Position numbers and translations under genes: made by a program. The notes under the pieces were generated by a model. The model was not told where the DNA came from and searched no databases. It saw only the letters and a list, made by a program, of their open reading frames with translations. A stretch of 64,000 nucleotides of DNA. It comes from Neocallimastix sp. 'constans'. Taxonomy: Eukaryota. The DNA lies in assembly GCA_050613775.1 (NCBI GenBank), contig JBODTK010000137.1, positions 372,001-436,000 on the forward strand. The letters are read 5' to 3'. Below are positions 1 through 64,000 of the stretch, piece after piece. Positions within the stretch are counted from its first letter, which is position 1. Every line of letters starts with the position of its first letter.

Positions 1-298
1 TATTTATTATTCAATTATTTATTATTTATTATTTATTATTTATTATTCGATTATTTATTATTTATTATTTATTATTCAATTATTTATTATTCAATTATTT
101 ATTATTTATTATTTATTATTTATTATTTATTATTTATTATTTATTATTCAATTATTTATTATTCAATTATTTATTATTTATTATTTATTTATTATTTATT
201 ATTTATTATTTATTATTTATTATTTATTATTTATTATCTATTATTTAATTATTTATTATTTATTATTTATTATTTATTGTTTATTTATTTATTTATTG
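1..298. repeat. (TTATTTA)n-type simple repeat
   Basis: Tandem heptamer ttattta with minor variants, read directly. Confidence 0.9.
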
Positions 299-1094
299 TT
301 ATGGTGGTTAATAGTAATAACACGTTTGTCACCTAATCATTGGATAATTGTAATTTTGATCATATAAAATATGTATGGTTCGTCATATTTATTGATTGCA
401 TATATATCAATATATTATTTAATTAAATTGTATTATAGTATTTTAATATTATTAATCTTTTTATTTTTATTTAATAAATTTAATATATTTTTATTTCTTA
501 ATAATAATTAAAGCAATACATAATGGTTAACAAAAAATGAAAAGGATATTACTAATAAATTATGAATATTAATAAGTCAAAAAAAAAAAATATAGTTACA
601 CACTTATTGTTAATAATAATAATAATATTTATTATTACTATTTTATTATTTTTTTTTATTTCATAATAAATATAAAAAAGTAAAAGAAAAAAGAAATAGA
701 AATTTTACTAAATTACAAATGAATAATATTGAATAATATTAATTTGTCATATTATATTCATAATTTATTCAAATATATGTAAAATATATAAAACTTAATT
801 TAACTTTTAAATAACCATTTATTAAATTTATTAATAGTATTTCATAATAAGACATATTTAATATTATCTATTATTAAGATTTGGTAATATAATTATAATT
901 AAGATTTATTATTATAATAATATTACTAAAAAAACATGAAGATTTCACATTTTAATATATTATTATAAAATCATTTATATATATATATATTTTTCGGTCG
1001 AGGAAGGATATATATAAAAAATAAAAATATCCTACTATAGTATAATTTTTTCTCATGTTTTTTTTTTTTAAAGTCTAAATATAATTAATTGTAT

Positions 1095-1126
<32 letters not shown>

Positions 1127-1503
1127 TTAAAAAAAAATTTAAAAAAAATTAAAATAAAAATTAAAAATTGAAAAATAGATAAAAATTAAGGTACTCATTA
1201 AATTGAAATATATTTAAAATAAAAAAGTATTTAAGTCATTTTAATGAATATATAAAAATTTAAATAAATATCATATTTAATAAATAAAAAAGGCCTTTAA
1301 AATATTTTGAAAAATGCTGTTATTTTTTTTTTAATTTTATATTTTTATTTTTGTTTTAATATTAATACTAAATAAAATTTAAATATTTTTTAATTATTTA
1401 ATGTAAAATTTCTTTAATAATAAATATTTATCTTGTTATATAAATTAAGCGATTTTGATATATTTTGTTATATATCATATTTCATAAAGAGATAAATCAT
1501 AAA

Positions 1504-3613
1504 ATGTTTAGAAAAACTACATTTTTGGCCTTATTGGCTTTTTGTCTTTGTATAGTTTCTGCAAAAATAGTTGATCTTGACGATACTAAATTCAAAGAGG
1601 TAAAAATATAATTTTATAAATATAATTAATTTTTCAATATAAAATATTTAAAAATGAAAATGTAATTATATATATTTTTATTGAAATATTAATGATTTTA
1701 ATTCATTATTACTAATTAATAGTTAGTTGGAGGTGAAGTACCATTATTAGTAGAATTTTATGCTCCATGGTGTGGTCACTGTAAAGTAAGTTTCGATAAT
1801 AATATGTTTCATTCTAAAAAATAATAATGATTAAAAAAAGGACTATAATAAATGATAGTAGTAGCAATAATAATAAATAATTTAAAAAAGTATATGATAT
1901 TAATAATGATATTTAAATATTTATTATTAAATATATATTTAAAATGGTAGAATTTAAAACCAACTTATGAAGCACTTGCAGATTCCTATGACCACGTTAG
2001 TGAAAAGGTTATTATTGCTAGAATTGATGCTGATAAATTCCAAGATATTCGTAAAGCTGAAGGACTTAGAAGTTATCCAGTAAATTTATATGCTACATAT
2101 ATATTAACTTTGATATAAATCAATTAAATAATAAAAAATCATCAAACATAATTCAATGGATTTTATTATAATTATAATTAATATATTTTAACTTTTAATA
2201 TATTAATACATATATTAAAAAAATAAAATAAATAAATAAAATAATTAGACTATTAAATTATTTATGCCATCTACAAAGGAAGGTATTGAATATAAAAAGG
2301 AAAATACTTTAGAAAACCTTATTAGTTTTGTTGATGAAAAGACTGGTTTAATCGGTAAGCCAAAGAAGGTTGAGAGTTTTGTAGTTGATCTTGATGAAAG
2401 TAATTTCGATGAAGTTGTTGGTGATCCAAAGAATCATGTTATGGTAAGAAAAAAAAATCTTTAATATTGTATTTTTGTTAATTATTTTTATTTCTTTTAA
2501 TTTAACTCATATAAAATATGTAATAATAAAATAAATATAGGTTTTATTCTATGCTCCATGGTGTGGTCATTGTAAGAAATTAATGCCAACTTATGAAAAG
2601 GTCGCTAATACATTCCACAAAGAAAAAAATATTATTATTGCAAGAGTTGATTGTCCAGCTAATGATAGTTTAAATACAAGGTAATATAATTTTCTTAATG
2701 AATTTAATTTATTCAATAATTCATAATAATGTATATAAATTCATATTTAAAGTATTATTTAAAACCTCTAAATTAATTATTATTTAAATTTATATTTATA
2801 TTAATTTTGATATTTATATTTATATTTATATTTATATTTATATTTATATTTATATTTATATTTATATTTATATTTATATTTATATTTATATTTATATTTA
2901 TATTTATATTTATATTTATTTTTATATTTATTTTTATATTTATATTTATTATTTACTATTTATTATTTATTATTTATTATTTATTATTTATTATTTATTA
3001 TTTATTATTATTTATTATTTATTATTTATTATTTATATATATTTAAAAAAGATACCGTATTGGAGGTTATCCAGTAAGTATTCAATTTAAAAAATTAAAA
3101 TATCATAAATATTCAGTTATTAAATATATATGCATTTTCATGATTGTTTAATTTTATTACATAATAGACTGTTTACTTCTTTGAAGCTAACAAACGTAAT
3201 GAAAATCCAGTTTCATATTCTGAAGGTCGTGATGAAATAGTAAGTATTATAATTATACTTTGAAATAATAATAAAAAAATAATTATATATAAAATTTAAA
3301 TATAATATAAGTATTTATATTAATTTATATTTACTTTTTCACAAAAAATTAAAAAAAATAAAAAAAAAAATAAAAAATGAAATGAAATGAAATGAAATTT
3401 ATATATATATATATATATATTAATTTAAATAAATTAAAATTTCAATTAAGACTTTCGTAAGATACTTAAATGAAAAATGTGGTACTCATCGTCTTCCAGG
3501 TGGTGGTTTAGATAACTCTGTAAATATTTATAATATTTTATTTACTAATAACTCTTAATAAAATCAATTTATATTAAATTTATTATTATTATTATATTTT
3601 CTAAAATTTATAA

Positions 3614-3646
<33 letters not shown>

Positions 3647-4310
3647 ATAGGCTGGCAGAGATCCGGAAATTGATAAATTAGTTAGAAAATATATTTTAAC
3701 TGATCACCCAGTTGAAAAAAGTGATTTAAGAAACTTTATTCGTAGATTCTCAATTGATAAAAAGGATCGGTATGTATATTTATTTTTCTAAAATAATAAT
3801 AATTTTAATATTAATAATATTAATAATAATATCAATGATGATAATAATAATAATTATAATAATAATATTATAATAAAAAAGATAATTAAATGATAATGAT
3901 AATAATAAATATTTAACTAATTTAAAAAAAAAAAAAAAAAAAAAAAATTGAATTTTTATATATATTAATTATTATAAATCAATGCTTATCATTAATCTAG
4001 TTCAACTCAATTCTATTTCAAGATAGTTGAAAAAATTGAAAAGAATGGTAGAGATTTCATCTTTAAGGAATATGAACGTGTTAAAAAGATTCTTGCTAAA
4101 CTTAAGGTTGAAGAACAATTCTATGATGATTTCAAGACCAGATTAAATATTTTAGAAGTTTTTAGAAGTAGTGCAAATGAAGCTATTGAACTTGAAAAAC
4201 AAGCCTCTAAAGAAGGAAATATTCCACCAAAGCCAGTTACTTCAGATATTCCAGCTAGTACTACTTCTGAAGCTTCAGAAGCTACTCCAAAAGCACATGA
4301 AGAATTGTAG
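1504..4310 (+). CDS. Protein disulfide isomerase, ERp38/TigA-like (two thioredoxin domains plus helical C-terminal domain), ~404 aa, 10 exons
   Basis: Exons 1504-1599, 1723-1785, 1951-2079, 2249-2443, 2541-2680, 3052-3073, 3168-3239, 3451-3519, 3651-3769 and 4001-4310 join in frame with GT-AG ends. Hydrophobic signal peptide (MFRKTTFLALLAFCLCIVSA), two FYAPWCGHCK active sites, a YLNEKCGTHR motif, and a C-terminal HEEL ER-retention signal. Confidence 0.93.
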
Positions 4311-4414
4311 AGGAGAAATAAAAAATATATATATATAAATAATAAATAAATAAAATAAAAATAAATAAATAAATAAAATATGAAACAAACAAATAGATTA
4401 AATTAAATATTTAG

Positions 4415-4448
<34 letters not shown>

Positions 4449-4872
4449 AAAAAAAAAGAAATGTAGTATATTTATAAAGTAAATTAAAAACTATTAATAA
4501 TAAAATAAAAAAAAAATAAAAAAAAATAAAAAAAAAAAAAAAAAAAAAGTAAAAATTTTACAAATTTTTATGTTTATTTATATTATAATATTACTATTCA
4601 TATGATTATATTTACTATTTATATCATTACTATTCCAGAATTGAATTTGTTAAATAACCCAGTTAGGTGTATAATAACGTTGTAAATTTAAATATATTTA
4701 TTTGATTAGTAATATTATAACAGTGTAACGTTAAAATTTTAACAAAAGGTTAGATTATTATAGAAAGAGTATTATAAATAGTATGTAAAGAAAAAGTTTT
4801 AAAATTTGCGATAATTACAGTTGTAAAAAAAAAAATATTATTATTATTAACAATAAAATAAAATAAAATAAA

Positions 4873-4923
<51 letters not shown>

Positions 4924-4994
4924 TGACACATTACTTTTAAATGAATAAGTCATTCTTAATTCATCATATTATACTTAATATAATTTTTAAATAA

Positions 4995-6652
4995 TGTTAG
5001 ATGTAATTATTTATTATTTTTACTATAATTTACATGTACACATAATCAAAAAGACATATCAAAGATGCATCTCTTCTTCAATCTATTTCAATCTATTATA
5101 CCTTTTGCTATTGGCCAGCAGTGGTCTTTGCTCAATAGGTTCAAATCGAATCCTATTACTACCAACAGCGTCAATGCTGAAGAAACAGTAAGACAGGCCA
5201 GCAGGGCTAGCGCAACCAATGAAGATCATAATTTCGTATCTTAAAATTATGATTAACATTGACAAGTCAAAAATAATTATTGTACTATAGTATAATTATT
5301 GTATTAAAGTATATTTACTGTACTTTAGTATAATTATTATACTATAGTATAATAATTCCCTTGTGAAGTCTTATTAATGTTAATTAAATGAAACTAGAAT
5401 ACATTATACCATTATTTTATTTTATTTTGTGTTTTTTTTTGTTTATTCTTTTATCTTTTTTTCTTTTTATTACATGTATTTTATTAGCTATTTAATTAAT
5501 AAAGATGAATCAATTTTTTTGCAGCAGTTACAAAAAAAAAAAAAATATCTAATTCAAAAAAAAATATAAATAAAATAAAATAAACACATGATACAATATA
5601 AAATATCATTTCTTATTTTTTTTAAGTGATATATATAATAGATTAAGGATCTTACTGACTCAATCATTCATTAATAATTATTAATATCAAAATTCAATAT
5701 ATAAAAATACTAAAAACATCCATTAAATATTAAAAAATAAAAAAATAAAAAATAAAAAATAAAAAAAAAAAAAAAAAAAATACTAAACCGTTACATTAAA
5801 ATGGTCTATATCAGAAAATTCAACAACGACGATAGGAAGTTCTTTAAAAACTTCAACAAATACAAAGACAACAAACATATTAAATACAGCAAAGACAACA
5901 AATACATCAAACGCAAGAATGAATGATATTCCTGTTGAAGTAGAACCTCCAAATATTCAAACAAATACAACTAATAAATTTCATTTTCAAAATTTTTAAA
6001 AATTACAAATAAGAAACTTTAACAAATGGTATTTATATTTTGAAATTATTCCTTAAGTCAAGGAAAAATTAGGTGATTATATATCAAATAATATTAATGA
6101 TACAGATATGAATTAAAAAACACAATAAAGTATGATAGTACCTTCAGAATTATAATATTGAGCAGCCTTGACGAATATACCGAAAGTCTAACCCTAGTAT
6201 CCAATGGAAGGATTACATACCCAAATGGGTAATCCGATTAGATTTTACAAAAAAGATATATACAAAAGAATATATAAAAATAATAATTTTTCTATTGGGG
6301 AAATGTTTTTATACTCCAAACATATAAAATAATTTAATTTCCACTTATTACCTATGTAAAAAGGGTTTTGAATTAGTAATGGACAGGTGCAACAATAAAG
6401 AAAAGACTTCAGATATTTAAAAATAATAAACAAAATATTACCATCAATACAAATGATGAAAACCTTTTTACTTTAAATAGATGTCCAATAAAAGAAATAG
6501 ATTATAATATAAACAATATTGATCTAAAACTATAGAATGCTATATTAGATCATTATTATAATTAAAATTTTCAAAAATTTTTTAGAAAACAAATAGCATT
6601 AAAAAAGAATAGAATGATAATATAAATTGTGAAGATTTCAAAATTAGTAAAC

Positions 6653-6701
<49 letters not shown>

Positions 6702-6990
6702 CATTTAAAGAAACAAACAACTAGAGTACTTTACCATAACAAATCGTACATACTAATATTGTTGGACTATTTAAGTCTGTGCCATCATTCATTGGATACA
6801 AATATTATATAACATTTATCAATAAAAACAGTAGAAAGTATTGGGTTTATTTACTTAAATATAAATCTGAGGTAGTACAGAAATTTATTGAGTTTCATAA
6901 ACTTATGAAAAATGCTTGTTATTACAACATAAAGGAGTAAAAACTGATAACTGTTTAGTAGAGAACAATAACTTTAATTTTTATAAATTA

Positions 6991-7026
<36 letters not shown>

Positions 7027-7095
7027 AATCACATCTAAACATTCTCCATCAAATAACCCTCAATAAATTGATCGTAATGAAAGGATTAATTAAAT
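4995..7095 (+). mobile_element. Degenerate Ty1/copia remnant (LTR interrupted by a LINE fragment, PBS, gag-like and integrase fragments)
   Basis: Probable LTR TGTTAG (4995) to TAATA (5640), followed by GATTAAGGATCTTA, a decayed form of the PBS seen at 62738-62751. Gag-like NFNKWYLY segment near 6015-6085. Integrase-like VHTNIVG..GYKYYITFINKNSRKYWVYLLKYKSEV (~6745-6905) and NGITSKHSPSNNPQ..RNERIN (~7022-7090), with stops and frameshifts. Confidence 0.7.
5067..5545 (+). mobile_element. 5'-truncated LINE (family C) 3' end
   Basis: Closely matches 47590-48024 (ORF end ..QASRASATNEDHNFVS*, 3' UTR, AATAAA, poly(A) at ~5532-5545). Confidence 0.9.
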
Positions 7096-7103
7096 ATTAG
7101 ATA

Positions 7104-7951
7104 ACTAAACTCTCCCCGGATTCATCGTTTATTGAACTACTAATGCGAGATTCATCCTTCGTAGAAATAGATGACGATTCTGTATTATCATTATGCCTTA
7201 TTAGTACGATGTCGATGCTCTTGGTTAAGTTTGGTAATTTGGAATACCTATCAAATAATAGCTTAAACGAACTACTTATGATAGGTATTACGCTAGTTAA
7301 GAATTCCGCCAAGCCCACAATTTTTGGAACAGGTGACTCAGATGAACCTTTGAAAAGTAGTTCATTTAATTGTCTCTGTTCCCCACTATCGAAATGTAGC
7401 TCTTTAAAGCTAAAGTCCCACCATGAAGGAACAAGTATATATAATGATTGATATAATCTTCAAAATTAGAAATAGAGTCATAGGAAGAAAGAGCATTAAA
7501 CACTCTAATCTTCCTAAGGAATAAAACATAGAGATCATCGATGAAATTTAAAGAATTCCATCTAAAAGATGCAAGAACATCGCATTTAAAAATCCAATGT
7601 TCAAAAGATTGATTACCTTCGCCACAACAGGGGCAAGACTTGGGACAAACTTCTGAAACTCTACCCATTCTAATAAAAATAGTAGTATTATATTTATAAC
7701 CACAGTGTAAACGTATAATCCACGAAAACCCAAAGTTGAATTGGGGATATTTTAAGCTAAGCATAATTATAGCTTTATTGTTTGAGAAGTTATTACTATA
7801 GTAGTTTTGACCTTTAATACCTTGAAATTTGGAAACTGATTTCCAGTAACGTTCTAAAGCATCGTCATATATTATATATTTATATTTTTTGATTTTTTTG
7901 TACAAAGTTCTAGATTCTTTAGTCCAGGAATAATAAGGCATTTTGGGAATA
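7104..7951 (-). mobile_element. Internal fragment of LINE family B (zinc-knuckle/C-terminal region)
   Basis: ORFs 7366-7941 and 7097-7318 are near-identical to the C-terminus of 39744-42356 (CPCCGEGNQSFEHWIFKC). Truncated at both ends, with a frameshift. Confidence 0.93.
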
Positions 7952-8190
7952 AAATAAAAATAACGAAAGGAAAGATTCCTTACTATATAACAACTAAATA
8001 ATGGAATGATTTAATTAAATTAATATATATATATATATATATATATAATTGCATATTAATTTAAATAAAATTAAAATAAATTAATATCCTAATGTTTGCT
8101 CTTTATTATTATTATTATTATTTACTCTACTATAATATTTTATATATATTGTTTTTAAAAAAATTATTAATATATTTTTATAAATTCCTA

Positions 8191-9396
8191 TTTTTTTTTT
8201 TTTTTTTTTTTAGACTAGGAAGAGAATACACTTCCAGTGCTTTATTAAATAGATTAAAACATTTTTATGTATTACATTTAATTATAAAAAATACATTATA
8301 TAATTAAAAGATAAAAAAAATAAAATATATGTAAAAGATTAAGTAAAATAAAAAATAATAAAAAGTTAAGAAATATCAAATTTTAATTAATCAAAGAAAA
8401 TTTAATGTAATAAAAAATAAAAAATAAGTTCAAGAGTTAAAAAAAATTCGGTGTGATGTATAATATGTGTAGTAATATGATTACCAGTTAAATCTAAAAT
8501 AATAAAACAAAGAAATAACATCTTTAAAATAGATAGTGTGGTACCCACTAAACTCTCCCCTGAACCACAAGAATGATCATCAAAAGTTGAATTATTTATT
8601 ATAGGTTCTGTGCTATTAGTTAATGTGTATTGATGAGAATTAACAGGACTTCTATTTTTTTTTTTTTTTTTTTAGACTAAGAGAATAACTTTATTTAATT
8701 TATAATAATAATAAAATTTCATGATTTTAAAGGAAAAAAAAATAATAATAATAAAATACATGAAATAAAATATTATATATTATAAAATTATAAAAGTGCG
8801 TTAGAAGCAATAGCCTCTAATTTTTCCCATTCATCGATGATAACACCATGTCTGTTGTTACGAGTAATAATATCAGAATTAGTATTATCTAACGAATCTG
8901 TATTTATTTTTTCACCGGGAGGTGAAAATCCATGCCTTATCATTTCGATGTCAACGCTCTTGGCAACGGTAGATTCAACGGAATACCATTTCATCATCAA
9001 ACTAAAAGATCGACAAATTAATGGTATTACGTTTGTTAAAAACTCCGCAATTCCCACAAAATAAGGAACAATCGACGAAGTTGAACTTTGTTTAAAAATA
9101 TTTTTAACTAATTGTCTTTGTTTCCCATCATTAAGTTTAATTTTTTTATATATTGAACGCCCACCAAGGAGAGCACTCAATATAAAATAATAAATATTAT
9201 TATCATAATCCTTTTCTGAATCTAAAGAAACATTCAAGGATTTTTGTTCAATTCAACAGGACTTCTAACTGCACTATTCCTTTGCCATATCGGTACGCAC
9301 TCTTGGTAATGAAAGTGCTAAAACTCTCAAAAAATAACTCAAGAGAGCTACTGACAATTGGTATTGTATTAGCAAGATATTCCGCAAGCCCCACAA
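8191..9396 (-). mobile_element. 5'-truncated LINE (B-related family D) containing a nested LINE; 12-bp TSD
   Basis: Poly(T) from 8191 and the 3' terminus GGAAGTGTATTCTCTTCCTAGTCT on the minus strand. 9268-9396 encodes IVGLAEYLANTIPIVSSSLEL. TSD TATAAATTCCTA at 8179-8190 and 9397-9408. Confidence 0.85.
8655..9254 (-). mobile_element. 5'-truncated LINE (A-related family E) nested in family D; 13-bp TSD
   Basis: ORF 8788-9237 resembles the family A C-terminus (LLGG..FVGIAEFLTNV..GVIIDEWEKLEA). Poly(T) from 8655. TSD AACAGGACTTCTA at 8642-8654 and 9255-9267. Confidence 0.9.
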
Positions 9397-10017
9397 TATA
9401 AATTCCTATTTAAAATTAATATTTAATTTTTTTTATTATTATTATTATTAATCTATTACATTATTCTACTAAAAAATAAAAAGTTAATAATGTACACTAA
9501 ACTTAAAATGAATTAATATTTTTTTTTTAGTATTTTTTATTTTTTATTTTTTATTTTTTTATTTTTTATTCCTTTATTCTTTATTTTTAATTTTTTTTTT
9601 TAATTTTTTATTATATATGCATACATATTTTTTTTAAATAATTTGTTGTTATTTTTTTTAATACTTTTTTCATTTGTAAAAAAGCTTATAACAACTAAAT
9701 AATGGAATGATTTAATTAAATTAATATATATATATATATATTTAAATAAAATTCAAATAAATTAATACCCTAATGTTTGCTCTTTATTATTATTATTATT
9801 ATTATTATTTACTCTATTATAATATTTTATATACTTAATAATATATTTTTATAAATTCCGATATAAAATAAATATTTACTTTTTTTTTTTTTTTAATATT
9901 CTATTAAATCATTCTACTAAAAATAATAAATTAATAAAATATACTAAATTTAAAAAGAATTATTTCTTTTAGTTCTTTTTTTAATAAAATATACTAAACT
10001 TAAAAAGAATTATTTCT

Positions 10018-10049
<32 letters not shown>

Positions 10050-10134
10050 TAAAATATACTAAATTTTAAAAGAATTATTTCTTTTAGTTTTTTTTAAAAA
10101 AAAGTTTTTATTTTCTCATAAATATAAGCCCGTT

Positions 10135-11568
10135 TTAGTTAGTTAACTTTTCCTTTAACATGTTTTCTAATTTACATTGGTCTTCACCAAACTTTCTAAT
10201 ACCTTCACTTAACTTTTCAGTAGCCATAGTATCTTGGTTCATGTCCCAACGGAAAGCAGCTTCATTCTTGATGTAACTAACACGTGGAAGATCCATAGCC
10301 TTAGCATCCTTAACAGTTAACTTTGGTTCTAAAGTTTCCTTTGATTCTTGTAATTCAGAAAGAAGTTTTGGAGAAATGGTTAAGTAATCAACACCAACAA
10401 GTTGTTCAATTTCACCAGTGTTACGGAAAGAGGCACCCATAACAATGGTCTTGTAATCGTATTTCTTGTAGTAGTTGTAGATCTTTTGTACAGAAATGAC
10501 ACCTGGATCTTCAACAGATTCAAAAGTCTTACCAGTGTTCTTCTTGTACCAGTCAAGAATACGACCAACAAATGGTGAAATTAAAGTAACCTTAGCTTCA
10601 GCACAGGCAACAGCTTGTGGGAAACCAAAGAGAAGAGTTAAGTTACAGTGAATACCGAATTCCTTTTCTAATTCTTGAGCAGCTTGAATACCTTCCCAAG
10701 TAGAAGCAATCTTAATTAAAACACGATCCTTACTAACACCTTCTTCTTCATAAAGTTTAATTAATCTCTTAGCCTTTTCAATAGTGGCTTCCTTGTTGAA
10801 AGATAACTTAGCGTTAACTTCAGTTGAAACACGACCTGGAATAACCTTTAAAATTTCACAACCAAAGTTGACAATAAGTTTATCAGCAGCCCAAGCAATT
10901 TGTTCTTCAAGATCACTACAATTTTCAATTATTTATTTTGTTATAATAATAAATATTTTATATTATTAAAAAATATAAAAAAAAAAAAAAAAAAAAAAGC
11001 AAAAAGGAAAAAAATTTTTTCGTTAATTCTATATTACTTCACTTATTCCTTTATTAATTTTTATAAAAATTTCTATTTTATTTTATAATTTATTTATATA
11101 GTAATTTTATTTTATTTTATATTTTATGTAATTTCTATCTTATAATTCACTTCTTTATTACTATTATTTAATAATTCACTTCTTTATTACTATTATTTAA
11201 TAAATATTATAATTTCTTATTTATTTAATTATTTACTCTGACTTAGACTTAGCATAACCTATAGCATTGTCAATAAGGAATGCATACTGTTCCTTTTGAG
11301 AAGCTTGAAGCATAAGAGATGGGTTTGTAGTAGCATCTTGTGGCTTAAATTGAGAAATAGCTATTATTAATATATGAAATTACATAAGCATACCAAAAAA
11401 TATTAGTACATATAATAATAAATTATTTTTTCATATATATTATTATTAAACATATTTTAAATTTCTAACTTATAAACTATTTTAGTAATTTAATTTTTAT
11501 TTTATATTTATTAATAAATATAAAATTTTATTTATAGTAAAATATTAAATTTAATACTACTATATTTC

Positions 11569-11616
<48 letters not shown>

Positions 11617-11756
11617 CATATTTCTATTAAATTTTAATAATTATTAGTTGAAAATAACTTTTAAATTCATTCTTATTAATTCTATTGTGTACCTTCAAAG
11701 TCACCAGTATCGGCAACAACGGTAGTGTACTTTTTAAGTTGTTCAAGAGCAGACAT
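10135..11756 (-). CDS. TAL1: Transaldolase, ~322 aa, 3 exons
   Basis: Exons 11756-11693, 11360-11237 and 10915-10135 join in frame. Motifs [42 protein letters not shown] and MGASFRN. Confidence 0.96.
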
Positions 11757-13483
11757 TTTGTTAAAGTATTATTATTTTTTTTTTTTAATTAATCTATTAT
11801 TAATAAATAAAGTTATATTTTTTATTATTCGCAAAGAACAAAAAGTGAAGTAAAAATTTATTTCTTTTATACTAAAAAAAAAAAAAAAAAAAAAAAAAAA
11901 TTACATAATTATAATTATGATAAAATAATATATTATTAAATTAAAAAAAAGTAAATCTAATATCTTCATAAATGATTGGTCGATATCTTAAAAATATTCT
12001 AAATTTTATTTACTTTTTTTTTTAATTTGTTTTCTTTTTATTCAATAGGCAATTTGGTCTACACTAATTCTAATTCCTACGTTGGGTGATTGTGGTAGAA
12101 ATAAAGTTTAATATAATAATGTATCAATTTATTAATTTCAAAATATTTATTAAATATTAAAATATATTGGGTATAAAATATATGCAATGTAGTACAATAA
12201 TATAATATTCTAATATATTATATTTAATATTACAATATATGGTATTTAATTGAAAGAATACAAAATTAATTATAAATAATTAATAAATAATTGATAAATA
12301 ATTAATAATAAAACAAATCAAGAAAACTAATCTTAAAATTGTCAATTTGGTTAATTAATAAAATATTAGGACCCATAAACAATGAAAGCAATAAAAGAAT
12401 GAAAAAAAATAAAAATAAAATAAAAGTTAAGAATAATGAAAAAAAAACAAACAATATAAATCATATAAATCATAAATAAAATAATTAAAAAAGTCATTAG
12501 AAAAATGAATAATGAAAATCATTAAAAGAACAAATAAACAAATATAATTAAAAAAGGGGAATTTTCTATTATTTTATTATTTTTATAATTTTATTATTAT
12601 ATTCTTTTGTAATTTAATTATTTAATTATTTAATTATTTTATTATTTTATGAAACATTTTTTAATATTTATAATATATACTTATTTTTTGTTATTCAAAA
12701 AAATAAATTTATATTAAAAATTTTTTAATAGTTTAAACATCTTTAATATTATTTAATTATCAAAATTAGAATTTTTTATCAGTCATTCTGGGAGACAGAA
12801 AACGGATATTTTTTTTATAGATTTAATAGATTTAACAAGAAAATCTATTTATTAAAATTATAATAAAAAAATTATTTCAACAAAGATAAATTTGTCAATA
12901 TAAAAAAAAAAAACATTAAACAATTGTTGTTGTTGCTATTTCTGTTTAAATTTAATAAAAAAAAAAAAAAAAAAAAAAGATATACAGAAAAGAAATTTGA
13001 AATTAATATAATTAATTATAACACATTTGAAAGACACATAAAAGTCAAAAATTCAAAAATTTTATCAAATATTATACTGTTTTATTAATAATTGTTATTT
13101 AACTAATTAAATAAAATATCTTAAATTAATGTTTAGTGTAAAATAATAATAATATGCATACATATATATTAATAAAAAAAAAAAAAAGATGATTAGTAAT
13201 TAATCTTTTTAATTAAATAAAAAGTGAAGTTTTTTAGAATATATGAGGTTTTTAATTTAATTGATTTAATCCTATTTTAACAATTGTTGATAGTGCATTT
13301 ATAGTATTATTAAAAAAATTTATTTATCCTTAACTATTGGAGATAATCGATATATGAGGCGCATTAAATAATATTGTATTAATAAAGTTGATTTTGTAAT
13401 AGTAATTTTTTTTTTTACAAATTAGTATATATATAGTTTTAATTAAATTTTAGTTAAAAAAAAAATTAAAATAAGATAATCCT

Positions 13484-13534
<51 letters not shown>

Positions 13535-16103
13535 TAATTAAACAAGTCATAATTAAAAAAAAAATAAATTAAAAATTATGATTTTTTAAATAATAAAAAT
13601 AAAAATAAAATAATAAAATAAAAAATTTTAAATAAAAAAAAATAAAAATAATTTGATGCATCATATTAACAAAAATATATATATATATTAATCATATATC
13701 TACATTAATAATAAAATCATTGAAGTTTATTTTCTAATTATTTATCAAAAACTTAATATAACTAATTTTCTTAACATTTAAATTTGTACCTTAATATATA
13801 AATATAAAAAAGTTACATATATAAATATGTATCTTTTTTATTATTTATTATATTATTTTTATTATTAAATTATCCCTTTCCCCCTTTTGATCCATTTGAT
13901 ATATTTTAGATAATAATATATGACAAAATTAATAAATTAATAATAAATAATAATAATAATAGTAATAATAATAATTTGAATATTTGATTTTTACATATAA
14001 TTTAACAATCTTTATATTGTTGAATCTTAAACCTATAATACTAATTCTAAAAAAAAAAAAAAAAAAAAAGATCTAAGATTAAAATAAACAAAAATATAGT
14101 ATTAATAATAATAATAACTAAGACTTTATTTTTAATTTATTTATATACAACATTCATTTTATTAAAAATTATTTATATCTTGATTCTTAATAGATTTTAG
14201 GGAGACAATAAATGTATTTAAAGTTTAATAATAAAAGTCTTCAATTTAAATATAAAAAAAATTAATTTTAATATTAATGAAAAAGTATTATTAAATAAAT
14301 ATTTAAATATTAAACAGTACTACACTAAGATTTTATTTCTTTATTATAAACATTAAATTTTTTTTAATATTGATATAAACTATTATTTCTATATAACTAT
14401 AAAATTATTAAACAAAAAAAAATGTTTATTTAAATATAATTATTAAAAAATTTTTCTCATTATATAATGATAGGAAAATCTGAATTATTTTATAGATGTA
14501 TTAATATTATTTATAATTGGATATAATCATATCAATAGTTCTCTGTATACATAGAACTACTAAAATAATTATAAATTTAAAAATTTCTTCATTACATTAA
14601 ATAATGATAAAAAACATGATATTCAATATTGAAGGAAGTCAGTTTATAATAATTCTATTTATTTAATGTATTAAGATTTAAATTAAAGTTTAAAGATCTT
14701 ATCTTCATTTAATATAAATTAGAAATCTGTAATGTAACAAGCCTCAATTAAAATTTAATTCTCTTTATTATAAAAATTAAACTAATAAAGAATTTTTGAT
14801 ATAAATTGAAATTTAATATAAAAATTTGAATTAAATCAATTAAATTAAAAATTCATATATTCTAAAAAAAATATATATATATATATATGATTTTTAATGC
14901 TTTTAATTAAAAAGATTAATTACTAAGCATTTCATTTAATTTGTTTTTTTTTTTATTATTATTATTAATTTATTTCCTTTATTTTATATCATCTTTTATT
15001 TTACACTATTTTACACAGAAAAAAAAAACACATCATTTATTTCAAATTTTCAAAGGTATATTTTTTTTTCTTCATAAAAACAACTAATTTGAGGAATAAA
15101 CTGTTTTACATATTAAAACTATAAACAAAAATAATATTAAAATCAAAATTTTATTTTTTTATTGCTTATTATTTTTCTTATTAGAATATCATATCATAAA
15201 TAATCAATTTAGTTAATTATAATTCTCTATAGAATTTTCATTAAAAAATAAAAATAAAAATCATAGATATCTAATGCTTTTCTTATTAAAGTTTATATTG
15301 ATAAACTACTTTTTTATTCTTTTTTATAAATTATAATTTAGATAAAAAAAAAATAAGGATTATTATTTACATAATCTATTAAATCATTTTAAAATTATTT
15401 TTTCGTCTCCCAATTAAATATGATATAATATTAAATATAGATATATTAAAATATAAAATATAAGAATTGTTTATATTAGAAAAATACTAAATACTAAATC
15501 TAAAATAATAATAATTCAAAATACAAATAATAAATATAATAATAATCATTTTTTGATTAATTTTTTAAAATTCACAAAAAAAAAAAAAAAAATTGTGTTA
15601 ACTTTAAAGTTACACATTTTTTTTTTTAATATTCAAATAATTTTTTTTTTTTTAATAAAAAAAAATTTAATTATTAATATTAATCATAATTAATTTACTT
15701 TATTTTTAATAATTACAAATGATAATCTCTAGATAAATAAGATTAATAAGGACAAATTTTGATATAATATTCAAGATAATATATATGGCTTGAAATTAAA
15801 TCACGTGTATAATATTATTTCTATTATTTCTTTTTTTAAATATTATTAAAAAACCAACTATTAAAAATTTAATGCATATGAGTAATTATGCATTAAAAAT
15901 AGAGAATGTTAAACGTAAATTAATTATGATAATATCAAATATTATTCAAATATTTATTCATTCATTTTAAGAAACTTTCATATGTAATATTATTATAATT
16001 ATGCCTTATATATTACAATTTAATTAATATCAAAAGAATTTAATATGTTATATTATGTTAAATATGTTCCAATATTTATAGATAAATTTTAAAATATACA
16101 TAA

Positions 16104-16402
16104 AAAATTAAAATATATTATACAATATATAAATAATAACAAATAATTTTATATTTTATGACCATTCAATCAATGCATTAACATATAACAATAATATATC
16201 TACACTAACTATACTAACTATACAAAAATAATGTTATAAATATAAAATAAAATAACTAAATAAAAAATAAAAAATTAACATTTTATAGTTAGTATAGTTA
16301 GTATAGTTAGTATATTATTATATATTAATGCATTGATTGAATGGTCATAAAATATAAAATTATTTGTTATTATTTATATATTGTATAATATATTTTAATT
16401 TT
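16104..16402. repeat. Long inverted repeat (foldback), 78-bp perfect outer arms
   Basis: 16104-16181 is the exact reverse complement of 16325-16402; inner arms 16204-16222 and 16284-16302 also pair. Confidence 0.9.
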
Positions 16403-16722
16403 ATATATTGTATGTTTTATTTAGTTATTTTATTTTATACATTTTTTTGTTAATAAAATGATAATTAATTGGTTATGTTTTATGTTGTTTTTTTTTTTTT
16501 ATAAAATAATAGTTACAAAGCTATTATATTATTTACTATATTAATGTTTTTTTTTTTTTTTCATAACTGTAAAATCAATCTATATTATTCTTAAAAAAAA
16601 TATTCTATAATATTTATTAAAATATATTGTATGAAAGAGTTTTAAGTTATAAATATTATTATTTTGGTGATTATTTTAAAAAAATAAAAAAATAAAGTGA
16701 TATATTAATTTAATATCTTTTC

Positions 16723-16759
<37 letters not shown>

Positions 16760-17526
16760 AATGTAATTACGTAACCTAAAAATAGTAATAATTTTGAAAA
16801 AATTAAAAATGTAAAATGTAAAATAATTGTACGATGTTAAAAAAAAATGAAAATGATGAATTTAGTTAAAAATAATTATAAAAAAAATATATAAATTTTT
16901 TAAAAGAAAAAGGTTAAAATTTTTAAAATATTAAAGAAATAATCAAAAAAAAAAAAAAATAACAGTTAAATATGTATTGATTTATAAATAAAATCAAAAC
17001 TTTGTTTTTAAATTTTTTGCATTATAATTTTTTATAGTTTTCTATAGCATTTTAAAAATTAGAAAATTAATATATATATATAATAATTTTGAAATTTAAC
17101 AATAAAAAACAATAATTCAAATTTAATTATAAAAATTTGTGGGTTAGGCTAATGTTAATAATTTATTTAAATAAATTATTAAAATTTCTTACAAAAAAAA
17201 ATAATATTTTTTAATTCTTTTTTAATAGAATATATTATTATTTCTTTTGAAATAATTATTTAATAATATTTAATTGTAAAAAATTGTTATTATTTCTTTT
17301 AAGATAATAATGTATATTTAAACTCTTATTTATATAAAAATATTAAAATTTTTAAACAACTATTTAGTTAAAAAGAACAATTCACTGATTTTTTTTATTA
17401 AGAATTAATTATATATTTTACTTTTTAATGTTTTAAAAAATAAAATATTTATTTATTTAATTAATTTTATTATTTCTATTTATTTTGTTCTATTTCTATT
17501 TTTTTCTGAACAATACTTATATATAT

Positions 17527-17564
<38 letters not shown>

Positions 17565-18934
17565 ACCTTTATAAATTATTAAAATAAAAAAATAAAAAAA
17601 AAAAGAAACTAAATAAATAGTTTAAAAAATATTTATTCAGTTATTTATTATTTATTTATTTTTATTTAATAACTTACTCTAATTAATAAGTATATAAAAA
17701 TATGCATATTATTAGTTTTATAAATAAATTTCTTTTTTTATTATTGTATACTTAAATTTATTTATTTATTTATTTATTTTTATTTTTTTATTTTTTTTTT
17801 AAATTACCTAATCAAATACGTTTATTGTAATTTTTATTTATTATTTTTGTTAGAAAATTAGTATTTTTAGTTTATAAATTTAATTAACATTTTAATTAAT
17901 ATTTTTATTTTATTACAACTTTTATTATAATTTTAAATATTAAATAGTTTATTATAAATAATTAGAATATATTATATTAATATATAGTTTATATAGTTTA
18001 TGAATATAGTTTTAAAAATATTTATATAGTTAATATTAAAACATGTATTTAATGTATTAAAATATGTATGATCCATCAAATGTATTTTGTATGTATAAAT
18101 AACATTAAATTATGTATTCTTAAAAAATAAGCCTTTTGCTTCAAATAAATAAAGTTAATAAATAAACAAATATTGAGATTTTTTAACAATTTTATTATAT
18201 ATTTAAATATGTTTATTACTTTTTTTTTATTTAATTATTTATTTATATATTTATTTATGATTATATAGAATATCTTAAAAATGTATGACTTTATTTTAAA
18301 TTTTATAAGCCACATCACGAAATGTATGATTGTGAAATGCACTACATTCATATAAATAAATTTGCTAATAAGAAATATTAATCTATAACAAAATGTGCAT
18401 ATTAAAAAATGACTTAATCTTTAAAAATATAAAAACGAATTGTAATGCTTTACAAATTTCTTAATTTCAAATATGAATTTTAAAAAAAAAAAAATAAACA
18501 AATAAATAAATAAATAAATATATATATATATATAAATAAATACATAAATTATTAGATGTGAATTATAAATTAATAATTAATTAATATTATACTACTTTAT
18601 AATATATCACTATTAATTTTAGTTTTTTTTTATCTTTAAATGTTACTTATATAAAAGATGCTAGTATTGATATATTAAATATTCTATAGAAAATTATTTA
18701 AAAGATGTTTGTGTTGATATTAAATGTTTTACAGAAAATTAAGAAGGTTAAATAAAGTTAAAATAAAAAAAAATTTAATATTTAAAATAGTTCCTCATGT
18801 TTATTTAGTGTTAAAAAAAACATAAAATTAATATTTAAATATTACCTATATTATAAAAATAAATTTTTTTAATAAATTTTTTGTGTTATTTATATTGTGT
18901 CATATAAAAAATAATTTTGAATGGCTTGTAATAG

Positions 18935-19184
18935 GTAATACAAAAACTACATTCAGAAAAAATTTTTTATTATAAATTTATATATATAATATTTTTTTTA
19001 TAAATTAAAAGATTAATATCAATTAATCATAAAATAGAAAAGTGTAATAATAATAATAATAATAGTAATAATAATAGTAATACAAAAACTACATTCAGAA
19101 AAAATTTTTTATTATAAATTTATATATATAATATTTTTTTATAAATTAAAAGATTAATATCAATTAATCATAAAATAGAAAAGT

Positions 19185-19200
<16 letters not shown>
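18935..19200. repeat. Tandem duplication, ~142-bp unit
   Basis: taatacaaaaactacattcagaaaa...aaaatagaaaagtgtaataat occurs twice, starting near 18935 and near 19077. Confidence 0.9.
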
Positions 19201-19232
<32 letters not shown>

Positions 19233-19409
19233 GCAATAATAATAATATTATTATTCCTTATATAAAAAAAGATAAAAGAAATTTCACTCTATAATATGAA
19301 ATAATTTTAAAATATAATAATTAAATAAATAAATAAATGGAATATTAAAAATAATAATATCTCTTTAAATATAATATTTATGTAATTAATTTAAAGTTCA
19401 AATAACGCT

Positions 19410-20103
19410 AATAAATATGAAAATTATTTGGAAATTAATGAAAATAATGATTTTGAAATAAAACATGTTAAATATGATGGTTGTTTAACTATTGGTATAT
19501 GATTATTATAGAAATGTATTTTAAACAAATTATGATGAAAAAAAAAAAAAAAGACAAATTAATAGAAATAGTTTATTATTATATTATATTAATTATTGAT
19601 ACCTCATAATCATGGATTATTATATTTATTATTTTTTTTATTGTTGAAAATCGATTATATTTTTAAAATTATATTTTACATTTCAAATGCTAATTTATAC
19701 AAATATATGCTATAAATAGGTTGAATTTGGATACCTTAAAACTGCTATCAATATATATCAATCATATATTTTCAATATATTTTATATATAAAAATCAATC
19801 AATAAATAATAAATTTAAAATTTTAAATATAATTTTTTCTTTATTACCATTTTTACCAATATTATCATTTAAAAAAGATATATTGTCCGGAGTTTTGTTA
19901 CATTTATAGTTATTTTAGTATCATGGTTAGCTGATATTAAATTAGAATATTATCCTTCCAATTAGTATTTAAAATAGTAGATTTTGCTTCCTTAAAGTAG
20001 AAGATTAAAGTATATATATATATATATATATACATTTATTTATGTCTTTTATTGCTGTAAATAGCAATTAAATTAAAAATTTAAAAATTTTAATCAAAAA
20101 TTA

Positions 20104-20141
<38 letters not shown>

Positions 20142-20744
20142 ATTTACTTATATATATCAAGGGTTTATTTACATTTATTTCGTCATATTTAGTTGTATAT
20201 GTTGGACCATATTCGGCTATGTCATGTATTGCGGAAATTAAAGCAATTTTCGGTGGATTTATTATTAAACAATTTCTTGAGGTGAAAACTCTTATTGTAA
20301 AATGTATATCATACTAAGTAATTCATATATTCATGTATATTTTAACAAAAATAGATCTTAGAAAATTTATAATGATTAAAATATATTTAAATTTTTATAT
20401 AAATATAAATATATTTTTATAGCAATTAGCTCTTAGTTTTGATTTAATTAATAGTAAAGAAGGTTCAAGAAAAATGAAGGTATTTTATAAAATAAATAAA
20501 TAAAAAATGTCTTTTATTACTTATATATATATATATATATATATTTTATTATATGTATATTAAATTTTCTTTTCTACATTTATTTATTATTATTAATATT
20601 ATTATTTTTAATATGATAAAAATTTAATCAAGATTAAATTATTGCTTAAAAAAGAGAAATTTACTCAACTGTTTATACTGCAGATATAATTAGCATCTGG
20701 TGCAATCAATTGATGATGTTTTATTTTCACTAGAAGTATTTATC

Positions 20745-20787
<43 letters not shown>

Positions 20788-21665
20788 GATATATTAAATT
20801 ATGAAAATATATATATATATATTTTTTATAGTCTATGAATCCGTTCAAAAGAAAAACAGTATTATTTCAAGCTACTTATGATAGAGATTGGGACATTTTT
20901 TAAGTTTTATCATTATTAATTCATCCATCCATCTATCTATATATATATTAAATAAGGAATTATTTATATATATAAATTTTAATATATAGGCATACCAAAA
21001 ATGTATGTATCCTTCGTCATAATTACAATGGTTGATAAAGCATTATTTACAATATTAACTTATGGTGTTTCTGTAAGTTTCTTATTATCATCCAATCATC
21101 CAATATATGTAAATATAAATTTAAAAGAATCTTTCATTTAACTAAATTATAATTATAAACCTATTTATTTATAAAAAAAAAAAAAAATTTCTTGACATCA
21201 ATTAAATTTTATATTTTTATTATATATTTATATTATAGGTTCCTGGTGGTGTATTTATTCCTTCAATGACAGTTGCTACTTGTTTTGGAAGAGTATTTGG
21301 TATTATTAAGCAATATTTCCAACAGTAAGTTTCATATATAGCTTATTTTTAATGTTTATTTATAATACTTGTTTAAGCTTTTTATATATATATATTTATA
21401 TATATTAATTTAATGATTCATAATATCTTTAGATTATTAATTCTATCTATCTCTCTATCTATATAATATAATTATTTTTTATTTTTTATTTTTATTTACT
21501 TATTTTTTATTATTTAAAAAATTATAAATAATTTGGATACATTTTTTATTAGTAATATTCCATAGTTATTAAACTTAATAGATATTTATACTGATCTATT
21601 TTCTGAATTAGGATCTAGGTGTATTTTAGTTGTAAAACATGATAAATTAAGAGGTATTATCACCA
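19410..21665 (+). pseudogene. Decayed CLC-family (Gef1/ClC-3-like) chloride channel/antiporter
   Basis: Colinear exon remnants: SWLADIK (~19920), GPYSAMSCIAEIKAIFGGFIIKQFL (~20204-20278), SKEGS (~20453), DVLFSLE (~20715), MNPFKRKTVLFQATYDRDW (~20834), LFTILTYGVS (~21043), VPGGVFIPSMTVATCFGRVFG (~21239), and CBS-like LFSELGSRCILVVKHDKLRGIITK (~21596-21665). In-frame stops, frameshifts and missing segments. Confidence 0.8.
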
Positions 21666-22592
21666 AAAAAAAAAAAAAAAAAAAAAAAAAAGAAAAAAAG
21701 AAATCTAAAATAGTGTAGAAGCATTAGATTCATTAGATTCAAAATATTTTGATTCTATCATCGGTATTCATAGGAAAAATCAAGAAATGATTAATGATAA
21801 AAATTTTTCAATTAAAAATGCTTTTTTAAATATATATTTAAAATCTTTAAAAATTAATCCCTATGACCATTTTTTCAGGTTTTTTTCATAAAAGGGTTTT
21901 AAGGAATATAGTGGTTAGGGTTAGACGTAAATATGTCCCCCTTATATATATTATTAGAAAAAATATTGAACTAATTGAGAGGGTAGGGTACATGATTTCA
22001 TGTGTCCATGAAGATATATTTTACTAAATTTCAATCTTTCTGACATTTATGCAATTGCCAGGGAGCTAGTATGAAACTTTATGAGTTAGGTTATACTGGT
22101 CTCACTTCAAAGAAGGGAAATTACGAACTGGAGAAGTAGTACTAGTAAAATTCTCAGTAATAATATGCATGTCAGAACGCCAATGCTGAAACATTCAGTA
22201 AAGTCGTCCAGTAAGAACAATTCTGCCTTCATAAAAAGGAAGTGTGTGACTACCTCAATATTTCCCACTGCTCCTGAGGGGGGGGGCTGAAATCAAGGGC
22301 GGTACACACCGGAAATAATAATAAATAATATATTAATCATTGAATTTTTTTAAATTTTTTTTTTTTTTTTTCAAATATTAAAATTAAAATACATTTAATT
22401 AACTGAATAAAAAACTCTTAGCTTTTATTAATATATATAATAAATTAAAATGGATAAGAAAAAAAAATTTTTTTTGGTTAATTTATTATATATATTAATG
22501 AAAACATGGAAATCATAATCATAATAGTAATAATTATTAAAACAACAATAATAATAGTTAATAATAATGATAATAATAATAATAATAATAAC

Positions 22593-22648
<56 letters not shown>

Positions 22649-23240
22649 GAATAATAATAATTCATTAGTTATAATGAAAATTAAAAAATAGTAAATATAT
22701 ATATATTGATATAAGTAAATTATTATTATTATAATTTATGTTATCGCTTGGTATATTAATATTTATTATCCTTCTTTATTTCTATTATAAATTATCGTTT
22801 TTGACTTAATTTAAAAATATTGATATTTACATTATTTTTTATTTTTGTTATTTTTAGAAAAATAAATAGATAAATAGATAAATATATAAATAAATAATAA
22901 ATAAATAAATAATAAATAAATAAATAAATAAATAAAAACAATTCATTAATATTTGTTCGATTTAATGATATATTTCAAGAAATAGATTTCAATAATAATT
23001 TAATATTATTTTATTAATTAATTATTAACATTATATATATATTAATTATTATTATTATGTTTTAATTAAATAACTATTTAAATTATTATTATTTATTAAA
23101 TTTACTTAATAATAGAATATTACATAATAAAACTATATACGAAAGTTTTTAAAATATATAGATAAGGTATATATATAATTTTTTTATGTTGATTTTTTAT
23201 TCTATTATTATTATTTCTAATTTTGGTGGTTATATATTAA

Positions 23241-23308
23241 TTAGGTTTTTTGTTTCTTAGCTGAAACTTTTTGATATAAATCTATAAAAATTAAAAAATA
23301 AAATAGAA

Positions 23309-23344
<36 letters not shown>

Positions 23345-23875
23345 TAAAGTTATGAATATATATATATATTCATTAATATTAAATATTTAATATCAAAATT
23401 TAAAAATACCCTCTAAGACACAATGAAATGCCCTATCAATATTTACTGCACCTAATGCTGAAATTTCTTCAAATAAAACTTTTTCATCATCTTAATATAT
23501 ACAAATAATTAATATATTATATTATAATTATTATAATTGTTGTAATTATTGTAATTACTATTATTACTATTATTAATTATTATAATTATTACAATTACTA
23601 TCATTATTTTTATCATTATTATTATATAATATTTAATAGAGTTACCTGCAAATTTTTTTGCTTTTTCATAGCTAACTTCTCTCTCATTTTCTTGATCTAT
23701 TTTATTTCCTATTAACATAATTGACATAGTATCTTCTTTACTACGTAAACGTTCATATTTACTTTTAATATCTTGAATCCAGAATCGAGAATTATCAAAA
23801 CTATCTTCATTTGTGATATCATAAACTACTAAAATACAAATTGAACCCTTCAAATAAAATAATGGTATATGTCTT

Positions 23876-23923
<48 letters not shown>

Positions 23924-24071
23924 TAATATTCACCGTAATACTAATATTTTAAAGGAAACATTATATAAGTTAGAAAAAAAATAAATCATAATCAAAATTA
24001 AAATCAAAATAAATAAATTAATAATAGTCATAATAATAATGATATTTTAAAGGAAACGTTATATATATTAG

Positions 24072-24117
<46 letters not shown>

Positions 24118-25180
24118 ATAAAAAAAAAATAAAAAATAAAAAATAAAAGAATAAATAAAAATAAAATAAAAAAATAAAAAAATAAAAAATTTTTTTAAGT
24201 TTGTTTTCTAATCAATTATTTCATCCATTATACCTTGAATATCTTGAGGTATCCCAAATATGAGTATTAATGGATGCTTTATTATTATTTAATTGAACCA
24301 CTTTCGTTCCAAAGTCAATACCATATTTTGATTTTGATTTTATTGAAAATTCATTATAGGCAAAACGAGATAAAATACATGTTTTTCCAGTATTTTTATC
24401 ACCCATAAGTAATACTAATATAAACATTAAAAAAAAAAAAAAGATTTATCAATGAATTTTAAAATTTTTATGAAATTGATATATTATAATAATATTTGTA
24501 TAATTTATTCTAATTTAATATTATAAATAATTAATATTAATATTAATATATATATATATATTATGCTTTATTACATTTTATATTTATACTATTATATAAT
24601 ATTATTTAATAAATAGAAAAAAAAATTACTATATCTATATATTATATATTTTAAAAAAAAATTACTATATCTATTTAATATATATTTAAAAAAAAAAAAA
24701 AATACCTTTAAATAAATTATTATTAATATTATTTTCAATTCTAGTTTCAATAAAATCATATTTAGTGTGCTTTAATTCCTGTTTTACTTGATATTTTGAA
24801 TTCATTTTTTTACTTCTAATAGTATTGGGTATCATCTTTAATTGAATATTATCTGTATCTTTATCGTTAAAACTATTTTTTTGTTTAAAGGATTTAACAT
24901 AATTATTTGGTTTCATAATAAGTACGTTATTTTTATTTCCTTGCATATCTATTTCTTCAGGAAGCATTGGATCATTCTGCCATATTCCATCTACTACAAA
25001 TTTATAAACAATTTTTTGGTTAATTGGAAGCAGTATTCTGGATATGAATATATTTGTTAATGGATCTTTATCCATTTGAATTTTTTTCTCCCAATTATCA
25101 AAATTTCCTGTAATTATAACATTTTCAGGTTGACCTTTATAGTTTATTACCAAATATAAATAATTTTATTATATATATAT

Positions 25181-25235
<55 letters not shown>

Positions 25236-25387
25236 ATTTAATAATTTAATAACTTAAGCATTAATATACATTAATGTATCATTCATTAAAAAAAATATAT
25301 ATATAAAATTTAAAATTAATAATTCTTTTATGATTATATACCATACACCCAAGTAAAGGTATGAACTTCTTTTGTAATTGGTAACAT
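23241..25387 (-). CDS. CBM48 (AMPK-beta-type glycogen-binding) domain fused to an atypical Rab11-like small GTPase domain, ~334 aa, 6 exons
   Basis: Exons 25387-25342, 25134-24706, 24414-24234, 23872-23646, 23490-23410 and 23281-23241 (46+429+181+227+81+41 = 1005 nt) are all GT-AG and phase-compatible. CBM48 motifs FTW..VIITGNFDNW, YKFVVDGIW and GNKNNVL; Rab motifs LFKVLLMGDKNTGKT, GIDFGTK, IWDT, LVVYDIT, IGNKID and EISAL. Confidence 0.85.
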
Positions 25388-25452
25388 TGTAATAAAATGA
25401 CTCAATTATTGAACTAAATTAATTTATTTTATAAAAAATATTATCTAATGCT

Positions 25453-25509
<57 letters not shown>

Positions 25510-25919
25510 TTTATTTAAAAGAGAAAAAAGAAAAAAACACTTTTATCTATACAAATTCAAATATTATATATATGATTTAAAAATTAAAAATGAATAAATA
25601 TATATATTTCTATTATTGTCTTTTTATGCTTTGTCTAAATTAAAATTTAATTTTTCAATTTATGTGAAATTACTTTTATAATATATATAATTTATTTTAA
25701 TTATAATCTAATTAAAATTGTTACACCTTTATTAATATTCATATTATGGTGTAATATAAATATCAATTTTGTTTCATTAACATATCCTTAAAAAATTAGT
25801 TTTTTTTAACAGAATAATAAAACTTTTAATAATTATTTACACTTTTAATTATACACATTAATAAATTAAATAAATTATTAAAATTATTTATATAGTGAAA
25901 GATTATTTTCTAATATCAT

Positions 25920-25957
<38 letters not shown>

Positions 25958-26020
25958 ATTTTTTAAAATGAAATTTTTAATTTAAATATTTTAAACTTTA
26001 ATTTTCATTTCATTAATTTC

Positions 26021-26067
<47 letters not shown>

Positions 26068-27156
26068 TTAATATTTAATATATTAAAATTTTATTTTTTT
26101 AAATAGAATTTATAATTATTAGATGCATTATTACATAATAATATTACGCTTTTAACATCAAATTAGTATTAATTTAATTTTGTTTAAAAAAAAATATATA
26201 TATTATATTTTTCTCATTCTTATAAATATCAAATAAATAAGAAAAAAAAATAAAAGTTTCTTTTAATAATATAAAATATTTTTTCATTGCTGAATTTTTT
26301 TTCTAACAAGGTTTTTTTTATATTTTTTATTTTCAGTTTTTTTTTTTTTTTTGAATTTTTTTATTATAATATATTTTATAATATAAATCAAAAAGTATCA
26401 CATATGTCAGTATATTATTTTTATATATTTGATTAATTTTAACAAAGATATATACATTCATGATTCTTATTAAAAAAAAATAAAAATATAAAAATAAAAT
26501 AAAATAAAATATAATATATATATATATTTTTATTAATTTAATTTTAAAATCATCTACATCATAAACATAAAAAACAAAATTAAAAATTAAAATAAATTAA
26601 TAGAAAGGTTTTGTTATTTCGGTTTAAAACAATATGAAAGAAAACTTGTCATTGAAATATAATAAATAATTAATTATTTGATATTTTTTATATTATATTA
26701 ATTATTAAAAATATTTTATACTAAAGGTAAAACTCTACATATATTCAATACTTTATTAAATATATATTGACTTTTTCTTCTATTATATATAATATATTTT
26801 TTTTTAATCATTTTTAGTGTTATAAAAATATATTTTAATAAATATTTTCTTTTACACTTTATATCTTTGATAACAATTTTTTTTTTTTTTTTTTTTTTTG
26901 TTTTTGTAGTATTATTACTTCTATTTACAATGATAATTTTTTAAATTAAGAATTGATAATAATAATTCTTTATACTTATAATAATTAATGATAATTAAAT
27001 ATTTTGCAATCCACTTTTTCTTTTGCTTTATTAAATTCCAATGAAATTTTATTTTCATTGAAATGATTTAATTATAATAATAAAAACCATATGTATATAT
27101 AATTCTAACTTTCTAAAGAAAAATTTAAATAAAAATATCATCGTATCATTTATTTA

Positions 27157-27191
<35 letters not shown>

Positions 27192-27699
27192 TATTATTAT
27201 TTTATTTCATTTTATTTTATTTTATTAAAAAAGCTTAATAAATTTAAATATTACAATTATAATAAATTATAAAATATATATTTAACAAAAAAATATATCT
27301 TTTAGTATTTGTATAATATAGTAAATATCTAATAAATTAATAATTGGAAAAATAAAAAAATGTAATAATAATAAAACAATAAGCTAAAAATACTTATGAA
27401 AAATATATATATATATAACAAAATAAAAATAAAAAATAATATTTGTAAATTTTTATTATTTATATAATTTTTTTTTATTCTTTACTTTTTTTATTTTTAA
27501 TGTTCAATTTTAAAAAAAATATAAAGATTAACAAATAATTAATTAAAAATGATAAAGGATGTAAAAATCAAAATTATTACCAAATAAAAATTAATTTTTA
27601 ATTTATAGATTATAAAAGAAATTTTATATTAAGAAAAAAATTGAAATTTAATTTTTATTAATTTTCCCGGATTTATTATTGATTTATTATTATTTAAAA

Positions 27700-28110
27700 A
27701 TAATAAATAATAAATATTACACAAGTAATAATAAATAATAAATTATAAATAAATAATAAATTATAAGTAAATAATAAATAATTGAATAATAAATAATAAT
27801 AAATAATAAATAATAAATAATAAATAATAAATAATAAATAATTAATAATAAATAATAAATAATAAATAATAAATAATAAATAATAATAAATAATAAATAA
27901 TAAATAATAAATAATAAATAATAAATAATAAATAATAAATAATAAATAATTGAATAATAAATAATAAATAATAAATAATAAATAATAAATAATAAATAAT
28001 AAATAATAAATAATAAATAATAAATAATAAATAATAAATAATAAATAATAAATAATAAATAATAAATAATAAATAATAAATAATAAATAATAAATAATAA
28101 ATAATTAAAT
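27700..28110. repeat. (AATAAAT)n simple repeat
   Basis: Tandem heptamer read directly; the same unit recurs at ~30700-30890 with an AATACTA variant. Confidence 0.9.
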
Positions 28111-28605
28111 CAATAATAAATTATTGATTATTTAATATATAACCAATCAAAGCATAATATATTAGTTATTCAATTATTTTAGTATATTTCAATTGTAAAT
28201 ATTTAACTAAATCCACTCTTAAAAATTAGAATTTATAAAATATCACAAGAAACTAAAATGAAAATAACTAAAATATAATATTTAGTTTTCAATTATACTT
28301 TATAATATCACTTTATTCAAAAGTTTGAAGATAAAGTTAACTATTATTTATTTTATATTCAAATTTAACTATTTTAAGTTTTAAAAATGATCCATGATCA
28401 TTTAATTCAAAAAAGTTAAATTGCTAGATATTAAATTATTTAATTTATCAATAAAAAGAGGGTAATATAATTAATACCTTCTTTATTTATTAATTTTTAG
28501 GTCATTTTTGCTTTTTGAAATAATTTTCCTACGGAGTTATGCTCAATTGTTTATGGAATACTTTTATTATATTTTATTAATTTTATTTTTTATTATATAA
28601 TTATA

Positions 28606-28987
<382 letters not shown>

Positions 28988-31737
28988 TCTAAATTAAAGT
29001 GGTATCTTCTACTATTTTCTATTTAATAAAAAGATATATTTAAATATACTATAGGTTAGTGTTAGATATTGTTATTTTATAAATTTTTCATTTTTCTATT
29101 CTATTTACTCCATATTAATTAAACTTTAATTTAACATTTATTAAATAAATAAAATAAATTATATATATTATTTAATATATATATTATTATTCAATTTATA
29201 ATATATATTTAATGGATTTAAAACTTCAAATAATTAATATATGGATGATAATCAATTAATATATCTCATAAAAATAATAATATTAAAGTTTAGAGCAAAA
29301 TTAAAACTTTGAACTTAAATGCTTAATAATTTGGATGTATATTTTTGTAAAAAAATATTAATATATATAAACAATAATGTCACGTCACTGTAATAATAAT
29401 ATTTGCCAATCCAATAATTTTGATATAGATAAAATAAATCATTAAAAGTATTATTAAATATAATAATATATAATAGTAAATTGATGTTAATATATTCAAT
29501 GATGGTTTTTTATTATAATAACAAAATGGAAATGTTATTTCTTTCAATTATTTCCTTTTTATTTTATTTTATTTTATTTTTTTATCTTTATCTTTTGTTA
29601 ATTTCTTCTATAGGTTAATTGTAGTTAATTATTTATTAGAAAACCAGATAACATTTAATATTCTGTAATATTGGCTAATTATAGCATATATTATCTTCGA
29701 AAATTGCTTTATGCAATAGAAATACAGTTAATATATATGAATATATATCATAAGATAGGTATGATTGAAGAATTTTCTAAATTTGACTTAAATAAATATT
29801 ATATAAATTAATAAAAAATTTGATAAATAAAATATAAAAAAAAAATATAAATCCATGTAATTAAAAGTTAATTTTTTTTTTTTTTGCTGATTATAATTGT
29901 ATATCTATTTCGACTAGATAGATATGATATTTTTTTGTAATTTATTATTTTACTATATTTATTAAAAGAAAAGATTACAATTTCATAATTTCTTTTTACT
30001 TTGCTTAATTTCTTACTTATAAATTTATGAAAATATTAATTATTGTTTTTTGCTTATTATCTAATTAATTTTAATTAAATTGATTTGTTTGTATCAATAT
30101 TTGTATTGATAATAGTTTAGTTTTTTTTTTACTTTATTTTTTTTTTTTTATTTATATGAAAAGTTATTCTATATGAACAAATCCTTTTAAAATATATTAC
30201 TGAATTAATTCTTAAAAATACTAAAAATAATTAGAGAATATTATATATTTTGAGAAAATAATTTTAAACTTCATAAAAAATAATTTAATAATGAATTAAA
30301 AATAGTAGGGAAAGATATTAACGATGTTAGTTATCTTACTTCTTTAACAATTTTTTGAATTATCTAATGTTATATTTGAAAAATAATATGAAATTTGTTT
30401 TAATAAACAGATATTTATATATATATTTTTTTATATTATTGATTCTTTTATGATTTAGTCCTTTGGTGTTAATTTTTTTCTTTCTAATTAAATATTATAT
30501 TTAATATATACAATTTTGTAAGTATTTTTTATAATTTTAATTTTATTATTTTCTTGTTACACATTATAATATTCTAAATTAAATTTTTATTTTCAATAAT
30601 ATAAGTTTATATTATTGTTAGTAATTTTATTTATATTTAATATTTATCAATTTATTTTAATAATTATAAACATTTAAAATAATTTTTTTTTTTAGAAATA
30701 AATAATAATAAAAATAAATAATTGAATAAATAATAAATAATAAATAATAAATAATAAATAATAAATAATAAATAATAAATAATAAATAATAAATAATAAA
30801 TAATAAATAATAAATAATAAATAATAAATAATAAATACTAAATACTAAATACTAAATACTAAATACTAAATACTAAATACTAAATAATAAATAAAAAAGG
30901 AGTTACTATCATAAAATTATAATTTGTTTTAATTTTTTTTATTGAATTTTTAAATTTTGTATAAATGCTTAAAGGAAGATTTAATAAAATTAATTAATAA
31001 AATATATTTTAGTATATTAAAATATATGTATATTATAAAAACCATTTATTACAAATTATAATCCATTTCATAATTTCTATTTAATAGTAATATAAAATGT
31101 TAATATTAATATATAGTTAAATATAATTTAATTATTAGAGAAAAAACTTTATATTATAATAAATGTATTTTTGTTTTTAATATAACATTTTTAAATATTA
31201 AAATAAATAATTCAAAGTTCTTAAATTTATATATAAATTATTGTCAAATAGTTTTAAATTATTTACATAACCTATTTCTATATATGGTATCATTCTTTTG
31301 TTTGAGATTAGTATTTACCACTAATTAATAAATTTTTATATATAATTTTTTACAATTAATGTTCATAATAAATTTTTATATTTATTATTTATTTATTTAT
31401 TTCTATTTAATAAACTGTTTTAAATTATAGTTTTATATTTAAATTTAATGTATATATTAATATAATATATTAATTATTAATTTTTTTTTTTTTTTTTCGA
31501 TTATATATTATGATGATATATTACATATATATTCGATTAGATATGAACTAAATATTGATTTGGTTTATATATATGGCTCATTTAACATCCAAATATATAA
31601 ATGGACAAATTAAATTCAAAATCGAAATAACATAAAAATAGTCGATTTTCCTTTCCAAAATTCTTTTTTGTTTTTTTACCAATTTTTTTTCATTAAAAAA
31701 TTAAATTATTTAATTACATTTTTTAAGTTAATTCAAC

Positions 31738-33678
31738 ATGTCTGACACAAACGAATTAGTTGCTAACTTCCTTAGCATGTTCAAGAACAGTCGTCAAGCT
31801 AAGACCAATACCATTGTTAGCGAAGATGAAATTCTTGCTGATATGGAAGAACTTTTCGTTGTTGGTCCAACCAAGTTAAAGGAAATTGTTAAGCACTTCA
31901 TTGGTGAAATGCAAAAGGGTTTAGATCATGATGGTGCTACTGTTGCTATGCTTCCTTCTTTCGTTACTAACCGTCCAACTGGTAAGGAACAAGGTTCTTA
32001 CCTTGCTCTTGATTTAGGAGGTAAATATTTAATTTAAATATTTTATTATAAATTGAAAATGGATTAAAAGGAATATAAATAGAAGTTTGTGAAATTTAAT
32101 TTAAGTAAAAAATAAAGAGAAGTTAACAAAAATAAATAAATATTGAAATATTATGATTTTTGACTTTGAGTAATAATTTATTATAAAAAAAATCAATATT
32201 TAAATGAAAGCAAAATAGTGTAAATAAATAAATAAAAAATAAATAAATAAATAAAAAATAAATAAATAAAAAATAAATAAATAAAAAATAAATAAATAAA
32301 TAAAAAATAAATAAATAAAAAATAAATAAATAAAAAATAAATAAATAAAAAATAAATAAAAAATAAAAAAAAAATAAACAAATAAATAAATAAATAATAG
32401 AAACAAAATATTTGTATGCATTAAGGTGAAGAAAGATCAGAGGAATATGGAATATGAAATAAATTATTCAAAATTATTACAGGAAAGAGGTAATAAATAT
32501 AATGAACTAATAATTATTTATTTATTATATAATAAATTTTGAAAATAGGTACTAACTTCCGTGTCTGTGAAGTTTACCTTGAAGGTCAATGCTCTGTTCG
32601 TCTTAGACAAAAGAAGTTCACTATCCCAGAATCATGTAAGAATGCCGAAGGTGAAGTTCTTTTCGATTTCCTTGCTGATTCTGTTGAATCTTTCCTTAAG
32701 GACAGTGGTGTTGTTCCAGCTCAACAAAAATTAGAACTTGGTTTCACTTTCTCTTTCCCAGTTGAACAAACTGCTATTAACGCTGGTAACCTTTTAGTTT
32801 GGTCTAAGGGTTTCAACTGTTCCAACACTGTTGGTAAAGATGTTGTTGAAATGCTTAATCAAGCTTTCATCCGTAAGGGATTAAATGTTAAGGTTACTGC
32901 TCTTGTTAACGATACTGTTGGTACTCTTATTTCCCACGCCTACAATGACCCACAAACTCTTGTTGGTGTTATTCTTGGTACTGGTACAAATGCTGCTTAC
33001 GTTGAAAAGATTGAAAACGTTAAGAAGTGGAAGGGTGCCATTCCAGCTTCTGGTGAAATGATCATTAACTGTGAATGGGGAGCTTACGATGAAGAAAAGG
33101 TTATGCTTCCAGTAACTCAATATGATAACAAGTTAGATGCTGAATCTCAAAACCCAGGTAAGCACATCTACGAAAAGATGATCTCTGGTATGTACCTTGG
33201 TGAAATCTGTAGAAATGTTTTCCTTGATCTTATTGAAAAGAAGTACCTCTTCAACGGTTACTTAAGTGAAGAATTAAAGAAGCCAAACAGTTTCGAAACT
33301 CAATACATGTCTAGAATTGAAAGAGATTACTCTGCTGATTTATCTGATACTAAGATTGTTCTTCAAGATCTTTTAGGTATTCAAAGCACAACTGCTCGTG
33401 ACCGTCGTATTGTTCGTCGTATTGTTGAACTTGTCGGTATTCGTGCTGCTCGTCTTTCTGCTTGTTGTATTGCTGGTTTAATTACTCAAATGAAGAAACT
33501 CGATGGTTGTACTGTTGCTATTGATGGTTCTGTCTATGAACACTACCCACACTTTGGTAACAGAATTCAAGATGCTCTTCACGAACTTTTAGGTATCTTC
33601 GCCGAAAACATTACCTTAGCTTTAGGTAAGGATGGTTCTGGTATTGGTGCCGGTATCATTGCTGCCTTAGCTGATTAG
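31738..33678 (+). CDS. HXK: Hexokinase, ~470 aa, 2 exons
   Basis: Exons 31738-32020 and 32549-33678 join to give LALDLGGTNFRV. Also LGFTFSFP, VNDTVGT, ILGTGTN, INCEWG, YEKMISGMYLGE and DGSGIGAG. Codon usage typical of a highly expressed gene. Confidence 0.96.
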
Positions 33679-34431
33679 ATGCATTAAAAAATTGTTCACT
33701 TTTCTCATTTTTTAATTAAATATGAAGAATAGAGAAAAGTTTTTTTTTTTTTTTCTTTTTATTGTTTTGAAAAAAAAGAAAAAAGAAATATATTTCCATT
33801 GAAAAGAATTTGTAATTAATTAAAAAAAATATATATTTCTAATATTTTAAATAAATTTAATAATAGAATTTATAGAATTTTTTAATTAATCTTTGTAATT
33901 AATTACAAAAGAAATTAATATTGGAAATTATTTGAAGTAATTAACATCTAAACAAAAATAAATTAAGAAAAATGATATTACGTAATAATTAGACAAAATT
34001 AAATTAAATAATTTAGATAAATGAAAAAAAAAGTAATATATATATATTTATATATAATAATAGGACGATGATATATTAAATATGAAAAATTTATAATTAT
34101 TATAATGAGTTTTTCATTAATAATATTTTAATCTTAACAAAGAAATTAATAATAATATTACTAAAAAAAAAAAAAAATTAGTAATAATAATATAATATAA
34201 TAAATTTAGTAATATTTTTTAATTGTTTTTTTTTTTTTTTTTTTAAAAAAAATAGTAAAAAAAGACCAATTATTGATATTATTAAAACATCATTAAAAAT
34301 TAATAAACAAAAAGAAATAAAATAATAAAAAAGTAAAATAAAATAAAAAAAAATAAAATAAAATAAAAAAGTTATTAGTAAATATAAAGTGTGTATTAAA
34401 TGGAAATATTGAAGTTATATTTTTATTTCTT

Positions 34432-34500
34432 AGCTTTTATTTTTATTTTTAATTTCAAATGTATGGAAGTGTATTCTTTTCTCTGTCTAAAAAAAAAAAA
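34432..34500 (+). mobile_element. Short 3'-tail remnant of LINE family B
   Basis: tttcaaatgta..TGGAAGTGTATTCTTTTCTCTGTCT plus poly(A), matching the family B terminus at 42491-42539 and 54896-54945. Confidence 0.75.
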
Positions 34501-37500
34501 TTCTCAGGAATGTATTACTTTATATGGGGTGCACTGAGAGTAGACTAACTTAATTTTAAAGTACTATTTCTGATAGTAATCCATTAAAAAACTATCTCAT
34601 GAAAAACATATTGCATTTCGGAATATTAAGCCTTACTTTAATTGTGAAAATGTTGATAATTACCTTGAACAATTTAATAAATATGAAAAACTTTGCAAAT
34701 TAATCAAGAAAACTAAGAGTAAATTTCGTTCTGCTAGATTTAAGGCTAATATAGTAAAAATAGGTAATTATTTTTTGAATACCCCAATGAAGTGGACTGT
34801 TTTTCCAGGTCCATGGAGGGTTGATGGAAAAGGAATAACCTATATCAGGTGTACTAATTACAGCTTTCTGTGATTCTGATGATAATCAATGGTTATCCTT
34901 TCTAAAGTGGCTTCTAGTACGAAGAGAGAAATCTGGAATACTGGAAGACTGTAGAAAGTGAACTTGACGTTCTATAATGTCTTAAACTGGATATGTAGTA
35001 ACATTGGAGTTGTACAATTAATAATATCATGTAGTTTCTACATATTATCATTGTAATGAATCTATTGTATTTTTTACTTTAGCATTATTTTGTATATGTT
35101 TTTTTCTATAGTATTATTTATACTCTCATGTAGCTATTGTAAAATGGAAATGTAGGAGATTGATTCACTCCAAAGCTTGTGTTTGAGACATTATTTAACG
35201 GATGGGAATCTTTTTATAGTTTTTCACAACTATTATTTCATTAACATTTAAATTTTATATTATATATGATTATTTTACAGAAATTTTTACATAAAACAGG
35301 AATTTATAATTGAAAATCATTAATTAAAACTAGTCAACACAAAAAGAAAGAAAAACAAACAAGTTTTAGCAAACAATATACACGAAAGAGAAGACAACAG
35401 CAATAAATTTTTATTTTTTTTTTAATTTTTTAATTTTTACTAATTTTATTTTTTTATTTTTTTATTACACTTAACTTTTTATTAATATAGATAAGTTTTT
35501 TATTTTATTATGTCAACTATACGAAGAGGTCTGCGACTTTATGGTCCTGACCATGATAAATTTGTTTTAATTTTCATTCATGATCTTGAATCATGGACTG
35601 AAAGTAGACTATGGGAATTTTTAAGCAAAAAGATATCAAATTGTAATGAAGTTGTTCATGGAATCGTTAAAAAACACTATATTAATATGGAAAACTACTT
35701 TATCCTAAGAGTTAACTATAATAATTGTACGGATTATTTGAAGGTTATTTATTTGATTACTAAGCACTTACCTGTTAAAAGAATTAAATGGAAGATTACT
35801 TCAAGGATACGCACATTTAGTAATGTTAATCATAATAGCACCAGGTATTATTCTGAACCCTCAATCCCCATCTCTGAAAGCCTCCTGTATGCTAACCCTT
35901 TCTCGAATACTAAATATTTCAACCTCTGTATTAGCTGGAACATAAATGGTTGGAATTCTGAAAAACGTGACGGACTTACCAATTTTAATTCAATCTTTAA
36001 TCCTATTTGTATTTGTCTTCAAGAAGTCGGTAATAGTTCATTCCTTAACTCCTTTTCTAACTCATATCCATTCCTTAATCATTATAGAACAGTACTGAGA
36101 CGTGCGGACAAAAAAATCCCTGGTATGAGGGGCCTTTATATAGGTGTGCACTCCTCCTGCCAATTCACTAATGATGATTTTGAATATAGATATATACTCT
36201 CAGTAAATATATTCTCTTTTTGGGGTGTCAGATGTTCTTTAGGGAACATTTACATCCCTAGCAAAAAACACAAAGACTCTAGAGAAAAAGCGGAAACTGA
36301 TTTTGCTAATTGGCTCAAGAACCATCAGAATAACCCTTCGGCTATTGTTGGTGATTTCAACATGACTAAGCAACAACTCAAAGATCTTATTCTTAGAATT
36401 TCCCCTCAATGGTTTGTTATGGATATGGTTGGTCATCAATTTACTTGGTCTAATGGTGGAAAGAATTCTTGTATTGATTTTATAGTAGTGAACGATAAAT
36501 TAAGAAATTATCTGAATATTGCTTCTGTATGCTACTCTTTTAATGACATCTCTGACCATTTACCACTTATTCTTTCTTGTAAAAAAATATCTCCTGATGG
36601 TTTTGTTACTCCACCTCGGGATAAACAAATTAAGTGGTCTAATCGAATTTGTAGGGATAAACGTGAAGCAATCTTCTCTCATAATAAATTCACATGTTTA
36701 CTGGATGAATTTGAACATAATGATAATCTAGACTCTAATACAATGGTTAAAAAACTTCTTGACACAGCAAATAAAATAGGCGATGACATTCAAGCAAGAG
36801 TTCCTACAAATTTACAGGGTTCAGCGTTCCATTGTCCTGCTTATATTAAGAAATTATCACATGAAAAACATTTATTTTATAAAAGGATTAAAAATTTTAA
36901 ACTTCGTAATGATTTGTCAAATCTTCAAGAATTTTGTGATCTCTCAAAAGAATATAGAGTTCTTTCTGATTATATCATTAGTATTAAAAGAAATATTAGG
37001 AATATTAGATTTAATAATTTGATTCATTCCATCGGCGAATGTTTCTTAAAAAATGATGCCCAGCGTGGTTGGTCTGGACTTAAGAAAATTTCTAAACCTT
37101 CTTACTCTCCTTCCCAATCACCTGTATACATTAAAGATAAAGAAGGTAATGTTCTAGTATCCCAAGAAGATCAACTCAATCGTTTTGCAGAACACTATGA
37201 AGAACTTGCTTCTGATATAACTGGTCACAGTCTTAATGAAAATTATTGGAAAAGAATACTTAATAATTCTTCTACTCCTCAGGTATCATGGGATATTAAT
37301 CAACCTATTTCCATGTCAGAAATTCATTCAACTGTTCTTTCAATGAAAAATAACAAAGCACCTGGTCCTGATGGTATACCTACAGAATTTTTTAAAGCAT
37401 TTTTTAATTCTGAGAGTAGAAATTCTTCTCAGGATGACTCTAATCAAGAGGTTACTTATTCCGATTGTGCAAAGTGTCTGTTATTACTTTTTAATAAAAT

Positions 37501-39683
37501 TTGGGATGGTGACTTTCCTAATGAATGGAACTCTGCTTCTATTGTTTCTATTCCTAAAAAAGGGGATCTTTCAGATTGTAATAATTATCGTGGTATTTCA
37601 CTCATCAATGTAGGTTTAAAAATTCTATCAAAAATTGTCACTAAAAGAATATCGGACTATGCTTTTTCTAATGGAATAATTAGACCAGAACAGTTTGGTT
37701 TTAGAAATAAAGAAGAATGTATTAGTTTATTTGTATCCATTCGTGAAATTTGTCAAAGAAGAAAATTTAAGGATAAATTTACCTTTCTTGCCTTTCTTGA
37801 CCTTAAAAAAGCTTATGATTCAGTTCCAATTTACAATATACTTACTAAACTAGATAATCTTGGTATTCGTGGTAAATGCCTTCAATTCATTACTAATCTA
37901 TACCTTACCTCGAAAGCTCGTGCAAACTTTAATGGTAAACTTTCAAAAGAATTTCCAATACACCGTGGTGTTCGCCAAGGGTGTCCTCTCTCACCTATCT
38001 TATTCAATATATTTATCAATGATATTTTTGATAAATGTAAAAGATATGGTGTGATTACTGAAAAGAAAAAGTGTTGTGGTGGATTATTTGCTGATGATAT
38101 TGTATTATTAGCTCCTACAAAATCTTCACTTAAAAACCTTTTGAATATTGCTCATGATTGGGGTATTAAAAATGAAATGACCTTTGGAATCAATAAATGC
38201 GCTACACTAGTTGTTAAACCAAAGAATTTTATTCCTTCAAGACATTATGAAAATCCTACATTTAGACTTGGTATGAACTATATACCAAGCACTAATCAAT
38301 ATACATATCTTGGTATACCTTTTAATGAATCGTTGGATTTAAAACCTATTATTGCTAAGATGAATAGTAAAATTAATTATACAGTTAACTCTTTCTTTAG
38401 TTTTTTAACCAATAGGAATGTTCCTTTCTACTTTAAAACTCGTATACTAGTTTCTTTTGTCCTTAGCTCAGTTCTTTATTATGCTCCCTTACTTGGTTCA
38501 AATAAAAAGAATACTGAAAAAGCTCAAACTGCTTTTAATCGAGGTTTGTACTGGAGTTTCGGGTTTAAAAATAAAACCTCCAATACTTCAATTTACAATA
38601 TGTCTAAGGAACTTTCTATACCTCCTATAGCTAGTTTTTGTGCTAAGGCGATGATTCGATGCTTTAAAAAGTGGAAAGATTCTTCTTGTATTATTTCTCA
38701 TTTAGTCAAAAATATACCTACACTTTCTCACTATTCATGGACGAAAAAAGCACGGAGTTTAGCAGTACACAAGCACAGTAATAAACTTCCTGGAGAAATA
38801 AGGAAGTTTTACTGGGAAAATATTCATTATTCAAGCACTCCTGCGATCAGATCTACAAAATACAAGAAATTTAAATTTGGTTTTAAAAAATTTATTCATC
38901 GTCTATCACTTAAATATTCACAATTTTCTCTTGGATTTTTTTGGATTGGACGAATTAAATGTGGATTCAAATTTGATGTAAAAACGTATGTTAAAAGTAA
39001 TCTAGTATCAGAAAATTGCCCAACATACTGCCCTTGTTGTGGTGAGAGTAACAGCATACCTAGTTTTACACACTGGATACTTTTATGTCCTAAATTTGAA
39101 GAATTTAGGCAACATTTCATTCCCTTTGTTGATGAAATTTTTATTAATTTTTCTCTAATTGTTCATGAGAAATCATTGAACATTCCTGATGATAAAGAGG
39201 AAGATTTTGATGATAATATCAATTTTTACGTGCTGTGTCTCCTTCTTGGCGGAAATGCAGTATTTGAAATCTTAAAGATCGGCTCGGGGGAAAGAAGGCG
39301 ATATATTAATAATATTTTTCAATCACCTTCGAACGAGTCTTCTTTCCCGATTTCATATTTTGTGGGGCTTGCGGAATTCCTTACTAACGTTATGCCTATT
39401 GTGATTGGTGATTTTTACACCATGATCGATTTGTATAGTGTTAGACCTACCGTTGTCAAGAGCGTCGACGTCGTAACGATAAGGCAAAGAAGAAATTCTG
39501 ATACAGATTCGAATGATAATTTTCATCCACATGGGGTTATCTTCGATGAATGGGAAGAGTTAGAGGCCTTTTCGTCCTCGAATCTCATAACGTAGTTTTT
39601 TAATATTAATATAAAAAATTTTCATGTATTTAAATTTCATGTATTTTTTAAAAAAAATATTATTAAATAAAGTTTATTCCTAG

Positions 39684-39739
<56 letters not shown>
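34501..39739 (+). mobile_element. Full-length non-LTR retrotransposon (LINE family A), single ORF
   Basis: ~1-kb 5' UTR, intact 1361-aa ORF, short 3' UTR with AATAAA, ..TAGTCT and poly(A) at 39687-39739. Confidence 0.93.
35510..39595 (+). CDS. LINE polyprotein: putative RRM-like N-terminus, APE endonuclease, reverse transcriptase, C-terminal Cys/His knuckle
   Basis: APE motifs SWNING, CLQE, VGDFN, CIDF and SDHLP; RT motifs KAPGPDG, NYRGISL, QFGFR, FLDLKKAYDSV, GVRQGCPLSP, LFADD and YLG; CPCC..H....C knuckle. Confidence 0.95.
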   Translation: MSTIRRGLRLYGPDHDKFVLIFIHDLESWTESRLWEFLSKKISNCNEVVHGIVKKHYINMENYFILRVNYNNCTDYLKVIYLITKHLPVKRIKWKITSRIRTFSNVNHNSTRYYSEPSIPISESLLYANPFSNTKYFNLCISWNINGWNSEKRDGLTNFNSIFNPICICLQEVGNSSFLNSFSNSYPFLNHYRTVLRRADKKIPGMRGLYIGVHSSCQFTNDDFEYRYILSVNIFSFWGVRCSLGNIYIPSKKHKDSREKAETDFANWLKNHQNNPSAIVGDFNMTKQQLKDLILRISPQWFVMDMVGHQFTWSNGGKNSCIDFIVVNDKLRNYLNIASVCYSFNDISDHLPLILSCKKISPDGFVTPPRDKQIKWSNRICRDKREAIFSHNKFTCLLDEFEHNDNLDSNTMVKKLLDTANKIGDDIQARVPTNLQGSAFHCPAYIKKLSHEKHLFYKRIKNFKLRNDLSNLQEFCDLSKEYRVLSDYIISIKRNIRNIRFNNLIHSIGECFLKNDAQRGWSGLKKISKPSYSPSQSPVYIKDKEGNVLVSQEDQLNRFAEHYEELASDITGHSLNENYWKRILNNSSTPQVSWDINQPISMSEIHSTVLSMKNNKAPGPDGIPTEFFKAFFNSESRNSSQDDSNQEVTYSDCAKCLLLLFNKIWDGDFPNEWNSASIVSIPKKGDLSDCNNYRGISLINVGLKILSKIVTKRISDYAFSNGIIRPEQFGFRNKEECISLFVSIREICQRRKFKDKFTFLAFLDLKKAYDSVPIYNILTKLDNLGIRGKCLQFITNLYLTSKARANFNGKLSKEFPIHRGVRQGCPLSPILFNIFINDIFDKCKRYGVITEKKKCCGGLFADDIVLLAPTKSSLKNLLNIAHDWGIKNEMTFGINKCATLVVKPKNFIPSRHYENPTFRLGMNYIPSTNQYTYLGIPFNESLDLKPIIAKMNSKINYTVNSFFSFLTNRNVPFYFKTRILVSFVLSSVLYYAPLLGSNKKNTEKAQTAFNRGLYWSFGFKNKTSNTSIYNMSKELSIPPIASFCAKAMIRCFKKWKDSSCIISHLVKNIPTLSHYSWTKKARSLAVHKHSNKLPGEIRKFYWENIHYSSTPAIRSTKYKKFKFGFKKFIHRLSLKYSQFSLGFFWIGRIKCGFKFDVKTYVKSNLVSENCPTYCPCCGESNSIPSFTHWILLCPKFEEFRQHFIPFVDEIFINFSLIVHEKSLNIPDDKEEDFDDNINFYVLCLLLGGNAVFEILKIGSGERRRYINNIFQSPSNESSFPISYFVGLAEFLTNVMPIVIGDFYTMIDLYSVRPTVVKSVDVVTIRQRRNSDTDSNDNFHPHGVIFDEWEELEAFSSSNLIT

Positions 39740-39743
<4 letters not shown>

Positions 39744-42539
39744 TTGAATAAAGATTTCAAAAATGGTTGGAGATGTTTAAAGAAAATGGCTAAACCATCA
39801 TATTCATCTACCTCCCTTACTTGCATTAAATCTAAGTTTGGTCAAGATATTATCTCTCCTTCAAAGCAATTAGATAGATGGGCTGAATATTATAAAGATC
39901 TTGCTTCGGATCCCTCAGGTCACAGCCTTAATCGTAATTACTGGAATCATGCTTTAAGGAATATTAGTCTTAGATCCACTACCTGGAATATAAATGGTCC
40001 TATTACGATTGAAGATATTAAAAAAACTATTTCATCGATGAAAAATAACAAAGCACCCGGCCCCGATGGTATTCCGATTGAATTCTACAAAGCTCTTTTT
40101 TGTAACGAAGAATTACTAGAATCACATCCTGCTGCTGGAAAGTGTCTAAAATTGATATTTAATAAAATATGGAATGGGTCATTTCCTAAAAAATGGAACT
40201 CAGCTTCTATTGTATCAATTCCTAAGAAGGGTGACCTATCAGATTGTAGTAATTATCGAGGTATTTCTCTCATTAACGTTGGACTAAAAATCATTTCAAA
40301 AATTATAACAGATAGAATATCTACTTACGCACTCTCACACAATTTCATTAGACCTGAACAATTTGGATTTCGCAACCGCGAAGAATGCATTAGTTTATTC
40401 ATTTCCGTTAGAGAAATTTGTCAAAGAAGAAAATTCCAAGGAAAATTCACATATTTAGCTTTTTTAGATCTTAAAAAAGCTTATGATTCAGTTCCTATTT
40501 TTAACATTCTTACTAAATTATATCATTATGGAGTACGCGGTAAATGTTTTGATTTTCTTTGTAATTTATATACTTCATCTAAAGCACGTGCTCGATTTGC
40601 TTCAATGTTATCAAATGAATTTCCTATTAAAAGAGGTGTTCGTCAAGGTTGTCCTTTATCTCCAATCTTATTCAATTTATTCATCAATGATATACTAAAT
40701 AACTGTGAAAAGTATGGTGTTAATGTTGGAAGAAAAAAGTGTTGTGGTGGACTCTTTGCTGATGATGTTGTTCTCATTGCTCCAAATGCAAAAAATTTAG
40801 AAAAATTATTAAAAAAGGTACATAAATGGGCTAATTTAAATGAAATGACTTTTGGTATTGAAAAGTGTGCAACTATGGTTATAAAACCAATGAACTTCCA
40901 ACCTCCTCCAAACTATAGTGATCCAACCTTCTATTTAGGAAAGAATGATATTCCTAAAGTTTCTAGTTATGTCTATCTTGGTATTCCTTTTTCAGATGAT
41001 CTCCTACTAGAACACATTATATCTCACATGCATTTTAAAGTTAGAAAATCCCTTCTTTCATTTACACGTTTCTTTTCAAATAAACTTATTCCTATTGTAT
41101 ACAAGAAAAAAGTTCTTCAATCCTTTGTTATTAGTAAAGTAATTTATTATTCTCCTTTACTTGGTTCAAACAAATCTAGAACGGCTAGAATTCAAACATT
41201 AATTAATACTGGTCTATTTTGGTGTATCGGTTCCTTCTCTAAAAATGGTAAAACAAATACAGAAAACAATGACTATATTAGACATAATTCAACAATGAGT
41301 ACTTATGCTTTATCTCGAGATCTAAGCATCCCTCCTATTGCTGGTATCTGCGCAGCCTTACAGATTAAATCATTTGCAAAATGGAGTAAATCAAACTGTA
41401 TCATAAAGGATCTTATAAAATCTATTCCCAAAATGCCTTATTATTCCTGGACTAAAGAATCTAGAACACTATATAAAAAAATCAAAAAATATAAATGTGT
41501 AAAATATGACGATATTATAGAACGTTACTGGAAATCAGTTTCCAGATTTCAAGGTATTAAAGGTCAAAACTACGATAGTAACAAGTTCTCAAACAATAAA
41601 GCTATAATAATGCTTAGCTTAAAATATCCCCAATTCAACTTAGGATTTTCGTGGATTATACGTTTACGCTGTGGTTATAAATACAATACTACTATTGCTA
41701 TTAGAATGGGTAGAGTTTCAGAAGATTGTCCAAAGTCCTGCCCATGTTGTGGTGAAGGTAATCAATCTTTTGAACATTGGATTTTTAAATGCGATGCTCT
41801 TGCATCTTTTAGATGGAATTCTTTAAATTTCATCGATGATCTCTATGTTTTATTCCTTAGGAAGATTAGAGCGTTTAATCCTCTTTCTTCCTATGACTCT
41901 ATTTCTGATTTTGAAGATTATATCAATCATTATATATACTTGTTCCTTCTTGGTGGGACTTTAGTTTTAAATGAACTACATTTCGATAGTGGGGAACAGA
42001 GACATTTAAATGAACTACTTTTCAAAGGTTCATCTGAGTCACCTGTTCCGAAAATTGTGGGCTTGGCGGAATTCTTAACAAATGCAATACCTATCATAAG
42101 TAGTTCGTTTGAGCTATTATTTGATAGGTATTGCAAAATATCAAACTTAACCAAGAGCGTCGACGTCGTACTGATAAGGCATAATGAAAATACAGGATTA
42201 TCATCTATTACTACGAAGGGTGATTCTCACCCTAGTAGCTCAATAAATGATGAATCCGGGGAGAGTTTAGTGGACACCACACTATCTATTTTAAGGATGT
42301 TACTTCTAAATTTTATTTCTTTTTTATTTGATAGGAAGGGTAAAATTCCCGCATAGTACAACTTGCCGAAATACATAGTATTTTCGAGCTTTTTTATTTT
42401 TTATTTTTTATTTTTTAATTTTTTATTTTTTAATTTCTAATGTACTTTTCACCTACATGTATTTTTTAAAATAAAATTTAATAAAGTTTTTGGAAGTGTA
42501 TTCTCTTCCCTGTCTAAAAAAAAAAAAAAAAAAAAAAAA
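39740..42539 (+). mobile_element. 5'-truncated LINE family B with an open RT ORF (39744-42356)
   Basis: 870-aa open frame with all RT motifs and the knuckle but no APE domain; starts directly after the family A poly(A); ends GGAAGTGTATTCTCTTCCCTGTCT-(A)n. Confidence 0.93.
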
Positions 42540-45500
42540 TTCTGATAGTAATCTTTAACAGCCAAAATGTTTTATTTAATTGTAAAATATATTAACAATA
42601 GAAATAATATTGTTAATAATACCCCGAGCAGGAGTGTACTCGATTTATGTATTTAAATCGCCTGCAAGGGGAATTAACTTTACTCTTATAAAGTAGATCC
42701 ACAGTACTGGTGCAAAATAGTAGTAAAGTTATATTTTGTGTTAATTAATAACATTATGCGCAATGGTAATGTTATTGGTAAAATTTTTCTGGTGAACACT
42801 CACTGCGGAATATAATGGTGCATTTTTGGAACATTGTTAAATAAGTTACACCCAAGAATTAGTAATACATTTTCATTGTATTTCTATTTTCATGTAGTAT
42901 TACTATTCTCATGTAAGAATCTATTGTATTCAATTGTATTTCAACTTTATATTTCATGTATCACGTTGTAAGAGATTGATTCACTCTAAATCTTGTAGTA
43001 ATTTATTTAACTCTTTACTAATTTTGTGCCATTTTATTTCATCAATTCAATCTTAGTCATTAAATACTTTATGATATTCAATTTAAATAATATACTGAAA
43101 AAAGTGCTAAATCAAATTATTTTTCAATCATTCAACAAACTACTAATTATCGAAATTATTTACTCCAAAAAGATATAAAATTATTACAATTCTCATTATA
43201 CTCAAGACTTTATAATAAAAATTGACTTTTTTTTTATTTTTTTTTTTTTAGTTATTAATTTTTAGTTTTTTATTACTATTATGGAAATCCAATTTATAAG
43301 AAATAAGAATTTCATTCTAAGAGGTTCAAGGTGCCACGGTATACCAATGGAGAATACGAAACTACTCTTTATCCGCGGACTTCGATCTTGGCCAGAAATC
43401 AAAATGAGAAGACATTTAAAGAAAACTCTGAATGAATTAAATGATAAGGTTTTATCAGTTAAACGTATTGCTAATTTTAATGATGCATTCTTTAAAATTA
43501 AAATAGTAGGTAATGAAGAAGAATTAACATCTATTACCGATTGTATTGTTAATAGTTTCAAACGTGCTTCAATTAACGTTATTAATTGTAGCAAAAGGAA
43601 TCATAAATACAGTTTTTCTTCACTCAAAAGGAAACATTTTGCCTTATCAGAAAAAGTGAATTCATCTTATAATATCAACTTATTCACTACTTCAAATTCA
43701 AATGCAGATTCAAGTCAAAATTCAAATTCAAGTTCAAATACAGATTCATGTTCAAGTTCAAGTACAAGCTCAAGTTCAAGTTCAAGTACAAGTTCAAGTA
43801 CAAGCTCAAGTTCAAGTTCAAGTACAAGTTTAAGTACAAGTTCAAGTACAGGTTCAAGTTCAAGTTCAAGTCCAAGTTCAAGTACAATTTCAAGTTCAAG
43901 TTCAAGTACAAGTTCAAGTACAAGTTCAAGTTCAAGTTCAAGTTCAAGTTCAAGTACAAGTTCAAGTTCAATTTCAAATTTATGTTTAAATTCAGTTTCA
44001 AGCTCAGATTCAAATTCAAATTTCAGTTCAATCAATTATAATAATTCCAATAATATTAATAACACTCATATTAATAATAATACAGTTAAAGAATTTTCTC
44101 TATGTGTCAGTTGGAATACTAATGGATGGAACTTTGATAAAAAAGACAGTGTTGAATTCTTTATTTCAATGTACAAACCACTTTTCTTATGCTTTCAGGA
44201 AACAGGAAATGGTTCAGGTTCTAGCAGTAAATATCCATGTCGAGTATCATTAAAAAACTACAAACATTTCTTCAAAAAAGCTAATAATGAAATTCCCGGT
44301 AAAAGAGGTCTTTATATTGGGTTTCATAATTCTTGTCAAGCCTCTCTTGAAAACAACACTTATGAGTATATTATTTCCTTGTATACTTATAATTTTTGGA
44401 ATTTCACTAAATGTTCTATTGGTAATGTGTACGTACCTCATAGTGGCCATAGCCTTCATGCTAGAGCTGCTAGAATTGAAATATTGTCTTGGTTAAATAG
44501 TCACTCTTCTCATCCTTCAATGTTGGTTGGTGATTTTAATTTACCTACTGAGAAATTAGGTAATTTGCTCTCTAAATTTAGTAATTGGAAAATTCTTCCC
44601 TTATGGGGCTCCCCAATTTCATGGAGTAGAGGTAATAGAGAATCTGATATAGATCATGCGATTGTCAATGATCATATGTTAGATTTACTTTCATATGGTA
44701 CTTTTATTGATTTTCCCCCCCATTTCGGATCATAAACCTTTATTAATAAAAGGTAAATGTTTTTCATCAGTTAATTCAGATAATTCTTTCTCTCTGCCTA
44801 AAAAGACAGTTAAATGGGATAGATTAAAATGTATAAATGAAAAAGAATCAATTTTTGACAACAACTATTTTAGTGTATTAGAGGAAGTGATTCCAGATCC
44901 TAATATTAGTATTGATGATATTTCAAAGAAATTTATTTCAACTTCATTCAATATTGCTAAGGAACTTAATATCACGTCAATTTCAGAAGTTCGAAAATCT
45001 TTTTTTCATATGTCGCAGAAAATATTTAATTTGCAAAAACTCAAAATGAAATTATATAAATCCATTAAAAGAAGAGGTTCTTATCATAATTTAGATGAAT
45101 TTGAAGAATTAATTGATAAATATAATAGAATGTGCAAAATTATTCATCATATGTGTAATATTTATAGGAAAACTGAATACCAACATTGGATTAATACAGG
45201 ATGTGAATATATGAAATCTCATAACCCTAAAAAAGCTTGGAAATGGCTTAAAACAACAGCAAAAGTAGATAAATTTAAAAATATGTCAAATTCTCCAGTA
45301 AAGGACAAAAATGGTAAACTAGCTACTTCTACTAAAGAACAGTTAGAAGTATGGCACAATCACTATAAAAAACTTGCTTCAAGCCATTCTGATATCAATA
45401 GTGCATTAATCGAATGGTATAATAAATTTTCCAATGGAACAATTAGGTATACGAGACACAATGAATGGGATATAAATCAAGACATCAGTATAGAAGAAAT

Positions 45501-47992
45501 TAGAGAAGCAATTTTGGCTACTCCAAATTTTAAAGCTTCAGGCCCGGATGGAATTCCTATTGAATTTTATAAAGCTTTAATTCCTCCGGATGACGAAAAT
45601 TCAGTAAATAATTCTTCTTCTGGTTTAAATTGTTTACAGAAGATATACTCAAGAATTTGGAATGGAGAATTTCCTAGCTCATGGAATGAAGCAAGTATTA
45701 TATCTATTCCTAAAAAAGGAGATGATCTATCTGATTGTGACAATTATCGAGGTATCTCTCTGATTAACAATGGTATTAAACTCGTTTCGAAAATAGTCTC
45801 CAAAAGAATTTCAGAATATGGACTTAAAAATAATTTTATTAGGCCAGAGCAATTTGGATTTCGTACTAAAGAAGAATGTGTTAGTTTATTTATTTCAATT
45901 CGAGAAATTTGTCAAAGGCGTAAAAATGATAATAAAGAAACTTACCTAGCTTTTCTAGATTTAAAAAAGGCATATGATTCTGTTCCAATAGGTAATATTT
46001 TATATAAATTAGATGCTTTAGGTATTAGAGGTAAATGTTATCAATTTATAAAAAATCTATATTTGACATCCAAAGCTAGTGTTAAAATTGATGATCAATA
46101 TTCGGAATCTTTTAATATTATGAAAGGAGTTAGACAAGGTTGTCCACTATCACCAATTCTTTTCAATCTTTTTATTAATGACATTTTTAATGATGTTTCA
46201 GAACTTGGAATTCCTTTAGGCGAATCTAGATGTTGTGGTGGACTCTTTGCAGATGATATTGTTCTATGCGCACCGTCAAGAACTAAGTTGAAAAAAATGC
46301 TTAAGAAGGTAAATGAATGGGCTAAATTTAATATGATGAATTTTGGAATTAATAAGTGTGCAACGATGGTGATTCGACCAGACACACCTCTTTTTCAAAA
46401 TAAAAGAGATCCTACTTTTTATCTTGCTGGTCAACCAATTCCAATAACTAAATGTTATACCTATTTAGGTATACCATTTGATAAAAGCTTATCGTTGAAA
46501 CCTATTATTAAATTACTTAACTCTAAAGTAACTAAAGCTCTCTTTTCTGTTAGTAAATTTCTTTCAAATTCCAAAATTCCTATTCCATTTAAGAAGATTA
46601 TAATTAACTCTTATGTACTTAGTAAAGTCTCTTACTTTGCACCTTTACTTGGTTCGAATAAAACGAGAACAAATAATACTCAGAAATTAATTAATAAAGG
46701 ATTAAGATGGATTGCAGGTATACAAAAAGCCAAATCATTTATTAATGTATATTCTATTTCAAAAGATTTACATATTCCTCCATTGTCAGCTAAGTGTGCT
46801 TTGTCTCAGGTCAAATGTTTTGATAAATGGAAAAATTCAAATTGTATTATTTCCTATTTAGTTAATAATATTCCAAAATCTAGAAAATATACATGGACAA
46901 AAGAAAGTAGAACTCTTAAACGTAAACTAGAGAAAAGAGGTAATAACGATAATAAAATCAAGGATTTTTATTGGAAAAGAGATATGAAAATCAATTCTAT
47001 TAAAGCTGAGTTTTATGACAAAAACAAATTCGAAGAAACATCAAAATTTATAAAACTTTGTTATGACTATCCTGATCTTTCATATGGTTTCTATTGGCTA
47101 TTGAGAGCACGAAGCGGATATAGATTAGATGCTAGAATTGCTAAAGCTGCAAAAATAGTGGACCAAATGTGTCCTAATTTTTGTCCCTGTTGTAAAAGTA
47201 ATAAACAATGGATAAGTCATTGGTTAATTGATTGTCCCTTTTTCAATCATACTCGTAGTAAAGTTAATGATAAAATTTTATTTTTATATAATGCTTTTTA
47301 CCGTGGCAACCTAACAAATGATATTGTTAATAGTAATAATGATAATAGTAATAGTAATAATAGTAATAGTTATAATAGTAATAATAATATTAGTAATAGT
47401 ATTTTTAGTAATGTTAGTAATAGTATTGAAAATAATGTGTATATTGATTCTAGTGTGTGTGAAAAAGTGTTTAATTTCCTTCTTGGAGGTCGAAGTATTA
47501 ATAACAGTACAAGGGAATGGAAGGATCTATTTAAGTGCCAGATGAAATCAGGTGCTTATTCTGATACTCCGTTCTTAGTGGTTACTGCGGCACTTCTCCA
47601 ATCGATTATACCTATTGCTATTGGCCAGCAATGGTCTTTGTTCAATAGGTTCAAATCGAATCGTACTACTACTACCAAGAGCGTCAATGCTGAAGAAACA
47701 GTAAGACAGGCCAGCAGGGCTAGCGCAACCAATGAAGATCATAATTTTGTATCTTAAAATTATGATTAACAATGCGAAGTCAAAATTAATTATTATACTT
47801 CAGTATAATAATGCCCTTGTGAAGTCTTACAAATATTAATTATATGAAACTAGAATATATTATACCATTATTTTATTTTATTTTGTGTTTTATTTTTTGT
47901 TTATTTTTTTATTTTTTTATCTTTTTTTTATAATTTTATTACATGTATTTTATCAAATATTTAATTAATAAAGATGAAACAAGTTTGATGTC

Positions 47993-48024
<32 letters not shown>
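42540..48024 (+). mobile_element. Near-full-length LINE family C
   Basis: 5' UTR 42540-43280, coding region 43281-47757 split by one frameshift, 3' UTR and poly(A) at 47996-48024. Confidence 0.92.
43281..47757 (+). CDS. LINE polyprotein (RRM-like, Ser-rich linker, APE, RT, knuckle) with a frameshift at a C7 run near 44715-44721
   Basis: ORF 43281-44735 holds SWNTNG, CFQE, VGDFN and DIDH; ORF 44695-47757 continues with SDHKP and the RT motifs. Removing one C restores a single frame. Confidence 0.88.
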
Positions 48025-48026
<2 letters not shown>

Positions 48027-49295
48027 AAAAAGACTTTTGGTATTGAAAAATGTGCAACTATGGTTATAAAACCAATGAACTTCCAATCTCCTCCAAACTA
48101 TAGTGATTCAACCTTTTTTTTAGGAATGAATGCTATTCTTAAAGTTTCTAGTTATATTTATCTTGGTATTCCTTTTTCTGATGATCTCTTACTAGAACAC
48201 ATTATATCTCACATGTATTTTAAAGTTAGAATATCCCTTCTTTCATTTACACGTTTCTTCTCAAATAAACTTATTCCTATTGCATACAAGAAAAAAGTTC
48301 TTCAATCATTTGTTATTAGTAAAGTGATTTATTATTCTCCTTTACTTGGTTCAAACAAATCTAGAACGGCCAGAATTCAAACATTAATTAATACTGGTCT
48401 ATTTTGGTGTATCGGCTCCTTCTCTAAAAATGGTAAAACATGTTCAGAAGACAAGGACTATATTAGACATAATTCTACTATGAGTACATATGCTTTATCT
48501 CGAGATTTAAGCATTCCTTCTATTGCTGGTGTCTGCGTAGCCTTACAGATTAAATCATTTGCAAAATGGAGTAAATCAAACTGTATTATAAAGGATCTCA
48601 TTAAATCTATTCCCAAAATGCCTTATTATTCCTGGACTAAAGAATCTTGAACAATGTATAAAAAAATCAAAAAATATAAATGTGAAAAATATGACGATAT
48701 TTTAGAACGTTACTGGAAATCAGTTGCCAAATTTCAAGGTATTAAAGGTCAAAATTACGATTGTAATAAGTTCTCAAACAATAAAGCTATAATTATGCTT
48801 AGTTTAAAATATCCCCAATTCAACTTAGGGTTTTCGTGGATTATACGTTTACGCTGTGGTTATAAATACAATACTACTATTGCTATTAGAATGGGTAGAG
48901 TTTCAGAAGATTGTCCCAAGTCTTGCCCCTGTTGTGGCGAAGATAAACAATCTTTTGAACATTGGATTTTTAAATGCGATGTTCTTGCATCTTTTAGATG
49001 GAATTCTTTAAATTTCATCGATGATCTCTATGTTTTATTCCTTAGTAAGATTGGAGTGTTTAATGCTCTTTTTTCCTATGACTCTATTTCTAATTTTGAA
49101 GATTATATCAATCATTATATATACTTGTTCCTTCTTGGTGGGACTTTAGTTTTAAATGAGCTACATTTCGATAGTGGGGAACAGAAGCAATTGAATGAAC
49201 TACTTTTCAAAGGTTCATCTGAGTCACCTGTTCCAAAAATTGTGGGCTTGGCGGAATTCTTAACTAGCGTAATACCTATCATAAGTAGTTCGTTT
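48025..49295 (+). mobile_element. LINE family B fragment, truncated at both ends, with a premature stop
   Basis: Near-identical to 40841-42110; TGA at 48648-48650 replaces AGA; starts at the family C poly(A). Confidence 0.92.
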
Positions 49296-50178
49296 AATAC
49301 TGACACCATAAATAGCTATGTACTTGCAGTTATAAGAAAAGATAAATCCATAAAAGTTAAAATGAAGTCCCCGTATAAACCAAAGAAAGATGATCGACCC
49401 AACAAAAATGAATCAATAATAAGAAAGGATAAATTAATAGATAATCCCATTTCCATCAACACTAATGCCATGAAACATCATTCCACAAAACAACAATGCA
49501 CTTACCAATAATGATGTGGAAATGGATGAAGTTGAAGGAAATTATAACCATAAGAAATTATGATTTTAGAATTTATTTTTTATGTTAAATATAGTTTATC
49601 TTCATAAATTTAAGTATAATATGATTATGTTATCCATATTATAATTTTTATAATCACGTGATATAATTTATTTAAATAATTTTTATCATCGTAGTAATTA
49701 ATAAAATGGATTCATATATTAATTGTAATTTTATTATTTAAAATTTTAATTTTAAAATATCATGATTAAAAAAATAAGTGGGGTAAATATAAATATATAA
49801 ATATATATATTGTAATATTATTTATTAATATATTATAGAATATTTTTTTATAAAAACATTTTTATATTACTATTAGCCAATCATTAATAAAATAATTATA
49901 AAATTTTTTCTTCATGCATTTAATCTATTTTTTAAAATTTTTTTTTTTTAAAATTTTAAAATATTCCTTTTTTTTAAAGAAGGTATAATTATAATTAAAT
50001 AATTTAGTTTTTTTTATAATTGTTATTTAGTAAGTTTGACTAAGGAAATTTACATTTTAGTTATAATTTTAAATTAAAATTTAATATATATTTATTTTTA
50101 AATGTTAAAAATATTATTAATAAAAATAATAAATTGTTTTATATTTGTTTATGTAAAAAATTTAGTAAAAAAAGAAAA

Positions 50179-51505
50179 ATGCTTTTCTTTTTAACTTTGA
50201 CCCAAAATTGCAATTTAGCTTGTACATATTGTGGTTCAGATGGCAATGCTGATATTGAAAATATTTTAGAAGAAGATCAACCAAAAGAAATTAGATATAA
50301 ATTGAACAATTTAGAAAAATTAAAGAATGTAATATTTCTTAATATATATAATTATTAAAGAGTTAATATAATATGATGGAAATAATTGAACCTTAAAAAC
50401 TTATTATTTTTATAATAAAATACAATAATATATATAAAAATATATAAATATATAAAAAAGATAAAAGATGATTTAATTATCTGTTTCTATGGTGGTGAGC
50501 CTTTATTAAAACCAAGAGTAATTAAAAAGGTTATTGAAATGCATCCAAACGCCAAATTTTGTTTACAAACAAATGGTACTTTGTTAAATCGTTTTAATAC
50601 AAAATTAACCAATCAAATGGATACAATATTAATTTCTGTTGATGGTGGACCAGAAGTTACTAACAAAAGTAGAGGAAATGGAACATGGGAAAGAGCTATT
50701 AATAATGCTAGATATATTAGAAAGAATGGTTATAAGGTTAGTTTATTTATAACGAAAATAATAATTTTTAAAAATATGAATAAATAATTAATTGTAATTT
50801 TGATAATAATAGAATGACCTTGTTGCTCGTATGACTGTTTCTAATGTTAGTAATGTTTACGAAGATGTTAGATATTTAATTGAATTAGATGATGGCCTTT
50901 TTGATCATGTTCACTGGCAATTGGATACGCAATGGTCAACTCCATGTTTTGCTGGATATGATAACTTCTTAGATTGGAGAGATAATAATTATAATGTTGG
51001 TATTACAAAATTAGTTAATTGGTTTGAAAAGGAAATTGTTGAAAAATCACGTGTATTAGGTATTGCACCTTTTTTACAAGTTCTTCATGATATGATTACT
51101 GGAAGAAAATCTCGTCTTCGTTGTGGATCTGGTTTAGATTCATTTAATGTTGATACAGGAGGTGAAATTAATCCATGTCCAATCGCTCCAGAAACTCATG
51201 AATTAGCAATGATTCAAGATGAAAATTTCCAAACACCCGAATCTTTAAGAGATTCAGTTAAAATTGCAGGATTATGTACAGATTGTGAAATTTTAGATTT
51301 ATGTGGTGGTCGTTGTTTATATGCAAACCAAACCATGTGGTGGGGTGAAGAAGGTTTTAAAGAAGTTTGTGTTACTGTTAAGCATTTAATGAATGAACTT
51401 AAGCGTATTTTGCCAAGTATTAAGCAAGCTATTGCTGATGGTAAAATTACTTTAGAGGACTTAAACTATCCAAAATATAATAACTCCGTTGAAGTCATTC
51501 CATAG
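50179..51505 (+). CDS. Radical SAM/SPASM-domain protein, resembling the AF0577 (TIGR04084) putative peptide-modifying family, ~372 aa, 3 exons
   Basis: Exons 50179-50328, 50461-50736 and 50813-51505 are all phase 0 with GT-AG ends. CNLACTYC (CxxxCxxC), FYGGEPLL, LQTNGTLL, ISVDG, IxARMTV-like LVARMTV, HVHWQLD, RCGSG..GEINPCP, and CTDCEILDLCGGRC (Cx2Cx5Cx3C). The family call is from recalled motifs, not a search. Confidence 0.88.
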
Positions 51506-51919
51506 ATTATTTATTTTAGAAATTTCATAATGATAGATATAATTTAATTTAATGTATATTAAGATAAAAAAAAAAAAAAAAAAAAAATAAAAATTTATTT
51601 CATAAATATCTTTTTAAACAATAGAAATTAATTTATTTTAATTATAATTATAAAAATAACAAAAAAAATAAAAAAAATCATAAAATAATTTATCTATCTT
51701 TATATATGTATAAATACATAAATATATATGATTAAAATTTTTTTTATCTTTTTTTTTAAAAAAAATAAATACTTATTTACAAAAAAAAATAAATAAATAA
51801 AAAATAAAAAGTGAATTGGTTTATATAAATAATAGTCAATAAAAAAATTTGTTAAATTAAATTTATTAATTTGAATATTTAATGTGTTATATTATGTTAT
51901 AAAAGAAAATGATTAATTC

Positions 51920-52529
<610 letters not shown>

Positions 52530-52552
52530 GATATAATAGATTTAAATTATAA

Positions 52553-53067
52553 AAAGGAATGGAATATTTTGTTTAAGAACCAAATCATTTCTGGTGATTA
52601 TTCAAAAACGCCATTCTTGGTGCGATCTGCAGCTCTCTTTACAGAAATTATGCCTCGGGCTAGTACACGGCAAGGGTTACTATTCCAAAGTATAAGCGCA
52701 AACTAACCAGGAGCGACAACGCTTAAAATGCAGTAAGACAGGCTAGTAGGGCCAATGCCTCTGAAGGAGAAGACCATAATTCTTTCAGATAGTCAATTCA
52801 AACCCTAATCCATAAGGAGGTGAGGTTCGCTGCATATGAACTTTTTTCTGAATTTATTTATATGCTTATTTTTGATTATTACTTTTTATTTCACGTTACT
52901 ATTTCATTTATTATTATGTTCATATTGGATAAATAATATTTATTTATTTTATTAATTCTTTGTTTTTTTATTTTTTATTAAAATTAAAAGTATTCATGTA
53001 ATTTATATAAGAATAAATAAATAAAGATTAAAGTTCGCAATAATTGCGGCTATAAAAAAAAAAAAAA
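52553..53067 (+). mobile_element. 5'-truncated LINE 3' end, family C-related
   Basis: Translates to KEWNILFKNQIISGDYSKTPFLV..AVRQASRANASEGEDHN, versus REWKDLFKCQMKSGAYSDTPFLV..TVRQASRASATNEDHN in family C. AATAAA and poly(A) at 53054-53067. Confidence 0.85.
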
Positions 53068-53550
53068 TTAATAAGGTTATTTATGAGTAAATATAAATAG
53101 GTAATTCAATTTAAATAATGTTAAAATAATTTCTTAATTATATTTGTAATCAAATAATTTCCCCCTAAAGCAAAGTATTTAATATTATTACACCGTTAAT
53201 ATTAGATGTTTCTAAAACATCTCTTATAAAATATGGTATATATATTTACCATTTGTATGATGGAAACCTTTCTCTTGAAGGGTGATATTATACCATCTCA
53301 TATTGTGTGAATACCTCCTATATATTGGGTTTTACATCACTTTCAATTATAATACTTTTTATAGATTAGCGCTAACTTTTATATTATTTTCGCTTTGTTT
53401 CGAGATTCATATTAGATGAGTTTTGTAAAAACATCCTCGAATTAAGTTTTGTTACATTAAAGTAACTTGTAATCATCATATAAATTATTATTAACCTGTA
53501 TAAATTTTTTAGATATAAATTTATTATAGTGGTATCTTCAACTTATAGTC

Positions 53551-54945
53551 AAGTAATTTATTATTCTCCTTTACTTGGTTCAAACAAATCTAGAACGGCC
53601 AGAATTCAAACATTAATTAATACTGGTCTATTTTGGTGTATCGGCTCCTTCTCTAAAAATGGTAAAACAAGTTCAGAAGACAATGACTATATTAAACATA
53701 ATTCTAATATGAGTACTTATGCTTTATCTCGAGATCTAAGCATTCCTCCTATTGCTGGTGTCTGCGCAGCCTTACAGATTAAATCTTTTGCAAAATGGAG
53801 TAAATCAAACTGTATTATAAAGGATCTTATTAAATCTATTCCCAAAATGCATCATTATTCCTGGACTAAAGAATCAAGAACAATGTATAAAAAAATCAAA
53901 AAATATAAATGTGAAAAATATGACGATATTTTAGAACGTTACTGGAAATCAGTTGCCAAATTTCAAGGTATTAAAGGTCAAAATTACGATTGTAATAAGT
54001 TCTCAAACAATAAAGCTATAATTATGCTTAGTTTAAAATATCCCCAATTCAACTTAGGGTTTTCGTGGATTATACGTTTATGCTGTGGTTATAAATACAA
54101 TACTACTATTGCTATTAGAATGGGTAGAGTTTCAGAAGATTGTCCCAAGTCTTGCCCCTGTTGTGGCGAAGATAAACAATCTTTTGAACATTGGATTTTT
54201 AAATGCGATGTTCTTGCATCTTTTAGATGGAATTCTTTAAATTTCATCGATGATCTCTATGTTTTATTCCTTAGTAAGATTAGAGCGTTAAATCCTCTTT
54301 CTTCCTATGACTCCATTTCTAATTTTGAAGATTATATCAATCATTATATATACTTGTTCCTTCTTGGTGGGACTTTAGTTTTAAATGAGCTACATTTCGA
54401 TAGTGGGGAACAGAGACAATTGAATGAACTACTTTTCAAAGGTTCATCTGAGTCACCTGTTCCAAAAATTGTAGGCTTGGCGGAATTCTTAACAAGTGCA
54501 ATACCTATCATTAGTAGTTCGTTTGAGCTATTATTTATAGGTATTGCAAAATACCAAACTTATCCAAGAGCGTCGACGTCCAACTGATAAGGCATAATGA
54601 TAATACAGGATCGTCATCTATTTCTACGAAGGATGAATCTTGCCCTAGTAGTTCAATAAATGATGAATCCGGGGAGAGTTTAGTGGACACCACACTATCT
54701 ATTTTAAAGATGTTACTTCTAGGTTTTATTTCATTTTTATTTGTTAGGAAGGGAAAAATTCCCGCATAGTACAACTTGCCAAAATACATAGTAGTTTCGA
54801 GCTTTTTTATTTTTTTATTTTTTTAATTTTTTATTTTTAATTTCAAATGTACTTTTCACCTACATGTATTTTTTAAAATAAAATTAATAAAGTTTTGGAA
54901 GTGTATTCTCTTCCCTGTCTAAAAAAAAAAAAAAAAAAAAAAAAA
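53551..54945 (+). mobile_element. 5'-truncated LINE family B with a 14-bp TSD
   Basis: Near-identical to 41137-42539; TSD TTCAACTTATAGTC at 53537-53550 and 54946-54959; 1-nt deletion near 54536. Confidence 0.95.
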
Positions 54946-56527
54946 TTCAACTTATAGTCTTTAACCTTACTTTCGTTGGATAAAGAGATAGAAACCATTT
55001 ATTATAATCTTTAAATAGTTAAAATTAATTTAAATAGTTTATAAAAATAGTTTTGAATTGTAAATATATAAACATTAGTATTAATAATATTTATATAATA
55101 AATAGATAATAAATGAGTTCTTATTGAATTTAATTATTATTGTAAATAAGTTGAAAGTTTATTGAATTAATTATTGTTTAGTTTTAGATAGATATTATTT
55201 AAAAAAATTATTAATAAATATCTTATTTATAAATAAATAGTAATATATGTAAATTAGATAGGAATGATATATTATAATATAATTATGAAAAAATATAAAT
55301 ACATGTAAATTTCATTATTTAAATCGATGTATTAGTTATTGGCTATTATATAGTTAATAACATAATAATTTAATAAAATGTGTATAATAAAAAGATATTT
55401 TTTTACAAAAGTGGATCTTTTATTTAATATTTTTTTTTCTTTTTTAATTGTTATAATCAGTTTTTCTAAATAAAAACTTGACACTATGAAAGTTAAAAGT
55501 TTATTTTTATTTCTGGTGTTGGTGTGTTGTCTATATTATTGTTTATTGCAATTTGATAATATGTTAGTTCATTTAAAGTAAAATGCCATGACTCTTTTTT
55601 ATCAGAATCACAGATACAATATCATCTGTATTAAGGCCCCATTTGAAATATCATTTGTAATTATGTTACTAGTAGTATTAACGTCGTAATTTGTATTAGT
55701 AACTCTATATTTAGTGTCCTTTTGGTGACAATAAAGCGTTTCAGCTTTACAACATCTTTTCATTGCATTTTAACTTTTCCTCTATCGTGACGTTGATAAA
55801 TATCTTGAGGTTTTTCGCAATCATTACACATACGAAATCCTGTATAATTGAGTGTTTTTATTTTTTTCCATTTTTCGACAATACTCCAAATACTCTTTAT
55901 TTTTATCTTTTAGTTATAACAGCATAAAATTTATTTCAATTTTATGGCATTTTTCAACTTATTGGTTCATCATTAATATAGAGTTCATGCTTAAGAGATA
56001 CGTTTTTATAATTAATATATTCATCTATTAGCTCGTGTTTTCTAGTACCAGTTCATTGAATCATACAAAGAACAAATTTGAACGTATATGGTTCATCTCT
56101 TTTAATAATTAATCTCTTAGGCATTGAGTAGATGGACCTGATTTAAATGTAAGTTGCGGATTAGTTTTGTTTTTCATTTTTTTTAAAAGTTTATTAGTAT
56201 TATCCACCCCAATATATTTAATCATTTTTCCAGAAAAATCTTCTGCATATTCAAAATTATCCTTCATACGTAGGAGGTAACATGGTATTTCATCTGACGA
56301 ATAGACGTAGTTTGAACTTTAAAAATATCCTGGTGTGCTTCATCCTTTGCTTTGGGTAATCTTAACTTATTTCTTGAAAACTAAATATAGCTTTAGTTTT
56401 TCCTTAAGTGGTTCTTAAATTTTGGTTGGAGGTTACAAATATTTTGAATTTCAAAATTTCGAGATTTCAATATCTCGATTTTCATATTTCATATTTTCTA
56501 AAGGTTAGATTTTCACACGGTTATGGG

Positions 56528-56873
56528 GGGATAGTGCATTTCTTAATGTGGCGTATAAATATTTTAAATAAAGCCATATATTTATAAGATACTCTATACA
56601 ATCATAAATAAATATATAAATAATTATTATTTTAAAGAAATAATAATTTATTTTTTCAATTAAACATTATTAAATAACTATTTCCAAAGAAATAATATAT
56701 TCTATTAAAAAAGAATTATAAAAAATTATTTATATAATTGAATATTAATAAATTATATGTATAAAAAAAATATTTATTATTTATTTAATTATTATTTATT
56801 CGATTATTAAAAACAAGCCACATATAAAAATACGCCACATTGAAATGCACGATTGTGAAACGCACTAGATTCC
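56528..56873. mobile_element. Non-autonomous TIR element (MITE), Mutator-like
   Basis: Imperfect TIRs (AGTGCATTTCTTAATGTGGCGTAT at 56533-56556; ATACGCCACATTGAAATGCAC at 56830-56850), GG...CC ends, 9-bp TSD GGTTATGGG at 56519-56527 and 56874-56882. A related end is present at ~18310-18345. Confidence 0.72.
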
Positions 56874-57198
56874 GGTTATGGGATTGAGTATTTGGCATTC
56901 TTCAATTCAAACAACTTTCTTCTTGATATAATTTATGTCCGGCTTAGGATTCATCCTTCAGAGAATCCTCTTAAGAGTCACTGAGACTCTTAATATATTA
57001 TTGAATATGAAGTTTTATTAATAAGGTTATTTATGAGTAAATATAAATAGGTAATTAGTAATGTTCAACATAATGAAAATTTACATGTACTAAAAATGTG
57101 GCTTGTTCTGGACTACTTTTAATTAATTATGTTTATAATAATAATTTATATAATTATTATTCTTGATTCATTTAATAAATAAATTCACATATTGTAAC

Positions 57199-57261
<63 letters not shown>

Positions 57262-57560
57262 TAACCGACTATCGGTAGAAAAAGACACAAAGATAAAATA
57301 ATACCTTTAATATTGTTTTGTATTAATAATTATTATTAACACTTTATTTATTTAAGTTTTTTATAAAAGAGAGAGAGTACAGTTTTTAAAGTATAACAAT
57401 TGTTTACATAAATATATGAATAAAATTAAATTATGAATAAATACATGTGACGTCATATGTTAGAATAAATTTATATGTATATACATTTTTATTAAATTAA
57501 ATTTATGTTATTATATAATTATTATATAATAATCTTGATTGTTAACACTCCCCCCTCAAA

Positions 57561-60500
57561 CTAGTTTTTATGTATAAAAACTTGGTTTGCGAAGTTCGTC
57601 ATATCTTTTCCATTTTTATTTTTAGTGAGTATGTCAGCTAACATTTGTTTAGATTCAATATATTCTAATTTTATATTTCCTTTTTCAATATTATCTTTGT
57701 TAAAAAAATACTTGATTGAAATATGCTTTAATTTAGTGTTTATTTCATCATTTTCTATATTTGTTTTATTTGCTATATTATCAGTATAAATTGTTATTGG
57801 TTTTTTAAAGTTAAATAATTCTTTAAGAATATTTCTAAAATATAAAACCTTTTTTACACATTCTGAAGTACTGATATATTCAGCTTCGGCTGTCGATGTA
57901 GCTACTATTGTTTGTTTTTTAGAATACCAGCATATAGGATATTTACCCATTAGGATAATATGCCCTGAAGTTGATTTTCTATCTTTGATGTCTCCAGCGA
58001 AATCCGAATCAGTGTAACCGATAATTTCACCTTCACCATCATAACATATTTTATAATATTTTGTGTTATTTAAATATTTTAATATATTAGTAACTTTTAC
58101 CCAATCTGTAATAATAGGATTTTCTGAATTTCTTGCAGCTTTATGTACTGCAAAAGAAATATCAGGTCTAGTACATTTGGATAAATATATTAACATGCCT
58201 ATGGCACTTTTGTAGGCTGTTCTATCAAAGGGTTTATTATTTTCACCTTTGATATTATCACCAACACATGGAGTACTTACTTTTCTTGTATATTTTATGT
58301 TAAAATTTTCCAAAATCTTATTAATATAATTTACTTGAGAGATTATATATTTATTATCAATTTTCTTTACTTCAATTCCAAGAATATAATTTATTTGTTC
58401 TGATTTGGATATTTTAAAATTATTCTTTATAATATTAATTGTATTTTGTATTTCTATTTTTATACCTGTAATGACCATGTCATCTACATATACACCTATT
58501 ATAACTAATACATCACCTTTTTCATTTTTCTTAACGAATATACATTTTTCTGTTATTAATTGAGTATATCCGTTTTTGATTAAAAATTTTGATAAAGTTT
58601 TGTTCCATTGTCGGCCAGATTGCTTCAACCCATACAATGCCTTATTCAACTTCCACCATCCCCTCCCAAAGTTAGGATCTCCTAGCGGAATAGACATATA
58701 GATTTCTTTGTCTAAATCTGCATTGAGATACGCAGCTTTAATATCTAATTGTTGAATTGGCCATTTGTATTTTGCAGCAAGGGAGAAAATAAGTTTTAAG
58801 GTGTCTGTATTGAGAGTCGGAGAATAGGTTAAATCATAATCGATACCACGTCTTTGTCTAAAACCTCTAGCTACAAGATGTGCTTTTCTTTTGGTAATAA
58901 TATATTCACCATTATATTTATTTGCAAAAACCCACTTTGAAGAAATAATATTTTTTCCTTTAGGAATATACTTTACAAAAGTAAAAATATTATTATCATA
59001 TAAATTTTTAAGTTCATCCTGAATTGCTTTTTCCCATTCTTCATGGTTTTTACATGTTATAGCTTCAGTATAGGAAAGAGGAACATTTGTGGAAATGGTA
59101 GCAACATATCTATTATTATTTATTCTTTTGTATTTAATAGGCCGTAAAATACTCTCTTCATAATCAACTTCAGAAAAATTTCTTTTTAAATTAATATTGT
59201 TATTAATGATATTTGAATTATTTTTAATAAAAGCAACATTACTTTGGCTATTATCAATATAGGAAGTATTTTCAGAATTATTATAATATAAATTATTTTT
59301 ATTTATATTTTTATTCTTTTTGTTATTTGAGATTTTATTATTTAATAATTTATTATTTAAATTTTTATTTAAATTAAAATTATTATTAATATTTAAATTT
59401 TTATTAAAATTTAATATATCTTGTGAAACATTTTTTGTTTTGTCAATAACAAGTTGCCTTCTTCCTCTTTTAAAGTTTAGTTTTATCCTTTTGTTTACAT
59501 TAAGAGAAGGTGTTTTTACACTTTTATTTTGTAATATATTATTATTTAACTGATTGTTATTAATATTGAATTTTGGATTTAATTCTGATTTATTTAATAT
59601 ATGGGAATTTACATTTTGTAAAATATTATCTGTATATTCTTTATTATTTGATTCATTTTGAATTTTATTATTACTATTCAAATTTTTAATTTCATGATTA
59701 TTAATATTATTTCCATTTATGGAATTATTATTATTGTCATCAGAAATTTTATTATTTTCATATGAATTAGAGTTTTCAGTAGAAAAATTTTTTTCAGAAC
59801 TTAAATTATTATAATTTTCTTCAATATTTACATTTTCAGATTTTTCATCAAAATTTTGAAAATTTTTATTAATAAAATTTTTTTCATCCACTGCGTCAAA
59901 AAATTCATATCATCAGAAAAATTATTAGGATCTTCTATTTCTTTTTCTTGGGTTACCTCAATATTGCTTTTCTTTTTCATTTTATTTTCATTTTTATTTA
60001 CATCATTATTATGGCTTTCGTTTAATGTATTTTCAATATCATTTTTAGTATTAGTAATAGTATTAAAATCAGTATTATTAATATCACCAGAATTTTCTTT
60101 TTCAGAAATATTTTTATTTTCATTTTCTACTGAATTTGAATCCAAGTTTTTATGGTCATTTTGACCAGGAAAATTAAGATTGTACCACTTTTTATCCTGT
60201 TTGTCTTGCTAAAATTAAAGTCAAAATTTAAAAAGGATGGATATCCATTTTCTTCACCTACTGAATTAGATAGTGAGAGTTTTGCTGGCTCATTTTCTTT
60301 ACATATTATTTCTCTAACATTATGGATTTTATAATCTTCATAATCCATAACAATATTAGAGTTAGTAACTTCACTAAATCCAAGGAAAATTCTTTTCTTT
60401 GAATTTGGTGAAAACTTAGATTTATTTTGATCAAAAATTTTATAATAGGTAATACATCCAAAAGTCCTAATATGATCAATTTTAACTTTTTCATTGAAGA

Positions 60501-62621
60501 AAACTTCATCTGGGATAGTTTTCTCAGAGATAAGATGCGGAGTTTTATTATATAAATAATTTGCATATTGGATAGCGAAATCCCAAAAATTTTCAGATAA
60601 TTTGCTCCAATATAGCAAAGTTTTAGTACAAGAAATAATGGTTTGATTAAACCTTTCTGCTAAACCATTATTTTCTGGATTGTAGGGAGGAGAATAAATT
60701 TTATTTATTCCGTTATCTTTACAAAATCTAGTTAACTTTTTATTTCTATATTCCTTAGCATTATCAGACTTAAAATTTTTTACTTTTTTATCATTAAAGA
60801 TATTATTTAAATATTTAATAAAATCAATAAGTAAATCAATTGTTTCTGATTTACTTTTCATCAGAAAAATCCAACTTTTATGTGATTTTTCATCAATTAC
60901 TGTTAGTATAAATCTTTTCCCAGTAATTGAATCATTAATTGGTCCAATAATATCGGAATGTATTATTTCTAATATTTCTGTTGCTTTTGGAGTTTCTTTG
61001 TTATGTGGGAATCGTTTTAATTTTTCAATTTTACAGTCAATACATTCTGATTCTTTAATATTATGAATATCTAAATATTCATTTAAATTTTCTAAATAAT
61101 AATGGCCTAATCTTCTATGCCATAATAATTTACTTTCATTATTTAGTTTATTTATTGCCATTATATTATTTTTATATTTTCTTTTATTGAATTATCATGT
61201 ATTGCTGTAATAATTAATTCATTGCGACTATTTGATACAAATGATCCTATAGTTTTGTATAGGTTATCCATTAAAGTAATTTTAACTGTATCATTATTAA
61301 TTGATTCAGTTAGAGTCTTAATGCCTAATTTAGCTAATTCCACACCACTTATCATGTTCTTGGCAACATCTTTTGAGTATAATACGCGCTTTAAAATAAT
61401 TTTATAATTATTTATAAAGAAAGAAAATTCTCCATAACCTTCAAAGGTGCATACAGTATTATTAGCACAGGTTAATTCAATTTCTTCTTTTTTGTAGTTT
61501 TTTAATAAGTTTTTATTGTTTGTTAAGTGTTCTCCTGCTCCAGAATCATATAACCAGTAGGATTTATCATAGAAATTAATTGAAGAAATGTTCTTTAACA
61601 CTTTTGACGAGTTATTTTTATAATTAATTAAATATACTGATTTATGAGATTTATTAGTGTCCTTTTTAAACATGATCTTTATATCTTCATAATCTACATT
61701 AGCATTGTATTGTTCATTTATATTATATTGTTTAATTATTCCTGTATAATATGTTCCTTTTCCTTTTTTCTTTGAAGATGATTGATTATTATTATTACTT
61801 TTACTATTGTTTGTGTTCTCTTCCTTGGAATACTCTTGGTTTACATATTTATTAAATTTACTGTTCTTATTTAACGCGTTAAACCAGCAATCAGAAGTGT
61901 TGTGATTATTTTTATTACATATATGACAGTATTTTTTATCTGCTTTCTTTGTCTGGTAGTTTCTTTTATTGTTATTTTTATTCTTCTTTTGGAATTTACC
62001 AGCATAGTCTATTTCCATTGGATCATCCATATGTTGATTATTTAAGTTCCATTGTTGGATATAAGCAAGTTTGTTTATGTCTTCCACTATTTTCTTACTA
62101 ATACTAGTAAAATTATCTATATCAGTAAGAGTAAATTTATTTGTATAATCTTCTGGCATAGCGTTAAATAGGTATCTTAATTTTTCATCTTCAGATAAGT
62201 GGAAATTTATATTATCCATGTTTTCAAAAATATCTTTTAACTGATCTATCACGTCTAGGATTCCTTGTTTATTAGTTGTTTTTATTGAGTTTAATTTCTT
62301 CAACCAGTATGATAAATCAGTAGTTGAACTACCATATTTCTTCTTTAATTTTGATATAATTTCATAGGAAGTATTTAGTCCTACTATTTCTTTATGGATA
62401 TTTATATTTATTGTATTTAGAATTTTAGATACAACTTTTGCATCCTTTTTAATTTGTTCTTTCTTATCATTTGGTGGATTATCAATATCCACATTATTCA
62501 ATACATTTTCTTTAATGTAGTGTAATAAACCTTCCTTTCTTAGTTCATTGCACAGATAATTAAACCATAACGCATAATTATCTGTACCTTTTAATATTAT
62601 ATAATTATTAATCTCGCTCAT
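57561..62621 (-). CDS. Copia gag-pol polyprotein, broken into four frames (61161-62621, 60127-61161, 59828-60145, 57561-59891)
   Basis: CCHC knuckle CHICNKNNHNTSDC, protease WLYDSGA, WHRRLGH, integrase HSDIIGP..KSDNAKEY..ENNGLAER, RT QLDIKAAYLN/ALYGLKQSGRQW/YVDD, RNase H YTDSDFAG/STAEAEY/MLADILTK. Confidence 0.92.
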
Positions 62622-62667
62622 GGAAAAAATAATAAATTTTTAATTTATTAATATATTAAAATTTTTA

Positions 62668-62714
<47 letters not shown>

Positions 62715-62737
62715 ATATTTTAGTCTCTGGTCTTCTT

Positions 62738-62751
62738 TGAGACTCTTAATC
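62738..62751 (-). promoter_or_regulatory. Primer-binding site complementary to the tRNA-Lys(CUU) anticodon stem-loop
   Basis: The plus strand reads TGAGACTCTTAATC, the anticodon arm of eukaryotic tRNA-Lys(CUU), directly abutting the 5' LTR; also present at 56982-56994. Confidence 0.8.
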
Positions 62752-62930
62752 TATTAACCGACTATCGGTAGAAAAAGACACAAAGATAAAATAATACCTT
62801 TAATATTGTTTTGTATTAATAATTATTATTAACACTTTATTTATTTAAGTTTTTTATAAAAGAGAGAGAGTACAGTTTTTAAAGTATAACAATTGTTTAC
62901 ATAAATATATGAATAAAATTAAATTATGAA

Positions 62931-63311
62931 TGATATAAAACAAATATGTGTAGTAACATATTTGTATATTTAATAATAATTATTAAATATTAAATTTATA
63001 TCTTTTTGATAATAATTATTTTATTTTATTTTATTTCAATATATATTATTATAATTATAATAATTATAATACTTTAATTCATATAAAATTTATATAGTTC
63101 TATATATTAGAATATGTATTTAATATATTACCTATTTCTTATAAATTAAATTATTTATATTAGAAATAGAGAACTCTCTTGTAAAATTTGAGGAATTAGA
63201 ATTATTATTTAATTGTACGAATATTATAATTTTATTAATAAAATTTACTAAACTACCATTATTTAAAACCCACTGCTTATAAATTATTGCACATAAAAGT
63301 CCCGCATATCA
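62931..63311. mobile_element. Solo LTR (381 bp, TGATAT...ATATCA) with 4-bp TSD TGAA, inside the copia 5' LTR
   Basis: Absent from the matching 3' LTR; TGAA at 62927-62930 and 63312-63315. Confidence 0.85.
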
Positions 63312-63411
63312 TGAATAAATACATGTGACGTCATATGTTAGAATAAATTTATATGTATATACATTTTTATGTTATTATATAATTATTATATAATAATCTT
63401 GATTGTTAACA

Positions 63412-63695
<284 letters not shown>

Positions 63696-63998
63696 TGATA
63701 TATGTTGTTTATTTATTTAATATAATAATACGAAAGTATTATGGTTAACAAAGAGAGAAGTGGATAGTACATTCATGATGTTTATATAGAACTATATCAC
63801 ATGAATACATTTGTTACGTAAATACATGTTACACAAAATAATTAAAATGATTGTTGACATAGTTTATACAATATAAAATAAATGTATTAACTAATTTACA
63901 TAAAACATTAACACAAGTACACTTTAATAAATTACATAATAAATAAATATATAAAATAATATAAATAAATATATAGTATAATTATTAAGTAGTTATCA
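63696..63998. mobile_element. Probable LTR (TGATA...TATCA) of a further element continuing beyond the window
   Basis: Inverted 5-bp termini with TG..CA, abuts (AAT)n, shares TAAATACATGT with the neighbouring LTR, and is followed by CT like the start of the PPT at 57548. No second copy is visible. Confidence 0.55.
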
Positions 63999-64000
63999 CT

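What the first reader, a model, noticed from the sequence alone, without database searches (positions are those of the whole stretch)
23241..25387. CBM48 glycogen-binding domain fused to an unprenylated, switch-II-degenerate Rab11-like GTPase
Seen: three separate ORFs in the track, plus three small exons, splice in phase into one ~334-aa protein. The exon 2/3 junction itself builds the Rab start LFK|VLLMGDKNTGKT, which argues for a true fusion. G1 (GDKNTGKT), G4 (NKID) and G5 (EISAL) are kept. G3 reads WDTSRYSRH instead of WDTAGQERY, with switch II about two residues shorter. The switch I Thr is replaced (SKSKYGIDF versus SKSTIGVEF in Rab11). The protein ends ..SAKKQKT with no Cys. Established: CBM48 targets AMPK-beta and related proteins to glycogen; Rabs need C-terminal Cys geranylgeranylation for membrane binding and DTAGQ for the hydrolysis switch. 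Inference: a Rab-fold pseudo-GTPase or nucleotide sensor anchored to glycogen granules instead of membranes, possibly linking storage glucan to trafficking or glycophagy. I do not recall this architecture being described.
Basis: partly seen in the sequence, partly recalled or inferred. Interest (0 to 1): 0.85.

Follow-up and report, generated by a model that had tools for sequence, protein, structure and literature searches.

The report
Glycogen-binding module fused to pseudo-Rab
Anaerobic gut fungi carry a spliced, conserved gene that joins a predicted glycogen-binding module to a Rab-type GTPase domain lacking its lipid anchor and switch residues, so it likely acts as a non-switching adaptor that would sit on glycogen granules instead of membranes.

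Summary
The fusion is real. Six GT-AG exons give a 334-aa protein identical to an annotated Neocallimastix lanati protein, and RNA contigs cross the CBM-to-GTPase junction with the intron removed. The same architecture occurs in Neocallimastix (two copies), Pecoramyces, Piromyces and intronless metagenome contigs. I found it nowhere else. Selection is strongly purifying (dN/dS 0.03-0.06 in the CBM48, 0.08-0.15 in the G domain). The odd motifs are fixed family traits in 20 of 20 sequences that span them: Lys/Arg for the switch I Thr, and DTSRY for DTAGQ with two residues lost. The tail stops about 30 residues short of a Rab11 tail, with no Cys. G1, G4, G5 and the G3 Asp are kept. Best reading (0.45): a glycogen-anchored, nucleotide-bound, non-switching adaptor that works like RGK proteins. 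It is not a classical Rab. Ten literature searches found no description of it.

The parts
25342..25387 (-). Exon 1 (ATG at 25387; residues 1-15, start of CBM48)
   Evidence: loose ends of RNA contigs in 4 of 4 runs match it
24706..25134 (-). Exon 2 (rest of CBM48, variable linker 90-138, conserved pre-G segment 139-157 with a predicted helix, first residues of beta-1)
24902..25360 (-). AMPK1_CBM / CBM48 domain, residues 10-93 (spans intron 1); W30, K60, W67, N84 match AMPK beta1 W100, K126, W133, N150; Q80 and N82 replace L146 and T148
   Evidence: Pfam PF16561 54.8 bits; PDB alignment; residue roles from PMC2642990 and PMC4032982 passages
24415..24705 (-). Intron 2 (291 nt), the fusion junction; spliced out in RNA contigs
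   Evidence: (X3 record 6, X1 record 1)
24234..24414 (-). Exon 3 (G1, switch I, G3)
24380..24403 (-). G1 P-loop GDKNTGKT (residues 163-170); Lys and Thr intact; Asn166 specific to this copy
24311..24328 (-). Switch I KYGIDF (188-193): the G2 Thr is replaced by Lys (Arg in one clade)
   Evidence: 20 of 20 family sequences spanning it; alignment
24234..24256 (-). G3 WDTSRYS: Asp213 kept; Gly replaced by Arg216 and Gln by Tyr217; switch II two residues short
   Evidence: 20 of 20 family sequences spanning it
23646..23872 (-). Exon 4 (end of switch II, beta-4, alpha-3 with a 6-residue insertion, G4 NKID at 23695-23706)
   Evidence: loose ends in 2 of 4 runs match its start
23410..23490 (-). Exon 5 (G5 EISAL at 23453-23467)
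   Evidence: identical annotated protein; intronless homologues
23241..23281 (-). Exon 6 (end of alpha-5, basic tail, stop; no hypervariable region, no Cys)

Best explanation
This is a spliced, conserved gut-fungal gene whose CBM48 likely holds the protein on glycogen granules, while its unprenylated Rab-type domain likely binds guanine nucleotide without switching and would serve as a fixed docking surface for a partner protein. Shown: one transcript, the two domains, loss of the prenyl tail, fixed replacement of the G2 Thr and the G3 Gly and Gln, and purifying selection on both domains. Inferred: glycogen binding (4 of 6 contact residues), nucleotide binding (G1, G3 Asp, G4, G5 kept), and little or no hydrolysis or GTP/GDP switching. 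The partner is unknown. Output would then be set by expression and by how much glycogen surface is available, as in RGK proteins, not by a GEF/GAP/GDI cycle. The domains are probably tethered, since the linker varies in length and sequence.
For: Transcript-level fusion. All 8 of 8 hits among 172 candidates carry both PF16561 and PF00071. dN/dS is 0.032-0.059 for the CBM (6 pairs), 0.082-0.154 for G-domain residues 158-289 (10 pairs), 0.039-0.197 for the switch I-II stretch (10 pairs) and 0.19-0.59 for the linker (10 pairs): the remodelled switch region is as constrained as the core, which fits a binding surface. G2 Thr contacts the gamma-phosphate and Mg, G3 DxxGQ holds the catalytic Gln, and prenylation is a prerequisite for Rab membrane localisation (PMC5902221 passages). 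RGK proteins, with altered switch I and G3, have low or no GTPase activity and use an unlipidated C-terminus (PMC9074095, PMC4081519 passages). The AMPK CBM48 puts AMPK on glycogen particles (PMC4724661 passages). The tail is 13 residues from the alpha-5 motif against 41-65 in 12 Rab11s measured. The G domain models as a Rab fold.
Against: No binding, localisation or partner data. The L146 and T148 equivalents are Gln and Asn, and mutating either markedly reduced glycogen binding in AMPK (PMC2642990 passage). In yeast, blocking glycogen synthesis did not affect SNF1, so a CBM48 need not act through glycogen (PMC4032982 passage). The last 12 residues have net charge +3 to +5 in 11 of 11 sequences checked and could anchor it to acidic membranes. 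Lys/Arg188 and Arg216 might support a non-canonical chemistry. The CBM was not confidently modelled (pLDDT mostly under 50). For glycogen in these fungi I saw only a methods mention of glycogen-bound glucose in N. lanati (PMC8561657); zoospore glycogen stores are recalled.
Confidence: 0.45

Rival explanations
1. It is a non-canonical but working switch or GTP sensor on glycogen: the conserved basic residues at the G2 (Lys/Arg188) and G3-Gly (Arg216) positions contact the gamma-phosphate in place of Thr and Gly, giving GTP-selective binding or slow self-activated hydrolysis that reports energy state.
For: Both basic residues are present in 20 of 20 sequences; G1 Lys/Thr, G3 Asp, G4 and G5 are all kept; some RGK functions still depend on GTP binding (PMC9074095 passage).
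Against: No Gln and no Gly hinge, and switch II is shortened. Both switch regions are the least confident parts of the G-domain model (block pLDDT 59 and 67), so side-chain placement is not known.
Confidence: 0.18
2. It is a glycogen-gated decoy: it binds GEFs or effectors of the parent Rab (Rab11 or Rab8) and holds them on glycogen, tying exocytic traffic to carbon stores. This is closest to the first reader's trafficking idea.
For: It keeps Rab11-type residues around switch I (S174, N179, E180, S185, K186, T195) and aromatic residues F193, W212, Y225 at the positions of the Rab effector triad (triad identity recalled, not from a call).
Against: The effector and GEF contact stretches are the most altered parts (TIGVEF to KYGIDF; switch II rewritten and two residues short). 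No interaction evidence.
Confidence: 0.14
3. Glycogen is not the ligand: the CBM48 fold is a protein-interaction module, and the protein is a Rab-like (RabL-type) factor held by its basic tail on membranes or at the zoospore flagellum.
For: Two of six sugar-contact residues are replaced; the AMPK CBM has a second, protein-facing surface (PMC4724661); unprenylated RabL4/RabL5 act in intraflagellar transport (PMC7818423 passage); basic tail in 11 of 11 checked.
Against: Both cradle tryptophans, the Lys and the Asn are kept, and the CBM is the most constrained part. A similar basic end of alpha-5 is seen in Rab11 chains (alignments), so it may be inherited. A flagellar factor would be expected in other flagellated fungi, and none was found.
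Confidence: 0.17
4. It is a carbohydrate-sensing defence protein, like the bacterial ParA-AMPK1_CBM fusions proposed to act in immunity.
For: A P-loop NTPase fused to AMPK1_CBM is described in bacteria (bioRxiv 10.64898/2026.10.19.760177 passage).
Against: That proposal rests on a rapidly diverging CBM; here the CBM has dN/dS 0.03-0.06 and only one or two copies were seen per named genome.
Confidence: 0.04
5. It is an annotation artefact or a decaying chimera of two neighbouring genes.
For: One N. californiae model holds only the G domain (P0009, marked partial) and metagenome gene callers split the exons (P0019-P0022, P0025).
Against: Spliced RNA contigs cross the junction; 4 intronless contigs carry CBM and G-domain sequence in one piece; dN/dS is far below 1.
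Confidence: 0.01

Closest known systems
Rab11/Ypt31 subfamily (and Rab8/Sec4)
   Same: Best sequence and fold matches: Rab11 141 bits, Rab8 126, Rab1 121; Foldseek top hit Rab11 4uj5_B, target TM 0.89, Rab8a second. G1, G4, G5 kept.
   Different: No G2 Thr, no G3 Gly/Gln, switch II two residues short, no hypervariable tail or Cys, N-terminal CBM48; long branch of unresolved position.
[quoted passage not shown]
   Same: G1, G4, G5 conserved, G2 lost, G3 altered, unprenylated basic C-terminus (PMC4081519, PMC9074095 passages). The closest functional analogy.
   Different: Rab-type rather than RGK sequence; G3 is DTSR, not DXWE; no C-7 Cys motif or extended C-terminus; carries a CBM48.
AMPK/SNF1 beta-subunit CBM48 (AMPK1_CBM, PF16561)
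   Same: Pfam hit above cut-off; W100, K126, W133, N150 equivalents kept. Nearest atlas cluster is a 103-aa eukaryotic AMPK1_CBM cluster, commonest phylum Chytridiomycota, score 0.97.
   Different: L146 and T148 equivalents replaced; no AMPKBI domain among Pfam hits; fused to a G domain.
Large Rabs (Rab44, Rab45, CRACR2A) and Rab-like proteins (RabL2-6, IFT27, IFT22)
   Same: A ligand-binding N-terminal module on a C-terminal Rab domain (large Rabs); no prenylation (RabL) (PMC7818423 passage).
   Different: The module is a CBM48, not EF-hand plus coiled coil; RabL proteins are single-domain; this one combines fusion, loss of prenylation and loss of switch residues.
Bacterial ParA-AMPK1_CBM fusion (bioRxiv 10.64898/2026.10.19.760177)
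   Same: A P-loop NTPase fused to the same Pfam CBM family.
   Different: ParA is a SIMIBI NTPase with a C-terminal, fast-evolving CBM in bacteria; this is a Ras-superfamily domain with an N-terminal, highly conserved CBM in fungi.
ArlEM, putative pseudoGTPase of Microsporidia (PMC13393502)
   Same: A lineage-specific, conserved small-GTPase derivative with mutated G motifs in a fungus-related group.
   Different: Arf family, predicted lipidated, probably unable to bind nucleotide; here the guanine- and phosphate-binding motifs are kept.

Membership tests
Classical Rab GTPase | G1 GxxxxGK[S/T] | tested here: met
   GDKNTGKT; present in 20 of 20 sequences spanning it
Classical Rab GTPase | G2 threonine in switch I | tested here: not met
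   Lys or Arg in 20 of 20
Classical Rab GTPase | G3 DxxGQ | tested here: not met
   DTSRY in 20 of 20; Asp kept
Classical Rab GTPase | G4 NKxD and G5 SAK/SAL | tested here: met
   NK[IV]D in 20 of 20; EISAL in 19 of 20 (one contig frameshifts before it)
Classical Rab GTPase | C-terminal prenylated cysteines on a hypervariable tail | tested here: not met
   No Cys in the last 10 residues of 25 of 25 sequences, 14 of them with the complete terminus; stop codon and 3' flank seen on intronless contigs L002-L004
Classical Rab GTPase | Ras-like fold | tested here: met
   AF2 model with six strands and the G-domain helices; Foldseek TM 0.83-0.91 to most Rab chains listed; the input alignment was rich in Rab11, so this is not independent
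Rab11 subfamily (descent) | Groups with Rab11 in a phylogeny | tested here: inconclusive
   68-row tree: unresolved long branch outside the Rab11 group; 23-row tree: Rab11 side, 94/94, not starred; AU p 0.24 (fungal Rab11), 0.22 (Rab1/8), 0.21 (Rab2). No Rab4, Rab14 or identified gut-fungal Rab11 in the set
Rab11 subfamily (descent) | Rab11-diagnostic residues | tested here: inconclusive
   10 of 19 diagnostic matches are Rab11-type, 3 each Rab8, Rab1, Rab2; mean identity Rab11 38.8%, Rab8 39.1%
CBM48 / AMPK1_CBM | Pfam PF16561 above gathering score | tested here: met
   54.8 bits against 26.8
CBM48 / AMPK1_CBM | Sugar-contact residues W100, K126, W133, L146, T148, N150 | tested here: inconclusive
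   4 of 6 kept (W30, K60, W67, N84); Q80 and N82 replace L146 and T148 (roles)
CBM48 / AMPK1_CBM | Binds glycogen or cyclodextrin | not testable with these tools
   needs a binding assay
RGK family | G3 signature DXWE | tested here: not met
   DTSR; signature from PMC4081519
RGK family | Extended C-terminus with C-7 cysteine motif | tested here: not met
   Protein ends with alpha-5; no Cys. It may work like an RGK but is not a member
PseudoGTPases | GTPase fold with catalytic motif residues lost | tested here: met
   G2 and G3 replaced; fold
PseudoGTPases | Measured lack of hydrolysis; nucleotide-binding class | not testable with these tools
   needs biochemistry; the classifying review (PMC7544640) was not held
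Large Rabs / Rab-like proteins | EF-hand plus coiled coil (large Rabs), or lone G domain (RabL) | tested here: not met
   Pfam shows only AMPK1_CBM and Ras-type families
ParA-CBM system | ParA domain and fast-evolving CBM | tested here: not met
   Ras-family domain; CBM dN/dS 0.03-0.06

The most novel reading that the evidence does not exclude
Anaerobic gut fungi have rebuilt a Rab into an identity tag for a non-membrane organelle: the lipid anchor is swapped for a glycogen-binding module and the switch is rewired with two basic residues, so the glycogen granule recruits its own Rab-type effectors and couples carbon stores to traffic or zoospore development.
Probability: 0.2. Interest if true: 0.85.

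Novelty: new variant of a known kind. Interest (0 to 1): 0.62.

Why it matters
Rabs mark membranes through a prenyl anchor. A Rab-type domain that has traded the anchor for a carbohydrate-binding module would be a direct physical link between glycogen and small-GTPase signalling, which I found described nowhere. It is small, predicted soluble and testable in vitro. It is also a natural experiment on what a Rab fold does without G2 and G3, and a lineage-specific handle on carbon storage in rumen fungi, whose cell biology is little known. The parts are all known, the range is one fungal phylum and the function is inferred, which caps the score.

Tried and rejected
No whole genome is held for this window, so the host's other Rabs, prenylation machinery and glycogen enzymes were not checked. 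A lead that Chytriomyces P0198 (GIDFGTK motif, no terminal Cys) is an orthologue was rejected: it keeps DTAGQ and the G2 Thr, a cluster mate ends in GGCC, it lies in tandem with Rab11 in P0244, has no CBM and does not group with the family. A hidden micro-exon restoring switch II was sought: no in-frame AG..GT candidate of 3-60 nt in intron 3, and RNA joins exon 3 directly to exon 4. The first fold with 8 sequences was poor (pLDDT 48.8); the second (61.4) resolved only the G domain. The complex prediction of CBM against G domain with GTP and Mg gave no answer (score 0.01) and is not used either way. The atlas gave no usable hit for the full protein. Codon-model omega was not printed by IQ-TREE; only Nei-Gojobori values are used. 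The Pfam scan of 44 longer Rab hits showed no CBM but lists only the best 5 families each, so the HMM scan is the test relied on. The genome contigs and viral contigs collections were not scanned. No earlier finding of this scan matched. Contig depth was not used as an expression level.

Full report
Observation. The window is 20% GC. Six minus-strand exons between 25387 and 23241 have GT..AG borders and splice in phase to 334 aa. The model equals, letter for letter, an annotated Neocallimastix lanati protein, P0012, and from residue 36 the N. sp. 'constans' protein P0002, so the host is very likely a Neocallimastix. Pfam finds AMPK1_CBM at 10-93 and Ras at 158-324.

It is one transcript. Of 24 runs listed, 19 hold part of exon 2; I laid 4 of them on exons 2-3 (two are on record as RNA, two are guessed to be RNA). 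In X3 one contig lies on both exons with no mismatch, and its unplaced 43 nt equal the 43 coding bases around the intron. In X1 a second contig also bridges the junction, but its exon 3 variants are those of the other Neocallimastix copy (11 of 11 listed positions fall among the 19 where L001 differs), so it is probably an assembly chimera of two spliced paralogues. X4 and X7 showed no bridging record among those listed. Loose ends match exon 1 in 4 of 4 runs and exon 4 in 2 of 4. The last two junctions were not checked on reads of this copy. Four intronless metagenome contigs align to the CDS at 78-89% identity across all junctions they span.

Range. A search with exon 2 among longer proteins gave 8 hits of 172 candidates, all 8 with both domains. 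Their clusters hold 25 sequences: named ones are from Neocallimastix (two copies in N. lanati and in 'constans'), Pecoramyces ruminantium and Piromyces finnis; the rest are unnamed. A profile search of 1.84 billion representatives returned in its best 150 one family member, one read-through fragment of exon 2, and 148 other Rab-domain proteins, 0 of which carry a CBM by a CBM-only HMM. That HMM finds 8 of 8 distant CBM48s at 26-37 bits, and ordinary single-domain Rabs in the list score 121-148 bits alone, so a CBM48 fused to an ordinary Rab should have appeared. A fusion with a very divergent Rab, or one hidden behind a cluster representative, could be missed. The architecture therefore looks confined to anaerobic gut fungi.

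Selection. From five coding sequences (window and L001-L004; L004 lacks an open CBM frame and L001 frameshifts near residue 290), Nei-Gojobori dN/dS is 0.032-0.059 for the CBM, 0.082-0.154 for G-domain residues 158-289, 0.039-0.197 for the switch I-II stretch and 0.19-0.59 for the linker. The altered motifs are not decay: [KR]YGIDF and WDTSRYS[KR]HIP occur in 20 of 20 sequences that span them; the other 5 are exon fragments. None of the 25 has a Cys in its last 10 residues, and 14 have the complete basic end. This copy's P-loop Asn is private (18 of 20 have Gly), yet its dN/dS is not raised.

The G domain. G1, the G3 Asp, G4 and G5 are kept; the G2 Thr is Lys/Arg, the G3 Gly is Arg, the catalytic Gln is Tyr, and switch II is two residues short. 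By the motif roles in PMC5902221 (passages) this predicts guanine-nucleotide binding without the usual gamma-phosphate sensing or hydrolysis. The chain ends 13 residues after the alpha-5 motif, against 41-65 in 12 Rab11s measured, so hypervariable tail and prenyl site are both gone. The model has a Rab fold, with the switch regions least certain; the alignment behind it was rich in Rab11. Parentage is open: PDB scores rank Rab11 over Rab8 over Rab1 and 10 of 19 diagnostic positions are Rab11-type, but mean identity to Rab8 is equal. The 68-row tree leaves the family on an unresolved long branch that meets Rab6; without Rab5 and Rab6 it falls on the Rab11 side at 94/94, and AU tests reject neither Rab1/8 nor Rab2. 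Group labels came partly from source names and partly from recalled motifs; the trees used 68 and 23 chosen domains, not all stored ones, and had no Rab4 or Rab14.

The CBM. It aligns to AMPK beta CBMs and keeps the equivalents of W100, K126, W133 and N150, named as critical in PMC4032982 (passages). L146 and T148, also needed for full binding in PMC2642990 (passages), are Gln and Asn. Its nearest atlas cluster is a small eukaryotic AMPK1_CBM cluster, commonest in Chytridiomycota among the 9 members with a phylum. Glycogen binding is likely but unproven.

Mechanism. The simplest reading (0.45) is an anchor swap: the CBM48 places the protein on glycogen, and a nucleotide-bound, non-switching Rab-type domain offers a fixed, strongly conserved surface to an unknown partner. 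This resembles RGK proteins, which also lack G2, have an altered G3, show low or no GTPase activity and are unlipidated (passages of PMC4081519 and PMC9074095); it is not an RGK by sequence. Rivals are a rewired switch using the two basic residues (0.18), a non-glycogen role through a protein-binding CBM and the basic tail (0.17), a glycogen-gated decoy for Rab11/Rab8 regulators (0.14), a defence sensor like bacterial ParA-CBM fusions (0.04) and artefact (0.01). Nothing here points to glycophagy.

Prior description. Ten full-text searches listed no paper on a CBM48-Rab fusion; two of them (Neocallimastigomycota + Rab11; CBM48 + small GTPase + glycogen-binding) returned 0 papers. For most listed papers I saw only the listing and the start of the abstract. 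I read keyword passages of PMC12341934 (no CBM48 or GTPase mention), PMC13393502 (no gut-fungus mention), PMC13236570, PMC4724661, PMC5902221, PMC4081519, PMC9074095, PMC2642990, PMC4032982, PMC7818423, PMC9785684, PMC8561657, PMC8401276 and bioRxiv 10.64898/2026.10.19.760177; the last describes a bacterial ParA-AMPK1_CBM fusion. I opened no supplements, where gut-fungal CAZyme tables may list this protein as CBM48 without comment, and subscription journals are not covered. The proteins sit in public databases under generic names such as 'ras-domain-containing protein'.

Verdict. It is a new, lineage-restricted architecture built from known parts, conserved and transcribed, with an inferred function that simple biochemistry can test. 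Novelty: new variant of a known kind. Interest 0.62.

Noticed in passing
window 10135-10932 (-) and 32536-33678 (+): Transaldolase (PF00923, 274 bits) and hexokinase (PF03727/PF00349) exons flank the gene at about 12 kb and 7 kb. Both are sugar-phosphate enzymes, but neighbourhood in a fungal genome is weak evidence and synteny was not checked.
   Followed up: partly
window 35495-49511 and 53484-54587 (+); 7366-9252 (-): A same-strand cluster of LINE-type retroelement ORFs (the one scanned has endonuclease and RVT_1 domains) with a Cys-rich C-terminal motif, plus degraded copies elsewhere in the window.
   Followed up: partly
window 57561-62639 (-): A Ty1/copia-type LTR retrotransposon split over three frames (RVT_2 208 bits; gag- and integrase-like ORFs by eye).
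   Followed up: partly
window 50813-51505 (+): A 230-aa ORF with several Cys motifs that by eye resembles the C-terminal part of a radical SAM/SPASM protein (recalled resemblance); no Pfam hit at E 0.001. A possible horizontally acquired gene.
   Followed up: partly
window 24380-24403 (-): This copy has Asn where 18 of 20 family sequences, including the second Neocallimastix copy, have Gly in the P-loop; possible divergence between the duplicates.
   Followed up: partly
proteins P0243, P0244, P0246 (Chytriomyces): A fast-evolving Rab11 duplicate in Chytriomyces, in tandem with the ordinary Rab11 gene according to one fused gene model; two annotations lose its terminal CC.
   Followed up: partly
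window 24706-24762 (-), residues 139-157: The segment just before the G domain is identical at DNA level between the two Neocallimastix copies (0 differences in 19 codons, against dS about 0.43 elsewhere) and is predicted helical at low confidence. Codon bias, a splicing element or gene conversion are untested.
   Followed up: no

What the first reader, a model, noticed from the sequence alone, without database searches (positions are those of the whole stretch)
50179..51505. Intron-containing archaeal-type radical SAM/SPASM enzyme in a fungal genome
Seen: an intact CxxxCxxC motif, a full SPASM cysteine set, two spliceosomal introns and host-like codon usage, so this is an integrated gene rather than contamination. 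No signal or targeting extension precedes the first beta strand. Established: SPASM-domain rSAM enzymes mostly modify peptides or proteins in prokaryotes; from memory, the AF0577 family is mainly archaeal, with members in anaerobic protists (Trichomonas, Entamoeba, Giardia), and has unknown function. Inference: an old horizontal acquisition giving a cytosolic, oxygen-sensitive protein- or peptide-modifying chemistry shared by unrelated anaerobic eukaryotes. I found no credible precursor-peptide ORF nearby, so the substrate is probably encoded elsewhere.
Basis: partly seen in the sequence, partly recalled or inferred. Interest (0 to 1): 0.75.

Follow-up and report, generated by a model that had tools for sequence, protein, structure and literature searches.

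The report
Candidate oxygen-free hypusine enzyme, gut fungus
A gut fungus has a spliced gene for an archaeal-type iron-sulfur radical enzyme of an unstudied family, which possibly (about 40% odds, untested) finishes the hypusine mark on translation factor 5A without oxygen, a step whose enzyme has not been identified in archaea.

Summary
The gene is real. Splicing is seen in RNA contigs. The 372-aa product equals an annotated Neocallimastix protein and passes TIGR04084 (AF0577; 329.6 vs 225 bits). It has seven SPASM cysteines, not eight, and a nearly invariant E-x-x-P C-terminus (371 of 375). Eukaryotic copies form one clade inside archaea. They include Phytophthora and an ascomycete, and Sulfolobus acidocaldarius has the family, so it is not anaerobe-only. 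Early transfer and inheritance from the eukaryote ancestor cannot be told apart; a fungus-oomycete transfer is indicated. No precursor peptide or fixed neighbour was found. My best guess (0.4) is an oxygen-independent deoxyhypusine hydroxylase for eIF5A/aIF5A. It fits the published hypusine pattern in the four archaeal controls and the lack of DOHH in Entamoeba. A fold with aIF5A gave weak support (0.50, best control 0.01). Against: two genomes carry both it and a half-size DOHH, some methanogens carry it, and a published aIF5A pull-down lacks it. This scan noted the family before on other DNA (Giardia, archaea); one note already named it as a hypusine candidate.

The parts
49981..50029 (+). 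Non-coding 5' UTR exon (lower bound of its extent)
   Evidence: Contig record 9 of run X2 joins 49981-50029 to 50166
50030..50165 (+).
   Evidence: Joint in 1 of 4 runs, loose ends at 50166 in X1 and X6; 9.6% GC
50179..50328 (+). Coding exon 1 (residues 1-50)
50209..50232 (+). Radical SAM CxxxCxxC motif (C11, C15, C18)
   Evidence: Sequence; 374 of 375 homologues keep each Cys
50251..50277 (+). Acidic insert after the motif (D-I/M/V-E core), shared by eukaryotic copies
   Evidence: 12 of 12 eukaryote-clade proteins shown; low pLDDT at residues 21-31
50329..50460 (+). Intron 1 of the coding region, 132 nt
   Evidence: offsets of contig record 10 in run X2; identity with P0121
50461..50736 (+). 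Coding exon 2 (residues 51-142; GGEP, QTNG, SxDG motifs)
50737..50812 (+). Intron 2 of the coding region, 76 nt
   Evidence: Joint in 4 of 4 runs
50813..51505 (+). Coding exon 3 (residues 143-372 and stop)
51122..51370 (+). SPASM domain span, seven conserved cysteines C246-C328
   Evidence: TIGR04085 33.5 bits vs cut-off 27; each Cys kept in 371-375 of 375
51491..51502 (+). Invariant C-terminal E-x-x-P tail, predicted lid of the active site
   Evidence: 371 of 375 full-length homologues end this way; structural overlap with C-terminal segments of viperin and BtrN

Best explanation
This is a spliced, single-domain radical SAM/SPASM enzyme of the archaeal TIGR04084 family that possibly acts as an oxygen-independent deoxyhypusine hydroxylase, finishing the hypusine modification of translation factor eIF5A. 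Shown: gene, family, cysteine set, invariant tail, single eukaryotic clade. Inferred steps: (1) the protein stays in the cytosol and binds three iron-sulfur clusters, the first auxiliary one with an open iron site; (2) the deoxyhypusine side chain on the exposed eIF5A loop enters the barrel, which the E-x-x-P tail closes, and its amines are held by acidic groups (E369, the terminal carboxylate, D180, the eukaryotic acidic insert); (3) the 5'-deoxyadenosyl radical takes a hydrogen from C2 of the aminobutyl group, the auxiliary clusters remove an electron, and water supplies the hydroxyl. This would replace the O2-using di-iron DOHH in archaea and in eukaryotes that live without oxygen. Origin: one entry from archaea into eukaryotes (ancestral or early transfer, undecided), with at least one later fungus-oomycete transfer.
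For: Stand-alone and nearly always single-copy in archaea, with no shared neighbour or peptide, as expected of an enzyme for a housekeeping target. [quoted passage not shown] The four archaeal control genomes match this: S. acidocaldarius has the family; H. volcanii, M. jannaschii and M. acetivorans do not. 50 of 75 genomes of the Thermoproteia-side class have it. S. solfataricus DHS makes only deoxyhypusine and the second enzyme is unknown (PMC6105217, sections read). E. histolytica has the family and lacks DOHH (PMC7909649, passages). DOHH activates dioxygen at a di-iron centre (PMC9117371, passages). All family-bearing genomes in two samples have DHS (50 of 50, 52 of 52); this is a weak test, as DHS is near-universal. 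In one class of 41 genomes: family 13, half-size DOHH homologue 9, both 0 (Fisher p 0.038, lineage-confounded). Predicted complex of a cognate archaeal pair (L189 with aIF5A L204, genome G387), named before the job was sent: weak support, score 0.50 (runs 0.50, 0.56, 0.02), best of 3 controls 0.01. The mark was reached by 116 of 157 solved and 2 of 215 mismatched pairs; at 0.60 or under, by 18 of 157 solved and by both mismatches. Run agreement at least 0% of contacts; partner pLDDT at least 86.
Against: No biochemistry, and no interface was returned. The paired alignments came from the same genomes, so shared ancestry may inflate the score, and the pair was archaeal, not fungal. In 151 Thermoplasmatota genomes, 2 of 8 with a half-size DOHH also have the family (expected 25%; p 1.0); my threshold was at the edge and probably missed many half-DOHH genes. 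25 of 75 Thermoproteia-side genomes lack the family, and 5 of 5 of those tested have no half-DOHH either; Pyrodictium itself could not be checked. Methanomicrobiales, Methanoperedens and 35 of 151 Thermoplasmatota have the family although methanogens and Thermoplasmales are reported with little hypusine; another paper lists T. acidophilum and H. cutirubrum as hypusine-positive (PMC9599864). The 31-protein S. solfataricus aIF5A pull-down lists no radical SAM protein. T. vaginalis DHS is reported to do both steps (cited in PMC6105217; original not seen). No aIF5A gene lies beside the family gene in 186 loci. Phytophthora and Cirrosporium would not need an O2-free route (recalled). Whether Neocallimastix lacks DOHH was not testable. 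The closest solved folds (CteB, anSME) form thioethers or aldehydes, not carbon hydroxyls.
Confidence: 0.4

Rival explanations
1. It modifies a different conserved cytosolic protein, for example by a Cys-to-carbon thioether cross-link as QhpD and CteB do, using the open iron site of the first auxiliary cluster to hold a substrate thiol.
For: Seven-Cys SPASM with CteB spacing. Next-best families are thioether formers: PapB 106, nif11 70, QhpD-type 68 bits, all far below their cut-offs. CteB 5why is the top structural match (Z 28.1, rmsd 3.1, 307 aligned), tied with anSME. Stand-alone single-copy gene.
Against: No target can be named. No recurring Cys-rich neighbour outside one methanogen family. 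The invariant tail is predicted to fill the space where peptide substrates bind (inference).
Confidence: 0.25
2. It acts on a small molecule (nucleotide, cofactor or tRNA-base precursor), with the C-terminal tail sealing the active site as in MoaA and viperin.
For: 371 of 375 homologues end exactly in E-x-x-P. The model aligns to residue 366 with nucleotide-bound viperin (6q2p, 6q2q) but only to about 290 with 5vsm/5vsl, and to 370 with BtrN. MoaA's essential C-terminal tail is proposed to seal its active site (PMC9026282, passages). In Archaeoglobi the gene sits beside a Vut_1 transporter (5 loci) or QueC/QueE (2 genomes).
Against: No pathway cluster outside single lineages. Vut_1 does not co-occur: 19 of 52 with the family vs 48 of 99 without (p 0.17). 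Only one invariant Arg (R148) is placed on a barrel strand besides R121 and R309, unlike the three Arg that bind GTP in MoaA.
Confidence: 0.24
3. It is an anaerobic sulfatase-maturating enzyme (formylglycine formation), as some automatic names of homologues say.
For: anSME is the best Foldseek match (4k39, E 1.6e-16). Some Phytophthora and Trichomonas records carry that name.
Against: Seven rather than eight cysteines, and Pro in 359 of 375 at the position after C264 where anSME has Asp (its role as base is recalled). TIGR03942 is not listed at E 1e-15 for the whole protein. E. histolytica's five sulfatases are Zn-type, not formylglycine-type (PMC6801973, passages). No sulfatase among the neighbours scanned.
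Confidence: 0.04
4. It matures a ribosomal natural-product peptide (RiPP) encoded elsewhere.
For: The SPASM fold and JGI's family wording 'putative peptide-modifying'.
Against: No N-terminal recognition domain. Among 3247 short ORFs near the gene in 156 loci, the 14 largest shared clusters are confined to single lineages. No transporter or protease cluster. A single-copy, near-core distribution (26 of 27 in one phylum sample) is unlike natural-product genes.
Confidence: 0.04

Closest known systems
NCBIfam TIGR04084 (rSAM_AF0577), radical SAM/SPASM subfamily of unknown function
   Same: Over the curated cut-off across the full model (329.6 vs 225 bits); same motifs and C-terminus; already annotated 'radical SAM enzyme' in Neocallimastix, Anaeromyces and Piromyces.
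   Different: Three spliceosomal introns and an acidic insert after CxxxCxxC shared by the eukaryotic clade.
CteB (PDB 5wgg/5why), thioether-forming SPASM maturase
   Same: Same fold (Z 28.1, rmsd 3.1, 307 aligned) and the same seven-Cys spacing.
   Different: No N-terminal recognition domain, no precursor peptide, extra invariant C-terminal tail; 22-24% identity.
anSMEcpe (PDB 4k36-4k39), anaerobic sulfatase maturase
   Same: Same fold (Z 27.9, rmsd 2.9, 326 aligned), no leader-binding domain, protein substrate.
   Different: One cysteine fewer; Pro where anSME has Asp after the cluster cysteine; no sulfatase link.
Eukaryotic deoxyhypusine hydroxylase (DOHH/Lia1, EC 1.14.99.29; PDB 4d4z)
   Same: Proposed same substrate and product (untested).
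   Different: Unrelated fold and chemistry: DOHH is a HEAT-repeat di-iron monooxygenase that uses O2; this enzyme would use SAM, iron-sulfur clusters and water.
MoaA and viperin (radical SAM enzymes closed by a C-terminal tail)
   Same: A strictly conserved free C-terminus predicted to close the active site.
   Different: Full SPASM rather than Twitch or no auxiliary cluster; tail is E-x-x-P, not GG; Z 15-17 only.

Membership tests
TIGR04084 (AF0577 family) | Whole-protein score over the curated cut-off of 225 bits | tested here: met
   329.6 bits on P0001, which differs from the window's protein at 1 residue
TIGR04084 (AF0577 family) | Radical SAM CxxxCxxC motif and core motifs | tested here: met
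   C11/C15/C18, GGEP 61-64, SxDG 109-112; PF04055 65 bits vs 29.5
TIGR04084 (AF0577 family) | C-terminal SPASM domain | tested here: met
   TIGR04085 33.5 vs 27 bits; seven conserved Cys
Radical SAM superfamily (activity) | Reductive SAM cleavage to 5'-deoxyadenosine; three Fe-S clusters | not testable with these tools
   Needs anaerobic reconstitution
anSME (TIGR03942) | Eight-Cys SPASM with Asp after the cluster cysteine | tested here: not met
   Seven Cys; Pro265 in 359 of 375; the eight-Cys count and the Asp's role are recalled
anSME (TIGR03942) | Family score over 349 bits | tested here: not met
   Not listed at E 1e-15 for the whole protein; 25.6 and 14.6 bits on exons 2 and 3
RiPP thioether maturases (CteB, PapB, QhpD type) | Seven-Cys SPASM with CteB spacing | tested here: met
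   C246-x12-G-x4-C264 aligns with CteB
RiPP thioether maturases (CteB, PapB, QhpD type) | N-terminal recognition element and neighbouring precursor peptide; family cut-off | tested here: not met
   Fold starts at residue 2; no cross-lineage short ORF; PapB 106 vs 340 bits
DOHH (EC 1.14.99.29) | HEAT-repeat fold with His-Glu di-iron motifs | tested here: not met
   Radical SAM barrel plus SPASM; not a member, the claim is only that it may work like one
DOHH (EC 1.14.99.29) | Binds eIF5A/aIF5A | tested here: inconclusive
   Weak support on an archaeal cognate pair: 0.50 vs best control 0.01; at 0.60 or under 18 of 157 solved and 2 of 215 mismatched pairs pass
DOHH (EC 1.14.99.29) | Converts deoxyhypusine to hypusine | not testable with these tools
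   Needs an assay or a knockout

The most novel reading that the evidence does not exclude
TIGR04084 is the long-sought second hypusination enzyme of archaea: an oxygen-independent radical SAM deoxyhypusine hydroxylase, older than DOHH, inherited or acquired once by early eukaryotes and kept by gut fungi, Entamoeba, trichomonads, Blastocystis and other oxygen-avoiding microbes in place of the O2-requiring DOHH.
Probability: 0.4. Interest if true: 0.9.

Novelty: new member of a known kind. Interest (0 to 1): 0.62.

Why it matters
The gene itself is an annotated member of a named but unstudied family. The value lies in a cheap test. Papers read here call the archaeal hypusination pathway unsolved (PMC6105217, PMC5178350) and find no DOHH in Entamoeba (PMC7909649). 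If this family is the missing enzyme, it closes that gap. It would add carbon hydroxylation of a protein side chain to SPASM chemistry and explain how strictly anaerobic eukaryotes finish a modification that otherwise needs O2, alongside the known O2-free swaps for sterols, NAD and CoA in gut fungi (PMC8262920, passages). It would also bear on whether the eukaryote ancestor carried an anaerobic route from its archaeal parent. If the guess is wrong, the invariant tail and the Sulfolobus copy still give a tractable way to find the substrate.

Tried and rejected
Contamination: rejected (introns spliced, host codon use, orthologues in four gut-fungal genera). Own-genome search: no genome is held, so DOHH, DHS and eIF5A of this fungus were not checked. 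Neighbourhood: no family in more than 8 of 80 loci of up to 6 kb a side; Pfam on 150 of 151 immediate neighbours, 82 of 182 ORFs and 62 of 73 cluster representatives plus one ORF showed only lineage-level gene order. tRNA genes in 10 of 60 loci, no pattern. Queuosine/archaeosine link (Vut_1, QueC, QueE): Archaeoglobi only, no co-occurrence. Treble-clef zinc finger as substrate: only in 8 Methanoregulaceae-side loci. Fusions: one archaeal APH-kinase fusion with 2 members; the longer-protein search found only modest extensions, 12 proteins of 404-439 aa. Trees: the careful 80-row tree did not finish, so I used its quick form and a careful 42-row tree; other rows were left out to save time. The archaeal sister group is unresolved: eukaryotes plus Asgard p-AU 0.051, plus the TACK/Archaeoglobi/DHVE2 clade 0.40. 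PF13646 searches in 15 family-negative genomes found no half-DOHH; a half-DOHH query found none in 5 family-positive and 5 family-negative Asgard-side genomes. No aIF5A or family gene lies in 81 half-DOHH loci. ESM Atlas gave only the same family. Literature: TIGR04084 had 0 occurrences in the 20 of 29 papers listed, and their AF0577 matches look, from titles and abstracts, like unrelated strings. Neocallimastigomycota + horizontal gene transfer + radical SAM gave 0 papers. Searches listed nothing on this family's function (listings only). Supplements of PMC9255765 have no row for the orthogroup of the Spironucleus/Giardia radical SAM protein (that this orthogroup is the family is my guess). 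bioRxiv 10.1101/487215 has no 'radical' in its main text; its supplementary HGT tables were not seen and may list the gene. The anSME structure paper was not available, so the point that the His tag sits in the substrate site is recalled. The wide structure search and a second read-laying on four more runs were not obtained; intron 1 and the UTR intron rest on one call.

Full report
OBSERVATION. The window is very AT-rich and the gene lies between retroelement-like ORFs (element names recalled from their motifs). Ten GT/AG combinations keep an open frame from 50179 to the stop at 51505. The one with introns 50329-50460 and 50737-50812 gives 372 aa and is identical to P0121, annotated in Neocallimastix californiae (ORY41121.1) and N. 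lanati. In contigs of four public runs, intron 2 is skipped in 4 of 4; intron 1 follows from the offsets of one contig in X2; and a third intron, 50030-50165 in the 5' UTR, is skipped in X2, with loose ends at 50166 in X1 and X6. Contigs show the joined form, not strand or level. A second variant with about 8% different letters in three runs is probably the paralogue P0122, which differs at 6 residues (inference). Codon use and intron composition are host-like.

FAMILY AND ANATOMY. P0001, one residue from the window's protein, scores 329.6 bits on TIGR04084 (cut-off 225); the next family, PapB, gives 106 against 340. The AlphaFold model (pLDDT 89.2, 34-row alignment) matches anSME by Foldseek, and CteB and anSME equally by VIA-align (Z 28.1 and 27.9). 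In 375 full-length homologues the three radical SAM cysteines and seven SPASM cysteines are kept in at least 371. R148, W177, Q178, Y202, R309 and E369 are nearly invariant, and 371 end exactly in E-x-x-P. The spacing C246-x12-G-x4-C264 is that of CteB, and the next residue is Pro, where anSME has Asp. By analogy with CteB (recalled) the first auxiliary cluster has an open iron site. The model's last residues overlap the C-terminal segments of nucleotide-bound viperin, BtrN and BlsE and the tag extension of 4k36, so the tail is predicted to close the active site, as proposed for MoaA (PMC9026282, passages). I could not inspect coordinates.

DISTRIBUTION. Named eukaryotic homologues: Neocallimastix, Anaeromyces, Pecoramyces, Piromyces, seven Phytophthora species (59-61%), the ascomycete Cirrosporium (55-57%), Pygsuia, Pelomyxa, Entamoeba, Trichomonas, Tritrichomonas, Histomonas, Anaeramoeba, Blastocystis, and a record whose identifier I recall as Mastigamoeba. 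Giardia appears only in earlier scan notes. All 80 genome loci kept, of 577, are archaeal by title, led by Njordarchaeota at 47%. Over the cut-off: 52 of 151 genomes around an Archaeoglobus genome, 26 of 27 in a second phylum sample, 80 of 151 around an Asgard genome, 50 of 75 in the Thermoproteia-side class, 35 of 151 Thermoplasmatota, 13 of 41 in a Nitrososphaerota-side class, nearly always in one copy. Among 14 control genomes only Sulfolobus acidocaldarius has it. The family is therefore not confined to anaerobes.

ORIGIN. In a quick 80-row mixture-model tree the 40 rows that include all named eukaryotes form one clade (SH-aLRT 99; many rows are unnamed and taken as eukaryotic from their placement). 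In a careful 42-row tree this clade has 100/99, and gut fungi, Cirrosporium, oomycetes and one unnamed row form a clade with 100/100. Twelve of 12 members shown share an acidic insert after the first motif. AU tests: fungi plus Pygsuia without oomycetes is rejected (p 0.003; the unnamed row was counted with fungi). Not rejected are fungi alone (0.27), Archamoebae (0.20), Metamonada (0.064), stramenopiles (0.063), eukaryotes with Asgard (0.051) and eukaryotes with the TACK-side clade (0.40). So: one entry into eukaryotes, at least one fungus-oomycete transfer, donor unknown. The ascomycete copy means the gene may be old in fungi rather than a gut-fungal acquisition. I put ancestral inheritance with losses and early transfer with spread at about even odds.

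NO LOCAL SUBSTRATE. No neighbour family recurs beyond single lineages. Short ORFs are shared only within lineages, and those near the fungal gene are low-complexity or element-derived. A queuosine-precursor link in Archaeoglobi failed a co-occurrence test (19 of 52 vs 48 of 99). anSME function is unlikely from the residues and from Entamoeba's lack of formylglycine-type sulfatases (PMC6801973, passages).

HOW IT MOST LIKELY WORKS. A single-copy orphan shared by archaea and oxygen-avoiding eukaryotes suggests an O2-free stand-in for a housekeeping oxygenase. I wrote down the deoxyhypusine hydroxylase idea before reading on it. The papers fit. Archaea have no DOHH orthologue, yet hypusine was found in Sulfolobus, Pyrodictium, Thermoproteus and Acidianus, and little or none in halobacteria, methanogens, Thermococcales and Thermoplasmales (PMC5178350, passages). 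Sulfolobus DHS stops at deoxyhypusine (PMC6105217, two sections). E. histolytica lacks DOHH, and its modification state is unknown (PMC7909649, passages). DOHH needs dioxygen (PMC9117371, passages). The four archaeal controls agree with this pattern, and every family-bearing genome in two samples has DHS (weak). The acidic tail and insert suit a doubly charged amine side chain on a basic loop (inference). A predicted complex of the cognate pair from genome G387, with three clusters and SAM riding along, gave weak support: 0.50 (0.50, 0.56, 0.02), best of three controls 0.01. The mark is reached by 116 of 157 solved and 2 of 215 mismatched pairs, but at 0.60 or under by only 18 of 157 and by both mismatches; run agreement at least 0%, partner pLDDT at least 86, no interface given.

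RESULTS AGAINST. An earlier scan note (e1-9990267, seen) claims that this family and a half-size DOHH exclude each other in archaea. I found such half-size proteins, with two His-Glu motifs and human DOHH as best natural PDB match (E 2.5e-25). Exclusion held in one class (13 family, 9 half-DOHH, 0 both, of 41; p 0.038, confounded by lineage; 5 of the 13 rechecked with a profile, none positive). It failed in Thermoplasmatota (2 of 8 half-DOHH genomes have both; p 1.0; threshold too strict for a full count). A third of Thermoproteia-side genomes lack the family, and five tested have no half-DOHH. Some methanogens carry the family. The published aIF5A pull-down lists no radical SAM protein among 31. 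T. vaginalis DHS is reported bifunctional (second-hand). The hypusine status of Thermoplasma and Halobacterium differs between papers. No aIF5A gene neighbours the family in 186 loci. The fungus's own DOHH status is untested.

VERDICT. A real, integrated, already annotated gene of a known but unstudied family: a new member of a known kind. Best mechanism at 0.40: oxygen-independent hydroxylation of deoxyhypusine on eIF5A. Rivals: another protein target (0.25), a small molecule under a tail lid (0.24), anSME or RiPP (0.04 each). Interest 0.62, because one knockout in Sulfolobus or one anaerobic yeast complementation would test a question the papers read here call unsolved. The scan has noted this family several times on other DNA; those notes are leads, not support.

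Noticed in passing
L272, L273, L275-L278, L285, L287, L289; L302-L309; L311-L374: Half-size (about 150-165 aa) DOHH homologues with two His-Glu motifs in 9 of 41 genomes of one archaeal class, at least 8 of 151 Thermoplasmatota and 64 metagenome loci; best natural PDB match of L273 is human DOHH 4d4z.
   Followed up: partly
P0190 (692 aa, archaeal MAG; cluster of 2): TIGR04084 enzyme fused behind an APH-family phosphotransferase domain; a single lineage, meaning unknown.
   Followed up: partly
P0264, P0266, P0273, P0274, P0280, P0282, P0291, P0295 and 8 more: A distant subfamily of 16 proteins keeps the E-x-x-P end and seven cysteines but has Asp after C264, as anSME does, and mostly lacks Q86 and H176.
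   Followed up: partly
window 50166 (run X1 loose end): An RNA contig joins 50166 to an upstream exon that differs from the window's and contains an upstream start codon; probably the paralogue's 5' UTR with a very short upstream ORF.
   Followed up: no
window 35495-49511 and 53484-54822: A nest of LINE-like reverse-transcriptase ORFs (1366, 890 and 1024 aa, plus fragments) on both sides of the gene; names from recalled motifs.
   Followed up: no
window 57561-62639 (-): Ty1/copia-like element in several ORFs (gag, integrase, reverse transcriptase); names from recalled motifs.
   Followed up: no
window 10135-10932 (-) and 31732-33678 (+): Exons of a transaldolase-like and a hexokinase-like gene (recalled names), used only as codon-usage references.
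   Followed up: no
L088-L091, L094, L084, L087: In Archaeoglobi the family gene lies beside a Vut_1 transporter, a metallophosphoesterase and a metallo-beta-lactamase-fold gene, or head-to-head with QueC/QueE.
   Followed up: yes
L050, L051, L104, L109-L111, L113-L116, L119-L121, L123, L126: In one archaeal lineage the gene is mostly head-to-head with SAM synthetase and followed by a small HTH regulator, often then a methyltransferase or isochorismatase-fold gene.
   Followed up: no
P0334, P0328, P0033, P0326 clusters (389, 95, 41, 17 members): Abundant unnamed 393-435 aa homologues with N-terminal extensions group with Anaeramoeba in the trees; possibly gut protists such as ciliates (guess).
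   Followed up: no
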